This document shows positions 1-64,000 of a stretch of DNA of 64,000 bases, one piece after another. The translations under genes were made by a program, and so were the position numbers. This DNA is from Blasia pusilla (Eukaryota), in contig CM114271.1 of NCBI GenBank assembly GCA_050084515.1, positions 24,552,001 to 24,616,000 of the forward strand, in the 5' to 3' direction. The notes under the pieces were generated by a model that ran no database searches, was not told where the DNA came from, and saw only the letters and a list, made by a program, of their open reading frames with translations. Numbering within the stretch: position 1 is the first letter of the stretch; each line of letters starts with the position of its first letter.

Positions 1-2039
1 TGGGGCGTATAACTCTCCACCGAAGCCGAGAGCTCCGGTTCCAGAGCCACCCTTGGTAGTGACTCCATCATCACTTCCAACGATTCCCAAAATCGGGAGG
101 GCAAGGCCGAAAGTGATTTTGCAAGAGCTCTCGGACGATGACGAGTGAGTTCAAAGAACTCAACGACCAGCTTGATTTGCGGCGTTTGGAGTAGGGACTT
201 TTTGATAATTTGGCGAGAAGATTTCATAGAATAGATCAAATGTCTGATTCCAAGCTTTTTCGGATGATATAAAGCAGAAGATTTATTCGATCGATGGTGG
301 TGCTTGTAAATGTTTGGTGATCATTTTGTCTTTCGAATGTGATCGTCTATGTACTCCACGGTCTTCTACTTTGCAACCCGTCGGATTTCTCCCGCTTGCA
401 ATTTTCACTTTATGACCATCGCAACCCGTCGGATTTCTCCTCCTTGCAACTTTTTGCTTTTTGACCATGGACCCTTTTACCACCTCCAGGCAGCTTTGTC
501 TGATTCGACAGTTGCCTGATCGGACCCTTTCGGATCGGCGATGGCGGGCTTCTTCCCTTGGCACATTCCCTCAACTCGTAAAGGAAGGCGAGGCTTCTTT
601 TCTTCTCGACGTGTTGGATTCCTTCTACCTGTGCGGTTGCCATAGTGGTATTACCGGGGGCGGAGCAGATATTGATCTTGGATGGGTGTCACATTGCAGA
701 GCGTACAAGGTATCTTGCCGAGGAAGGCGGTGGGACTCGAGACAGTTACATGGGACCGTTATGGTGTACCTAGGGGGGCCAAGGCTCTCGGTCGCCAACA
801 TTTTCGATCCCCGTCTACAACCGGCCGGGAGGAGCCACTTGAATCCCGGGACATTCCTTTGGTACATGCCATCGAGGAGAGTTAGGAGTAAATTTGTAGA
901 TGACGAGGTGAAGAAATCATAGACTAGGTTCAATGTACATTTCGAGGTTCCTTCGGAGGTAATAAAGGGCGAGATTTTTGAACCCATAAAGGTGTTGGTA
1001 AAAGTTTTCGGAATATGTTTTTGGACTTGTGGAGGTGGTGCAAGAGAAAGGCCCAAAGGCGAGTGTCCAAGAACAAGTCAAGAAGATTGTACAAGGTGAT
1101 AATGCAGCCAAGTCACTCCATTGACCTCAAGCCTAGAGGAGACAAGGGAGATGGTGTAGGCACTAGGGAGTCTCAGGGTATCCAATGAAGGAGATAGAGT
1201 GCTTGATTGTTTGTTGTAGAGGAGGGTTTGAACCAAGGGGTGGATCTGATTGTTAGGGCCAAGAAATGAAGAATAAGGGGCTAAGAAGAGGTCAATGGAG
1301 GCTGAGCTCAAATGCTTGGACTCTTGTGGGCTAGAAGATTCCTCATGGAAGCCTAGAGGACCTCATTTGAAGGCCATAAAGCTTGAGAATCCAAGGGAGA
1401 GATCTATGGAGTTGAGAGGATCCAAGGAGTGATTTGTGGAAGATTTGTGCGAGGTGGAGCTAAGTGGAGGTGTGAGCGAGGGCGGGGCTCGAACCAGATT
1501 GAGAAGAAGCAAGCATGGGAAGAATATAGAGGTAGATCTCACCTTCAAGCATGTCCAAGAGACAGTCGAGCCTATGCCATCAATGTTGCTCAAGAGGCTT
1601 TAGTTAGGGCAGGTTTAGAAGTAGATGAGGTAGAAATTTCAGGCAGTAGATGCCTTGGAGTAGATGCTTAGGGTTGGCATCCGGGTGGTCCTCCAACAAA
1701 AATACCAAGGGCACCTTTGCTTTTTTGTTGACCGAGATGGGGAGATGTTAAGAAACTTAGGCTCACATGGAGAGTGATGGAAAAATGTTTGTAGTGGTCT
1801 TATGATGTCTACTTTTTTTTCGCCCCAAGGAAAAAGGAGGTTTTTTTAGGGCCAAATGTGGACCACTACCTACTCTCTTCTAAAGATTTCATGGATTTGA
1901 AAGCAAACAAAAATTTCAAATATGTCATAAAGTTTTGAAGAGAGGAGGCGGATTTGGCCCTTTTTTTTGAAGAGAGACTCTCCTCTCTTCCTCTCTTAAA
2001 TCTCTCTCTTACTCTCTCCTGCGAATACGGCCCGGGGCA

Positions 2040-3684
2040 GTGCGGCGTTGCAGGCGGCACAAAACGGCTACAAACAGCACGGCCCTCGATGGTGGGATGC
2101 GACACTCCACGGCATACTCTCCTCAATAAGAAATAAACCCACACTCTGCTCCACAATGACGGTGCAACTCCACGATCGAGACGGTGCCGTGCCGTGCGGC
2201 CACGAACGGCATGGCGCGGCAATCGGCGGCGCGTTACAGCTACAGGCGTCACGGCACTGTGGTCGATCGTCATCGATCGGCTACCAATCACAACATAGCA
2301 CCATGAAATAAAAACTCAAACACCATAATTGGACGTCATCTACCATCACTGGTTGATGACGAAACTGCAATGACGCTGGCGGCCAAACCAAAGTACGTTG
2401 TGGCGGCGCAAGTCAAAGAATCAAAGATCCTCCACTCCGTAATGGCGGCAATGGAAACCAAAGGGTGGACAACATCCGAATGCAGCTCTAAGCAACACTC
2501 GGCAACGGCAACGGCCGACGGTGGCCGGTGAACCCTGGACCGTTGACGGTGACAGTTGACCGTTGATGGTGATGACGAACCGTTGATGTTGACGGTGACG
2601 ATTGACCGTTGATGGTGATGTTTGACTGTGGACCGTGATGGTAGACCGTCGACGGTGATGGTGACTATGAAGGTAACGGCCGCCGCCGGTGTGGCGGCTG
2701 GTTTAGGGTTTGAACAATTTAACCCTAAAAATCACCTAGCAATGGCAGTTTTGCAAGATTGACCATAACTTTTTACTCGCAACTCCAAATTGCGCACCGT
2801 TTGTTGCACAACGTGCACAGCTTCACAGACTACAACAATGTAAAAAGTATTTGGAATTGGAAAATCCAGTAAAAATTGACGGGGACTGTTGTAAAGACCA
2901 ATGTCTCTTTCTCCTACACAAAATTCGGCAGCGACTCCGTGCTGATTTTTCCCAACCAAAATGTGAAACATGTTAAAATTACAAATCAGAAAACTACATG
3001 GTGCTCCCAAGAGCACCGGCATGGGGCAACCTGTCCCCATGATCCATCCCTATAAGAAATTGGGCAGCGCTTCCACGCGCCACTCTTTCACACGAAAAAT
3101 CGGCAAATACGAAGAACAATCAAAGCAGCCCTTGCTCCAGTGAGCAGTCCCATGAGCCGTTGAATGGGGAACACCATCCCCAACCTAAAAGAACATCGAG
3201 TGACCAATGAGCTCCCCCATGAAGCTCTCTCACTCTCTCATTCTCTCTTTGTAAAGTAAGATCCAATCTCTCTCTATACCATCTCACACCATAGCTCTCA
3301 AAGGTGTGCACTCTCTCTCATGTCAAACCAAACCCACTCTCCTAATGAGAGTCTTGGATTACACTCACAAGGCAAGGGACCTCCCCTCACCCAAGGTCTC
3401 ACCATGGTAACCTATTCTCCCAAGTACCTCCTTGGCTCTTGACTTGATGTAGGAGGTCAAAGACTTATTACCAAAAATAGAATATGATCATATACTCAAA
3501 ATGGTACTTACCTAAAATAGTAAGTTCCTCAATATGACTAAAAATGAGCCGAAACGAAGGGGAAACCTGCTCTCTGAGGTCTCTCGGGGCCTCTACAGGT
3601 CATGCTCAACCTATTGAGTATGTTCTCCACTACTCACAAAGGCGCTCTACTAGATCTCAACAATCTGTCCTAAAAGACGTGACA
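2040..3684 (-). mobile_element. 5' part of a Gypsy-family copy (terminal repeat A1 plus 5' leader), inserted in the leader of the plus-strand copy
   Basis: The reverse complement starts TGTCACGTCTTTTAGG at 3684 and matches 13117-13632. The reverse complement of ~2050-2560 aligns with 5035-5520, the leader upstream of gag in the plus copy. Confidence 0.8.
3252..3684 (-). repeat. Terminal repeat unit A1 (no B unit on either side)
   Basis: Homologous to 13117-13632, 56453-56967 and 59256-59774. Similarity stops after GGATCTTACTTTA, where the other copies continue into unit B. Confidence 0.85.
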
Positions 3685-3752
3685 ACCGTGACCACGGCAA
3701 CTGTCGCTCTCATAGTCACTGCCAACAATCCACCGTCAAAGTTACGCAATCG

Positions 3753-5030
3753 ATGGTATCATGTTGAGAGCCTTTCTTCGAGTAAGGGCGGGCCTTCTAG
3801 CTGTGGTATACGTGGTCGATGCAAGGTGAAGTCTCTAAGAAGTTCTCCTTTTTCAATACAAAATTATTATGTATACTCTCCATTCTCTCACGAAAGATAT
3901 CACAAATGGAAGTTTCGAAGGGATCACTTCTTCGTAATATCGGACCCCGGAATTCCTAACTATAAAATCCCTATAAACTACTTTATCCTTGTACAAAAGA
4001 AAGATAACACAACTAGTGTTAAACCCTACTTGAGCAGGCCTATTGACATCCATGGATCGCTATATGAGGACATACAAAGTACAATCCCATGTCCTTCAAT
4101 ATGTGATGATAGGAGAATCACCGGAGTTCGAGATTGCATGACTTGATTCATGAACGCCTCCCCAAAGTGATAAACTAAATAGCGAGTGAACGAGTTCTTG
4201 TCTACAAAGAGTACCTTGACATGGTAAGGATTGAGGAAAGGAAAGTCGGGCACAACTCATGCTCCACCCCTATCCATGCTTGACAGACATTCTCTACTCT
4301 CTTCAAGAATGGGCTTTGGCGGAATTATTCTCCCAAGAAGGATAATGCACTCTCATTAGAAAAATAACAAGCCAAAAGATTCACTATTTTAGTATGGCTA
4401 AACTCATCTAAGATGACAAGCCTCTCATCTCCACACACACACACCACACTCTAGAAACCTCTCGAAGAATAGAGCATGGTCAAGTTATTTTCCCAAGAAG
4501 GGTGATCCACTCTCATTGGAAGAGCAAGCAATCTCAAAACCATACACTCAAGAGTGACACGAGAGACTCAAAATGTGAAATAGAAGGTGATGAACCTTTG
4601 AAGGTACCTCCTCTTTATATACTCACAAAGGATCCACAAGAGTACGAAATAAGGCTAATATTATCTTGTGCCACATGGCTTCCTCTCAAGGCTTAGCCAA
4701 TCATATTTTGACACAAGTAGATTATCTTTTATCTCTTCCAAAATATCCTCGTTTATCCACTTGATATTTTCCAAATTACCCCAACTACCCTAGCGACCAA
4801 CCAAGACTACTTTTGCTTTTTATTAAAGTACCAATCTCACTACTTTACGTTTATAAAGTGATCTTTTATTTATTACCTTTTTTCTTAAAGTTGGGCCCGC
4901 ATAAAAGAGGCACCATAAAGAAGTTTAAACATGGGAATTTCCTTTTCCTAAGCTAATTTACTTAATACAAATAAAATTCTAGGTAACACTTGATGAGGAA
5001 GGAGTTTCCACACTGGCTGATTTTACTATA
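3753..5030. mobile_element. Probable LTR-like insertion of another family interrupting the Gypsy leader
   Basis: Leader homology stops near 3752 and resumes near 5035. The insert is non-coding with a reverse TATA-like CTCTTTATATA near 4611. No TSD found. Confidence 0.35.
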
Positions 5031-6209
5031 CGACAATGGTCAACCGTCACCGTCAACGGTCAACCGTCCACTGTCGGCCGCTGCCGCTACCTAGCGCTGC
5101 TCAAAGCTGCGTTCGGCCGTTGTTCATCCTTGGATTTCATTGCCGCCATTACGGAGTGGAGGATCTTCCACGACGACCGATGTTTCTCTAACTTGTGCCG
5201 CCACCACATACTTTGTTTTGGCCGCCACTGTCATTGTAGTTTCATCATCAACTAGTGATGGTAGATAACATCATGTTATGCTATTTGATTTTTTCATTGC
5301 ATGCTGCTATGTTGTGATTGATAGCCGCTCGACAATGATCGAGTACGGTGACGTGACGCCCATAGCCGCAACGCGTCGCCGATTGTTGCGTCGTGCCGCT
5401 CGTGGCCGCATCGCATTGTGTCGGTCGCAAAGCCACTCCTTCACTAAAGAGCAGAGTGGGTGAATTGTTGATTGAGGAGGGTATGTCGCCGAGTGCCGTT
5501 CCGTGCCGCCAGTGCCGTACCTCACCGCTGGACCTGCACAACACATCGAGGAGGTTTGAGTAGCGTCAGTACGAGAGGAGTATGACTTCTTGATTAGGGA
5601 AGTTGTCTTCACAATCGAGTTGGGATCAAGATTTGCTGTTTCCAAGGAGCGACATCGATATTCTTGTCAGGTTACCCATTCTGGTCTCTTACCCTACACG
5701 TTTGAGGGATTTTCCAAGTATTGGGAAGTTATTTGGGATATTGGGTTTTGTGCTCATGTTGAGAGCATCGATGATGTATGGGTTTAGGAGATATAGACCT
5801 ATGTGGGATGTCCAGAGTTGAGGATGGTTTGTCGATGAGATGATAGATCAATTGATTTGTTGCACCACAATGCTTGTTGCCGCACAACACAACTCTCAAT
5901 GAGAGAGTGTAGATTGAGTGCCGCATGTTTAGTTTGAGTGATTGAGGGATTACTCGCAAGATTGAGAGTAATCGTGTGAGAGGGGCACTAGGGCCATCAC
6001 GGCATCCTTTCAGGATTTTTAGAGGTGAGGTAGTGGACTAGAGAGTAGCTCTCGAGGGTTTACCCGGAGTGGTGTGAGGTTTCAAGGGTCTCCACGTGAG
6101 AGACCATCTCAATCTCCTTCTGTGTTATCTTCAAACAAGGGGGAGTGTTTAGAGGAGTGTGTTAGTGATCCACCTTACACATTGAGTGGTCCTACCAGTT
6201 GGGCGTATG

Positions 6210-7110
6210 AGATGGACAACCGGGGTAGAGGACCACGTAGGTTTTCGGGTGTTGTAGGCACTATAGAGCTACACGACTTCGTTGCCGAGTTTAGGAGTTG
6301 GTGTGACTCACAACGGGCTAGGAACTCAAGAGAGTTCAACCCGTTTACAGCATGGAATGATATGTTCCAGCATTTAGAGGGGCGCCCATGGACGATTACC
6401 ATGAGTTCTTTCAGAGATATGCCTAGGAGATTAAAGCATGGCGACTTTACTATGACCCACACTATGTGTCATGGACGGAGCCGTTCCCAAATGAGGAGGA
6501 GGAGTCAGGAGAGGCTACTTCCTCTTCCACTAGTGATGTTTTATGAGGGGTCAACATCACTCAGGGAATGATAGAGACTCAGGCTATCCAATCATGGTAC
6601 GCGATGCTGGACCGGACCCTACGGACACGGGTGCGGGAGGGAGTGCTTCTTATGAACACCTCCCGTACGTTGAGAGATGTTTGTAGGACCAGCGAGAACA
6701 TTGAGCGCAATATGGAGGAGGAGAGCATAGCCACCATGGATTCTCGACGAGAGGAGTCACAATTGCCTGCACCTCTAGTGCAGCAATGTGGACTCCGAGA
6801 TAGGTCGACAGTGGCACCACGAGCTTAGGGAGGATACTGGGAGGCCGTGCGACAGAGACTTGCGCCTTCATATGTGGTTCACCAGATTCCGCCCACGATT
6901 ACTTGTTGCTCATGTGGTGGAGCCCATCATCACCGTGATTGCACTCATCAAGGTCATGGACGTGTGCCTTAGCATGGAGGAGGAGACGGTGTTGCATCAA
7001 GAGGTTATCAGTGTGACTATTTTCAGAGGTATGGTCATACATGCGCCAAGTGTTTCAGTTTACACCTTGAGTTACGTTTGGACCGAGGGCCAGAGAGGGC
7101 AGGAGAGCGA
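6210..7110 (+). pseudogene. gag-like region with degenerate zinc knuckles
   Basis: FSGVVGTIELHDFVAEFRSWCD gag-like stretch; CCSCGGAHHHRDC near 6904 and CDYFQRYGHTCAKC near 7012; frameshifted. Confidence 0.65.
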
Positions 7111-7977
7111 GTAGCCGGTCTGAGTGGGCTTAGAGATCGTGCACCAGGTGGTCTTGTTGGGGGACGAGAAGCTGGAGTTTCCCGACAGGGTGGTGGAGCT
7201 GCCGGTGGAGGAGGTAGACTCCGAGCGTGAGGCTGGGATGGTTTCTCAGATACAACAGCTACACGAGCAAATTGCCGTTATAACATTGAGGCTACCTGTT
7301 GTCGGATCCGGGGCATCAACATCATATGGAGCAGCCAGAGATATGGAGGATCCTGGTTGGATATGCAGGGTTGCCCAGATGGAGGCCGGCGTAGTTATGA
7401 TGCGTGGACACTCGCAGAGTTGGATCCACAATGAGGGGAAGCTACGAAACATACCAGACTTCCTTTGTCTTTCACATTGTCTGAGGCGACGAGGATCCCA
7501 TCGATGGGTCCCTTGGAGAGTTGGTGATGTTATTGGTGTGCAGGCACGCAGGGCAATGGGAGAAAGGAGTGCGATGACTCCTATTGTTGATGGTCAGGAG
7601 GAGCATGTATTGAGTACGATGTTGAGGGCGGCCACGATGGTATACCGTGCTCTGCTATTTTCTGCTTCGGATGTTATGACATGGGGAGATACACCCGTCG
7701 AGTTGTTCCGGCAGGCCGCTATGCTATGTTAGCATGGAGTTGGAGTTCTTGCATCACGTTCATAGGAGATTGCAGAGGAGGTGATGGACCTGCCCTTGGA
7801 GCGGATGCTCAGGCCGTCCACGTTAGATTCATGGCAGGCTACAATTGCTAGGATGGCGGACATGCCCGCTAGACCCGCGATAGAGCATGCCATGGCCTCT
7901 CCTGGTGTTGTGTTGCTAGATAACCAGGGAGATGTCTTCCACTTGGTGAGTCCGGAGGTAGATCTCTCAGTCCGCAA

Positions 7978-8300
7978 CGCGTCTTGCTGGATTCAGGAGC
8001 GCAACCCCTTATGTTGGGAAAAGCGTCATTCAGAGGATTGGGCTTGTCGAGAGCCAATGTGGAGCGTTGTCCATTCCGGATATAGAGATCCTTGGATGGA
8101 GTGAGTACCACACAGTATATCACCCGACAGGAGGTCCTGGTGAGGATTTTCCCAGGACAACCTACAGATGAGTCTGTGGTGCGAGCCAAGGCAATAGTGA
8201 TTGATGGAGATTCCTACGACATCTTGGTTGGTGGAGCAGTGTTATACCCGATGGGATTTTTCCTAGATTACTGGGAGGAGTCAACGCCCTACAAACCCGG
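7978..8300 (+). pseudogene. Retrotransposon aspartic protease
   Basis: RVLLDSGAQPLMLG (catalytic D at 7990) and downstream YDILVGG motif near 8215. Confidence 0.8.
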
Positions 8301-8703
8301 ATGGCAGTCAGGTGATGGGCGCCTTACCTCATTACCCATTCGATTCATCGATGCAGTGATCGAGCAACACCCAAGAGAGATGGCGACCTTAGCAACATTT
8401 AGTAGTGCCATCACTTGGCCAAGTGATTTGATTGAGGGACATGTCCATGCAGAGGATACTCTTGTTCTTGAAATTTCTATGGAGAGGAGTGTCATGATAG
8501 CCACATCAGTCCGTGGAGGAGAGGTGCCATTTTGGGGCTCGATTGAGGAGCTTTGACGCTTAGCCAGTGAGCATGCCCATACGACGTGGAGCAAGATGTT
8601 TGCACCAGAGTGTGAAGGTTCAGAGGAACCCGTGGTAGCCAGGATTGCTGCTATGATCCCTTTGGACACCACCCCGATTGTGTGGTGCATCCCATAGGAG
8701 TGT

Positions 8704-9630
8704 ATTCGGGTGTTGGATCTTTTGAAGGGATCAGCACTGGGTTAGTTGCTATTTTGCAGGCAAGAGTACGCGTGCAACCGTACATATATGTGGAGATTGA
8801 TGATGTTGCAAGGCGTGCTTCACTTCACCATGTGGCGCAGTTACACCTCCGTTTTCCTGACTTGTTGTCTGCGTCCGCTATCCACGGATACCAGAGTTCC
8901 CTACCGAGGGATATTTCATTGTTGGGGGTGCAAGACTTGGAGCGGGTAGGGACCATAGATTTGGTCATTGCTGGTTGGCCGTGTTTGGGCCAATCAAGTG
9001 GAGGTTAGATGACACTCAGTTTAGGTTGTTTTGGGAGATGATGCGGATTTTGCGATACTTGCAGGAGCATGAGTCTCGTCCTCCAGCATACATTCTGGAG
9101 AATGTGCCAATTTTGGGCGATTTGAGGTCCCGCGTTATGACGAGTGCACATCAAGTGCACGCATGAATCGGCCCGGCAGTGTTTTTGGATGCGGCGAGTG
9201 TAGGTTCTAGAGCACACTGCGCGCATCTTTGGTGGACCAACTTGGTGCCACATGAGGTTTTGCGGAGGGCGTATACGAGAGTGGAGCGCCCCTCCGATTT
9301 GTTGGTGGTTTCTATATTGGATCCGGGATGTCGATCACAGCCAGTGAGGAACGATGATCGACTGTCGTTGACTATGGTCAACATGATTGGCATGCCACGG
9401 GCAGTCTTTCCCATATTGGTGAGTTTTCCCGCTTCCTATGCATTCAAGGAGGTTGGACCTGGCTTGGTTTGGGATGACCAAATATAGAGGTTGGTGGAAC
9501 CCAACGCCGACGAGCGAGAGCGAGCGATGGGATTCCCCACAGGAGTGACAGAAGTACCGTCACTATCAGAGGCATCACAACATCATGTCTTGGGTCAGGC
9601 GATGGACCTGAACTGCTTGACATGGATTTT
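8704..9630 (+). pseudogene. DNMT3-like C5 cytosine DNA methyltransferase domain inside pol
   Basis: Motif I IRVLDL/FEGISTGL (1-nt frameshift), II YIYVEID, IV DLVIAGWPC, RLFWE, VI YILENV, VIII FLDAASVGSRAHCAHLWWTNL, IX ERERAMGFP, X VLGQAMDL, in unpermuted I-X order. Confidence 0.92.
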
Positions 9631-9999
9631 CATCTTAGAAGTAGTTGAGCAACGTCGTTTGAGGATGCAACAGATCACAGCAGTTGCGTTGGTGAGCCCC
9701 ATGCCTACTGAGAAGGTTGAGGCAATGGCAGGGGGCAAGACCCAAGGAGATCGATAGACCAAGGGTGATCGGAAGAGACTCCCTTGGACTTCTTTGGATG
9801 TCTTGGAGGTACGCTAAGAGATGGTAGCCACAGCATCGAGCGTGGTTCCGGGTATTGCAAATGGAGATCCGATTTTGCAGTTGGCTATAGCGGAGCAATC
9901 AACTTTTCTTTCCCGAGACGGGGTTTCACCATAGCAACCACCAACACTCGAGCCAGAGAGTCCTACCATTGTCACGATGGAGACTTGGGAGTCAGATAT

Positions 10000-10800
10000 G
10001 GGCCCTAAGTTGACAAAAGGAGAGCGGCGCTGGATACACCAGTTCCTTAGGAGTTATAGGAGTTGTTTTGCATTTAGTATGCATGATTTGGGTACGCTGA
10101 AGGGTCCACGGATCCGCATTGATTTGTCGAGTGATACATCGATCTTCTGACGATCCTACAGGTACAGTGACATAGAGAGGGCTCTGATTTAGAGTAGGAG
10201 CCAGGACTTGGTTGGAGCAGTACTAGTGGAGATGTCGCATGGAGAGTATGAATCTACCACTTTCATGCATGCCAAGAAGGATGTGCATGGCAACTGGACG
10301 GATAGGCGGATCTGTGGAGATTACCGACCTATCAATCGGCAGATGAAGTCGGATAGGTATGCCATGCCCACTCCTGAGGAGATCTTCAATGCTATTCGAC
10401 ATGCAAAGATCTTCAATTCGTTAGATCTTTGAGCCGGATACCATCAACTGCCTATCAGATTGGAGGACAGGCAGAAGATGGCATTTTGGGGCATCGATCC
10501 TCACGCAAAGGATTGCTTGTACCAGTGGCGGTTCTTACCATTTCGGTTAAAGAACGCCTCGGATGAGTTTTAGAGGGTCATGGATAAAATCTTGGCAGGT
10601 GTGGATTTTGCTAGGTATTAAATTGATGACATCGTAGTCATAAGCGTCATGGTTGAGAAGCATGAGCGACATCTAGAGGAGGTGTCTCAACGATTGTAAT
10701 TACATGGGTTGAAGCTACATCCAGGCAAGTGCAAGTTCTTCTATGACCAGATTGAGTACTTTGGTCATACAATATACCCATGTGGCCTTGGTGTGCAACA
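10000..10800 (+). pseudogene. Gypsy reverse transcriptase
   Basis: KKDVHG...RICGDYRPIN...DRYAMP, LDL*AGYHQ, LPFRLKNA, *IDD (YIDD site, ~10619-10630), LKLHPGKC. Confidence 0.93.
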
Positions 10801-11450
10801 GACAAAGATAGAAGCTATTTCACGCATTCCACGCCCTACAGATGTGAGTTGAGTCAGTGCATTCATGGGATTGGCAAACTTCTATCGACGGTACGTCAAG
10901 GATTTCAGCTTGATTACAAAGTCGCTCACCTTGCTGACCAAGGTGGATTAGGAGTGGCACTGGAGGAATGAGCACGAGAGAACATTTCAACCGCTCAAGG
11001 ACAGATTGACGTCCGCGCCCATATTGAGGAGACCAATCAGGGGGCGTCCTTTCCAATTGCATACCGATTGGAGCATGTTGGGGCTTGGAGCTGTGCTCAC
11101 CCATCATGACGATGATGGTAGAGAGTTTGTGGTGGCTTACGCTAGCTAGTCGCTCGAACAACGCAGCAAAGGCGAAGTATATCTTGTATGAGGGTGGATG
11201 CTTGGTTGTAGTTTGGGTTGTTGCACATTTCAGATGTTATCTATTAGGCAATCCCTTTACCATCATTACTGATCATCAGCCACTTAAGTGGTTGATGGAG
11301 TCCGACAAGCTTACACGGAAACCTTCAAGGTGGGATCTTTTGTTGCAGGAGTATGACTTCCATGTGGTGCATAGACCTAGGATGCTCAAACAGGATGCAT
11401 ATGGTTTGAGCTGTAACCCATGCCCAAGTCAGCGAGATGCGACTGGAGCT
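10800..11450 (+). pseudogene. Gypsy RT connection and RNase H
   Basis: FMGLANFYRRYVKDFS, FQLHTDWSMLGLGAVL, YEGGCLVVVW, FTIITDHQPLKWL, RWDLLLQEYDF. Confidence 0.9.
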
Positions 11451-11809
11451 TGTAGGCATGGTGAGAGTGATGAGGAGTTTTTGCCAGGATGGCATGCGTC
11501 AGCCTATTTGGGCTTGTTGGCTATGCAGAGCCAGATTGTTGAGACTTTGATGGCGAGGTGTGATGGAGAGTCCTTAGATCCAGAGGTTGGTGAGGAGATG
11601 ACAAGTGGCTGAGACATTCACGACAATGGCATGGTCTTGGAGTACCTGCGTACTGGCAGCGTCACGAGCACATTGGGTACTAGAGAGCGGGATCCCATCC
11701 TACAGCGAGCCAGACGGTTCCGGTGGGAGGGGACATATTTTTTGCGAGTTTGGGAGGATGGTAGAGTGTGCGTGGTGCCTCATCCTTCATAGAGAGCATG
11801 TTTGGTGCG

Positions 11810-12535
11810 TCATACCCATGAGGAGTTGGGTCATTTTGGAGTAAAGCGGACGTACAACTTGCTCCAGATATAGTATTGGTGGCAAGACATGCAGACTGAC
11901 GTTCATCAGTTTGTTGCCAGGTGTATGTGTGATCGAGTCCGAGCATCGTTCATTGCTGCGACTCCACAGTGCATCCACTTCCGATCATGGGTTTAGGTTA
12001 TAGATGGAGTTTGGATTTTGCAGGACCTTTGCCTTTGACAAAGCGCCATAGTTGTTATGTGTTGGTGATGGTCAAGGACTTCTCAAAGTGGACAGAGTTG
12101 GTTGCATTTCCTGACAAAACAAGTGAGGAAGTAGCGTATGCCTTCCTAGATCGAGTGTTGAGTCATTACAACACACCATTTGAGGTGTTGACAGACCAAG
12201 GTACATAGTTTCGCGGGGAGTTTCAAGCCTTGTGTGATCAAGCGTTGATCGACCACCACACTACTTTGCGAGATCATCTTGAGGCGGATGGACTAGCGGA
12301 GCAAGTTGTGCAGACGGTGAAGAGAGGATTACGCAAGTATGGCTTGCAGAGAGATATACCTAGGAGATTGGGACTTCCAATTTCCGTGGTTGGCGATGGG
12401 ATACAGATTCATCACGCACGCATCCTTAGCATCTTTCTCATCGTACTTGCTTTTGTATGGCCGAGAGCCAGATTTACCTACAGCCATTCGTCGAGATGTT
12501 GGTGAGGTGTTGAACCTTGATGACCCTGATGTATG
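11810..12535 (+). pseudogene. DDE (rve) integrase with N-terminal HHCC motif
   Basis: HEELGHFG...C.C; WSLDFAGP; LTDQGT*F; DGLAEQVVQTVKRGL. Confidence 0.92.
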
Positions 12536-12659
12536 GTGTTATCTTATTGGAGGGACGCGATGGTATGGTTCGGAAGGACCATTGCGTAATTGTGCACCGT
12601 GTCACCTTCCGAACATTGACGGTACAATTGATCCAAGCTTAGCAGTAGTTTCTGCAGGC

Positions 12660-12806
12660 TTGCGATGTATGTTGTGTGGTTGTGCCCGTGGTGCACCCAC
12701 AATGCTAGTATGTGATGGATGTTCGAGAGGATGGCATATGGCATGTTTGACGCCATCTCTCACTAGGGTTCTTGATGGACAATGGATGCGTCCCAGATGT
12801 ACATAG
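12660..12806 (+). pseudogene. PHD finger at the integrase C-terminus
   Basis: CMLCGCARGAPTMLVCDGCSRGWHMACLTPSLTRVLDGQWMRPRC (C4HC3 with one Cys lost), then the stop codon. Confidence 0.88.
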
Positions 12807-12977
12807 AGTAGATAGTTCTACATTCTGACTTGTGTGTGCGACATGGATGACAAGTATGCGACTAACGATGGGGCCACATGAGCACCCGACCTTCTTGCTC
12901 TTAACGTCCGAGAGATGTATGTCATGGTAGATAGGGATATATAGCTATCTGGAGTTAGAGGGACCTAACCACCAACT

Positions 12978-12987
12978 AGGGGGGCGA
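12978..12987 (+). promoter_or_regulatory. Polypurine-tract-like sequence
   Basis: AGGGGGGCGA directly before repeat B1; same position in the copies at ~57097-57106 (-) and ~59113-59126 (+). Confidence 0.65.
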
Positions 12988-12988
12988 T

Positions 12989-13746
12989 TAGAGATATTTT
13001 GGTACTTCTTGTCTCGTTGCTTGGATGCCATGAGTTAGCATGGGATCGTGCGTGTTTGTGTGTGTGTTTGGTTATAGCGATGTATGTTGTGTAGCCATGT
13101 GTATGCGCAGGACAACTGTCACGTCTTTTAGGATAGATCAGTGAGATCTAGTAGAGCGCCTTCGCGAGTAGTGGAGGACAGGCTCAGTAGGTCAAGGATG
13201 GCTTGCTGAGGCCCCGGGAAACTTGAGAGAGCAGGTTTTCCCTTCGTTTCGGCTCATTTGGAGCCATATTGAAGAACTTACTATTTTAGATAAGTATCAT
13301 TTTGAGTATATGATTGCATTTCTATTTTTGGTAAGGGGACCTTGACCTTCTACATCATGTCAAGAGCCAAGGAGGTGACTTGGGAGCATAAGTTACCATG
13401 GAGAGAGATTGGGAGAGGGGAGGGATATACCTCAAGGAGAGAGAGCTTGAGAGCTCATTCTTTCTTTGTTGAACCTCTTGGCATGAGGCAGCGGAGCTAT
13501 GGTCTTGCTTGCCTTGTGTGTGTAACCCAAGCCTCTCATGAGGAGAGTGGGTTAGTTTGACATTGAAAGAGACATGTGAGAGTGCACGCATTTGAGAGCT
13601 ATGGTGTTGAGAGAGATTGGATCTTGATTTATTGGACATATTTTGGTACTTCTTGTCTCGTTGATTGGATGCCATGAGTTAGCATGGGATTGTGTGTGTT
13701 TGGTGACAGCAATGTATATTGTGTAGCAATGTGTATGCGCATGACA
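12989..13746 (+). repeat. 3' terminal repeat block B1 (12989-13114) - AC - A2 (13117-13632) - B2 (13633-13746)
   Basis: The ~120-bp B unit (GATATTTTGGTACTTCTTGTCTCG...GTGTATGCGCA.GACA) occurs twice around the ~515-bp A unit. Junction reads GGACA AC TGTCAC. Confidence 0.88.
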
Positions 13747-14125
13747 CGTCCCCTATAAACACTCCCCTTTTTTGTTTTTTTCCATCTATCCTCCGTGTTT
13801 ACTAATTATTTTCTCTCCCACCTCTCTCAAAGGGCTACACATGGGTTGAATCCATCTTGAAAAGGTGTGTTTTTTTTAAGTCGTTAGTTCATATTTATCA
13901 AGATTATAATGAATTCCATGAGTGGAAGTTTGTTTTTCCTAGTGATTTCCTCTAGTATCCATACAAAAGTTACTAGTATTTAACACTCACTACCTCTTAG
14001 GATGAAAGACGACACATGATGAAATTTAGAAATGTGTAAACTTACTTATGTGAAAATATTTGTATGAATTAAAAAGTTTATATCACTTTTTCAAGGGCTC
14101 TTTTGAATTTCAAATTCTTGTTAAC

Positions 14126-14610
14126 ATCTATATAATTAAAAGAGGATGGGATTGGAAGAACACTTCCTCTGGTGTTGACATTTGTACTTTTTACACTCCT
14201 CCGATATTATCACATGTTATATTTAACAGAATAATTAAAATAACAGGTCATAGACTTAACAAATATCTTTTCCCTCTCTATGAGTGGCATAATTCCCTTA
14301 GTTTTCATCGTGAGGGAATTACGCTAATTTTAAACTTATTACATCTCAATATGACAACTTTTGGGGCCAATCTCTAAATTATTATAGGAGAGTGTCTTCT
14401 TGATTTGCAAATAACTCTCTATTTGACACGTGGCAAAGTGGGTAGAAAAAAACATTTCATATGCCATGCGCACCCCAAAAAAATATTAGAATTTGTGTGC
14501 AACATCATTAGTCCCTTCACGGGCTATACACTATCCAAAGCTCTTCAAACACTTTGTTATTTCCAATGTACCTAAATAGTACATACTAAGTGTCCGTTGC
14601 AAATGGATAA
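14126..14610 (+). mobile_element. Helitron-like non-autonomous fragments
   Basis: A|TCTATATAATTAAAAGAGG start, with relatives near 55673, 61351 and 61527. The GGAGAGTGTCTTCTTGATTTGCAAAT module recurs at ~33682, 33887, 39620 and inverted at ~34320, 35140, 40030, 53100. Confidence 0.5.
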
Positions 14611-14849
14611 TTTAAATTTGGATAGGGAAAAAGATGTATGTCATCATACCTACTAAATGGGAAAATATGGGAAGTAATTGATTAGCCTACTCATGTGGTA
14701 AGAAAATCTACTACAATTAGTGTCGTTAGGGTAAAGTGCCCATCATGGTGAGAAAACCTCTGCTATTTACTAAACGCAGTTTCTGAAGGAAAAAGTACAC
14801 ACAATGTCGTAGACCCCTCGCCATAGTATGAGAATACAAAGCATTTACT

Positions 14850-15070
14850 GCTCCCTTTGTTGCCTTGCGCAATAAAGGGAGCAATAAAACTCGACAGCCT
14901 TTATTGCGCAAGGCAATAAAGGCTGTAAATGGAGTGGACATTGAAACAAGAGACTTGTTCATAAATAAAAAAATATCCACAGCCTTTATTGCGCAAGGCA
15001 ATAAAGGCTGTCGAGATTTGAAATTGGAGTGGACATTGAAACAAGAGACTTGTTCATAAATAAAAAAATA
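14850..15070. repeat. Duplicated hairpin-containing repeat
   Basis: ACAGCCTTTATTGC-gcaag-GCAATAAAGGCTGT perfect hairpin at 14894-14926 and 14979-15011, a related hairpin at ~14850-14882, and a duplicated GGAGTGGACATTGAAACAAGAGACTTGTTCATAAATAAAAAAATA. Confidence 0.85.
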
Positions 15071-15289
15071 AACTACAGGTTAGACGTGGTGGAAAGTAGG
15101 AAAAGTTGGTTAGCTCGATTCGTTCACATCCTCGAGGTCGCGGGATGGAACCGCACATAGTTGAACCTCAATCAGAATGCATTTCATAAGATTTTTACAG
15201 AAAGTATTACGCACTCTCCACACTAACCTCCACGGACGCGACCATCTGAACAACAATAAATGTTGTTGGTTCTCGGTTTATCGAGAGCC

Positions 15290-15512
15290 TCTAATGAGCG
15301 TTTGTGAAGGTAGGTAGGGCCTTGCAATACTTGGTCTACATGGGCGAACTCCATAGTTTGTCCCGGAATCGCATTGAAGGCGCGTAGGGTAGCGTCTACC
15401 TCGAGCTGGGTCGGGCCTAGGTTTCAGGTTCGGGAGCCCCGGGATGGAGAGGTCGCGACGGAGGGTAAAGAGGTCGCGACGGAGGACGGACGCCGTGCGA
15501 AGACGGACGGAG
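15290..15512 (+). repeat. MULE left TIR
   Basis: TCTAATGAGCGTTTGTGAAGGTAGG...CCCGGAATCGCATTGAAGGCGCGTAGGGTAGCGTCTACCTCGAGCTGGGTCGGGCCTAGGTTTCAGG is the reverse complement of 27227-27461. Confidence 0.92.
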
Positions 15513-15619
15513 AGGGCGCGCCGGTGAAGTTTGGTCCCCATCCTCGTCCGTTGGAGGGACGGACGGCGTCTGACGGAGGATGTTTAGGACTGCCTTGGAT
15601 GGACGATGTCCGTCCGTCT

Positions 15620-15980
15620 GAGGCTTTCTCCGCTTGCTGTCGCGGCTCTCTCCGCTTTCGGCTTCCTCCCGCTCTGTTTCGCTCTGTTGGTGTCGCCGCG
15701 GCACTCTCTGCTTTCGCCTCCCTCTGTTGGTGTCGCCTGCTTTCGCCTCGCTCTGTTGGTGTCTCCGCGGCTCTCTCTGCTTTCGCCTCGCTCTGTTGGT
15801 GTCGCCGCGGCTCTCTCTGGTCTCTCTGCTTTTGCCTGCTTTCGCCTCGCTCTGTTGGTGTCGCCTGAGGCTTTCTTCGCTTTCGCCTCGCTCTGTTGGT
15901 GTCGCCTGAGGCTTTCATCGCTTTCGCCTCACTTTGGACTTCGTCGTCGCGGCTCTCTCTGCTCTCTCTGCTCTCTCTAC
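15620..15980. repeat. Subterminal imperfect tandem repeat
   Basis: Repeated GCTTTCGCCTCGCTCTGTTGGTGTCGCC and CGCGGCTCTCTCT units. Confidence 0.85.
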
Positions 15981-18428
15981 ATCTGGATATCCTGAAGATT
16001 TGCGGCCCCAGCTCCTCGACAAGTTTGACACTGGTGCGTATACACATATTTTTGTTGAACTTGTTCAAAGTTTAAAAAACTTGTTCAGCTTTTGAGGAAC
16101 TCCTTTTTTGCGACCCCAGCTCCCTGATAAGTTCGGCATGCACGCACAGGTGCGTATACCCATATTTTCCACTCCTTTAGGGACGAATTCTATCTGATCT
16201 TGATTCGTTTTTCCAGTAAATGACCTCCGTTCACAACAGGTGAACATGTCCCTTGTGTTGAACTTGTCCAGCGTTTGAGAAATTTCGGCTCTATCTGCTC
16301 CATTTGCTCTCGAGCTCTCTCGGCTTTCCATCTGTTTGATCTGAGCATTTTCTCTAAACCTAAACTCCGTTCTCAGATTTTGCTCCGCTTTTGTCTTTCT
16401 CCACTTTTGGTTGTCTCCGCTTTCAGCTGTCTCTACTCCGCGATGTCGTCTCTCCTCAAGCTCTCTCCACTTTCGATCGCGATGTGTTCAATCTGAGAAC
16501 TCCGTTGTATTGTTTGTACTGGGAGCGACTGGAATATCGACCTTGGGCGGATATCTGGTGTGTGGTGTCCCCTGCGCTTTTGTTGGCCTCGTCATTGACC
16601 AAGTTCTAGACGATGTGTGAGAGATCCCCTAATCTTTCACTCATAGCATCAATGCCGCCTATAGATGGACAGAGTACTTGGCAAGGTCTATCATCAAAGG
16701 GACAACGAAAGCCGAAACTCATCCACAATCATCACAGAGAACATACTTGTGACATGATTTCTGAATTTCCTTGGAAGACAATGTGAAAATTGAAGAATCT
16801 GGCAGTATGCCAGCATTCATTGCTCTGTATTTCTCGTTCTGGTCTCCTACGATCCGCTGGGACTCGGGAGAACTAAAAGTTTGCTTCGGATATTGCTTAC
16901 GTAAAGTAGCCATTCAGGCAGCAGTAGCAGCTTACACCTGGAAGTTTGGTAACTGAATTTCGTTATCAAGCTAGAATCCTAGCGATCAAAGACGCGTAGT
17001 TTCCAACTTGACGTGGTTGACTCGTCCGTATAGAACCTTGATTCCTAAACCCAACGAGTCGAAACGAGTAGTCACACAAATGTGTCAAATTGTGAGTGTA
17101 TCGCAAGAGCACACGAGAAGGTTTTGCAATATTGGAGGTGGTGCCGGTCCGACATACATGTTGATTGTTTGTAGAGCTTGAGCTTGTGTATAAGAAAAAC
17201 AAGATTGAGCTTGTGTAAGATTGATTTGAAAGTGGCCCGATGTCCATGAGAAGATTCATCTCATGTGAGGCAGAAAAAGCTTTGAGAGCCACAGCTTTTA
17301 GGCAGAGCAAAACCTGGTAGCCTTTAAGTAAGACTAAGTGAGTGATTGTCGGGGATAGATAAGGTGAGTTTTTAGATGGAAGTCAAACATTTAGCTCAAT
17401 GTAAAGATGGAGTTCAGCAGCTAGTAATGGAGTTTTGAAGACTCACGTCTCCGAGGACAAGTGTTGACTATCCTCTTCTTTCCGCGTCTATGTTATGATC
17501 GATGTTTTAGGGTTTGGTGGGGTCATTCACAGCTCTATCATTCCTGCTGCAGTTCTCGACGTCCAGCCCATAGGAAATGACATAAATCACTCCACCGTCG
17601 AGAAGCGAAGATTCGGAGATTTGGGTACCTATGTTAGGTCTTTTCTTTGCAGATCATAGCGGGTGTTGGATTCCTACCTCTTTACTTCTGGATGTATGGG
17701 ACCATACCAGTACTAGTTCTCTTGCCGTTGGATACTTTGGCCTTAGTCTGGTCATTGGGCATCTGACAATTTATCGTAGTTTGGCAATAGTGAGTACGAT
17801 ACGAAGGGGGAGTCAACACCTTTTCACGAGAAGGACGACTGTTTCAAGTGAAGTATGCTATCGAAGCTATTAAGGTACTGGTTAAATCTGTCAAGAAGCT
17901 CCGTGAGACTGTCAGACTGTTACTTTGGTCATTTTTTGGACTTGTTGTTGGACATCTCTCCACTCCTAAGTTTGGTTCCAAGAGGGTTAGTCTATTAATA
18001 TGTATCCAAAATTCTCAAATTTTATCCCAGACTCTATTTGAAGCTAGACTTTCTGATGCTTGCATCCCCATAGCCCGTTTATCTCGAACTTCATTTTTCA
18101 TCATCAAATTGGGACGGTTGGGGCTTACGAGGTTTTTCTATGAATAGGGTTTACTTTTCTTTGACATCAATTTGTGCATCAATCGTTACTCATGATAATG
18201 TTTGTGCTCCTTTGTGAATTCTGGAAACAAGCTGCTAGCAATTCGGACCATCTTGGACAAGGATAAATCAAACGAGGGTTCTCATGAGCTTCTTGAATTG
18301 TGCTTGTTTTTGGTATTGTGTAGGTTTGAAGGTCATTAGTAACACTGGAAGTCCGCCATCGACATTACGTTTTTTGAGGCAGTAGGGGAGGTAGGTTTAA
18401 AGCCACCAAGGATCAACACATTAGGGCC

Positions 18429-19154
18429 ATGTCAGGTCAGCCGATGTTTTTACATGCCAAGGGGTTGCGGTTGTTGGGAATTCAGGTTAACAAACCTGAA
18501 AACGTGACTGGTCTTCTATCAGGGAACCAGGGCAATCTTCAGACATGGGTCAGCCCCATAGTACATAGCAGTTCTAGTTCAGATTTTTTTCTAGCTGATA
18601 TTGTGTGCAAGCGCTTGCATCCTCACTCCAGATTGTATTTGGATGAGTGGATTGTCTTAGGGTTTCCATTGGAAACTTATAAGTGTCTAGAAAAGGCACC
18701 GATACATGCTGGATTTAATGTTGCATTCTCACCCAAGGCCCGGTTGGTGGGGGACCATGTATGGTTAGACTCTTACTTCCAGAAGAAGGGACAGACTGAA
18801 TTTCTAGTGGTGGAAAACCAGGGAGGTAAGATGAATGTTGTCTGAATTAAGGACATTAAACATTTGATGGGGGCATCCAAACAGAACATGCTTGCCAAGA
18901 TTGTTTGTACAATCCGGTTAAAGAGGAGAGTGTCCACCTCTGAGGAGAAGGACCCTGTTCCTTGGGTTATCGGAGTTACTCCTAAAAATATCTACCTTAT
19001 CGACCAGACTGATGTGGATGACAAAGCACCGATTGGGAATGAGCACATTTCAGATTTGTCCGAAGTACTGAGTTCCATGACCCTTCTGAATTTATCCCGG
19101 GGTATTCCTCGGAACCTTGTTTCCTTCTGGAATTGTTTGTTTTACGGAGTTTAG
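18429..19154 (+). pseudogene. MULE-internal interrupted ORF of unknown function
   Basis: ORFs 18429-18845 and 18864-19154 share one frame and are separated by a single TGA, giving ~240 codons. Confidence 0.4.
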
Positions 19155-19768
19155 CGTGATTACATTTGCGGTATTTACATGGTACACATGAATTCCTCAT
19201 GCATGTATGTTGTTCTACGTTGGCAAGGCTAACCAATTCGAGTCTTTGTCGTCTTGTGTTTGGCAGGTAGTTGGGGCTCCTCAAGACCTTGACCACGTGG
19301 GCCATGTTAGGTTTAGGGTAGAAGTAGGTTTTCTTATGTTTGTGGCGTTCACACATTTACATATTTCGGATTGCTGGGATGTTCATACAGATTCTTAGTG
19401 TGTCTGTATGAAGTAGACATTCTGTCAACTTTTCAGATATAGATGACCCGGTGACAACCAGGAAATCCGGCTTTTGGCTAAAGTATTATAGCCAGAACCA
19501 GAATTTTCCTGGGATGGAATTTCAGGATATGTATCCTACAAATTTCGGTAGGAGCTTCGGGGTATGGATGCGAGAGGAATTATGTATCTACATTCTAGAT
19601 ACATAATTCTAGCTTATATTTTTTGCTTTCATTTTTAGAAGTAAGTTTTTAAATTCCAGCTTTGCATTCCAGCTTTAAATTCTAGCTATGCTTGTATCTG
19701 TTGGTGTGTTTACATGTGAGTGAGAACTCGTTGTGGATACACTCCAGGTTGAAGCCCAACCAGCAAAC

Positions 19769-21540
19769 ATGTTTGCTGCATTTAGGGGCAAGAGTGTAGG
19801 TCTTCCAGAGAAACCAGCCGCACAAACCTCTCTTTGGCGGGACCCGGTCGAGTGGGTTCATTATTGCTACTCAAAGGAGCATAAGCAATTCGTGTGCCTG
19901 TGCTCCAAGTGCATCGAGTACTTTCGTGGGCCAGAAACTTTTAACTCGCACATTGCATTACATTGGTCGAGGCCGGTGCCTGGAACACCAAGGGCGAGTG
20001 GTAAGAAGAAGGTGGAAGCAGACTACGACCGAGACGACATGGAGGATGAAGATGATGGTAAGGGTGTAGGACTAGAACTTTCATACGCAGTTAGTGAGAT
20101 GGTAGCAATGTTTGGTGTATGTGCTCTATGATCCTCAAGACTTCATTCATTTATGTTCCAAAATTGTGCAGGGAACCAGGCTACCCCATCTGCAGCCAAC
20201 TTGCGTCTGCGAGGCACCGTGTAGCAACGTTGGGCTCATCGCAGAAAACAGAAGAAGGCTGCTCTGTTCAGTAAAGCGAAGGAGCATTCAAAACGGGCAG
20301 CGGGCCCGTTTGTACCTATGCCCATTTTGCCAGATCTTTTGATTGCTTTTGAGGGCTATAGGACAGAAGAACACGGTCATACCTCATGGGCAGGTTTAGC
20401 TAGGATACACGAGTGTGAGAAGGTCCGAGAGGAGCTAGAGGGTGCCCTTGTGTGCCCTACCACCACTGTCAGGGGATGGATTGAGTCGGGCCGCAGGCTT
20501 CTCCCTTCTACTATCCCTGTAGATAGAGGTCACCGTTCCACCTACTGGAGATGCATGGCCGCTTTCCATCATCTAGCCGTAGTGTGGATCATGGACAGAC
20601 AGGAACCGTATCGATGGGATGCTGGAGCCGAAACCAGGCAGCATCAGGTTGAACATTCCCTGCATGTTCTAGATGAAATGCGCCGAGCACAAAGGCATGC
20701 ATGGTACATCAGTGAGGAGTACTACCTCCCACGCTTCAAGTTTAACTACAAGATCTGGAAAGAGAAGAGTAAACCTAGCATTCTTGCCAAGTTCAGGGAC
20801 AAAGTACTCGCATGTATGTGGATGGGGTCGGCTGCTCCCTTGCTGATGCGGTTGTCCGGGTATAGTGCTGCTTCATTTCATGCAAATTTCTCAGTATGAA
20901 TTGTTGAAGAGTTGTGAGTTCATGATTTCCCATTGTATCCCTTGTAATTCCGCATTGTCTCTAACAACTTGTAGATGTGCAGGGTGGCCTGGATGTGGAA
21001 ATCATAGATTCCAGTGACAATAAGGGTGCGGTAGGATCTCGGAAATCCCGCCGACTGAACCCGGAAGTTGACATGGAAGTGGGTGAATCTAGCCCGGTCA
21101 TGGATAGTCATGGGCCAGGTGATGAAGGCCCAATTGAAGACTCGCATACCCCCGATGAAGTGGTCTTGCAGGCGGATCCACAAATCATGGAAGAAAAAGC
21201 CCGAAGGAGGAGGATGATGATGGCTTCACAATAGGTGTCTTGCATTCTGCTCATTTCTGTCGATGACATTTTTTTATTGTATGTCTTCGGACCATCTCCA
21301 ATAATTGTGCTTGTGTTGATATGTTGTAATGTGTTCAGAACCCTGCAGATGGGACTCTGAAGGACCGGGGCACAAGCCATGAAGACCCTTTGGTCTTACC
21401 TTTGCAGGACGGTATTGAAGGGGTTAGTGCTGACGAATTTCAGGCCACACCTTTACCCGAGTTCTGCACTCCAACATTGCGGCCTCTAGATGGGATGTCT
21501 TCAAGTCCTTGACCACCACGGGTGATCACATTTTGGTGAG
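19769..21540 (+). pseudogene. MULE accessory gene with a C2H2 zinc finger, convergent with the transposase
   Basis: CSKCIEYFRGPETFNSHIALH fits C-x2-C-x3-F-x5-hydrophobic-x2-H-x3-H. A GT-AG intron at 20058-20171 joins it in frame to ORF 20318-20899, with one TAG at 20222. Further splice-like sites downstream; 3' end uncertain. Confidence 0.6.
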
Positions 21541-22940
21541 TGTGTAGATGTATCATGCGATTTTACTGTTATGATTATCCTTTCATCTGGTGATTGGCAT
21601 TTAATCTTTCCGACCTGTGTGTGAACTTTCATTGCAGAGGTTGTTGTCATACTTTTTGATGTGTTTCCTCGGCGATTATGACAACATACCTTTGGACCAC
21701 TTGCAAGTAATGTGTCACTTTTCTCTTTGGTCTTACTTTCCCTGGTGTCAATTCTTTACAAATGTGTTGTGTATATGAGGGTTACTACTATCTGAACATG
21801 CTTCTGTAGCGTATGTGTGTGCATGTGACTTTCTGCAGAAATTTTCAAGCATTTTGGCGGGAGTTCATATCATCATATTTTGCGGATGTTTAGGACTTAG
21901 TTCATGATCAGAGCGATTCCTTAGAGTAAGGATAGGAGAGTTCCTACTTGGCACGTAGGCTCTAAAGTTCTGTCTTTCTGCTTTGGACAAACCAGAAACG
22001 GGCAGATTTCTGTTCTTAATGTATGGCCTTATGGTTCTTCTATTTTGTGCAGGTGCAATGCAGGCCGTTTGGTGTATCGCTTCTGGGGCACATTTTCCCT
22101 TACCATTTTCTGTGTTATGAAGGTCTATCCAAGAAGGTTAGGTTACCTTAGTTGGGCTATAGGTCATGGTCTGCTGAACTATTGTGGATGAAATGGTATG
22201 GACCAAAAGGATACCATTGTCAATCAAATTAATCATACAACTTGCAGAGCTATTCTTGATCTTTGTCCCTAAGTTTGTACTCTTGAATGATACCTGAACA
22301 AATTCCTCCTTACCTTATTCCGATGTGTCTTACATGTTATGAATGATCACATGTGCTTCCACCTGTAATTGGTGGTAAACTTTGTAATCCTGTGAGGATC
22401 AATGTTTTGTCCCACGCTTGTTGATTCCTGAATTTCCAAGAAAGTAAAGCACTCATGTGTAATCACCTCATGAATAGATAGAGTCCATGACACCATGTTC
22501 AAAAATAAAAGACAAACGGTCGAAACACTCAGACCAAATACAAGTTTAGTGATCATAAATGCAGTGACACGAAAAATGTATGAACAGCGAAATGTAGGTG
22601 TTCATTCATGAACACCTCAAAGGCTGTGTTTCAAGGGCATTTGCTTCATACATCGGACTATCAATTCTAGCCTTCTTGTTGCGTATCCCCCGGTCGTCAA
22701 TCCACTGTGACAATCTCGGTTAGATACGATTTTAATCAAGCCCTAATTAGGGGAAGGTCACCTCACACCGCTAAATGTTTACGAAGAGGCACGACCCTCA
22801 GGGGTAGGGTTCGTGGGCCTTCTGAGGTGTTTTTTTTTAGTTACGACTATAGAAGTAGTCAGAACTATATTACAGAAGTTCTCTAAAATTGACACAAGCG
22901 CGTGGCGGTGCGGACATGCCCCTAAAGTATGCCGCACGGT

Positions 22941-23040
22941 GTTGCGGACGTGGTTCGGGTTCAAACATACCTCGTTGCGGACGTGGTTTGGGTTCATACA
23001 TACCTCATTGCGGACGTGGTTCGGGTTCAAACATACCTCG
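22941..23040. repeat. 33-bp tandem repeat, 3 copies
   Basis: GTTGCGGACGTGGTTCGGGTTCAAACATACCTC x3, between the converging 3' ends of the two MULE genes. Confidence 0.92.
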
Positions 23041-23399
23041 TACGTTTACTACATCCATAGAAAACCGACTGTGGTAACCATAGTTTGGATGCTTGAATAT
23101 TAATTGAATTGGGTTCGAACTATTACTATACAAAACCGTGAAGACAGGTTACTATGGTTCACAATATGGCCTACACGATGGTTACTATCGTTTGGATGCT
23201 TGCGTAAAAATAGAACATGACTGCTCGCCGTGCATGAAAATGGGACATGGTGGACATGAACATGAGAAGGGAACACATTTCTCGTGCGTAAACATCCGGT
23301 ACATAAAAAATACATTTTTTTTGTTGAACACCACATTTCTTGTGTTCTGTGCTAATATGTGAAATTCGGAAATGCTTCATGAATCATGAATCTGGGAAT

Positions 23400-26300
23400 C
23401 CTGTACTACATACAAATTATCGGGTCTTCTTGAGTACTCATCGGTTTGACTACCCTCCGCAACATATCGCTCTTCATCCAACAGACTATCAAGTATGACA
23501 TCTGCAGTGGTTCTCTTTGTAGTAGTGCTGATTTTGTAGTTCTTATGTGGCCTTGTATCAACCAGAGGCCATTCGATCGATCTGAGTATTCTCCTTAGTT
23601 GCCTCGCTTTCATATTGGCTCACGATAGCCCAAATCAAGATGATCACCCGTGATCCGATTCCAATTCCGCCTCCATGTTCTGATATTTTGATCGTTTCAC
23701 TCTGGGAAAGGACTCCACCTGATTCATTGTTGCTTGGGGTTGATTCTTCCGTGTGGAACGTGTGGAATGTGAATTCCTTCTCTGATGCATCCGCTCAAAC
23801 CAACCCATCCGCCAACGCAGCCGACGATCTTGAGAATTGCCTCCAACAAAGGGTTCAGGGAAGTGTTGTCCAATGTTCATTACATTTTTTGGAAGTTCTG
23901 TGTTCGTCTCTATCCGCGCCTTCAGGTTCAGAAGTGAGTCCATATCCTTCTACAAAAGTACATACAAATGTTCAAGAAGAACACTGCAGAATGGGACTCC
24001 AATGGTTGTGGCCAAGCATTTTTCCACCATCTCTCGAACATCTTCCTGAGTTGTTGCTTGTGATACAACAATCAGGAGTAGTAGCTTGCACCTCTTCTGG
24101 ATAACCAACACCGTAAGACAAGTCTGATTCCACTGGTGTGTCTCCATGTTGCTCCTATGCATGCCTTTGCACCATGTTTTCCAACCCACCAGCTTTGCTA
24201 CCAAAACGTGTGCCAAGGAAAGACAACAACTCTACTTCAGAGTGCCCACTCAACAGTAAGCACTTCACTTGATACAATTAAAAAAGTCTCAGTAGGCTGC
24301 ATGTAAAATCCTCGTACATCTAGTGCAAGAATAAGACATACTTAATACATAGGACTGTTTGATTTCAGGTGGGACTATAGCTTGGTCACCAAATCTGGGA
24401 TGCAAGAAACACACCTGATGTTTGCACGTGAATCCTTCATTGACACGAGAGCATGTACAAGCAACATCTTTCTTGTCGTAGTCAACCACATCATGCCAAT
24501 AGTCGGGCTTGGAGCAACTCTTCACCATTGCAGATTTCCTCCCATCTACCAATTGAAATGTGACATGACTCTCTGGGATATCATTTGCCCTTCTAATAGC
24601 CATGAGAATGACTTTCTGGATTGCCTTGTTCCTCACCATACCCTCTCGTTTCAAAAATCCCAAGTACCAAAAGAAATCTTCTATTTCCCCGCATAAGATC
24701 TGCACAAGCCATATGAGCTTCCTGGTGGGTTTTGTAGGCATGCTAGAAGTGAGATGCATCTTCAGAGTGTGGTGCCACCTTTCTATCGCGGCATTTGTAT
24801 CTTGGTTGGATCTTGCATGCTTACGATAGCCCTTTGCCCAAGTAACAATCTTAGGATGCCAATAGTTTAAATAGTATTTCACAAAGTGACGTTCAGTTGC
24901 AGCCCACTTGCGCATGAAACGATACGAGACATCCACAGGATCTGGGACAGACAACCATTGCTTAATTAATATGAACCCTACTCCCACAACGGACATAGCT
25001 GAGAAACAATGAAACAAACTACTATTATTGACTCACATAGAACATACCTTCTTCACGTGAGTACATGATACCACCCAAGTCCCTGTTCATGTCTGCTTTT
25101 GTAATTGGACAACGGACTCGTTGGTGCAATTTCTTTAACCAATTCTTCCTGACATGCCATAGACACAGGTCTATGGGAACATCAGGGAAGACTTCTCTGA
25201 TTGCAGATTGTTCCTCTTTGGAGTCGTCAACTATGAAGCATGACGGTTTCCAACCGGGGCTACCAACCGACGCAAAATCTCTTGTCATATATGTATCTGC
25301 CCAATCCTTGATATGGGCCAATGCATCCACTAGATCCCGATGTTGATGCCTCTGTAAAATGGCCCATACTAGAGGTAATCCGTTCTGAAACTTGTCAAAA
25401 CCCAGCAACGTGAATAGCTGATACTGTGAACATAGAAAAGAGTGTGTTCAGGAATCCAATTGTTCATGTACATATCTATTAAAGTGAACACAACGTTCCA
25501 AATGTTACCATTTCTGCCAGATCGTGCAGCAATTTTCAAATGATAGCACAGAAGTAATGTAGCCTATAAACTCCTCTAAGAGAATGACATTACAGTTCTG
25601 AGGTCGTGAAATTACCTCATATGTGTTTGTGCCATGAGTGGCATCCATGGAGATGGCTCCACCGTTACCAAGATGCAAAAGATTCTGAAGCATCCAAGGT
25701 GTAGAAATGACCAGGATGAAAGGTTGGCTTAAACTTGAAATGGCCTCCCTGTAGTGTATGACATTTTCAAGATGAGCTGCAACCCAATGTTGGATTGCAG
25801 TGGCGTCATCGGTTCCATCATACCCCCCTTCGCGTCTTCGCATTGAATGCTTGATATTAAGGATGTCTTGTGGTTTTAACATAGCGTCCCTGCCCCAAGC
25901 TTGTGCCTCATTAGGATTATCGAGAATGTGTTCACGAATCCATCTCCTATGCTCCTTCATGATATTTAAGAGGCTCACGTTTACTCGCAATAATCGTTCA
26001 ACAAAATCCCTACAATGAGAACTCAACTTCGGGGAAACAATAGCATTCGCAATGTCCGCAGTCCTGTATAAGTCCCCATGGCATATACAGCCCGCCTTAT
26101 CGACATGCTTGGAATGCATATGCCTCAACATAGAACACCCAGGGCGGTCCTTTGAGGTTACAACGGCAAAGTGAAATTGGCATCCACGTCCCTGAGACAG
26201 CCCAAGCCGTGTACTTTGGCTTTCTGGCCTACTACCCTTACCTCCCTTGCAGTGCAGGTTTGAATCAAAAACCTCACTTGGCAGAGAGGTCCAGACGGTA

Positions 26301-26571
26301 TTCCTATGATCCTGGGGTCCATATGAACACGATGATCGAATCTATGTAACATGTATGTTCCCTGATTTGTCGGTATTCCTTTCCTAAATGTGGTCCGGAA
26401 ATGTGGTCTTTGTTCTTCACCATGAATGAAGTCTTCAACCCTATCTGAGGGAATCCATGCCTCTTTTCTATTGCCATACCAAATCAAATGCTCGCTCAAA
26501 AAAGGACCAGGGAGAGGGTTTTGGATAACATCGCATTCAAATGCAGCTGAATATTTCTTGAATTTCACCAT
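23400..26571 (-). pseudogene. MULE transposase (DDE + SWIM), spliced, frameshifted near its 5' end
   Basis: ISMDATHGTN, CFIVDD, LCLWHV, NAAIERWH, SWIM CTCSRVNEGFTCKH. Exons approx. 26571-25616, 25423-25048, 24941-24415; later exons uncertain. Confidence 0.88.
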
Positions 26572-27226
26572 GGCTATAAGCTGTTCAGGGATTCAAGTGC
26601 AGGCTCCAATTAAAGTGCAGACTTCAAGTGCAGGCTTAAAGTGTGAATTCTGTCCATTCGACCTGGGCAAGACCGGACAGTACATAAATGGAACCGAACA
26701 CCAAAATTATAGTGCACATAATAATAGACATGTTTTCCTGGATTACGATCTAAGCTTTTATCTATCACCATGGCTGAATGTGTGGCACCGATAGCTACTT
26801 ACGTGCAAATTGGAAAATGATACTCACGGACGCAAACAATCTCTTACATGAAAGTTACGGAGTGGACCCCATCCGCCTAATCCGGCTTGAAATCCGCGGT
26901 CCGCAGCTCGCAGCAGTTCGACTTAGAACTAATCAAGCTCGTAATGAAATGCTAATACGCTGATAATCAGCTAATCACGGTCTCTGCTCTTCCTCGTTCC
27001 GTGTTTCTCCTCGTGCGCCCTTCGTCTAGCCACGTTCCGGGTCTTCCGCTCGTAATCAAATGCTAATCCCTCCGTGTTCGGTTTCTACCGCTCTTCTCCG
27101 TTCGTTCCAAAATGATCGAATCCCCTAATTCCCGCCCTAATACCCGTCGACAAATTCTGTCATTTGAACTGGACCGAACGTAGTACGGACGGACGCCGTC
27201 CGTCCGATTAGCGCCGTCTCGTTTTG

Positions 27227-27461
27227 ATCCGTCCGTCTCCGGACGGCGTCCTCCCTGTCCTCCGTCGCGACCTCTTTACCCTCCGTCGCGACCTCTCCAT
27301 CCTGGGGCTCCCAAACCTGAAACCTAGGCCCGACCCAGCTCGAGGTAGACGCTACCCTACGCGCCTTCAATGCGATTCCGGGACAAAGTATGGCCTTCGT
27401 ACATGGGCTCTCGAAACAAGTATTGCAAGGCCCTACCCTACCTTCATAAACGCTCATTAGA
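27227..27461 (-). repeat. MULE right TIR
   Basis: Inverted copy of 15290-15512 ending CGCTCATTAGA. Confidence 0.92.
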
Positions 27462-29029
27462 TGGGGAATTTGCTAGTGCATACCGTATCTTTCTTACACT
27501 TTTTTTCCATTCTTTGATGAGCCCGCGAATTCAGGTTCTCATTCCCTGTCCTACACGTGTTGGATTTTAGGGTTCGTCCTATTTTGTAGGGATTCCCCAC
27601 TATCTATGCGGATACTTCTCTACGTCTTTTATTTTGTTCATATCCTGTTTGGTGCTTGTGCTCTGCCGTAGACTTCCCCAGTGGTTTTCTAATCGTGTCC
27701 TGTACTTATCCATGTGGGGGGCCTTAGACTGCCTATGGATTCCCTGTCTTCTTTCACTTATCCAATTGGTGCATGCGCTAATGCTTTAGTTGACAGCTTG
27801 ACAGGCTTGTGTATCAGTGGAAATTGTAAAAGCTAGCGCTCGGCTCCAGAACTAACCTCCGTGCTCTATTGACACTCACGCCAGGGACGAGAACGTCCAA
27901 TGTTCAAGGCCGCTGGTTTACTGTAGCACACGACAGGGGAAACTGTCGGTGAGAATCACGAGATCGCCTATTGCCCAGTGTATTTCGATGGTTCCAAAAC
28001 CTCAGATGCTCAAAGCTCCGATCGCTTGGCCAGCTACTCATAACGTTTGGCATCGCGACTGGTACGCAAACGGAGGAGGGACCCAGTATTTGTAAAATAA
28101 TATGCACACGGAAGCATGGACGCAAAAAGTACAGAGGACAGGAATTGAGATCGATTGATTTGATTCCATTGTTAGATTTAGAAGGGTAGTTTCTCCACGG
28201 TTTCTCCGAGCTCTGATTGCAGCACCAGCTGTGCGTGACATCAGCCTTTACTGCTTCACTATGAGCCAACTATTCACAATTTCACATCCATTCACACGAG
28301 TGGATCTCCAACGGCCTTCAAATGCTGACTGTTTATTACGCATGAGAGGCTCCGTGAAATAAGAAGAAATCTGAAAGAAATCGCTTTCATCCTCACAGCC
28401 GCCACTTTCAATGATGATTTGTTCGTCTTCAAGATTTCAATTTGTTCACAGGAACTTGAAATCCTTAAAGTTTTCCACTGAGACTTCTGAGTGTTGCCAA
28501 GCGCGCAGGAGTCTTCAAACCAGCGTGAGGGTTTTGTACTTTCCGTTAATTGTAGGTCAAGATCAACTTCCGTCTATGAGGATTCATCGCCTCTCTTTAT
28601 AAAGAAAACTGACGACCTTACTTGGCCTTGCTCCCGCTTGGGTCTTGAGACAGAGCTATCATTATTCCCAGGCTAAAAGAGATGGGCAAAACAACCTCAT
28701 CTGAAGACGACAGATCCTAGGTCCCTGACCGTCTGTGGTACAAGACATTTCGCCAGGAAAGGTCTCATATGGCCAGTTTTTGGATCTGGCGGTTCTTCAA
28801 AGAATTGAGGCAGTAGGTTGCACGGCCCCACACTGGAGCCAAGAAAATCTCATGGGAGTGGCCCCCTTGGGATTGCCAGGGGTCAACAAACGCCTTGCTA
28901 TACTAATGCAAATGACCCGAGAGAACTTCAGCTTCCCCTTCGAAGGAGCTCATCGCCCATTTTTTTCTTGCTGTTTACTCAAAATTGAATTTCTTTTGAA
29001 ACTGTGCATAGAAATGCCACCGTTTATGC

Positions 29030-32000
29030 CTACTCACTGGTGTCGTTGTCACTGAGACTTACCACAACCCACCAAAAACTAACTGAGAAGCTTGCACTAA
29101 GAGATCTGACATAATGCCACCATTTCGGCGGAATGTACAGCATGTCTCCTTCCTCCAATATACAGTCTGCACCACACAACTTCTGAGCTCCTGGAAATTT
29201 CTTGTAGTCTGGATTATCAAGGTCCACCTACACACAATTGGCACAGATCATTCTTGTTAGCATTATGCACGTTTCACAAAGAAGATGAAGAGGGTGTTTT
29301 AGGCTAAATGCAGACGGCCACATATTTTTTGCTGACCCCATTGGTCAACATCTAGAATAAGGTCTTCAGTCTCATGGTATTAAGTTAACTAGATGAATCT
29401 GATGATCACATGAGCAAACTTTAACTCTCTCTGGATTTTTTCTGAGGGGCCCTGTTAACCTTTCCCAACTACACCACCTCCCGAGTTTGAAACTTGACAT
29501 AGGACTCTAGAAGAGCTCTAGCTTCAAGATGCATATTTGAAGAACATAATCATGATTCTTACGGTCATCTTGACGGAAATTCCAGGAACTCAGACACTAG
29601 CCCTGCGATTTGAGAACGCCTAGTCAGTAAAAGCAAGCCACACCTGAATTCACTGTAGGAGAATCTGATGACAGAGCAGCTACGCTATTAGAGGAAAGAG
29701 CAAACTCTAATATATTTATAATACTCGCTGACATTTTTTTCGAGGGCATACTTGGTGTTGGTACCCTGAACAGATAATCAGTGAGGAGAAGTAACAACAT
29801 ACGGCAAGGTAATCAAGGTAGAGCAGATTGAACATTTCCAAGACAAGAGTACCTGGAAGTTTACAAGGAAGGCAAGGCTGGAAGAAAATTTCCTAGCATT
29901 CGAATCTTTCATGGAATGTCCTGTCAAGACCTTTGGTTCTCAGGGATCACTGTGGAGACAATCTTGGCACAGTGGAAACAGAGTGGAAGATGTTGCTGAA
30001 ACTGCTATTTGAACAAAGATAGTCTGATGCATTAGATCTCTACAATGGTGTCCCAGAGCTAAAGGCAGTCATAGCCAATAAGAGGGAAATGTGCCTCCTA
30101 TGTCGAATGTGCAAGGGCAAAGACTCAGATAGGACCTGACGTGCAAAGTGGTACTTGGACTCCGAAGGAAGCCAATGGAGGAGAAAATTTCAGGAATGGA
30201 AAAGGTCAAAGAGACTGTTATTTCAACGGAGCAGGAGCTCCCATCAAAACACAATAAGCAATGAGGATTCCACAAGAAATGTAACCTTCTCTGCTGACTG
30301 TTTATCCTGGCCCATCAGAACTCCAGAAATAGTTTTTGGGGGGTTCCTGGGATCATTATGTACCATGCATAATGATATGGATAAGTCTAGTAGTCACTAT
30401 CTGGTTACTGGTACGAAACTGAGAACAGAAAGAGCAACCACGACTTCGAAATCACTAAGCTGTCACCACCACAGATGTTTATTCATGTTCGGTAGGCTAC
30501 ATTCACTGCCAAACCCCAAAGCTGTTGCACTTGTAAGTAATGTTTCTTTGGGTTTGGTCATGTTTCTTGGGCTCCAAACCCCAAGATGACTGTAACATGC
30601 GCATGAAATTTGCTACGCACCTGGCTAGAGTTGCTTAGCATCCCTTCAGTGAAAGGATAGAGTTGGTCAGAATCTTCAGGCGGGTAGAGCCTCACATATT
30701 TTTGTCCCACTACCTGCCCAAAAACAAAGCCCAAATGTCCAATTCTTCAAAACACGTACAATATTTACCTTAAAACAACTCCGGTAGCATAAGCAGAGAT
30801 TAAGTGATATTTTGAAGCCCTTGAGCACTATTTACCAAAATGATGAACATGGATGCAGACGAAGATGATTAATACACTGTCATATCCATGCGCAGAGGGC
30901 TCACTTGGGCAAAAAGATTATGGTGAGGATCGTTGTGCAGAGGTGTTACTGTTCCCGCTGGACCAAACCATGCGTTGATGCTTTTCATTTCACCACCTCC
31001 CAGACCACAGTAATCAGGAACTCTGATGTCCTGCATTAATTCAGGAATCTGCCATTCTAGGCCCACCCAGTCCAACCCTCATGTCATATCTTTCTGCTCC
31101 TCCATATTGAAAATCCAAAGCATCTTTGTCAAAAAACCAAAGCATTTTTCCCATTCATACTGGCAAGAACGTCTTCATTTAATTAGTTTCCAATCTGGAT
31201 TTCTTTCTCTGCATTTCTGACCTTCGAGAAAGTGTATAGCTTACTTTAAGGAAGTGAACCACACACAGTGTGCTACCCGAGGGTTCTAACTTCACCAACA
31301 TGTCTTGAACGAAACGCGAATGGAAAAGAGATTACAATTTCATAACCATGAACACAAAACCGGAGAGAGGGGAAACCTGGTCAAAGAGAGCATGCTGCGC
31401 AAGGTAGGGCCGAGTAGCCGGGATGATATCCGATGAAAAGCAGCGATCTAGCAGCTCTCCCACGGTCATCAACTCCTGCTTCCATCCTGCTGCCAGATAG
31501 TGCTCACCAACCTGATGACCCAGCATTAACTTTCAGAACTCACTTGATTACTGTGGTGACTTCTAATCAATGCTTCATGATGATTCATCCACAGAATGCC
31601 ATGCTGACGAGATTGAAAGGTTGAGAAACCCCCTACATTCGAGTGATCAACAAGTGTACACTGCGTGAAGCTATTCCTTTTCTCACTGTCAATGCAACAA
31701 GTGACTTGACACTCTTCTCTGCTCACCCCAAGGCCATTCAATTTTGAAGCCCCACGTAGATTATCCAGGGCTAAGATCAACCATCATCAGCAGGACCTTC
31801 CTGAATAGCAAGCTTCGAAGAGAAACCCACCCCCTACATGAGATTTTTAACTTGCAATTTTCAGAAGACAAAAGTTACCTCAACGGGAACAGTGCGATTT
31901 CCGGCAACTCCTCGCAAATATTCCAAATCCCTCCATTTCGTAGCTGCTGGCCAGTGGGACATGGCATTCTTGATCACTACTGGCGTGCCAGAAATAAAAA

Positions 32001-33081
32001 AATCACGAGCAAAAGCTTCGAGAGAAGGAAGCCGCCTCTGTTTTATACTCGTTTGATGCAGAGAACCAGGAGGCAACCGTTTGATCACCTGCGAACCAAT
32101 CCTTTAGCATCCTTAATCCATCACTTCACGCTCTCTCTAACAGCAAACCATGGGCGGTGATTCTACAGCAAAACTACAGACGCCCGTCGCCTGATCCGAC
32201 AACACCCCCACAAGGACATGCCATTTCTCCGGGGAACAAAACCCCGGGCCCTTGTTTCAAGATGCAAGAAAGAAGGCTGAATCCCTCATGGATTTGGTCT
32301 GATTCCTTGCACATTGAAACAAGGTCCCGTGATTCCGGCGATCGGAGAAGAGCGATTCTGCCGACGCTTGCAGCTCCAAAGCCGAAACACCTGTGAGGCA
32401 TTTTACATCCACCCTCGCAGCAGTCCATCCTCAGAAAGAGAGGAAACCCGGGAAATTCTCAAATTCAATCCCAGGATCTCAGCCATTCGAACGAGCGGGT
32501 GTGGGAAGCAGGCGTACCTCGGCGTGATTGTTGAGCTCGCTCCTAAATCTCTTTGACTCTGATAAGCCTTCCTTCTGGCACTGGGGATCCTCCTCTTCTC
32601 CTAACATCTTCCGCTTACGGAAACACCGCTGGCCGGTCGCGAGAGGCGTCATCGAGCTCCTCCCAGCTGCCCCCGAGAGGTCCGAATTGTCAACAAAAGC
32701 GGCGAGCGGACGACTTCCATCTCGCAGAGGAGAATTGCTGCTGAGTCCCTCTTCAATGGAAGCAATTGCGCTTTCCAGCTTGGGGCGCAACGCTGAGCCT
32801 CCCATGAGCAGACCCATATCCAGTTGCTTCAGCGCCGTCGCGAGCTTGCCCTCCCTTCGAAGACTCGCGGACAGGAAGAGGCTGGAGAGAGAGTAAGCGT
32901 CTCGCCAGGCGGCGTGTACTTCGTGCCATGGCCCGGAGTGCAGCTGCTCCCATGCAACGTCATGAATCTCCTCCGCAGCCCTGCGATCTCCACTTTCGGC
33001 CAACCCCACCAGAGCCACAAATGCAAACCCTCCCTGTTTGCGCACTTCCTGGAGCAGCTTCTCCGTCTCTGGCTCCCCCAT
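29030..33081 (-). CDS. JMJ30: JmjC-domain 2-oxoglutarate/Fe(II) dioxygenase, JMJD5/KDM8 group (JMJ30-like)
   Basis: GT-AG exons 33081-32518, 32088-31879, 31511-31377, 31048-30905, 30713-30621, 29227-29030. Motifs [48 protein letters not shown] (HxD), [24 protein letters not shown] donor near 29062 could alter the last few residues. Confidence 0.93.
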
Positions 33082-33209
33082 GCCACAAATTCACACAGCC
33101 ACGCTCTCTCCTCTCATGAATCAGCGCGTCAAATCGACACCAACGAGCACTTCCTTCTCTGCCTCCGCCCCATGCCACAAATGCACCCACGCACGCTTCC
33201 TCCACTCCC

Positions 33210-33251
33210 GAATCGCTGCGTCAAATTTCGTCGAATTTGACGCAGCGATTC
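33210..33251. other. Perfect 18-bp-stem inverted repeat upstream of the JMJ30-like ATG, next to a telo-box-like AAACCCTAAACCC
   Basis: GAATCGCTGCGTCAAATT-tcgtcg-AATTTGACGCAGCGATTC. Confidence 0.9.
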
Positions 33252-33604
33252 TAAACCCTAAACCCGCCAACACCCTGCACCGATTCCTTCCAAGAACATC
33301 TCTCTCTGTCCATCTGTTGGAACCTCTGCCCATCCATTCCTTCATTCTTTCTTACTTTCTTTCTTATCACTCACTATGCAGTTCTGCTCTACTTCCTTCA
33401 TGTACCAGATTCCATGCACAACGCTCTCTCCCCCATCTCTTTGAACATCTCCCCATCCATTACTTCATTCTTTCTCTTTCTTTCTTATCACTCACTACTG
33501 CTCTCATGTACCAGATTCCATGAACAACGCTCCCTCCCCATCTGCCCATCCATTCCTTCCTTCTCTACCTCATGTGCCATGGAGTAGTTAGTCTAGGTGC
33601 ATAA

Positions 33605-34090
33605 ACACTAGTGTATATGTGTCCATCCATTCCTTCATTTTTTTTACGGTTCACTAATGTTCTACCCCATCTATATTATTATTGGAGAGTCTTTTCTTGA
33701 TTTATAAATATTTTTTTTTCATAACTGACAATTGGACAATAAAAAAATATTTCATATGTTATGAACAGCAAGAAAAAAATTTGAATCATCAATTCATTCA
33801 TTGGCAGTACACTAGTGTATGTGTGTCCATCCATTCCTTCATTCTTTTTATGGTTCACTAATGTTCTACCCCATCTATATTATTATTGGAAAGTCTCTTC
33901 TTGATTTGCAAATATTTCTTTGTTTCACAAGTGGCAATTGGAGAATAAAAAAATATTTCATATGCTACGGGCATCAAAAAAAAAAAATTGAAATTGTTTG
34001 CAATATCATTAATCTTTTCATGTGCTATACACTAGCAAAAGCCCTTAAAACACTTTTTTTATTTCCCGTGCAACGCTTGGCACCTTATTT
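33605..34090 (+). repeat. ~205-bp direct duplication containing Helitron-like 5' ends
   Basis: ACACTAGTGTAT.TGTGTCCATCCATTCCTTCATT...CCCCATCTATATTATTATTGGA at ~33605 and ~33809; CCCGTGCAACGC near 34065 resembles a Helitron 3' hairpin remnant. Confidence 0.65.
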
Positions 34091-37000
34091 TTGTACCATA
34101 GAATCATTAGTCTAGATTCATAAACATTAGTGTGGATTAATCATGATTCACACCGATCTGTAAGTGCACTTGTTGTCTTCAAGAGGGTTTTTTTTCTGCC
34201 CTAAGTATGAAAAGTATTTCCGTCTTGTTTAAATGTAATGTGTCTTCTTTCTTGCTTCCCGTAGCATGTGAAATATTTTCTTGTTGCCTAGTTGCCACAT
34301 GTCAAACGAAGAGGTGTTTGCAAATCAAGAAGGCACTCTCCCATAATAATATAAATGATAACATTAAATTAGTGGACATGCGGTGAATAAAGTTTAATGT
34401 TCAAAAAGATAACAAAAAATAAGAAACTAGAATTTTCTTACAATACGTCTAACTTGGCTTAGGAAAATTTTCATATATTTTCATTTTTTAATTTTGGAAA
34501 AATACATTTATCCCTTTTCCAATCCCCATCTTTCAATAAGTTGAAGAAAATCACTCGTTTTGATGTTTTTTTCCCAAAAGAGGGATTACAATTTTCTCCC
34601 AATCAAACATGAAAAAAAATAGTGTACAAAGAAGATTTCTTTCAATTTTCTTAAGAGTATTTCCTGTCCCCATTAGCGTCCCTTTATCCTTTTCACTTTT
34701 CCCCAAAGTATGGATGAATTTTCCCTCAAAAAAATTTCTAATTAATTTTTGTTATAAAATTTTTTGCATGAAACTTTTTAAAATAATTTTTAATTTTCAA
34801 ATCATAAAAGATAATAAAAATGAGGGAGACCCTAAGAGAATTTATTATTAATAAAATTAATAATTCCTAAAAGTAACCTAATTATTAAAACCTTCCCCAT
34901 TCTTGTTTTTTGTTTATTATAGGGTAAAATTTTCAAAAAAAGAAAACATGAAGCGGATTCATGGACAAACTAGATATCGTTCATTTATTGGTCTTCAGAG
35001 TGAGAAAACGTACTAAATAGTTTGAAAATTAAGAAGGTGTTCTCCCATAACACTTTGTCTCTAAAATATTTTCTACACGTAATATAAAAATTATTTTCTT
35101 GTTCTCCGAGTGCCACGTGTCAATTAAAGGTGCAATTGAAAATCAGAAAGGTGTTCTCCCTAAATAATATAGATGGCTTCTTTTCCCCTTATTTCCTCTC
35201 TTCCTTTACTAAACACTAAATTTCCTTTGGATTTCATGTCCATCTTTATATTCATGTTTTGTTTCCTTATACTAAAGAGTTGTTTGCACTCTCTTCCTCT
35301 CACTAAATTAGGGTCTAGTTTTTTTTCATTTTTAGGGTGTGGCCTTAGTGTTCCCAAACCTTAGTCCCCTCCTTGTATTTCCGATGAGTTCTTTCCCCTT
35401 CTTTTATTCATGTTTTGTATCCTCTTATTGAATTCGTTGTACAAACTACTTGTTTGTGCTCTTTCCTTCCTACCAAATTGGCATTCCCTCTTTCTTTCTT
35501 TCTTTTCTTTTTTAGGATATGGCCTTAAGTTTCCCCAAGTCTTGATCCCCTCCTTCTATTTCCGTTGGGTTCTCTCCTCTTCTTTATGGCCCTCACTAGT
35601 AGTCGATTTCGAGGGCATATGTTACAAAATTAAATTTATTTTGCAAGTAACTTCTCAACCGTCCAATGTGAATAGAGATGTGATTACAACCCTCACTAGT
35701 AGTCAATTCCAAGTGCAGATGCTGCATTCGGAATGCAAGTTATTTTGCAAGTAATTTCTCAACCATACGATGTGAATAGAGATGTGAGCCGTAATAAAAA
35801 CATCTGAACTCACTCTGTATAAGTTAGATATTTTTGTGCTAATAATTTCTCTCTTATTTCTCCACATAATGTTACTCCCCCGTCTTCCGTTTCTCCACGC
35901 GGTGTTACCCCCGTGTTTATGCCCCTCCATGCGGTTAGCATTTCTCTTGTCATGTTGTTAGTGTTGTGTTAGTGCTTATTAGAGACTAACACGGAGTATT
36001 TTTTAACATAATGCGTAAAAAAATATTAATACAGCATGTTTAAATGCCGTAATTTTGGTTTTAAAAAACCCAAAACCAGGGCCGCATTACTAGTTCATCC
36101 ATGTTTTGAATCCTCTTACTCAATTCATTTCATGAACTAGTTGTTTGTACTCTCTCCTATTATGTTTAAAAATAGCGGATCCATTTTTTGGTCTCTATTG
36201 TTGGATATGCTAGTGAGTACCTCATATATCAAAGATTGGTCCATGACAAAACCATTATTTTTTCCCCTCCTTTTCTCCCTCCCTCTTATTTAAGTTCATT
36301 TCCATCTCCTTCTTCTAATGGAAAAATTATTTCCTTGATTTAATGGTTATTCATAATAATAGAAAATGAATGGTTAGAGCAAAGTGCTTTTGCACAAGAA
36401 TTTTCACTATTGGTATTCATTTTGCATAGGCAAATTCTCTCTAGAAGATTTTCTTATTGTTTCATGTAATGAACTAATTTTCCATTTACCATAATGTTAT
36501 GTATCAAGCAAGTAGACTTTTCAAATGTCACCTGCTCGCTATAGGGTAGATGGAAAATATATATCCACTCCCATGCTAATAGATCTAGAATTTAAGAAAA
36601 ATATGGCTTCTCTAATATAAAATTTTAATAAAAGAATGTATGGAAAAATTAATTATTTGTGTTATACGCAAATGTTTTAGAGTAAGTTTTTTGGTCTGCC
36701 AAACATTTTCTAAAATTTGGCGACAAACTTTAAATCTTGATGCAAACATATGAAGTAAAAATTAAATGGGGAATGTAGGGGTGAGAATCAAAAGGATGCA
36801 TGGTATTTCTACTATTTCCTAGAGTATTATAACTTTTCACCATTTGGAAAAAAATAAATCTTAAATTTTCTCCTTCCATCAATCCCATTCTAGAAGAATT
36901 TATTTTTCATCATTTGTTAATCTCTATTAAACATTTACAAAGAATGAATAATTGGTTATGATTTAGTATAGTTCCTTGCAATCTACATTTATTAGTAGTT

Positions 37001-40000
37001 CATCTTGTAACTTTGGTTCAAAGTTGCTTTGAATACAAGTTTAAAATGATGGGAGGGTAGAATATAGGGTTCATGATCTACTGTACCCTATTACGTGTTT
37101 ATTACAAGAAACATAGCATGATTTTAGATTGCATGTTATCAAATAGAGTAACAATGGAGTTTCGAATGTATTTGGGGCTCATATTGCTGATGATTGTAAT
37201 AAATATGTTTATTTTATTTTGTAACAATAAAATTTGTATGATGGGAAAAAGTTGGAGCCACGTGCAAAGATGAACTTGGAGTTGTGGGAGTGAGGGAGAG
37301 CAAGTTGAACTTGGCCAAGGTGAAGTTGGAGCAATACGAACAAGGTAGCAATTCCAAGTTGGTTGAGGGCGTCGTGAAGTATTTACGGCCCCTACAGACA
37401 CTCCTATTTTTTTCCTCTCCATCTAGAATATCCACGTGTCATCCACACACATTCACTAATTACTTTCTCTCCCATCCCTCTTAAAAGGCTGCATACTGGT
37501 TTTGGTAAGTTATCCATCAATGGATTTGCTTGGATCAAATTCGATTTTTCATATAATAGTAGATGAGATGTGGATAAAGTAGTGGTGATGACCACATTTC
37601 TTTTGCTCAACTGGTGAATTTCTTTTGAAGGGACTATGTTTGGAGACTTGTAGCTCTCAAGCTCCTAGACTCAAATACAAGAGAAGTATTTGAGTTCAGG
37701 AGCTTGAGAGCTACAAGTCTCAAACACAAGAGAAGTCTTGCACTTAGTTGCAGTAGACGAAAAATTGACATGTTGATTGTAGGAGTAGAAGAAATCTCCA
37801 ATGAGAAGATGACAAGGAGGAGGAACTTATGCCTTATGCCATACATAGTTCTTAAATCCTCGGCTATTTATCTCTTTTTACTCATTCAATTGTGGTTGCA
37901 CAATTTATGTGAAATCTTTGATTGGCAGTGTTAACTAAGAACTCTTGGCTTCTCTTCCCCAACTCTCACCATCCGTAGATTTTTGGGTACACGTGTCATG
38001 ACCGGTCGTAAGCCTAATTCTTGAATCTTCAACCCATTTAATAATGCATCCTTTAATGTCGTTGACTGAGGTTATAGCCTACGTTGCACAATCTTCTTTC
38101 ATCCTTTTTCCATATCAAATTTGATTTTTTATGTAGAGAATAAGTTACAATTTAGGACTACAAATATTATTCAATCTTCACAAAGAGTTGAATAGAAAAT
38201 TCCAAAAAGATGTTCTATTATCCAAGAAGACGCATTCTCCGTCTTAGCATATGCATTCAAGAAAGTATAATGGTCAATCTATGCTTGTGCATTGTGTAGG
38301 CACTATGACTAGCACCCATTATCATAATAGTTTCTAAGATTTATGATAAATCGTTGTAATTATAAGGAATAGATGTCTTATATTTCTTAGAGGGAAAACA
38401 AGACAAGGATCTTCTTCCTTTTTATAAATTTCATCTATGGGTGTTTTAAAAATAAATCATGGATATGTCTAAAGTAAGTTCTGCCATAATTATGGTATGA
38501 TTTATCCTAATAGTCGCACCCAACCTAAGAGGTGAAAAGAAGTAACATTGTTTGCACATATTGCGGTGCAAATATGCAATATGGGAAGGAACCAAGAGAT
38601 TAATCATATTGCACATGAATGAATTCTTTTTTTCTTATTGCACATAAAATGAGAAATATGTTGTAGTACGCTCATTGCCATGTGTCAAGCATATAGGTAT
38701 TTGTAAATCAAGAAGCAACTCTTCCTTAACATGTGACATGAAAAATGTATCTTGCTATAAATATGTTGAGAGGTCAAACACTCTCACTTTACGTGTTTGT
38801 CTTTTAATTCTAAATAATTTTACATGGAAGAAGAGATTTGAAGATAATGAAGAGATATTTGAAAATTGTGAAGTTGTTGAGGAAAAAATAAAAAATTTAT
38901 GAAGCAAAGGACTTGGCCTAAGAACCAAGAATTATATGGAGTGGACATAATCATGAATAGTGGTCATAAAAAGCCCTATATCGTGATGACATATATAGAA
39001 CATTTTACAAGGGTGATTCCATAAATTTAATGTGAGATCTCTATCATCATTAAACCAATTTTCATGGATTTTAAAGTTTCAATGATAGACTTACAATGAT
39101 TCTAACTTCTAAAGTTTATTTCCTTGACAAAAAACTCAAACCATATACCAAAATTAATTAAAAAGTCAGTCATAGACATTTAAAAAAAATGATGGGTTAA
39201 AATTGGATTAAAAAACAAGAAAGCCTTTGATATTCTTGAATGATGGGTCATAATTGTATTCCCAATGTTCCATGATTACATAAAAAATTCTCGAGTATTG
39301 TCGGTGCTATGCACATGCGATAATTCTCGAAATTCAAAAAAACTCCATTCTGGTATCTCCCTTCCCCTCCTCCCTTAACTTACCTCTCTCCTCTTAACCT
39401 TTAACTTAACTCCCTCCCTTAAATTAACATATATCTGCATCAAAAGAATCCTGAAACAAAGGATAAGTGTCAATAGTACGAGGAAGTATTTTCTAAACTC
39501 ATCCTCTCTCATTAGTATAGATGATTTCACAATTGAAATCCAAAAAAATCAACAATCTAGAAGTATCATGATATTTAAATTAGAGTATGGCAGTATACAA
39601 GAGAAATCTATATTATTATTGGAGAGTGCCTTCTTGATTTGCAAGAATCTCTTTGGTTGACATGTGGCAACCGGACAACATGCGAATGTTTCCTCCCTCT
39701 AAGGGCAACAAGAAAACGATTTCCCTTCACTTTCGTGCAAGGTACAAGCTGCCCACTAGTCATACTTATATAGAGATTGAAGGGGAATTTTGAGTATTTG
39801 TAAGTGGTCTTAGTAGTCAAAGAATATTCACAAGAAATTGATTTAGATTATGATTTGATCTGTCATTGAATAGCAAAGAGGATAAGACTTATAACGATTA
39901 TAACTATTAGTGTAAGGCCCGCGGCCTACAAGGATTTGTCATGCTTCACATAAGTTCAAAATTTTGCCATCCCGAAAATATTTGCTTGTTGCTCGAGTGT

Positions 40001-40110
40001 CGTGTGTCAATCAAAGAAGTGTTTAAAATTAAAGAAGGTGTTCTCCCATAATAATATCGATGATGATGAATAATCCATATAAAAACATGTCATTTTCAAG
40101 TGCATTTGTT

Positions 40111-40242
40111 GGGCAGTTTGAAGGAGAAAATTGATATTTATATTGTGAAGATTGATACTTATGTAAACTATACATTGTGAAGATTTTCTCCTTCAAACTG
40201 CCCTAGTTTACATAAGTATCAATTGATACTATGTAAACTATA
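40111..40242. repeat. Interleaved inverted repeats (a, b, a', b', b)
   Basis: a 40111-40131 and a' 40183-40203 (21 bp perfect); b 40151-40170 and b' 40204-40223 (20 bp perfect); another b-like copy at 40222-40242. Confidence 0.88.
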
Positions 40243-43200
40243 CTCCCTATTAATGCAAAGTGAACTAGCCCATCCATAAAGAGGGAGAGAGACCTTAGAG
40301 CTAAATAAGTAATTTTGTTTTCTTTGAGTGTACTAAGAATTTTCCAAATATGGAAAATAAATTAGGAGATGATTGTCCTTCATAAAGTACACTACATCTA
40401 AAAGTGAACATGTACACTTACTCTAGACAACTTTGGGAATGAGTGTGGACCATTGGAAAGAAACATCCTATATTTGGAAGATTGTCTTGTCCACCACTTT
40501 CAAAACAAGTGTCAATTTTTGAGAGGACTTGTCTAAAACACACCCAACCATCTTTTATCATTTCATGATCAAACACTTTTTCCAAAGCATATGCACCACT
40601 CCCGAAAGATATTACATAGTGATCACAAAAGGCACACCCCTACAAATTGAACCCGACATGCATGCTCAAGTAGTCCACCTCTTGATCCTATGGATGATCT
40701 CAGTCACATGGAAACACATAAAGACACCCACCAAGTAAAAACATTCATCATTTACAAACAAAAGGAGGAGGCATAAACTTCCAAAACCCTACTCATAGGA
40801 TAAGAAGACTCATTGTGTGTTTCTTCCTATTATGGCAAGCACCATAGATTTCTTGATGATGGCTTTTTTTCATGATCATAGATAGCATAGGATATGGTGA
40901 TTGATTGTTACGGCCCCTACTATAGTCGAGCCCCGAGTGCACAGGCTGCAAAATACAAATTATTTTGCACCTTCCTCAACCCTCCGATGACATTTGACGT
41001 GAATTTTTAGTTGTCCTATTGAAATTTGACCTTTCATAACCAATCACTCCCCGTGTTACTATTAATTAGACTCTCCTCCGTTCTTCTCCATGTCGTGCCC
41101 TGTTAATTCCACGTCGGAACCTCGGAACTCGAAGCGCCTTAAGTACGTGCCTTCGTCCCTTCCCGCAACTAATGTTAATCTCCTGGAGTTTCTTTCGGTT
41201 GTGTTACGATGAGTCTTCTCCAAACCCTCTTTCCGAACCTCTTTAAAAATCCAAGGGGGTAGGAACCACAAGATATTAAGATCCAATTTTGAGGCTGCCA
41301 CACCATCCCCACATGGAGAAGGAGCAAAAGGGAGAGAGAGTAAAGGGGCCAAGGAAAGATGCACTTCGATAAAAACGAGTGATGGAAAACCCATCGGAAA
41401 TACAAAAGAGGGGGACTCAAAGAGTCAAAACCTGAAGGCCACCAACACGACCAGAAAAGGAAGAAGGGGGCATTCCCGTTCCATGGACCTTATGTGATCC
41501 GAGGGGAGCACGCTCCCCTCAAAAGGGGCCAAGGTACTAAAGGTAAAGTAAAGGGGCCAAGGTACTAAAGGTAGCTTTACGGCTACTGCAGTGGCCTCCT
41601 TTAGGCGACGAATGCGCCGGGCGCAGACAATTTGGCGGACATGGCTGCGTAAGCGCACGGGGGAGTCAAGACGCCGTCCGTGACGTGGCAGCGCTTTCGT
41701 GGGCTCCGTCGGACGCGGAGCGCTCCCAGCCTTTCGATTCCGGATGCACGGCGCGCAGCGCCCTGCAGCTCCATGTCTCCACGTGGCCTGCTAGCATTGG
41801 AGGCCTCCCTTCGGCAGTCAGCACCAGCATCCGCCGTCGAGCTTCCGCGGACGCCCACCAGATCCACGGCTCACAGCGCCGTCCTCCCACCTGGCCGACG
41901 CGCATTGGCTAACCCACCCTACCGCCCGCATCCGATCCGCCGTCCAGCTACCGCGGACGCGAAGCAACCGCATTCCGGCGACTGCGACCTCCGCGATAGG
42001 TTTTTGACCGCGCCCCTGTAGCCCCGGTCCTCCTCAGTAATAATCATAATCGATAATAATAATAAATAATAAAGCGTCCCTCCACCCCACCCCCCCCCTC
42101 TCTCTCTTTGTTTGTGTGTCTGGTTGGTGGTATTCGCTTCACGAAAGGACGGACGACTCGCGAGGGTCGGAGCTAGGAAGCGGACTATCTACGAGGAGAG
42201 AGCTGCGAGAGCCTGTAATGGGGCGTGGGGAGGGGTGGTGCGGTAGAGTGGATGGGTTGAGCGATTGGGCGAGGCGTGGGGTGTGAAGGAGGGAGAGATG
42301 GCGATCGGGATTGGGAGCGAGGTGCGGAGGTCGAGGTTGGGGATCGGAGAGGCCCCGATGTGAGGACAACGAGTGGGAGATTTCGGGAGCGCGTCAATTT
42401 TTGGGGTGCTCGTGGCTGTCAAGTTTGTGCGCTTGTGTTTCGACCGGCGGGTGCGCTGTGTTGCCTCTGCTGCCTCTGCCGCGCGGTGGTGGGGAAATCG
42501 ACAAGGTGAGGTCGAGAGGATTAGGGAGAGGGAGAGGGAGAGAGCACTGGGTGGTCAGGAACTGGTCGCGTGATAGGACGGCCCTCTTGTTTGGACGCGG
42601 TTTGTAGGTGATCTTACGGGGTGTGGTGGACGGATGAGCTGCCAGTCGCCGAATTACCTTAGCAAATTGCAGGGGGAGTGAAGTCGGTGATCGCGACCAG
42701 CTGAAGAGGGAAGTGTGTGGTGGTGGCGGAAGTGAAGTGCCAATCTGGGAAATCTGCCGCGGGTGTCTTCTTCTCTGGAGTGCGGCGGAATGGTTGCGTA
42801 TATCGAGCGTGAATCGGAGTGAGGGAGGACTCGGACAAGGAGAGTAGATTTTTTTTCGGATCTGAGGAAGAGGGGTGTCCTTTTGGCACGCATGAGTTGG
42901 CGTAGATGACGGTGGAAAGAGACTGTGTGGCGTAAGGACTGTTGTTCAGGCTTCCACAGGAATTCGGTTGGTCACATCTTCCCGTCATTTTCTTCTGCAG
43001 CCCTCTACATTACGAAGAGCTCTATCCGAGCCCAACTAGTCAACAAAGAGCTGCTGAACTTTAGGTCGTGAGCTTCAAGGTGGGAATTGCAGTTCTCCTG
43101 TGCGCAGGGTCTTGGTCCAAGAAATGCTATTTAGGTCTCGGTGTTCTTCGTGCATTTGGGTTACTGTCAGGACCAGCCTCGACGACTTCGACGACAAAAA

Positions 43201-43622
43201 ATGAAGATTTTTCTGCAATTGATCGGCGCAGACGAAGCTGCCGGTTGAGCTTAACCCTACTGTGCTACATTGTGCATATTAGCTGGTAAAGAAGCGAGGG
43301 ATTCGGGCACTCTACTCCATCTCTCTACTCCGAAACTGTCTCATGAACTTCAGGTTTCCAGAAGATCGGATGCAGGTGACAGAGCATGTTGACTGACGGG
43401 TACAGGGCTATGCGCGGTTTCCGGGGGTCATAGGCAGGGATTTGTTGGAAATTGATGCTTTGGAGGCCTATCCACTTTTCATGTCGAAACGATGCTTTGG
43501 AGCGTAGTAATGACAGTGCCTTCTTCTGTGTCTCTTCAGAGTCGAGTCGAGGGGCGCCTGCTGGCAGCGGAGGAGATACACCTTCTTCCGCTTCCCGGAG
43601 CCGCAAAAGTTGAAAGGGTACG

Positions 43623-46600
43623 ATGCCTGTATGGGTAATTTTTGTCGTGGCCGGAATTCTTTTGGTGGCAGGGCTGGTATTGGTAATTGCCATTCATATT
43701 TTGGACGTACATGCAGAGGAGCAATGTGCGCACCTACACGATCTCACCCACCGCTCTCTGCAGCAAAATCAAACTCAGAGTCACTATCAGTATCGTTGTG
43801 GAGATTCGCAACTGTGTTGTGTGTGTGGTAGTGTGAGAAACCGTCGCCCACAAGGTAACAATGGGGGCAACACTATTTCTCGGCCGAAAAGTTGCACTAG
43901 AACATCGACAGGAGGGGCCCTGCTGCAGCCGCTAATGGATGCCGCCTACGGGAAGACTTCTTTGGGTTCTGGATCATTGGATTGTTTCTCGGGACTCACT
44001 AGCAGGCGGAATGCTGCGGCCAGTGGGCTTCAAGGTGGATGGTTTAATACTCGGAATCTTTTTCGTAGCAATGGAGGTTCCCGAGAGTTACATGGCAAAT
44101 CAGAGTTGGACAGCGCACAATCATCTGTTTCAGTAGCTGCAGTTGCTTCTGCAGCCTCAGGCAGTTCAAGTTCGGCAGGACCTTTTGCTTCGACCAGCCG
44201 GACAGTCGGATCATCGGTTTCTGGTTCCATGACTACTATTACAGCTACCATTACCACTACAGGTGCTCCTTCAAGCGCTCCTTCGACGTCTACTACTAGG
44301 CCCCAGGCTTCTTCTGGTAGTATTGGGACAGAAGGAGACTGGAAACCATTGCCTCAAAGGAGACTTGTGCTGGAAATATTGATGTCCCCTTCTGGCGCCG
44401 CAGACGGCCAAGGAGGGACTCTGCCCCGGGCCACAGGAGTAAGGTTGAAATTGGAGACAAATGCCAGCTTAGAGAGTCTTGCTAGTCTAGCTTCCGCAGC
44501 ATCCTCTGGAGTGGAAAGCTCTTTTCAATTACAAGAAGCAGAAACCTCAGCGTTTAGAGCGGGGCTCGCCAGCACATCCTGCGGCACAATGCCGGTAGTT
44601 GATGCGATCGCTAGCAGGATTAACGATTCAGCAGGCAACGAAGGTTCTTCGAATAGAGTCTTGAGTTCAAACACTCAAATGTGCAGCAGTCACGCGGGCC
44701 TTGGGCCTTCGTCTTTAATGGAATCTTACAAGAGAGAATCAGCCTCTCAAGGAGTTAGTACAGCAATGTGCAATCCAAACGTAGCAAACAAGGTTAGTAC
44801 CACTGATGACTGTCTAGAAAATAATTACTACACGCCTCCGATGGAGACCGCAAACTGTTCGAGTCAACTCGACAAGAAAGGATCTATTTCAGGCTCGTCT
44901 ACTAGCATGGCTATTGCCACCACTGGGATTAGTAATTCATCCTCTATGGTTGCCAACAAGAGCAGGCCAAATAGTCAAATGGCTGGTGTAGCCTCCATGA
45001 CTAAACCAAAGGTTAAGGTTGGGTCAGGCAGCACAAATGCAAGCTTGGGTAGTAATCTTTCTGCATTAGTTCCAGGATGCGGAACTTCTGGTGGTCCGAA
45101 TGCCACTCCTGCCAAAGGCGCTCACAATCAGGCTTCTTTCAACTCGTCCTTGGATGGTCTGGGGTCGTTGCGGATCAGTGTCCTCGATGGGGGCACCAAA
45201 AGTAAATTAATGAAGGACTGCTCAAAGGGTGTTACAGCTGAAATTGCGTCAGCCTTGGCTGCTCTGAATGTTGAGTCTATTGGAGGGAAAGGGGTAGGTA
45301 TGGGTTCGGCTCTTGGAGTTGGAGGGGCTTCGTCAGATACAACAGTTAAAGTTGAAAAGGTGGATGCTCCACAAGAAGAGGAAATTATTGGAGAAGGAAG
45401 TGGGTCTGATCAAGTTGTTGAGGAGGGAGACGAAAATCAGCTTCCTGTACATGTTAAAGGAGAAACAGTTGAGGAGGATGAGATAGATGGTATTAAGAAG
45501 GAAAAGCGGAAGAAGAAGAATCGGGGCAGAAGGCAGAAAGCTAAAGCTGCAGCTGTTGCAGCTGCAGCTGCTAGTGTAGATGAGCAGTACCGACATTCAC
45601 ATGAGAAGCACTGTGTAGGGGCTGTTGAAAATGCAAATATAGTAACTGAGGTTGAAGTTGGTTGCATTTGTGGAACACCTAAAGGGTCCTGTCATTCTAT
45701 TGGCTGTCCATACCCTTTCACTTCATCAGGAAGTATGGTACAACGCAAAATCAAGGAGCAGTATGATGAACTTGTGCGATCAAACATTGCAAAGACTCTC
45801 ACACTTGCCCAGGTGCGTTTCCCTGATTTGTCACCTTGATCCTCGTCTATGTTGTATGGAGTCCAAATTCAACCAGAGACTATACTCAGTAAGACGTGTT
45901 TGTCTTAGCAATCCATGCAGAGTGATTAGCCTTTATAACTATAAGCTCTGCCTACTGTGTTGCATCAACAAATTGAGGCAGTTCTTCGTTCTCTGCTCCA
46001 CTCACAGGTTTTTACAACGGGTGTTATCACCTAGAACTTTGTCTCATGATAATAATCTGTATCATGGGTTTCTGTATTTCAATTCACAAATATGCGTACT
46101 CTTTAACCAACTTGTTCCTACTTCGTAAATTGTGTCTGAACGTGTCACATCATGTCATCACTCACTGGTTGAGTAGTCTCTCTGACCAAAAAATATTTGG
46201 TGCTCATTTTGTCTCAGGTTGGGCGCTTTACGACGTGCTTAGTGGAGGCAAAATCAGCTCTGCAACAAAAGTAATGGTCTTCACAAAGCATAGTAAATAT
46301 TTGAATCTTTGTGCTTATGAAATTTTAAAGAAACAGCACAACATATTCCAACTCTGACAAATTGCAGCAAATCATGTCAATCGTACTGTCAGTATGTTCA
46401 TCCCTATCTAGTGGTCCAAGGTCTCGGCATTCATGCACTTCTACCTGTGATGGCTTCTTGTGGTCCACCTGGTCGTTAGAGCTTAGTCATTGTCGTGTCG
46501 TTCACCGGCACTTTAAAGTCTCCAGCGGAAGACTGATGATACTGGCACTTTAAAGTTTCCAGCAGAAGATTCATTGTTTGTATCGTTTGGTTGCTGTCAT

Positions 46601-47912
46601 TTGACTTGTATGGAATGTTCACCTTTTCTTCTGGCAGATCAGATACCATACAGCGAAGATTCACAATTGCAAAGTCTCTACTTTCCAAAGCTGATAAGTC
46701 GTCTTTTGATCGGCTTTGCGGACAGGTGAGCTCTTACACCAGCTGAGTTGGATTAGAAGTCAGTAGTTCATCATGACAAGTACTGTGGTCATTGAGTAGG
46801 AGAATTGATTCTTCAAACAATTCATGCTTGAGGATTTAATTGATGCCTGTTATGAGTTGCTTTTGACGTCAGTTCTATGGATGATTCAACAAGTGTGAGG
46901 TACATGTTATGACATCTTTGTATTCTGTCATGATCCAACACATTGAATTGGTGCAGATATATGGGTTGGAAATAGAGCAAAAGAAGCTTGAGGAAGATAC
47001 TGTAGTCTACAATCGGTTGCAAGAGCAACTCAAACTCTCACCGGCATATCAGAAGGTATCTTCATAGGCTCTCAGCTGTATTGCTAGTGGTTGTAGGTTA
47101 CAAAAAAGTAATAGTCCAACCTAGAATTTGGCTTCCTGAGAACCTCAGCTGTACCACGTGGTGGGTCACGTGAGCGGCAGGCATTGAGCTGTGATGGTGG
47201 TTAAACTTTGTCATGAAGATCGAAAGAGTAGCTTTAAGAATGTGCTGAACAAGTGCCTTGAAGAGAAATTGTACTAATCAAGAATGAGAATGTACATATG
47301 CCTTGGTTTGTTGTTAGATTGCTATCCCATCAAAAGTTCTCGTGGCTACTTGCAGATGCTTGAGTATGGACGGACACATTTCGAGTTACAACCAAACACG
47401 GGACAGTTAATAGAGAAAGTTGATAATGAAGAAATGGAGATATCTTTTGAAGAGTTACTGGCTCAAGAAAAGAAGGATTCTTTCTGGTATGTCAGGCTCT
47501 CGCTTTTGTCTGTATGCAATTTTGTTAGTTCATGGAGGTAAAGGTGAATCACTTATTCTTAGTTGTTGAATACTCGTGAGATAAGGAAAAGCAACTTCCT
47601 GAGTCATCCTCCTTCATAAAAGCTTTGCTCCCTTGTAGACCAAATTGAGGATTTTGTCAGCCATTCCACCCCAGTAGGAGGCTTTTGACTAAAATTTCAA
47701 GCTAGAGAGATTGTTGTGTAGCTCTGGTCGGAGAAGCTCTCTTTTACTTGCACTCTTTTGGTGACGTCAAGTTCCAAAACATTGTTCTCAAATACCCTTT
47801 TCCTTGAACCTTGTGGGTGCCAAATACTCAGGCATTGACCACTGGTCTGGGATTGGGAATTTCTTGCAGGCAAAAGCACGGACCTTCAAGGTCTTCTGTC
47901 CAGGTCAGCTAG
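43623..47912 (+). CDS. Protein of unknown function: N-terminal hydrophobic segment, long Ser/Gly-rich region, basic stretch, helical C-terminal domain
   Basis: 738-codon first ORF; GT-AG exons 43623-45812, 46218-46270, 46638-46725, 46957-47055, 47356-47486, 47870-47912 splice in frame (CPYPFTSSGS...LTLAQVGRFTTCLVEAK...ISFEELLAQEKKDSFWQKHG...stop). Confidence 0.88.
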
Positions 47913-50900
47913 TGATTCGAGATTCATCAAAGTGGTTCAAAGGAACTGTGGTGCTCTGAAGGTTTTTGTGGTTGGTTGCTCTCAGAATTGAGGGTTGCCC
48001 CTTTGCACTCAGACATGGTTTGACTGCCTGAATCCGCCAGCGGGCCACAAGCTTTCCCCTTGTATGTTATCACTATAAGTTGGCATTAATGGCTTTTTTG
48101 AAGTGGGGCTGGCAAATTGTACTTATGATTGACTAGTGATGTCGTTCAAATCCTGATTTGCCAATGGGTCTGATTTTACTGGCGTGGTTGGTTGTAACGC
48201 GGTTGATTTTGAACCTCCCCCCCTTCCCCCCTCCCTCTCTCTCTCTCTCTTTAGAACTCCTTGTGGACCCAAGAAATCAAACTGTGAAGTAGGTGGACAA
48301 CTTCTGTATTGTTTTTGTCCATTTTATGTCATTAGGTCTAATTATGTCCTAGCATCTATCTAAGCCTTCAGATCATGTGCTTCTTTCCTATGTCTCACCT
48401 AAAGATTATGGCAAGCACTACTTTAAGAGTAGATTCTGTGTACCATTTTGACTCAATGGGATCAAGGGAGTGGTAGGATTATCTAGCTCTATTCCAAATC
48501 TTGAAGTCATCAAGATGCCTGAAGGTGGAAGTAACTCTCAGTCGAATTTCTGTCGAACTCTTTTAATTTCAGCATGGAAACAATGTCTTCTTAACCAAAC
48601 AGTGGAGTACGTTCCTAACCAAAGAGCAAAGTTTCTTAACAATGACTAATCATAATCATTCTGGGTGAGAAGGTTTGGCGGTAACAATTGTATTCACAGA
48701 TTGAGATTTGCTCTCTGAGAATCTTTTGGCTTTTGTACTGGTAGTGTATAGCCTGCTAGGAATCTGTGGACTGTAGCTCCTACTTTTCTTCTCTCCCCAC
48801 ATGAATCTTAACAACCTTGATATTGACCTTCTCACATTATTGTTCTAGTCAGTAGTTGTCATTGGGGCTTGGCCTCATTTCCACAGCTCGAGCTCCTGCC
48901 TAGAATGTTGTTTCTTGGGGGAACACACTGTGCCTACATCTTTGAAGGTTTCCTCGAAGGAAGTGTGTACATCTTTTAAAGGCTTCCTTTGAAGGAATTG
49001 CATTGTGGGTTCTAGGTCAGGCATGCTATAGTTGAGGCACTTATCATTCCTGAGAGGATGGAAAACTAGCTGCCGTTTCAATCTTAGGAATGAAACTTGT
49101 CGGTAGTTGTAATCCAAGATTTGTTCTTGAAGGTTGTATGGAGAATAAGTTGATGTTTTCTATCAAATGTTACCTCAATTATTTTCGACGAAATGCATTT
49201 TCTGGAAGGGCAAGTCTCCATTCTGCATAGCACTTTCTTTGTCATAGTGGAAGGCACTAGAATTACTCAGTGCATGACTACCCAAAATGTGGAGTTAACA
49301 CTTTATGGTGGTGTTGGCAATGGATGGTATAGGAACCTTCTGAAATTTATCCAAAAGTGAAGTGGAATGAATCCAAAGTAATAATAATTAAAAATAAGTA
49401 CATACATTCACATATGTGTATATATTGCAACGAAACATAAAACACACAATCTACCATTGCAATCATTTCAATCTTAGGTCGTATTTAAATGAATATGTTT
49501 CCACTAGAAGGCACTTGAATAGGAATTCTGGAAGAAAACCTAGAAATATAAATATTTATTTCTCCTTGTTGGGTAGCTCTTCAATTTTGATGTGAGCAAT
49601 TTATTATAATAGTGTGAACTGCAAATCTTTGTCCATTTTGTAAATTATTGGTACATATAACTGGTGAAGAGCACCGAGACTGCTCTCTAAATTGGCAAAG
49701 CGAATCAAAGTAGTCTTTGAAACAAGAGAAATCTATGTCTATGTAGTAATTGGAGGATGCAAGTTCTTTTTCGTTCTTTCTAAAACTCTTTTGGGGTTCT
49801 AGAGTTAAGGAGAGTGATTTTAATCAGTTCTACGTTATTATTGGACAATGCTTCTCCTCTTGACACTTGGCAGCTTCAGCCAATAAGGATTGTTTACCTT
49901 TTGAATCCATAGTCAAATTTAATTTGCCATGACAGAATTTTGAAAGTTAACTATGAGAGGTAATTACACTAGTTATTACTAACTAGTGCATCGATATACA
50001 AATACATTTCCGAGAAGAGTGGTTTACTAAAGGCTTTGAGAAATATTTAGTTTATTATCTTCAATGGTTAGTATTTATTTAAAAGTTATTTAATTCCTAC
50101 ACATGGTCTCTCTAAGATTAGTTTGTCCAACAAAATTTCCCATTACAAATTATGTAGAAAAGATTGTTAAGTTTTTAAATGTTGGGCTTCTCATTTAAAC
50201 ATCCTTAAAATTTTTAGTAACATTCTTTATTTTCCATAAATTATCCTAGTGAATCCAAGCAACTTATAAAACTTAATTTTAGTTGAAATGATTCAAATGA
50301 AGCTATTAAGAGATAATTAATAGAGGAAAGGTAGTAGTAATCTTGGTGACAACTCAGCTTTAAAGTCATTAGTTTTAGGACACAATGCTTAGCAGTTTTT
50401 GTGTAAGAAATGCACTGAAATTATTTTACATAAGTATTATTCTTAAACTTGTGGTTGAATTGCAACCATCTTACCATTGTTCAACGTATCCCATGGCCAA
50501 CGGGAACATAATGATGCCTTTGGGAAGTGAGGTGTAAACTTAGACTTAACTTTCAATCTCTATTATTTCTCTGAGGTCCCCACTTGATTCCGACTTCAAA
50601 TTCATCCAAGTCGAGTTTGCATACAAATTTTCTTTCCATTGAATACACTAAAAGTTAAATAGAGAGTGAAGGATATGGGTTCGATTCCCATTATTCAAAA
50701 TTGAATACGTGTGCTAGTACAAGTCATCCGTTTGGGGTTTTTTTTTCATCTTGGATCTTGTCTCATCATGTGTCTCCTTTTGTCTTCACACTATGTGCTT
50801 GTGGGCTCTTTGAGAAAAATGTTATCTGTTCCTTGGGGTCCAAAGGATTATATTGTGATTTCCCAAGGTGCACGGGGAGAATCTATACTATGATATTATC

Positions 50901-53900
50901 AGAGGATTGAATTGTACTTTTCAATAGTTTGGTTATATGACTTGCGACTAAATGGATAATTTGGTTGCATAATACATGGCAAATTGACAACAATTACACA
51001 TGTGACAAAATGGATAGTTTAGTTGCATGATACATGGAAAAAATGTACTAAGAAAGATAACATTTTTTTTAAAATGCTTCAAATCATGTATGTTAATTTT
51101 GATTAGAATGCATCCACATCTTATTAAGTAAGTTTAAATAACAATCGTGGAGTCTTTAAGACCAACTCATATATGAAATAAAGTTGAGGGATCAACCAAT
51201 CACCCGCTATATTTTACATAGAGATCAATTGATGTGTAGATGCGGATCCCCTTAATCGGAAAAGTCCAAAGATAAATGAAACTAGTCTAGGTTCTACTTG
51301 CAAGAGCACATTTGATCAAGTATTTTACCACTATATTTGGAACTAACATGTTTATTTGAAACTTAGAGAAAAGGGTATTTGTTGGTTGGGTTTTGCTTTG
51401 GAGAAAGTGGGAAGAATCTTTGACTAAGATAGATGCTTATGTTTCTTTCTTTTTGCAACCAAGTCATGTTTAATTTTAGTCCGCATCATAGATACCTTAT
51501 CTACTTTTAGTTGGTGAGTTAAATAGAGGTTTGTGATGTTAATTTGAAACTCAAGTTTTTTAAAAGGGAGAAAGGTGAATGGATATTTAACCAAAAAAAG
51601 AAATTGTAAATTTCCTAAAGATTTACGCGTAGATTGTTTTAACTTATTATTATTATTGATAATTGAATTAGTTGAATAATTAGTTAGTTGGAAGAACTTT
51701 CTAGTAGGATTTAGAAAAAACATCATGTCTTCTTGTTGAAAAGGGAAACCCAAAAATTAGTTATTGTGAGATTTTTTCCTTAAGAAATTCTAAAACTCTT
51801 CTGCCAAAATTTTTGGTTAAGATTATGAAATTGAATCCAAGTTTATATATATAAATATAGATTTTTTCTTATATATATAGTGAAATTATTTTCAGGCATT
51901 GCAAGAGATTTGAAAAAAAAAACTAAACATGCCATATCTCTTTTAAGGTTGCATGTGCACAAAATCCATGTCCGAGAACTTACGTCTGTCTTATGGAAGA
52001 ACTTGTCTCTATGGGCCTCACCTTCATCTTCTTTCTTATTCCCCCTACTTGCCTTCATGTTCTATATTTTCTCGCTTCTTCCTCTCTCCACACCAAGATT
52101 GCATGTGGACAAAGTACGTAGACTTGCGTCCGTCTTATGGAAGGACTTCTCCTTCTCCTTCTTTCTCATCCCTCTCCCCCCACTTACCTTCATGTTCCAT
52201 ACTTTTCGGTTTCTTCCTCCCTCAACCTCCACTCCCTTCTCCTTCATTGCCCCATTTGCCTTCGCCCTACCTTCCATCATGAACTATAAGTGCAGATCCC
52301 ACCTGTTGCGATCTATTTCCATGGATTTGTCCACACTTTTCCGTTCTAGGGACGGATTTGTCTATTTTAGTGCAACCATGCTCCACCCCCCCCATTGCCC
52401 GACACGACCTTGCCCTACTTTGCACCATGAACTACAAATATGCGCTCTACCTCTCACAATGTATGTCTATGGACATGCTCAAACTTGTCAGTCTTAAGGA
52501 TGAACTTGTCCGTATTTTTGCAACCACCATGGTCTCCTTCTTTTTATTTAAGTTAATTCATGTTATATTTTCATAAGAATTTTTCTATGGAAATTTTTTA
52601 CATAATTATATAATAATGTGATGATTGAATTTCTAATGCTCATCCTCTTTATGACACATATCTCTTCAAGGATATATTTTTGCATAAATAACCCATTTTT
52701 GTGTGAAAAGAAGATTGTGCCGGTACTCTGCACGACAAATACAATAATCCTTTATTTTCGCTCTCTTCTATCTTAACTTGATTCCTTGCCTTCTTTCCTA
52801 ACTCCTTAAAATGACACATATCAACATGAGTCCTGAAAGGACAAGTGTAAGCATTACGAAAGAACATTCTATAAACCAATCCTCATAATATTATAAATAG
52901 ATAGAAAGAGAACAAAGGAAATCAAACCAAAAGTTAGACTATAGTCGAGTTTAGGAGTTCAGGAATAATAAAAACAAAAACAAGTGGGCACCCCGTGCCA
53001 TGCATAGGAGGAAAGGGAGTAATCATGTTGGACACAAAATATTTTTCTTGCTACCCATAAAGGAGGAAACATTTTCTTAACGTCCGGTCAAAAAAATATT
53101 TGCAAATCAAGAAAGCATTCTTCAACGACAATACATATTTCATAACAATAAAATTTTCACAGAACAAATTTCCAAAAATGATAAATTGTACATTCTGAAA
53201 ATCATTATATTTGAAGGGAATGGTATTATTTTCGGAAAAGAAAGAGTAAATTTTCGACAAAATACTCTATTTATTAAACGGAATGGTGTGTCATATTTGC
53301 CGAAGCACCCCCTCCAATATCCGTCGAGTACGCGGTGAGTCTCCTCGAGTGTCGTGCGGAGACGTCCTCGCGCCGACTCCGACTTTGATCTTTTCCTAAC
53401 CCTAGCTAGCCAGCCTCGTGCGCTAGATTGCGAGCTCCAATTCGATGCGATTGATTCTGATTGTGTTTTTGCGTCTCTGCTCGACACGCCTCTCGCAACG
53501 CGCAGCAAAGCAAAGCGAGAAAGAGCTCGCAGGACTCTTGACGGGCTGACCATCCGCGCGTGCTTCGAAGGGAACTGAGTCGGGTTTTTTAGGCCGCAGT
53601 CCTCCGGTCGAGAGCGGAAACGGAATCCGAGGGAGATTTGCGGAGAGAATAATCCCGTAGAGGAGATCTTGCAAGGCCTTGCGCAAAGTTGGGATGGGAG
53701 ACGAAATCTGACCGGGTTTTGTTGTCATGCACGTAGATGTAGTTGATTGGAAAACGCAGGTGTTTGTCCGTTTCAGAATGCAATGAGCACGCGTGTGCTG
53801 CAGGAGGAAAGTTAGGACGATCGTGTTTTGTGAGGTACGATAGAAGACCGCCGGCAAAAAGGAACCAAGGTGGCGGATGGCCCGACGATGGAACGTAGCG

Positions 53901-56343
53901 GACAGCAGCTTCTGGATATCCCTACGGCCAAATAAGAGAATGTTCAAAATCAAAATGATGTCTGGCTGCCGTGTTGAGCTTCTCCTCGCGTTAGCGAAGA
54001 TGAAATGCTGACAGTCGCGGCAATGAACTCACCGTCGCGCGAGTTGAAGCTTGCTCTGCACAAGAAGCGGAAGTGTCATCTCACCGGGCGTTGAAACTCG
54101 ACAATGTTTCGGTTTCTTTTTCTTCACTCATATCGCCCCAAGCCCGAATCTGCAGCCCTACTGTCCTAGCCGACCTAGCAGTGGACCACCATAGGAGTTA
54201 GGACAGAGAAAAACTGCTTGTCTTGTTTATCCTTCTGCGTCCTCCTCTCACGCCGGTTATACCGACTAACTGTATGGTTGGCATTGAAGAACACCTGCAG
54301 GTTTACCGTCGAATACTGTTCATACGTCTACCTTCCCCAGAGACGAAAGGTCCAGAGCAGGTCGGATCTAGGGCGGAACTTGTCGCCGATCTCGTATGTA
54401 AGTCTGTAGGAAGCACACAATTCAGAAACGCTTTACGAAGGGCCAATAGCAATTCTTTTGCTTTTGGAATTTGGATGGCGTTCTCATGTCGCCTGAGCCA
54501 CACATGACACGGACTCGGCGTTCCAGGCTCTCTCTCTCAAGAATCGGCCGTCGATCGGCAGCGCTCGGAGAGTCGCGACCTCACAGTATGCCATTCAACG
54601 TCCGGGGAGAACCGGCGTTACGTGTTGAGCTGGCCGGTAGAATTTGAGAATTGCCGATTCAGGTCGTCGGTTACCGGCCAAAAACCGAGGGCTCAGGGAG
54701 GGTGTCCTTCGTATTCGTATCTGTTTAGCCGGCTGGAATGAAGAAAACTTTGAAAATTGCCGCTCGGATTTGTAGAGACCGGAAATGTACCGGTTGTCAC
54801 GGAAAAACTCCCCGGACCCTGATGCCATTGCTCCAGAGTTCCGGGTGCAAAATCCAAGGCGAGCTGACTTCCAAAAGCGCATAATGCCGCTGCTTTTGGA
54901 TAGGCTGTGCGCGACTCCAGACTCCATACTCGAAACAATTGATGATGCCCTGTGTACGGGATGCGGACAACACGCGCAATCGCGCAGTCCCAAGACTCCC
55001 GAGCTCACAACTCCGATTCGCACACTTCGGCGCAAAATCCAGACAGGTACATGCACATTGCACAGCGCGTCCCTTCCCGGATCTGTAAAATTCCAGCCGG
55101 GAAAAGTGCAGATGTCGGTATTTTTTAAAAATTTGTCGGGACGGCTTCAGCCCGGGAAAAGCGGCCTCTTTGGGAAAGTAGAAAAACACCGGTAAACTTT
55201 TGTAAACTCCCGATAAGGCTTGTTTGGTTGTCGAGAAGAAGCCACCGGTCACGATGAGATAGGCCAGGAGTCACAGCATGGGGACGCTGTCACCATTACA
55301 GGCAATTGGCAAACAAGTGGCAATAACACCGGACTTACATGTGAGTGCTGCACATAGCAGAACGGCCATAACAATGGCACATTAGCCCATAGTCAAATCT
55401 CATTTACTTTCTAAATCATCAGCGGTTCTATGAGCAAAAGAGCATCATCTCCCGGGGGGTCATGTCACTTTTCTTTCTATATATATATATATATGAATGA
55501 TGGAGTTTGAATACCCCATCCTCTCGGGATGACACATACACATTGTGGGTTGCTCCCGTGATGACACGTGTAACAAGTTTGATTAATATAATTCAGCGGT
55601 TGAGTTCAAATTAACAAACCGGTGTGATGCACTGGTGATTTTCACTTGTGCATAGCACGGATATTACATTAGTAATTAAATTAAAGAGGATGGGGTTTGA
55701 AGACCCCTTCCTCTGATGCTGACACATGTCTATTTTTGCCTCCTCTAGCGTTGACACTCTGGTGTTGACAAGTGTAACTTATCTGAACTAATATCTTTCA
55801 TCCGCATATTCTAGTCATTTATATTTCATATACCTCAAGAAATAATTGTTCCAATCACTTAGGAATTTATAGTAATTTGCAACGGGGGATAGTAGCAATT
55901 TATTGGAAGTTGGTCACTTTCATGACTCTGTTGCTTATTCTCAAGCAATGCAGTCGCCTACTTTATCTACAATATTGATTATGAGGCTCTTAGTACTTGT
56001 ATTTCACACCATAATCGCATTAGAATCGAAACACCATGTTGATGTGTCTAGATCTTCCTTCATTAGGTTTCATATGAACTGATTATTGTAGAAACTACTA
56101 ACTTTGCAAAGCCCATACTTATACATATAAAGGGGAGACAGAGAGTTGGCTTGCATAAACAAGGATATCAATGTATTAAACTACATGAGTTATCTTAAGC
56201 TTCTCCATATATGAATAGTCGTCCTCGAGCTTATTTCCTTTACACCTGATGGAATCTAAAGAATTCAACCTTGTCTTTAGATAGTTTCTTGGTGAATATG
56301 TCAACTAATTGTGCATTTGTGTTAAAAAATGTAAACTCTACTT

Positions 56344-57856
56344 TGTCGTGCGCATACACATCGCTGTCATCGAACACACACACAAACAAACACGATCCCA
56401 TGCTTACTCATGGCATCCATACACAGAGGCGAGAAGTACCAAAATATCTCCATTTAAAGTAAGATCCAATCTCTCTCTACACCATCTCACACCATAACTC
56501 TCAAAGGTGTGCACTCTCTCTCATGTCAAACCAAACCCACTCTCCTAATGAGAGGCTTGGGTTACACTCACAAGGCAAGGGATCATAGCTCTGTCGCCTC
56601 ATGCCAAGAGATTCAACAAAGAGAGAATGAGCTCTCAATCTCTCTCTCTTGGAGGTATAACCCCTTCCCTCTCCCAAGCCCTCTCAACGGTAACCTATGC
56701 TTGTAGGTCACCTCCTTGGCTCTTGACCTGCTGTAGGGGGTAATGGGCCACTTCCCAAAGTGGAAATTCAACTATCCCCAACATGGAAACTTACCTGAAA
56801 TAGCAAGTTTCTCTATATGGATCCAAATGAGTCGAAACGAAGGGGAAACGTGCTCTCTCATGTTTCCCGCGGCCCCAGGATGTCATCCTCGACCTCCTGG
56901 GCTTGTCCTCCACTCCTTGTGCAAACGCTTTGCCAGATCCCACCAATCTATCATAACAGCTATGACAGTTGTCGTACGCATACACATCACTACACGACAT
57001 ACATCGTTGTCATCGAACACACACACAAACACACACGATCCCATGCTAACTCATGGCATCCATACACAAAGGCGATAAGTACCAAAATATCTCCAATCGC
57101 CCCCCTAGCTGGTGGTTAGGTCCCTCTAACTCCAGATAGCCATCTAATCCTACCTACCACGACATACATCTCTAGGACGCTAAGAGCAGAAAGGCCGAGT
57201 GCTCACGTGGCCACATCTTTAGTCGCCTTCTTGTCATCCATGTCACAGAAAAAGTCAGAATCAAAACCTATCTAGTATCTCCTCTATGTACATTTGGGAC
57301 ATATCCATCGTCCCCGAGGAATCCTAGTGAGAGGTGGCGTCAGACATGCCATATGCCAACCTCTTGAACATCCATCACAGACTAGCATCGTGGCCGCACC
57401 ACGAGCAAAACCGCACAACATACAGCGCAAGCCTACAAGAACTACAGCTGAGCTCGGATCTACTGTACCATCAATGTTAGGAAGGTGACATGGCGCACAA
57501 TTACGCACATGGTCCTTCTTTACCATACCATCGCGTCCCTCCATCAAGAGAACACCAGATGGCAAAACGTCACGCTCTCTCAGGATAGTGCGCTCTGCAG
57601 TCAAATCCAACGTCGTCGATGTCGTCTGCTATAAGTAGACATAATCTCCCTGATGAAACCTCCGAATAGTTGGTCGATAACCACCACCCCAAATAGTCGC
57701 ATACCTCAACGTATCCCGATGCTGCGCAATCGCCAAGTTCTCAAACGCCATGGGCATCACTCTCCGAGACAACTCATGTTCACATCCATACATCTTGGTC
57801 ATCAAGATCTAGCACCTCACCACCATCTCGAAGACTGGCCGCAGGTAAATCTGGCT
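56344..57856 (-). mobile_element. 3' portion of the Gypsy family: integrase tail, intact PHD, PPT, B1 (57095-56970) - A2 (56967-56453) - B2 (56452-56344)
   Basis: AFENLAIAQHRDTLRYA...; CMLC...CDGC...WHMAC...WICPKC; repeats homologous to 12989-13746. Confidence 0.9.
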
Positions 57857-57857
57857 G

Positions 57858-59900
57858 ATGACACATGGCATGTTTGACGCCACCTCTCACTAGGGTTCCT
57901 CAGGGACGATGGATGTATCTCAGATGTACATAGAGTAGGTAGTTCTACATTCCGACTTGTGTCTGTGACATGGATGACAAGAAGGCGACTAACGATGGGG
58001 CCACATGAGCACCCAACCTTCTTGCTTTTAGCGTCCGAGAGATGTATGTCATTGTATGTAGGGATAGATGGCTATATGGAATTAGAGGGACCTAATTTTG
58101 CGACCATCATGACCAAAAAAGTGCCAAGCGGAACATCGGAACATTAGCGGGCTTACGCTAAGATGGTTTGCGCGTTGGAGTTGTCGCAAAGAGGAGACAA
58201 GAGACGAGATGCGGACGAGGAGTCGCGTTTCAGGTGTTATGGTCGCGACTGAGAAACCTGGACCAAACGCGGAATGAGACTTGAAAGAAGTCGAGTCTAG
58301 GAAGTGGGTTGCCAAAGGGAAGATCCAGATTTGGAACGCCACTAGCGTTTGAGAGTTTCCGACTGTATTTATGGCCATAACTTTTAGCGCCAAGATGCGT
58401 TTGGAGCAAATAAGGATGCGTTGGAAAGCTTATGGAGAGCCACTCCAAACGCACCAAAGATCGCTGCAAATGCATAAGCAGCAACCGGAGATACAACCCG
58501 AAAACGATTGTAAGTGAAGTCGGGTTGAGGACCACAATGAAGGGCCCGAACCTCTTTTCCCAAAGGGGAGGGGTTATTGGAGAACCCCAGAAGTACTAGT
58601 AAGGGGGAAGGTCTCTGAGAGTGCTTGGAACCCAAACCCCACTTTGGGCACCGCGGGGCGGCTCAAGGGCATGGAACGGAACGCGAGTTTAGGGGTTGGG
58701 TTGGAAAACCTGCACCAAGTCCAGTGAGGCGATTTTAGACATCCCTCTTGGATTCCACCCCGCGACTCAATTACTTGGGTCTCGGTTCAGAACTCACCCG
58801 AGGACCGTTGAATAGTTGGGATCGCTAGGCGCGCAAGTGCCGTTTCAGATCCTTGGACTAACCAGAAAGTCTGTTCCAAGTCTTGAAGGACTTGCCATGT
58901 GTTGGAAGCTAGGAACTAAGGAAGGTTGAGCTTGATGAGACGCCGAGTTGAGGACTCGGTGGGTTGGAACGCCGGTTGGCCAAACCCGACTAACGAGAGT
59001 GCGTGTTTGGGTGCAGATCGACAATGAGTTCGTGACCTATTGAACGCACGCTTCCACAACACTAAAGATTGACGTTCAAGGAGAGTAGGGGCGTGACACC
59101 TAACCACCAGCTAGGGGGGCGGGCGATTGGAGATTTTTTGGTACTTCTTGTCTCGTTGTTTGGATGCCATGAGTTAACATGGGATCGTGCGTGTTTGTGC
59201 GTGTGTTCGGTGACAGCGATGTATATTGTGTAGCGATGTGTATACGCACGATAATTATCACGTCTTTTAGGATAGATCGATGAGATCTAGTAGAGAGTCT
59301 TTGTGAGTAGTGGAGGATAGGCTTGGTAGGTCGAGGATGACCTGCTGAGACCCCAGGAAACCTGAGAGAGCAGGTTTTCCCTTGGTTTCGGCTCATTTGG
59401 AACCATATTGAGGAACTTACTATTTTAGGTAAGTACCATTTTGAGTATATGATCTACTTTCTATTTTTGTTAAGTGGCCCTTGACCTCCTACATCAGGTC
59501 AAGAGCCAAGGAGATGACTTGGGAGCATAGATTACCATGGAGAGAGCTTGGGAGAGGGGAGGGGTATATCTCAAGGAGAGAGAGCTTGAGAGGTCATTCT
59601 CTCTTTGTTGAACCTCTTGGCATGAGGCGGCAAAGTTATGGTCTTGCTTGCCTTGTGTGTGTAACCCAAGCCTATCATTAAGAGAGTGGGTTTGGTTTGA
59701 CATTGAGAGAGACATGTGAGAGTGCACACATGTGAGAACTATGGTGTTGTGAGAGATATTGGATCTTATTTTATTGTAGATATTTTGGTACTTCTTGTCT
59801 CGTTGTTTCGATGCCATGAGTTAGCATGGGATCGTGCGTGTTTGTGTGTGTGTTTGGTGACAACGATGTATGTTGTGTAGCGATGTGTATGCGCACGACA
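57858..59900 (+). mobile_element. 3' portion of the Gypsy family: PHD tail, 3' UTR, PPT, B1 (59128-59253) - A2 (59256-59774) - B2 (59775-59900)
   Basis: 57858-58095 matches 12731-12968; homology resumes at 59099 after an insertion; ends GCGCACGACA. Confidence 0.9.
58096..59098. mobile_element. Solo LTR (~1 kb) of another family with 5-bp TSD
   Basis: CCTAA at 58091-58095 and 59099-59103. The empty site GGACCTAACCACC is seen at 12961. Right end GTGACA; left end is TT rather than TG. Confidence 0.82.
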
Positions 59901-61349
59901 ACTTCATATTCCAACCCTATGGTTTCACACCAAGCAAGTTTTAGTGATTGTGATCTTGAGTGTAGCAACTCAAGATCTAGGTGATACACCACACTTTGAA
60001 GGTGACACCAAGTAAAACAATCCCCTAGGATTATGTAGTAGAAACACAATAGGGGTGCCCATTGCTCACTCAATACTTAGCTTACTTGGCACCTTTGATA
60101 TTTAAGTCGTTCCGGCCTACCATATGCTTCTTTACTCCACATGGGGTAATGATTTCACTAGATTCTCCACACTATGATTTACCACCTTGAGAAAACCTAC
60201 CTCCGTGTATGAGGCTACACCACCACTCTGACCCAACAAGGCTTCGAATTGGAACACCTCAACCGAGACCTCAACTAGTCACATCCCTCATATTGTCGAA
60301 TCCAAGGGAAAAAAGGGAAAAAAGGCGTTAATAATATAAACCACGGAAAAAAACAAGATAAACCACAATAAAAAAACATTGGCTGCATCATCATGCATAT
60401 AAAGAATTAAGCACACCTCTCTTATTGGCTCCAATAATGTACTCAAATGGAGCTCATCCTAACCTCATGAAGCCTATATTGACACACTCAAGCTCGTTGC
60501 TCCATCCTATCATTCCTATGCGCTCGATAGCCCAAATGGGTCTCGAGTCAACAAAAAACATCGATTGATAAGCTTCTTGATATTCACCTCATTTAAAACA
60601 AAAATTGAGGTAATTTTAGCTCGTTGTCCCTAATGAAGAAGTAATGCGACCGCCAACACAAACTAAATGTGGTTCCCAATCTTTAGAGGAAAAAACATCC
60701 GTTCAAATATAGGGTTGAGTATTCAACTTTTAAGCATGAAATTTTGAGTAGAAGCTTACCACTTTTAAAAGACCTTTCTTTACGACCTCTGCAACTAGGC
60801 CGTAATAACCGCTTCGCTTTCCCTTGATGCCACATATACTATTGGTGTAGTTTGGGGGAGTGGATTCGGAGTGCAGAGGCAGGAAATTGAAAGTTCTCTT
60901 GCAAGTGATTTTCAATCGTGACCCTAAGAATTAATTTTCCCGTGTTAGTAAACGTTTGTTTCCCTACCGTGTGACTCCCCATGGTGTCATGTTACTCCCT
61001 TTTTTTTCCGGCTCTCCGGCCATAAACGCCGTGTTTATGTTCTCCTTTCTTGTTACTCCCGTCATGCTTCGCCAAACACTCCTCATGTCTCCAAACCCAA
61101 AACTGAAAACCGGGCCGCATACTCGTTAAATATATTAGATATCATTATCAATTTTGCCCTCACTCCCTCTTGATACTCCTTTGAAGTTAGTATTCTCCCA
61201 GAGAACTTAGAAGTGGATTTGTTTAGTCAAAATCAAACTTTTTAAAGTTCTTGAAAAAGTTCAAGCGAAGCACGGTATCCTCGATATTACGCCAAAAGAT
61301 GTCTCGCGATGGAGTCATGTAAAAACTGATAATGATATTATGATATATC

Positions 61350-61745
61350 TACCTATATAATTAAAAGAGGACGAAGTTTGAAGAAACCCTCATGAGGTGT
61401 TGACACCTATCCTCTATAGGCTCCAATGGTGTCAACATATGTCACTTAGAGAGAGGGAGTTGAATGAAGGAGAGAGAATAAGCAAAATTAAATATGATTT
61501 GTGCATAGCATGGGCATCGATTAGCGTAATTAAAAGAAGACAGGATTTGAGAAACCCTCCTCGGACGTTGACACCCGCCTCTACATGCTCCCTTAATATA
61601 AACACGTGTCACGTTGAGAGACTATTGAATTAAAGGGAGATAATGAAAAAAATCAAAATCATCCTCTAAATAAGTAAATAGCACGGGCAACTCCTAATAT
61701 TAAAATAAACTAGCTCGGGGTGAATGGCACGGGCACCTGCTAATA
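61350..61745 (+). mobile_element. Helitron-like fragments
   Basis: CTATATAATTAAAAGAGG start duplicated near 61527; two GCACGGGCA...CTAAT ends resembling degenerate Helitron 3' termini. Confidence 0.45.
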
Positions 61746-62499
61746 TTAAAATAGAAGAGACTTGGGGCTGAAGATAGGGCCAGTCCAGCATTGATTAATC
61801 TCCGCTCTCCTGTGCCGGCCCCGGCGACTGTGGCAACGAATCAGGGAGGAAATATGACTCAGGGAGGAAGTGCACGTGTGTTTCGAACGGAAGCGTCCTA
61901 TTTTATTCATATCTCAGATGCTTTTGCCCGCCTGTCGGTTCCCGACGTTCCTCGGAAGTCCCTGTGAGTCCTGGAAGTGGCGACCGGCCCCAGGGAAAAG
62001 TGCGCTCTGCTGGGAGGGTCGGCAGTCAATGCCGAGTGGAGACGTGCGCTGGAAGCAATGTCATCGGGGCGAAAACGCCGGAAAGGGGCTCTTCTGAAGT
62101 CTGGACATGGTGCGCGAAATCTGCGCAGACAGATAGATTGAAGGTGCAGTCGCGGACAGAACGTGGTGTTGGGAGCGCGATGGGATGAGGCGCAGGATAA
62201 CTGCTGGTAACTCGGTGCTGTCGAGATCATTAGAGGCTGTGTTGAATCTGTTGAAACGAGACGCGAAAGCGATGCGGAAAGCAGAAAAAGCTGCTCGAGT
62301 GCGCTTCTGGCCGCTGCGAGGGGAGGGAGGGAGCGTTGCTGGATCTCTGAGTCGGGGAAGGAAGAACATGAGATCGGATTCGCGTTTGCATCCCTGAACC
62401 ACCAGACCGATGGAGCATCTTTTCACTGGCTCGAATCGACTTCCACAATGGACGAAACGAAAGGACTTGCTCTGCTCCAGGATGGAGTTTGTAAGGTCG

Positions 62500-63020
62500 A
62501 GGGCAAATCCATCGAAACCTCAGGCATGGAATCACGGCGAGTACCACGAGCGTTTGGATAAAATCGGAGTCCATGCCCTGCCAATGGAACCCCATGAATC
62601 GTACTTGTACATTCTCCGACTCTACACACTGCTAAGACTTGAGAAGTTGGGACTTGATGGCCGCAACCGAATTCCGGATAGGGGATTCGTCATTAGGGAA
62701 AATCCATTGAAACCTCAGGCATGGTATAACAGTGAGCATCGCCAGCGCTTGGATAAAATCGGAGTCCATGTCCTAATAAGGTACCAATGGAACCACAAGA
62801 ATCGCGTACATTCTCCAACCCTACCCACTGCTACTACTCGAGAAGTCTAGAACGTGATAGAACGTGTGCAGAGAGGTTTCCCTTAGGGAAAATCCATCGA
62901 AATCTCAGGCATAGAATCACGGTGAGTACCGCCAGCGCTTGGATAACATCGTAGTCCATGCCCTGCTCAGGTACCAATGGAACTACATGAATCTTACAAT
63001 CTCCGACTCTACCCACTGCC
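62500..63020. repeat. ~190-bp imperfect tandem repeat, about 3 copies
   Basis: AAATCCATCGAAACCTCAGGCATGG...TTGGATAA...GTCCATG...CCAATGGAAC...TCTCCGACTCTAC recurs at ~62505, ~62700 and ~62890. Confidence 0.85.
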
Positions 63021-63596
63021 CAAACTTCAGGAGTACAGAAGTTGATAGCAGGCACTGAATTCACCAGGAGTAGCTCGGCGGTAACCGCAAAACTAGATCA
63101 TCTACGAGCAGTATGATCGCCAAATTAGGGGGCTGAAAAGCGCAAAATATTATACAAGCTCGAATGCGAAATACAATCGAAAATACAAAGCGGTGACGGT
63201 CCGACACGAATTGACCAGGAGGCACAAGATCGCCTTGACAAGGGAAAAGGCACTTGTGAACACTCTCCGTACGTCGTCAATTCCGATCCGTCAGGACCTC
63301 CGTTTATGGTTACTATAAACGTAACAGACAACGCCAGCGACGACGCAGAGAGGTATTCCGCTCCAATGTGCCAAGCCCAGTACCTTACTGATCATATCCA
63401 AAGTCTAGCCCTCAAGACGTCCCGGCCACAATCGAGGGATCGTCCTCGGTGCACGAAGCCACCAGGGGCTGACTGATCTAACCCTCACCGTGGCGCAAAA
63501 TGAAGCCCTTCGTCCCTTCAGATGGAATGGAGAATAGAGGATGACTCCTCCCAAGTGCCAAGTCGAGGTTCAATGATCTCATCCAACTGGCGTCGG

Positions 63597-64000
63597 TCAC
63601 GGTTTCCAAGAGCTCATACCGTGGAGAGTCCGGTCCTTCCATCCGGCTAGTAACCATTTACCATCCTGGAAAATTCTATAACCCTTGTGATGTTGAGCTA
63701 ATAAACCTCTAAGTTCTTGAATGAGCTCTGGATTCGGAGTCTGCTGCTTGAAGCCTGCGTTTGTGATTCGGGATTGCCACTGTTTAGGGGTCTCTGCCCT
63801 CTCTATTCTTTCAACGCCCTCGCATGCTATGACGTTCAGAATTTCTCTGCCTAAGATTTCCCTCTCAGCGATAAACCTGAGCTTCGTGTGGGGCGGAACT
63901 GTCGAATGAACGGCATCAAATAAAGCGGAGTAATGACTGATACATTCCCGGACGCGAGCCATGAAAAATGGAGTATTCATACCAGCGCTTATAACTCCCG
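63597..64000 (-). CDS. GRAS transcription factor, C-terminal PFYRE/SAW region, LISCL (SCL14-like) type; 5' part outside the window
   Basis: PFFMARVRECISHYSALFD, REILNVIACEGVERIERAETPKQW, WLLAGWKDRTLHGMSSWKP stop. Confidence 0.93.
   Translation of the reverse strand, partial: GVISAGMNTPFFMARVRECISHYSALFDAVHSTVPPHTKLRFIAEREILGREILNVIACEGVERIERAETPKQWQSRITNAGFKQQTPNPELIQELRGLLAQHHKGYRIFQDGKWLLAGWKDRTLHGMSSWKP

Follow-up and report, generated by a model that had tools for sequence, protein, structure and literature searches.

A decayed Ty3/Gypsy-type retrotransposon carrying a DNMT3-like cytosine methyltransferase domain in the liverwort Blasia pusilla

INTRODUCTION

A transposon that bears an enzyme normally used for silencing transposons presents a paradox, and this paradox is raised by a stretch of DNA from the liverwort Blasia pusilla in which a DNMT3-like cytosine methyltransferase (MTase) domain lies among the genes of a retrotransposon. 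Is the domain a stray piece of a host gene or an integral part of the element, and if the latter, what might the element use it for? A preliminary description of the window (the whole stretch of 64,000 nucleotides that was analysed) noted that retrotransposon-borne DNMTs are not new, which is so: SymbioDIRS-Dnmt3 of dinoflagellates and KnitGypsy-Dnmt3 of Klebsormidium are both described in print (PMC5890265). In the passages of the open literature covered here, we found no mention of a DNMT3-bearing retrotransposon of land plants.

We report that positions 5034–13747 of the window, on the forward strand, are very probably an old, dead copy from a bryophyte lineage of Ty3/Gypsy type with an integral DNMT3-like module and split repeats. 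The Gag-Pol of this lineage in all likelihood runs gag(CCHC)–protease–DNMT3-like C5 methyltransferase–reverse transcriptase (RT)–RNase H (RH)–DDE integrase (INT)–PHD finger.

RESULTS

Coding part of the element

The coding part, with the segment that precedes it, contains the following features.

5034..5498, + strand: segment x, resembling a 5' untranslated region; 75% identical, inverted, to 2100–2565
6209..7950, + strand: gag, degenerate, with frame changes; tblastn
7012–7053, + strand: decayed zinc knuckle CDYFQRYGHTCAKC in gag
7924..8560, + strand: retropepsin-like protease (PR), frame 1, LLDSGA at 7984–8001; recognised by the PR of relatives
8701..9700, + strand: DNMT3-like C5 cytosine methyltransferase domain, unpermuted; profile, PDB and tblastn matches
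10310..10774, + strand: RT, IDDIVV at 10622–10639; Pfam RVT_1, E 2.7e-20, 73.4 bits
10961..11360, + strand: RNase H of the Ty3/Gypsy kind, across a frameshift near 11140; RT_RNaseH_2 E 3.3e-16, RT_RNaseH E 6.5e-18
11784..12355, + strand: integrase, H2C2 zinc domain and DDE core; Integrase_H2C2 E 3.6e-13, rve E 1.4e-13
12666..12806, + strand: PHD finger at the pol C-terminus, then a stop at 12804; Pfam PHD E 4.6e-7, 30.2 bits

Segment x is the leftmost recognisable part of the family, with a DNA read depth of about 855–980 against 2–5 in the single-copy flank; an A repeat (see below) in + orientation was not found upstream of it, and the 5' end of the window copy is probably truncated. The gag region is colinear by tblastn with residues 9–624 of Marchantia Mp_4g09160 (P0329) and residues 3–485 of Sphagnum P0374, and Pfam gave no match on 6973–7230, the stretch that holds the zinc knuckle. 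The protease piece, which has in-frame stops at 8083 and 8554 and gave no Pfam match, is matched by the PR of P0171 (residues 668–837), P0027 and P0329 (608–909, 43% identity). The RVT_1 match was obtained on a read-through of 9701–11146, and the RT is 60% identical to that of Marchantia MARPO_0091s0058. In the integrase, HEELGHFG is found at 11817–11840, the frame shifts near 11967, a stop interrupts it at 12206, and the core is 60% identical to that of P0171 and 73.5% to that of Sphagnum P0374; the PHD finger occupies the same position as in P0171. By Pfam and by comparison with relatives, the Pol order is thus the PR-RT-RH-INT of Ty3/Gypsy-type elements, and the integrase has a DDE core and an H2C2 zinc domain.

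The window is colinear with residues 668–2340 of P0171 through five frame changes, with P0027, and by tblastn with residues 9–1243 of Mp_4g09160. P0171 and P0027 read CCHC-PR-MTase-RT-RH-INT without interruption, which supports the earlier proposal that the MTase was part of the polyprotein. The same description had pronounced the copy dead; with 21 in-frame stops, at least five frameshifts and a mutated RxR motif, it has been nonfunctional for a long time.

The methyltransferase domain

The motifs of a C5 methyltransferase were located as follows.

8701–8721, frame 1, and 8724–8741, frame 0, + strand: motif I, CIRVLDL, a break, then EGISTG
8970–8984, frame 0, + strand: motif IV, AGWPC
9023–9037, frame 2, + strand: RLFWE
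9092–9106, frame 2, + strand: motif VI, ILENV
9206–9244, frame 2, + strand: motif VIII, SRAHCAHLWWTNL
9512–9538, frame 2, + strand: motif IX-like, ERERAMGFP
9590–9613, frame 2, + strand: motif X-like, LGQAMDLN

All lie on the pol strand between LLDSGA and the RT, as had been noticed, although the words first quoted for them (IRVLSLFDGI, DLVIGGSPC and others) are those of DNMT3A and the window reads otherwise. The domain itself, which had been placed at 8704–9630, is confirmed, with a start at about 8701, three bases earlier. Frameshifts fall near 8722 and 9003 and in-frame stops at 9164 and 9485, with a further stop at 8695 just upstream. In motif I (F-x-G-x-G, SAM binding) the window has LDL, a frameshift and EGISTG (8713–8741), so that the break has removed the conserved F; the catalytic Cys of motif IV (AGWPC) and the Glu of motif VI (ILENV) are present. 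Motif VIII reads AHCAH in this copy, C and H replacing both Arg of the RxR that the lineage keeps.

The fragments of the window score 15.1 and 13 bits against PF00145, below the Pfam gathering cut-off of 22 bits, whereas intact relatives lie above it (P0329 35.6, P0336 35.1, P0027 46.1 and P0007 45.5 bits). From 1.84 billion proteins, a read-through of 8996–9700, with stops written as X, retrieved 815 at E≤1e-3, of which 40 reached E≤1e-30. The best relatives belong to Calypogeia fissa, at 57% identity and E 4.5e-74, and to Marchantia, at 58% identity. By tblastn, the identity to Marchantia P0329 is 62% over 8721–9005 and 54% over 8936–9802. The ESM Atlas gave generic PF00145 clusters, of which the best is mostly Streptophyta.

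Kinship with DNMT3

Among the 27 PDB sequences matched by the window domain at E≤1, 26 are DNMT3A/B/C. A profile of the clade scored DNMT3A at 56.9 bits (E 1.4e-14), M.HhaI at 37.8, DRM at 32.3 and DNMT2 at 16.8 bits; the best 29 of its 58 PDB matches are all DNMT3A/B/C, and among these solved structures neither DNMT1 nor CMT was represented at E≤1. An AlphaFold model of P0225, the nearest near-intact relative (pLDDT 84.5), matched DNMT3A/3B in Foldseek at E of about 5e-13, and the best 50 listed chains are all DNMT3A/3B. Profile scores and fold match together bear out the description of the domain as DNMT3-like, and support the view that it is closest to DNMT3A/B/C among solved structures, a placement by PDB profile scores and predicted fold rather than by phylogeny.

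The animal enzymes DNMT3A/3B/3C (PDB 6w89, 8tdr, 6kda, 8tci and others), which are the best matches in both sequence and fold, share with the element domains the motif order and the wording RLF.E, ENV and AHRAR..W.N, but identity in structural alignments is only about 20–24%, and they read GSPCN where the element family reads GW[PE]CQ. Unlike them, the element domain sits inside a retroelement polyprotein and is without PWWP or ADD; Pfam found neither of these in the window or its relatives, and a PHD finger stands at the far end of Pol instead. The plant enzymes DRM2/DRM (PDB 4onj, 7l4c) resemble the domain as DNMT3-derived de novo methyltransferases, at 26–32 bits, but are circularly permuted, with motifs VI–X before I–IV; their chains align only profile positions 2–123, to their own C-terminal residues 238–353. 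The window domain is unpermuted, in the order I-IV-VI-VIII-IX-X, and in this difference from DRM the first reading was right.

Split direct repeats at the ends

Further repeats and copies of the family were recognised in the window.

12987..13116, + strand: repeat B1, about 128 bases, ending ...GACAAC; 84% identical to 13631–13746
13117..13631, + strand: repeat A2, about 515 bases, starting TGTCAC; 85% identical, inverted, to 3380–3684 plus 3252–3376
13631..13747, + strand: repeat B2, the 3' end of the element (...GACAC); similarity to two other window copies ends here
2100..3685, − strand: second copy, 5' fragment; A alone (3685 down to 3244), 679 bases, then x (2565 down to 2100)
56344..57775, − strand: third copy, 3' end; integrase C-terminus, PHD and B-A-B; 81% identical to 12534–13746
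57857..59908, + strand: fourth copy, 3' end; part of pol, an insert of about 1 kb and B-A-B; 88–89% identical to 12730–12968 and 12963–13746

The third copy matches residues 2183–2344 of P0171 at 50% identity by tblastn and has a Pfam PHD match at E 1.7e-11; the fourth lies head to head with it. B-A-B stands at the 3' end in all three copies that hold one, and the remaining fragment of the four has A alone, followed by the 5' segment. The layout of the element, pieced together from four fragments, is A...B-A-B with outer edges TGTC...GACA, of the TG...CA type. Past B2, the DNA depth of about 2560 gives way to about 14 one bin further on. Reads that break off into unlike letters (agreement 0.32–0.33) number 1195 behind 13114 and 1257 before 13117, which is the pattern expected from many independent insertion junctions.

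A search of positions 1–30000 for direct repeats of at least 80 bases flanking the coding part, as LTRs would, found none, and ordinary two-LTR ends were rejected in favour of split direct repeats (...B-A-B). The possibility that another full copy lies to the left of the element, on the minus strand, was likewise considered and set aside, as only repeat A and segment x are present there, with no gag.

The family in other genomes

The same module occurs in elements of Marchantia, Calypogeia, Sphagnum and Closterium. The order gag-PR-MTase-RT-RH-INT(-PHD) is seen in 16 gene models of Marchantia polymorpha, in Sphagnum, in Closterium and in intact metagenome polyproteins; 14 of the Marchantia models, Sphagnum fallax and eight Closterium proteins make up a set of named MTase carriers. 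Wherever these named proteins also hold PR, CCHC, RT or RNase H, the MTase comes after PR/CCHC and before RT; four of them are the MTase alone. Two single-protein scans of metagenome contigs found no relative. In trees that took in retroelement domains only, the window domain falls inside a bryophyte clade of 22 rows (SH-aLRT 100), which nests in a PR-MTase-RT clade of 70 rows, and 28 rows with the order RT-RH-MTase-INT split off at 99. We are confident that the MTase is an integral and conserved module of the family and not a stray host gene.

Residues were counted over 219 MTase domains of the family. The catalytic Cys is present in 211 of 211 and the ENV Glu in 216 of 216; the two Arg of RxR are kept in 214/218 and 215/217, and the G of motif I in 190/193. 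The proline of the PC motif is replaced by glutamate in 123 of 212 members. All of the catalytic motifs checked are kept in the M. polymorpha gene models, and in a protein-level comparison of ten of these (45 pairs) no segment is as conserved as the MTase, whose mean identity is 0.922 against 0.895 for PR, 0.852 for gag and 0.853 for the linker.

Host, copy number and transcription

A land-plant host had been proposed from the neighbouring genes, and a nearby KDM8/JMJ30-like exon, for which five liverwort proteins are the best matches, agrees with this. In a DNA run from the same species (X12), the three MTase bins have summed depths of 1501, 1971 and 2337, with about 2118–2200 for PR, 2064–3130 for RT and 2–5 for quiet flank bins. 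The source liverwort thus contains hundreds of copy-equivalents, with an MTase depth about equal to that of PR and RT, where depth was taken at 80% likeness as a rough measure of copies and 109161 of 173255 DNA reads fit only partly. In all three stranded RNA runs the MTase bins have a depth of 33–89 on the sense strand against 0.3–8 on the other. The family is therefore sense-transcribed in the source liverwort, from reads of unspecified copies, intact or not: reads of at least 99% identity to the window copy number 13, 18 and 9, and nearly all others come from other copies.

With regard to past methylation, the CpG observed/expected ratio is 0.67–0.80 in the element and 0.62–0.90 elsewhere, and is not distinctive. 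The transitions relative to X12 are more telling: the window has A/T where the reads have G/C at 638 places, and the reverse at 312.

DISCUSSION

The element described here would seem to answer to the account of KnitGypsy-Dnmt3 from Klebsormidium nitens (de Mendoza et al. 2018, PMC5890265), the likeness being to the published description rather than to the sequence. As described there, that element has an intronless, unpermuted DNMT3-like domain in a streptophyte Gypsy Pol, with key residues conserved as in the window lineage, and by the legend to Fig. 4c it combines Gypsy domains with the A-coding-B-A-B repeats of the DIRS kind that we find here. The hosts differ, a charophyte alga and a liverwort, and KnitGypsy-Dnmt3 is reported in few copies (PMC5890265) against the hundreds of copy-equivalents found here. 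SymbioDIRS-Dnmt3 of dinoflagellates likewise combines split direct repeats with a DNMT3-like domain in Pol, and by the same account has CG de novo activity in yeast, but it differs in having a tyrosine recombinase rather than a DDE integrase, an unrelated RT lineage and a host in another kingdom (PMC5890265). Chromoviruses, with their C-terminal chromodomain, DAM-LTR and EpiLTR are also of Ty3/Gypsy type, and have Pol extended by a DNA methyltransferase, by a chromatin reader behind the integrase, or by both (10.64898/2026.05.21.726589); the window element has a PHD finger as its reader and a DNMT3-like enzyme, whereas the EpiLTR cytosine enzyme is described as sister to DNMT4, DAM is an adenine methyltransferase, and DAM elements are reported to be absent from Streptophyta (bioRxiv 10.64898/2026.05.21.726589).

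What the element might gain from its enzyme can be sketched. The MTase would be translated within the polyprotein and would find its DNA substrate at or close to the replication complex. It would methylate the new cDNA or the DNA of the integration site, and each new copy would thereby bear the mark from the start; the PHD finger at the C-terminus may direct integration, or the enzyme itself, to a chromatin state. We offer this precise mechanism, a polyprotein enzyme that marks cDNA or insertion site, tentatively, as one that could well prove wrong. Rather doubtful, in our view, is the proposal that the domain is kept not for the element's own cDNA but for methylation of host DNA near insertions, for methylation of RNA, or for DNA binding or chromatin tethering in the pre-integration complex. 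A PHD finger does suggest chromatin reading, the glutamate that replaces the PC proline in more than half of the members is unusual for DNA C5 methyltransferases, and the one assay in print of a Gypsy-borne DNMT3, that of the Klebsormidium enzyme (PMC5890265), gave no methylation in yeast, a result that its authors judged inconclusive. The near-invariant catalytic Cys, ENV Glu and both Arg of RxR argue for catalysis, however, fold and best matches alike point to a DNA methyltransferase, and the DIRS-borne DNMT3 domains are reported to methylate CG in yeast (PMC5890265).

The MTase occupies two different sites in pol, and the two architectures separate cleanly in the tree (99), which would suit a convergent gain of the domain by the streptophyte PR-MTase-RT lineage (liverworts, moss, Closterium), separate from KnitGypsy-Dnmt3 and from the chlorophyte-like RT-RH-MTase-INT-PHD lineage. 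Recurrent capture is a theme in the published account of retroelement DNMTs (PMC5890265), and there is no Klebsormidium-named protein among the named search matches. We nevertheless consider a separate gain improbable. Both architectures share GW[PE]CQ, AHRxRxW.N, ERERAMG and LGxxMDxN, which DNMT3A lacks; they match each other at 130–215 bits as against 57 (profile) to DNMT3A; a C-terminal PHD finger is frequent in both; and the split-repeat ends fit the Fig. 4c legend for the Klebsormidium element (PMC5890265). Given the shared wording, the bit scores, the PHD finger and the split repeats, movement of the domain within one lineage is the simpler account. That a host DNMT3 gene or fragment landed by chance in a single retrotransposon copy is vanishingly improbable, and is refuted by the shared architecture across species (the MTase has the same place in polyproteins from Marchantia, Sphagnum, Closterium and metagenomes) and by the DNA depth of the MTase (1501–2337), which resembles that of PR and RT, while the domain has neither introns nor a flanking duplication and the frame path from PR through MTase to RT is direct.

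A broader proposal, and one that we think unlikely to be correct as a whole, is that a single ancient lineage of Ty3/Gypsy type, marked by split direct repeats, by an integrase tagged with a PHD finger and by a DNMT3-like enzyme that is catalytically competent, extends from green algae to land plants. Its chlorophyte-type branch would have the enzyme behind RNase H, its streptophyte branch behind the protease. In liverworts, Marchantia polymorpha among them, the lineage would still be transcribed and possibly mobile, and the element-borne enzyme would place 5mC on new copies of the element and perhaps on the DNA of the host.

To our knowledge, Klebsormidium has been the sole streptophyte example so far, and it is without a genetic system. 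What is new here is that this kind of DNMT3-bearing retrotransposon extends from a green alga to land plants. When DNMT3-like genes are counted in bryophyte genomes, transposon copies annotated as hypothetical proteins are counted with them, and the question of what use a retrotransposon has for a DNMT3 now comes within reach in a tractable model plant, Marchantia polymorpha.

The methyltransferase and its setting in pol

Between 7000 and 12000 the plus strand of the window carries a broken long coding path, apparent both from reading of the sequence and from stop-to-stop frames. The features recognized in this main copy of the element (5034-13747, plus strand) are listed below.

Features of the main copy (Pfam E values are from searches with read-through translations)
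7012-7053: decayed zinc knuckle in gag
7984-8001, +: retropepsin-like protease (PR), LLDSGA; frame 1, continuing to CIRVLDL
8701-8721, +: CIRVLDL; frame 1, before a frameshift near 8722
8724-8984, +: EGISTG...DLVIAGWPC; frame 0, between frameshifts near 8722 and 9003
9023, +: RLFWE; frame 2, after the frameshift near 9003
9092, +: ILENV; frame 2
9206, +: SRAHCAHLWWTNL; frame 2
9512, +: ERERAMGFP; frame 2
9590, +: LGQAMDLN; frame 2
Reverse transcriptase (RT): RVT_1, E 2.7e-20
RNase H (RH): RT_RNaseH, E 6.5e-18; RT_RNaseH_2, E 3.3e-16
Integrase (INT): Integrase_H2C2, E 3.6e-13; rve, E 1.4e-13
End of pol: PHD finger, E 4.6e-7

C5 methyltransferase motifs I, IV, VI, VIII, IX and X are present in the canonical, unpermuted order. 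The preliminary description of a C5 methyltransferase (MTase) is upheld by this motif series and by homologues, although not by the separate fragments, which score 15.1 and 13 bits against PF00145, where the Pfam cut-off is 22. When 8996-9700 was read through, with X at the two stops, and searched against a library of 1.84 billion entries, 815 proteins were matched at E<=1e-3, 424 at E<=1e-10 and 40 at E<=1e-30; in the PDB, 26 of the 27 matches at E<=1 were DNMT3A, 3B or 3C. Judged by these comparisons, the signal is far above chance despite the fragments falling under the PF00145 cut-off.

An uninterrupted metagenome polyprotein of 2358 residues (P0171) aligns by tblastn over residues 668-2340 with 7969-12788, colinearly along a single path that changes frame five times, and residues 9-1243 of the Marchantia polymorpha protein Mp_4g09160 (P0329) align with 6227-9802, spanning gag, PR and MTase. 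Together with the Pfam domains, these paths give the order gag-PR-MTase-RT-RH-INT-PHD, and the MTase is indeed embedded in a Gypsy pol between PR and RT, as had been proposed.

Kinship with DNMT3

The DNMT3-like label is likewise correct as judged against solved structures, on the ranking of both profile and fold comparisons. A profile of the element MTase clade (alignment A1) matched DNMT3A in the PDB at 56.9 bits (E 1.4e-14), and the top 29 of 58 sequences were all DNMT3A, B or C; M.HhaI followed at 37.8 bits, with tobacco DRM at 32.3 and DNMT2 at 16.8, whereas chains of DNMT1 and of chromomethylases did not appear at E<=1. The N-terminal part of the profile aligned with the C-terminal part of DRM, as the permutation of DRM predicts. 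Among relatives whose MTase domain is nearly whole, P0225 is the nearest, and its AlphaFold model (pLDDT 84.5, pTM 0.83) retrieved only DNMT3A and 3B chains among the Foldseek matches listed to rank 50, with E about 5e-13, TM 0.5-0.6 and 20-24% identity.

Relatives and domain orders

The closest matches of the window MTase are liverwort proteins, from Calypogeia fissa (57% identity, E 4.5e-74) and M. polymorpha (58%). A profile search added 14 further Marchantia gene models of 949-1333 residues, eight Closterium proteins, and one each from Sphagnum fallax, Haematococcus, Cymbomonas and Monoraphidium; none bears an annotation beyond hypothetical, unnamed or generic Pol/reverse-transcriptase protein. 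Domain order was typed with seeds from P0027, an uninterrupted polyprotein, and P0029, a relative from the searches. In the streptophytes Marchantia, Sphagnum and Closterium, all named proteins with a PR, CCHC, RT or RNase H seed match have the MTase located between PR/CCHC and RT, and four Marchantia models show the MTase alone by this typing. The order is RT-RH-MTase-INT(-PHD) in the chlorophytes Monoraphidium and Cymbomonas, and RT-RH-MTase-INT-PHD in most metagenome matches. Among the 121 relatives of at least 1000 residues, 26 are PR-MTase-RT, 94 are RT-RH-MTase-INT(-PHD) or part of it, and one is MTase alone.

Both MTase trees were built without a host DNMT3 outgroup. A FastTree of 173 rows joins the window to liverwort sequences in a group of 5 rows (SH-like 97), itself part of a 44-row clade (99) that encloses all 29 rows of PR-MTase-RT order. 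With larger sampling (IQ-TREE quick mode, 98 rows, four short rows, P0375-P0378, left out), the window falls in a 22-row bryophyte clade (SH-aLRT 100) in which 16 Marchantia rows of very short branch length stand beside Sphagnum, Calypogeia and three unnamed metagenome proteins; this clade is nested in a 70-row clade split at 99 from 28 rows of RT-RH-MTase-INT(-PHD) order. Either two captures or a relocation inside a single lineage could account for the two positions of the MTase in pol. Several independent gene models, about 1280-1340 residues long (P0329, P0162-P0168 and others), stop 70-90 residues past the MTase, and P0027 and P0171 continue into RT; in some lineages an ORF boundary or recoding site may separate MTase from RT instead of gag from PR.

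Copies, transcripts and constraint

Raw reads carrying the same species label were mapped to 5001-17000 at 80% likeness. In the whole-genome DNA run (X12), quiet flank bins had a summed depth of 2-5, and 164 reads at >=99% likeness fit a coverage of about 2-3, as against a summed depth of about 855-4700 over the element. Depth by bin was 1501, 1971 and 2337 in the MTase, 2200 and 2118 in PR, and 2064, 3130 and 2757 in RT, from which it follows that most of several hundred copy-equivalents contain the MTase, a rough figure in that 109161 of the 173255 mapped reads are only partial fits. As 133955 of the 173255 reads are less than 90% alike to the window, the main copy is old and diverged. At four of the five inferred pol frameshifts, and at two places in gag, one-third to two-thirds of reads depart in length from the window sequence, which indicates many other copies free of these breaks. 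At 12536 and 6553, 1848 and 1159 DNA reads respectively depart from the window, the other letters agreeing at 0.90-0.91, and there seem to be at least two subfamilies differing behind these points.

In all three stranded RNA runs (X15-X17) coverage of the element falls on one strand, which is the sense strand given the usual library type, with a depth of 33-89 in the MTase bins and a maximum of 346 close to the 3' end; the opposite strand reaches 0.3-8 in the MTase bins and up to 16 elsewhere. Nearly all of these reads come from copies other than the main copy. The three RNA runs show, in 13, 6 and 7 reads, a 53-base skip at 5905-5959 that is absent from the DNA run; its ends are AG..CA rather than GT..AG.

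Of the residues tallied over 219 family domains, the catalytic Cys (211 of 211) and the ENV Glu (216 of 216) never vary, and the RxR arginines (214 of 218; 215 of 217) and the motif I glycine (190 of 193) seldom do. All six motifs checked survive in no fewer than four proteins of the bryophyte clade, namely three Marchantia models and the unnamed P0330. Mean identity among ten Marchantia models (45 pairs) is highest for the MTase, at 0.922, with 0.895 for PR, 0.853 for the linker and 0.852 for gag. The catalytic residues are thus apparently under long-term constraint, to judge from these alignments. The preliminary description had raised the case of a chance insertion in this copy alone, or of a domain drifting neutrally; read depth puts the MTase in many copies, and by protein identity it is not the fastest-changing part. 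The residue before the catalytic Cys is Glu in 123 and Pro in 77 of 212 sequences (GWECQ versus GWPCQ), the former an unusual replacement of the conserved proline of motif IV.

Decay and terminal repeats of the main copy

The main copy is dead, as had been recognized. Its pol path of 1635 codons contains 21 in-frame stops, the last perhaps the true pol end, and at least five frameshifts; two stops and two frameshifts fall in the MTase, thirteen stops lie from the C-terminal part of the MTase through RT and RNase H, and the motif VIII arginines are replaced by C and H. In the DNA reads, window A/T stands against G/C at 638 places and the reverse at 312, an asymmetry that fits C-to-T decay.

A direct-repeat search found no repeat of >=80 bases flanking the coding part. 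Self-comparison and the sequence itself reveal split repeats behind pol in place of LTRs.

Terminal repeats of the main copy
12987-13116: repeat B (128 bases)
13117-13631: repeat A (515 bases)
13631-13747: second repeat B

This tail, preceded by a segment c (c-B-A-B), is common to two further partial copies, at 56344-57557 (minus strand) and 57857-59908 (plus strand), and in all three copies similarity extends no further than the second B. In a fourth fragment, at 2100-3685 (minus strand), A stands alone and is followed, after 679 bases, by a segment also found upstream of gag in the main copy at 5034-5498. The outer edges belong to the TG...CA type, since A begins TGTCAC and B closes with GACA and a further one or two bases. 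Pieced together from these four fragments, the layout is A-coding-B-A-B, and the main copy is probably 5'-truncated, its 5' end not being found in the window. In de Mendoza et al. (PMC5890265) this layout is described for DIRS-type elements, and the legend to their Fig. 4c gives Klebsormidium Gypsy-Dnmt3 a DIRS-element repeat structure with Gypsy domains; to that extent, the two elements are alike.

The copies at 56344-59908 are two family 3' ends in head-to-head orientation, separated by about 300 bases. Both include the PHD-coding part and B-A-B, and the plus copy holds an insert of about 1 kb (58095-59098); the pair may represent a rearrangement or nested insertions. At 13114/13117 about 1200 DNA reads per side diverge, beyond the ends of the element, into an AT-rich, weak consensus (agreement 0.32-0.33), and the two consensus strings resemble mutual reverse complements, a hint that the integration targets are AT-rich and weakly palindromic.

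Host and neighbouring features

Neighbouring features
24289-26341, -: MULE-type transposase ORFs (Pfam MULE, E 5.6e-11 on 25025-25447)
32479-33090, -: first coding exon, N-terminal ARM part, of a KDM8/JMJ30-like JmjC gene (Pfam ARM_KDM8_N, E 5.4e-40)
43614-45839, +: 741-residue open frame, Ser/Ala/Gly-rich, in a GC-rich stretch; no Pfam match

The five best matches of the KDM8/JMJ30-like exon, from Calypogeia, two Marchantia and two Riccia species (51-64% identity), confirm the land-plant host suggested earlier and identify it as a liverwort. Decay has apparently gone less far in the MULE ORFs than in the retroelement. Short repeats, both tandem and dispersed, lie directly downstream of the main copy (15290-16100) and at 27228-27461, with 15290-15511 and 27228-27461 being 90% identical and inverted.

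Proposed mechanism and significance

Gag-Pol includes the MTase in line, with PR before it and RT after it; in the intact relatives P0027 and P0171 one ORF runs through it, and the element family is abundant and transcribed. The enzyme would be made within the polyprotein, then freed or left tethered, and could methylate DNA near the replication and integration machinery; de Mendoza et al. propose self-methylation of cDNA (PMC5890265). The PHD finger behind the integrase might read histone state and guide integration or the MTase. The sole test of a Gypsy-borne DNMT3 domain, as described in that paper, gave no methylation in yeast and was judged inconclusive by its authors (PMC5890265). This outcome, and the Glu ahead of the catalytic Cys in 123 of 212 family members, caution against reading too much into the mechanism.

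The concept of a retrotransposon-borne DNMT3 is not new, as the preliminary description acknowledged, and the main copy is a wreck. Such enzymes are reported from Klebsormidium and dinoflagellates in PMC5890265, and a 2026 preprint cites 'streptophytes (Gypsy-DNMT3)' (10.64898/2026.05.21.726589). In the open literature searched, we found no report of a land-plant case or of the Marchantia gene models, nor any paper for six gene identifiers. What is added here is that such elements extend to bryophytes, a model plant among them, and that the MTase occupies two positions in pol across the green lineage. With a large, transcribed and apparently constrained land-plant family, the use of such an enzyme by a transposon becomes testable in Marchantia.

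Follow-up and report, generated by a model that had tools for sequence, protein, structure and literature searches.

How does a retrotransposon with a DDE integrase come to end in split direct repeats? Textbook LTR retrotransposons have two equal LTRs, whereas the 64,000-nt stretch of DNA analysed here (the window) holds a Gypsy-type family with two repeat modules, A and B, of which a lone A stands at the 5′ end and B-A-B at the 3′ end. The first-pass annotation had described three B-A-B 3′ ends and a single 5′ end consisting of A alone and beginning TGTCAC; blastn of 12500–13800 against the window and a four-way alignment give the same picture, with B-A-B in copies c1, c2 and c3, A without B in copy M, and boundaries that agree to within 1–2 nt (Table 1). 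B1 and B2 of c1 are 83.6% alike over 128 nt. The A1 of M is missing an internal piece of ~66–84 nt, the piece bearing the self-primer, and its end directly abuts the leader. That leader is ~75% alike to c1 over 2565–2100 and 5034–5498, and 88 genomic reads span the joint 2040<->5545, with leader depth at ~700–1,360; leader-like sequence at 3685–3740 was dropped as a part of c1, the alignment being too weak. No copy in the window has both ends, a caveat already attached to the annotation and answered below by genomic reads and by relatives elsewhere.

Table 1. Repeats, coding regions and candidate signals of the family copies in the window
Copy	Feature	Position	Strand	Remark
M	A1, 5′ fragment	3252-3684	-	TGTCAC start at 3684
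M	Self-primer binding site	3237-3251	-	15 nt (16 including base 3252); immediately after A1 end
M	Leader	2040-3236	-	beyond 2040 other copies continue differently
c1	Internal region	5034-12977	+	5′-truncated; strongly decayed, 120 stops in one frame
c1	Protease-like and DNA-cytosine-methyltransferase-like part	7628-9655	+	degenerate, no Pfam hit of its own; tblastn with L001 ORF1
c1	RT, RNase H, integrase (zinc domain and DDE core), C-terminal PHD finger	9980-12803	+	PF17917/PF17919, PF17921, PF00665, PF00628; RT by tblastn
c1	RNase H	10952-11609		
c1	Integrase zinc domain	11874-11993		
c1	Integrase core (rve)	11933-12205		
c1	Polypurine tract with G6 run	12978-12987	+	ends 0-3 nt before B1
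c1	B1	12988-13114	+	ends ...GGACA; blastn, four-way alignment, reads
c1	Spacer AC, 2 nt	13115-13116	+	palindrome-like joint, B end / A start
c1	A2	13117-13631	+	TGTCAC...; alignment
c1	TATA-like ATATA within A2	13425-13429		
c1	Self-primer-like site within A2	13454-13468		1 mismatch
c1	B2, 3′ terminus of element	13632-13746	+	...TGACA; blastn, alignment
c2	3′ fragment	56344-57630	-	PHD ORF 57628-57287, then polypurine tract
c2	B1	57097-56970	-	
c2	Spacer	56969-56968	-	
c2	A2	56967-56455	-	
c2	Self-primer site within A2	56631-56617	-	
c2	B2	56454-56344	-	
c3	3′ fragment	57857-59900	+	internal piece 57857-58095, ~1 kb unrelated insert, polypurine tract
c3	B1	59126-59253	+	
c3	Spacer	59254-59255	+	
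c3	A2	59256-59773	+	
c3	B2	59774-59900	+	
c2+c3	4-bp target duplication ACTT around the inverted pair	left 56340-56343, right 59901-59904		

Identity and integrated form of the family

The family is a Ty3/gypsy-type retrotransposon from a bryophyte, decayed but present in very many copies; its closest proteins are in liverworts. Its polyprotein runs in the order protease, DNA methyltransferase (DNMT)-like region, reverse transcriptase (RT), RNase H, DDE integrase and PHD finger. The relative L001 carries RVT_1, RT_RNaseH, Integrase_H2C2 and rve in Ty3/gypsy order, and its ORF1 has the C5 DNA methyltransferase domain PF00145 between protease and RT (E = 1.8e-13); c1 8721–9655, although decayed, is 43–48% identical to that part of L001 ORF1 (tblastn). 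PF00145 occurs together with RT and integrase in many relatives, Marchantia proteins among them, and the position after the integrase is taken by a PHD finger (PF00628), not by a chromodomain. Pfam found no tyrosine recombinase domain in window ORFs of at least 70 aa, in ORFs of 30–69 aa from the element regions except the M copy (1–3300, minus strand) or in the two L001 ORFs. The elements share with Ty3/gypsy retrotransposons the RT–RNase H–DDE integrase order, the TG...CA inverted termini and the 4-bp duplication, but their terminal repeats are unequal and no tRNA primer binding site follows A1; with DIRS elements they share the split direct repeats A1...B1-A2-B2, and they differ from these in having a DDE integrase in place of a tyrosine recombinase, and target duplications.

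Raw genomic reads from the same species as the window (2 Gb, run X12; pol depth ~3,000) give the family-wide form. Diverse AT-rich flanks are joined to the A start at 13117 in 1,166 reads (agreement 0.33) and to the B end at 13114 in 1,186 reads (agreement 0.32), and no joint of the B end to the leader occurs among the best 15 of 642 joints. Depth is 856 at 60 nt into the leader and roughly 5,600 : 5,500 : 3,000 for A : B : pol; from depth, and from the lack of a B-to-leader joint among the best joints, we infer that A1 runs into the leader in other copies as well. An M-type A end passes into a B start in 622 reads, against ~1,470 that enter the same A segment (entries 3377/13504, 3381/13500, 3378/13503 and 3379/13501), and B therefore follows at most roughly half of the A copies of this type. 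Joints between opposite strands have no stated direction, and that of 3252<->12987/8 is taken as A-to-B, since c2-like copies are bound to give reads of this kind. The loose ends considered are the 6 best X12 groups, out of 11,635 from four runs together, and a loose end of ~600 reads at 3252 could lie outside them. A...B-A-B is the family's normal integrated form in the window's genome.

Related elements on metagenome contigs, from organisms other than that of the window, have the same layout. All six full-length relatives, each on a single contig, read A1...B1-NN-A2-B2; their B1 scores 185–278 against B2 and 16–24 against the 600 nt on either side of A1. On the 5′ side, A stands alone at all 24 loci with a recognisable A, and B lies upstream of pol at none of 47. 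An A-B or B-A-B 5′ end followed by a tRNA primer binding site, the arrangement that the annotation had named as fatal to its reading, was sought and not found at any of these loci or in the six full copies, with their lone A; nor was A-B-A seen at any of the 24 recognisable 5′ ends or the 47 loci, or a canonical B-A 5′ end at any of the 47. The 3′ ends of 52 related loci include 21 that are B-A-B and 19 that hold a single B (polypurine tract–B–flank). Target duplications are 4 bp long in the relatives and perfect in 3 of the 6 full copies and 4 of 6 single-B copies (7 of 12 relatives). Two contigs, L014 (single-B) and L070 (B-A-B), represent one locus, with flanks 96–97% alike and a CCAA duplication in both; since they are the same insertion, single-B forms arise, at least sometimes, by B1 × B2 recombination. 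The layout A1–leader/coding–polypurine tract–B1–NN–A2–B2 is normal in the wider clade too.

Two sets of boundaries, one module out of register

The bases that follow A1 are complementary to a site 114–159 nt before the A end, over 13–17 nt whose sequence differs by lineage. Exact complements of 13, 17, 15, 13 and 13 nt stand at the A1 boundary in five of the six relatives, the exception being L047 with only 9 of 11 matches; the window has 16 nt, against a maximum of 11 in 1,289 control windows, and these complements in the relatives and the window are longer than any in 1,158–1,455 control windows each (maxima 10–12 nt). Pairing of primer and site is kept while the sequences diverge between lineages, that is, they covary, and in RNA folds the 5′ end closes against the primer site (z = −2.9 in L040 and −5.5 in L050). 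A TATA-like motif ~25–29 nt upstream of the self-primer-like site of c1 gives a hint, no more, of an RNA 5′ end there. The complementarity at the A1 end indicates putative self-priming of the Tf1 type. By contrast with a canonical element, no TGG tRNA primer site occurs at the A1 end or after the B end in the junctions listed, and an ARAGORN scan of the window yields no tRNA gene. The annotation had remarked on the lack of an obvious tRNA site, which is upheld, with a self-complementary site in its place; of the non-canonical priming or strand transfer that it went on to suggest, the priming finds support in the covarying site, which sits precisely where A1 ends, and the strand-transfer or joining step is one that we infer. 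Two stretches of the leader that look tRNA-like by eye, TGGCGCG... and one resembling GCCGTTGCC, lie far from the A end and were dropped once the self-primer site had been found. A second self-complementary partner for the A start or the B end was sought in the six full copies, giving scattered matches of 9–10 nt and none that is consistent. At the other boundary, a G-run polypurine tract stops 0–3 nt short of B1, and B-repeat homology sets in 0–5 nt past the G-run in 19 of 20 loci.

The element termini are of integrase type, TGTCAYG...CAYGACA, and are accompanied by 4-bp duplications, so the TGTCA/TGACA ends that the annotation took to be retained are indeed present. The same ends meet inside the element: B1-NN-A2 forms the inverted-repeat junction CAYGACA-NN-TGTCAYG, like two abutted element ends with a 2-nt spacer. 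This spacer is exactly 2 nt long in all 26 junctions compiled, and purine–pyrimidine in 24; the junction of L040 is a perfect 16-bp palindrome, and the conserved part of the A start across lineages comes to only 7 nt. A2 abuts B2 directly in 20 loci (a count that leaves out a 21st, the mis-anchored L037), so that the A end, which is the primer-site boundary, meets the B start, which is the polypurine boundary. With a G-run before B1 and a primer site after A1, the repeat predicted for reverse transcription is B-NN-A, whereas TGTCA...TGACA delimits A...B. The positions of these motifs show that putative reverse-transcription signals bound B-NN-A and putative integrase signals bound A...B, out of register by one B. 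The split layout is not explained by self-priming alone. Two equal LTRs result when reverse transcription and integration use one and the same set of boundaries; boundaries one repeat module apart, conserved across diverged lineages and thousands of copies, imply one or more additional, regular steps after the cDNA is made and before it is inserted. The cDNA is probably rearranged in an unusual way before it is inserted.

A candidate route and its rivals

We propose, at slightly less than an even chance, that the A end of the cDNA is joined to the B start and that integrase then opens the palindrome, the joining being the conjectural step. The RNA would start at the self-primer in A1 and finish at the A2 end, and self-primed and polypurine-primed reverse transcription would yield DNA with B-NN-A at each end. 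Either a third template switch, within the particle, or an end-joining that makes a two-repeat circle would then connect the right A end with the left B start. Integrase would cut the 5′-repeat palindrome on the 3′ side of both CA dinucleotides, the cuts lying 2 nt apart, and would thereby yield A-start and B-end in one step with loss of NN. The inserted copy would be the reverse-transcription product shifted cyclically by one B, and A...B-A-B would be the only arrangement with integrase ends from which an RNA bearing R at each end can still be transcribed; single-B copies would come, at least sometimes, from B1 × B2 recombination. A two-repeat circle cut at a random palindrome predicts equally many A-B-A 5′ ends, and with none among 24 either the route is asymmetric and coupled to reverse transcription or such copies have been lost. 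Counting against the proposal, single-B 3′ ends are almost as frequent as B-A-B (19 versus 21 of 52) and could be primary unit-length insertions, the A1 of M is without its self-primer site, and L047 matches poorly. Closure of the cDNA by annealing of primer-site and polypurine overhangs was discarded: the two sequences are alike around TCTAG in the L022 type but not in the L040 type or the window, and the observed A|B joint holds neither of them. An RNA 'begin' at 13636, considered as a transcript end, is probably alignment clipping at the A|B joint.

We hold more tentatively a generalization of the joining route: that a streptophyte Gypsy clade with DNMT and PHD may integrate from an inherited junction-like palindrome rather than from its reverse-transcription ends, the cDNA being closed through a third template switch or a ligation that connects A end and B start, and then opened by the DDE integrase with a 2-nt stagger, as in insertion-sequence circles. 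If true, the split repeats of DIRS/Ngaro-type and of integrase-bearing elements would be convergent, with ends regenerated from an internal junction.

The abundance of single-B ends raises the unlikely alternative that a single-copy A...B is what normally integrates, cut by integrase out of a one-repeat circle or, in linear cDNA, at both palindromes. A...B-A-B would then be a rarer by-product and the only transcribable form, and the element would live largely as an episomal pararetrovirus does, integration being optional. Among the circular by-products of LTR elements the one-repeat circle is the most common, and the 19 of 52 ends that read polypurine tract–B–flank, with perfect 4-bp duplications in four of six examined, are what such a route would leave. 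However, the single-B L014 is the same insertion as the B-A-B L070, and recombination therefore makes single-B; a single-copy insertion cannot produce an RNA that has R at each end, yet there are thousands of copies of the family; and B : A : pol depth in the window's genome is roughly 2 : 2 : 1, not 1 : 1 : 1.

Also improbable is a scheme without any joining of DNA ends, in which a minus-strand primer sits on the A2 start, a short copy of B transfers to the B2 of a read-through RNA, and a plus-strand primer ending at the B end sets the A start. Such priming would account for element ends that are the two sides of B1-NN-A2, with 2 nt like the usual dinucleotide between LTR end and primer site, and 10 RNA reads do cross from A into B. 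These reads are, however, ~3-fold under-represented relative to DNA (10 of ~70 versus 622 of ~1,470, small numbers), and the 7 nt conserved at the A start are too few for a shared cellular primer. Among the junctions listed, TGG is absent after both the B end and the A1 end; ARAGORN detects no tRNA gene in the window, and the six full copies show no consistent second self-complementary partner for the A start or B end; the B end is not purine-rich, and no role would be left for the covarying A1 primer site or the G-run before B1.

We regard as very unlikely that the element is an ordinary one with an A-B or B-A-B LTR at both ends, the lone A of M (3684–3252) having lost B and a tRNA primer site by deletion and B1 being a family-specific duplication beside the 3′ LTR. 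Taken by itself the window would allow this, since its single 5′ end belongs to a diverged subfamily with an internal deletion in A, and A-B has good ends, TGTCA...TGACA. Elsewhere, the absence of B upstream of pol (0 of 47 related loci, with A alone in 24 of 24) is matched by six full copies that have no B near A1 and include copies with target duplications. The sequence past the B end is diverse (agreement 0.32, 1,186 reads), not the clear consensus expected of a conserved primer site, the best 15 of 642 joints include none from B to leader, the A1 boundary coincides exactly with the covarying self-primer site, and the polypurine tract precedes B1, not A2. Scarcely credible is the idea that B-A-B represents an independent miniature terminal-repeat element, with B as its repeat and A as its interior, that has repeatedly come to lie at a Gypsy 3′ end, or that it is an assembly artefact: although B starts past a purine run, has TG...CA in some lineages and forms a compact B-A-B block, A is also the 5′ end of the same elements, target duplications span A1 to B2, flanks meet the A start and B end rather than the B start, and the structure recurs on 21 independent contigs and in raw reads.

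Meaning and comparison with known systems

Searching outside most subscription journals and the Repbase reports, we found no prior account of the split layout in bryophyte Gypsy elements or of its mechanism. The outcome is a defined, testable question, how split repeats are regenerated, with a mechanism that is genetically testable in Marchantia. LTR finders that expect two equal LTRs will mis-annotate this family, which is very abundant in such genomes.

The PAT/Ngaro elements of the order DIRS, which use a tyrosine recombinase, have the layout A1...B1-A2-B2, in which both termini are complete nowhere but at the internal B|A junction. The family described here shares this repeat order and this kind of junction, and differs in its DDE integrase (PF00665, PF17921), TG...CA ends, 4-bp duplications and Gypsy-type RT, RNase H and integrase. 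Circles of the IS3/IS30 type likewise hold abutted inverted ends, 2–3 bp apart, which a DDE enzyme opens for insertion; these bacterial elements are DNA only, without reverse transcription, and serve as an analogy only. Closer in enzymology to the proposed DDE-integrase cut of an internal palindrome made of two abutted ends, retroviral integrase is described as cleaving the palindromic LTR–LTR junction of two-LTR circles (foamy virus, PMC1180852; HIV-1, PMC1905944). Unlike the retroviral junction, a ligation by-product, the junction-like palindrome with its 2-nt spacer would here be inherited and copied through RNA.

Neumann et al. (2019, PMC6317226) predict self-priming for non-seed-plant elements of the Tcn1 (Tf1/Sushi) clade, and as in that clade the present family has no tRNA site, and the bases past its 5′ repeat pair inside the repeat, at the putative RNA 5′ end. 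Unlike Tf1/Sushi–Tcn1 elements as described there, with two equal LTRs and a chromodomain, it has split repeats, a PHD finger and a DNMT. A PHD in a Gypsy integrase has a precedent in REM1 of Chlamydomonas, as cited in PMC6673714; Dictyostelium DGLT-A, considered as a precedent for modular unequal LTRs, is not borne out as such by the accessible portion of PMC5006619.

The nearest counterpart is KnitGypsy-Dnmt3 of the charophyte Klebsormidium nitens, for which a figure legend notes an A–coding region–B-A-B layout (Fig. 4c of de Mendoza et al. 2018, PMC5890265); the name 'Gypsy-DNMT3' is also used for streptophytes in bioRxiv 10.64898/2026.05.21.726589. The split repeats that the first-pass annotation reported on a Gypsy element with a DDE integrase are therefore real, although, given this legend, not unprecedented. 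Both families combine a Gypsy-type polyprotein with a C5 DNA methyltransferase, present in L001 and matched by a homologous, decayed region in c1. The host here is a bryophyte rather than a charophyte, the comparison being with the description in PMC5890265, and the integrase is followed by a PHD finger, a term absent from the main text of that paper. The available parts of PMC5890265 do not describe the ends, the target duplications, a primer site or a mechanism. Beyond the charophyte legend, the family described here adds occurrence in bryophytes, including close relatives of proteins of the model liverwort Marchantia, together with 4-bp duplications and integrase-type ends, a covarying self-primer site and a palindromic B|A junction with a fixed 2-nt spacer.

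Repeat order in the window and in same-species reads

Four pieces of one element family lie in the window, three with a 3′ end (c1, c2 and c3) and one fragment, M, with the sole 5′ end; none of the four has both ends. The first-pass annotation had mapped three 3′ ends of the form B-A-B, A and B being repeat modules, and one 5′ end of A alone, and blastn and alignment agree with that map within 1–2 nt. The surrounding sequence is plant nuclear DNA, with the end of a GRAS gene, a KDM8-like gene, a MULE transposase and a proteasome alpha exon. Upstream of its 3′ end c1 encodes a decayed Gypsy-type polyprotein comprising RNase H, an integrase zinc domain, a DDE core and a C-terminal PHD finger, and tblastn with an intact relative as query adds reverse transcriptase (RT), a protease-like part and a stretch with homology to C5 DNA methyltransferases. 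The corresponding domain, PF00145, occurs in the intact metagenomic relative L001 (976–5082; E 1.8e-13), where it sits between the protease and RT of the clade's polyprotein; many proteins of Marchantia and of metagenomes likewise carry PF00145 together with RT, integrase and PHD. Homology of c1 to the M leader stops at 5034, and M departs from the rest of the family at 2040 in reads. Copies c2 and c3 form an inverted pair of 3′ parts that meet near 57630–57857, contain an unrelated insert of ~1 kb and share a 4-bp flanking duplication, ACTT (56340–59904); as a whole it has the appearance of a palindromic cDNA, 'right' at both ends, that integrase inserted in one event.

Features of the window. 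NN, 2-nt spacer.
Feature	Position	Strand	Evidence
M 5′ end, A alone, TGTCAC start, then leader directly	3684–3252	−	blastn, alignment
Different high-copy repeat between M and c1	3737–5035		
Decayed region homologous to L001 protease/DNA methyltransferase part	7628–9655	+	
c1 3′ end, B-NN-A-B	12988–13746	+	blastn, alignment
~90-nt dispersed repeats	14372–14458, 33669–33959, 34271–34359, 35089–35177, 38654–38742, 39606–39692, 39976–40064		
741-aa open frame	43614–45836	+	
c2 3′ end, B-NN-A-B	57097–56344	−	blastn, alignment
Unrelated insert in c2/c3 pair	58096–59097		
c3 3′ end, B-NN-A-B	59126–59900	+	blastn, alignment
~190-nt unit, three tandem copies	62498–62993		

Other features accompany these copies. 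The repeat between M and c1 (genomic depth ~800–1160) draws RNA reads with a strand bias; RNA molecules start at 4757 and at 4779, and 112 RNA reads continue differently at a sharp boundary, 5035. The ~90-nt repeats, some direct and some inverted, are scattered through the AT-rich DNA that surrounds the KDM8-like gene and resemble miniature inverted-repeat elements. The 741-aa frame lies in GC-rich DNA and matches no Pfam family at E <= 0.001, and the tandem units, 68–86% alike, adjoin the GRAS gene end.

To define the normal form of the family we mapped genomic reads of the same species label (X12; ~2 Gb, roughly 1% of the run), two Logan contig sets and RNA reads (X15) to window positions 1–14000 at 80% likeness. 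The family is very abundant, with a pol depth of ~3000. Among the best-supported loose ends, the strongest two that are informative were the A start at 13117, where 1166 reads arrive from diverse AT-rich sequence (agreement 0.33), and the B end at 13114, where 1186 reads exit into diverse sequence (agreement 0.32) with no conserved leader or primer site; insertions thus end at A start and B end in equal numbers. Among the best 15 of 642 joints, 622 reads run from the end of M-type A (3252/3) into the start of B (12987/8), taking 'opposite strands' joints in the A-to-B sense, and ~1470 enter the same A segment from an internal A piece; no joint of B end to leader is among these 15, which go down to 37 reads. 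Depth 60 nt into the M leader is 856. Summed depths of A, B and pol are ~5600 : 5500 : 3000, a rough ratio with the B figure from mixed bins, and indicate that an element has A twice and B twice, where a 5′ end also carrying B would raise B to three. We infer that A1 is continuous into the leader in copies other than M.

RNA reads reveal sense transcription of the element. Reads across A-to-B joints make up 10 of ~70 in RNA against 622 of ~1470 in DNA, a ~3-fold deficit which hints weakly that transcripts mostly end close to the A end. Separately, all B copies, as at 13060–13076, have a variable microsatellite-like stretch rich in GT or TA, where 1457 reads are clipped and share a variant consensus at agreement 0.65. 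Only in the 3′ copy is this stretch placed immediately downstream of the A end, and our guess is that it acts as a downstream polyadenylation element.

Full-length relatives and their end forms

The integrase–PHD frame matches proteins of Marchantia, Calypogeia and Sphagnum, and scanning metagenome contigs of other organisms with an alignment of integrase–PHD-type polyproteins yielded 80 loci. Six have both ends on one contig (L022, L040, L047, L050, L068 and L070), and by self-comparison all read A1...B1-NN-A2-B2. Their termini are TGTCATG...CAYGACA, and three carry perfect 4-bp target duplications (TTTA, AAGG, CCAA), two keep three of the four bases and one has none. Around A1, B1 scores 16–24 against the 600 nt on either side, compared with 185–278 against B2. 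A recognisable A occurs on the 5′ side of 24 of 47 loci and B on none, so that the 5′ B which the first-pass annotation had set against its own reading is absent. The A...B-NN-A-B layout is very probably genuine and clade-wide.

Of the 52 loci extending at least 700 nt beyond pol, scored against B and A segments collected from 17 loci, 21 end in B-A-B, 19 in B only (L073 and L074, with a weak A-like match after B, may be misfiled), two in B-A and one in A-B, and nine are unrecognised or partial. Single-B copies, in which A...polypurine tract-B is followed by flank (L013, L014, L017, L018, L024, L031, L059, L076 and 11 more), are thus nearly as frequent as B-A-B. Their 4-bp duplications are perfect in four of six, match at three of four bases in one and are missing in one; L017 and L018, different loci, have the same duplication, TACA. 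Single-B L014 is the same insertion as B-A-B L070, with flanks 96–97% alike and CCAA in both on two metagenome contigs, and recombination between B1 and B2 therefore yields the single-B form at least sometimes. The interiors of these two, of which one copy has lost both A2 and a B, are only ~89% alike, and the element seems to be diverging faster than its own flanks.

Junctions, priming and a candidate mechanism

The polypurine G-run ends 0–5 nt before the first B-repeat base in 19 of 20 loci, the script having picked the wrong G-run in the twentieth, and 0–3 nt before B in the window copies. All 26 compiled B1-A2 joints read CAYGACA-NN-TGTCAYG, with a spacer of invariably 2 nt (AC 9, GT 7, GC 6, AT 2, CA 2); that of L040 is a perfect 16-bp palindrome, and the outer element ends are both half-sites without NN. 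The A2-B2 joint brings together the last base of A, which at A1 is followed by the primer site, and the first base of B, which at B1 follows the polypurine tract. This joint varies by 1–3 nt among copies, and its two main read variants in the window genome lie 1 nt apart.

Just after the A end of M, 15–16 nt are the exact complement of a site within A that is intact in c2 and c3, has one mismatch in c1 and is deleted from M's A1. Five of the six full relatives have at the A1 boundary 13–17 nt exactly complementary to a site 114–159 nt before the A end, each exceeding all 1158–1455 control windows of the same element (maxima 10–12 nt); the sixth, L047, has 9/11 matches. Primer-site sequences vary among lineages while pairing is retained, and folding from the internal-A site to the primer site closes both together (z −2.9 in L040, −5.5 in L050). 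In c1 a TATA-like motif lies ~25–29 nt upstream of the self-primer-like site, a putative transcript start. This complementarity matches Tf1-type self-priming anatomy, and Neumann et al. (PMC6317226) predict self-priming in the Tcn1 clade of non-seed plants. Self-priming is the probable mode in this family. A purely junction-primed mechanism is disfavoured, as no consistent second primer site was found at the B1-A2 junction in the six full relatives. The annotation's proposal of non-canonical priming or strand transfer with TGTCA/TGACA integrase ends gains support from the relatives' termini and self-complements.

Reverse-transcription boundaries (polypurine tract/B and A/primer site) delimit a B-NN-A unit, and insertion boundaries delimit A...B; rotating a canonical product, (B-NN-A)-internal-(B-NN-A), by one B and removing one NN gives the order seen in the integrated copy. 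Such a form could arise if the right A end were joined to the left B start and integrase cut the 5′-unit palindrome 3′ of each CA, 2 nt apart, producing both processed ends at once; the result would be the sole arrangement with integrase ends and an RNA carrying R at both ends. Opening a two-repeat circle at either palindrome at random is not favoured: it predicts equally many A-B-A...B copies, and none was seen on the 5′ sides of 47 relatives, which argues for an asymmetric, reverse-transcription-coupled route. Joining followed by palindrome cleavage remains a tentative proposal, somewhat short of an even chance. More speculatively, the plus strand, having reached the A end, might switch template a third time, to a single-stranded left-B copy; synthesis would then halt at the 5′ palindrome, which would stay pre-nicked.

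Comparison with known systems

PAT/Ngaro elements have the repeat order A1...B1-A2-B2, as does the window family, but the latter has a DDE integrase, TG...CA ends and target duplications and therefore does not belong to the DIRS order. It resembles Gypsy elements by its proteins but lacks two equal LTRs and a tRNA primer site, and resembles Tf1/Tcn1 in its probable priming but has a PHD finger where those have a chromodomain. We found no published account of the layout's mechanism or of the layout in bryophytes, in a literature coverage that is incomplete and gives weak evidence of absence. By described repeat order and domains, KnitGypsy-Dnmt3 from Klebsormidium comes closest among published elements, its repeats being arranged DIRS-like and its domains Gypsy-like according to the Fig. 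4c legend (PMC5890265). A 2026 preprint names a streptophyte 'Gypsy-DNMT3' (bioRxiv 10.64898/2026.05.21.726589), and the window family, compared with K. nitens by description, most likely belongs to this clade. The layout has thus been noted once already, in that figure legend, and what is new here is its defined anatomy.
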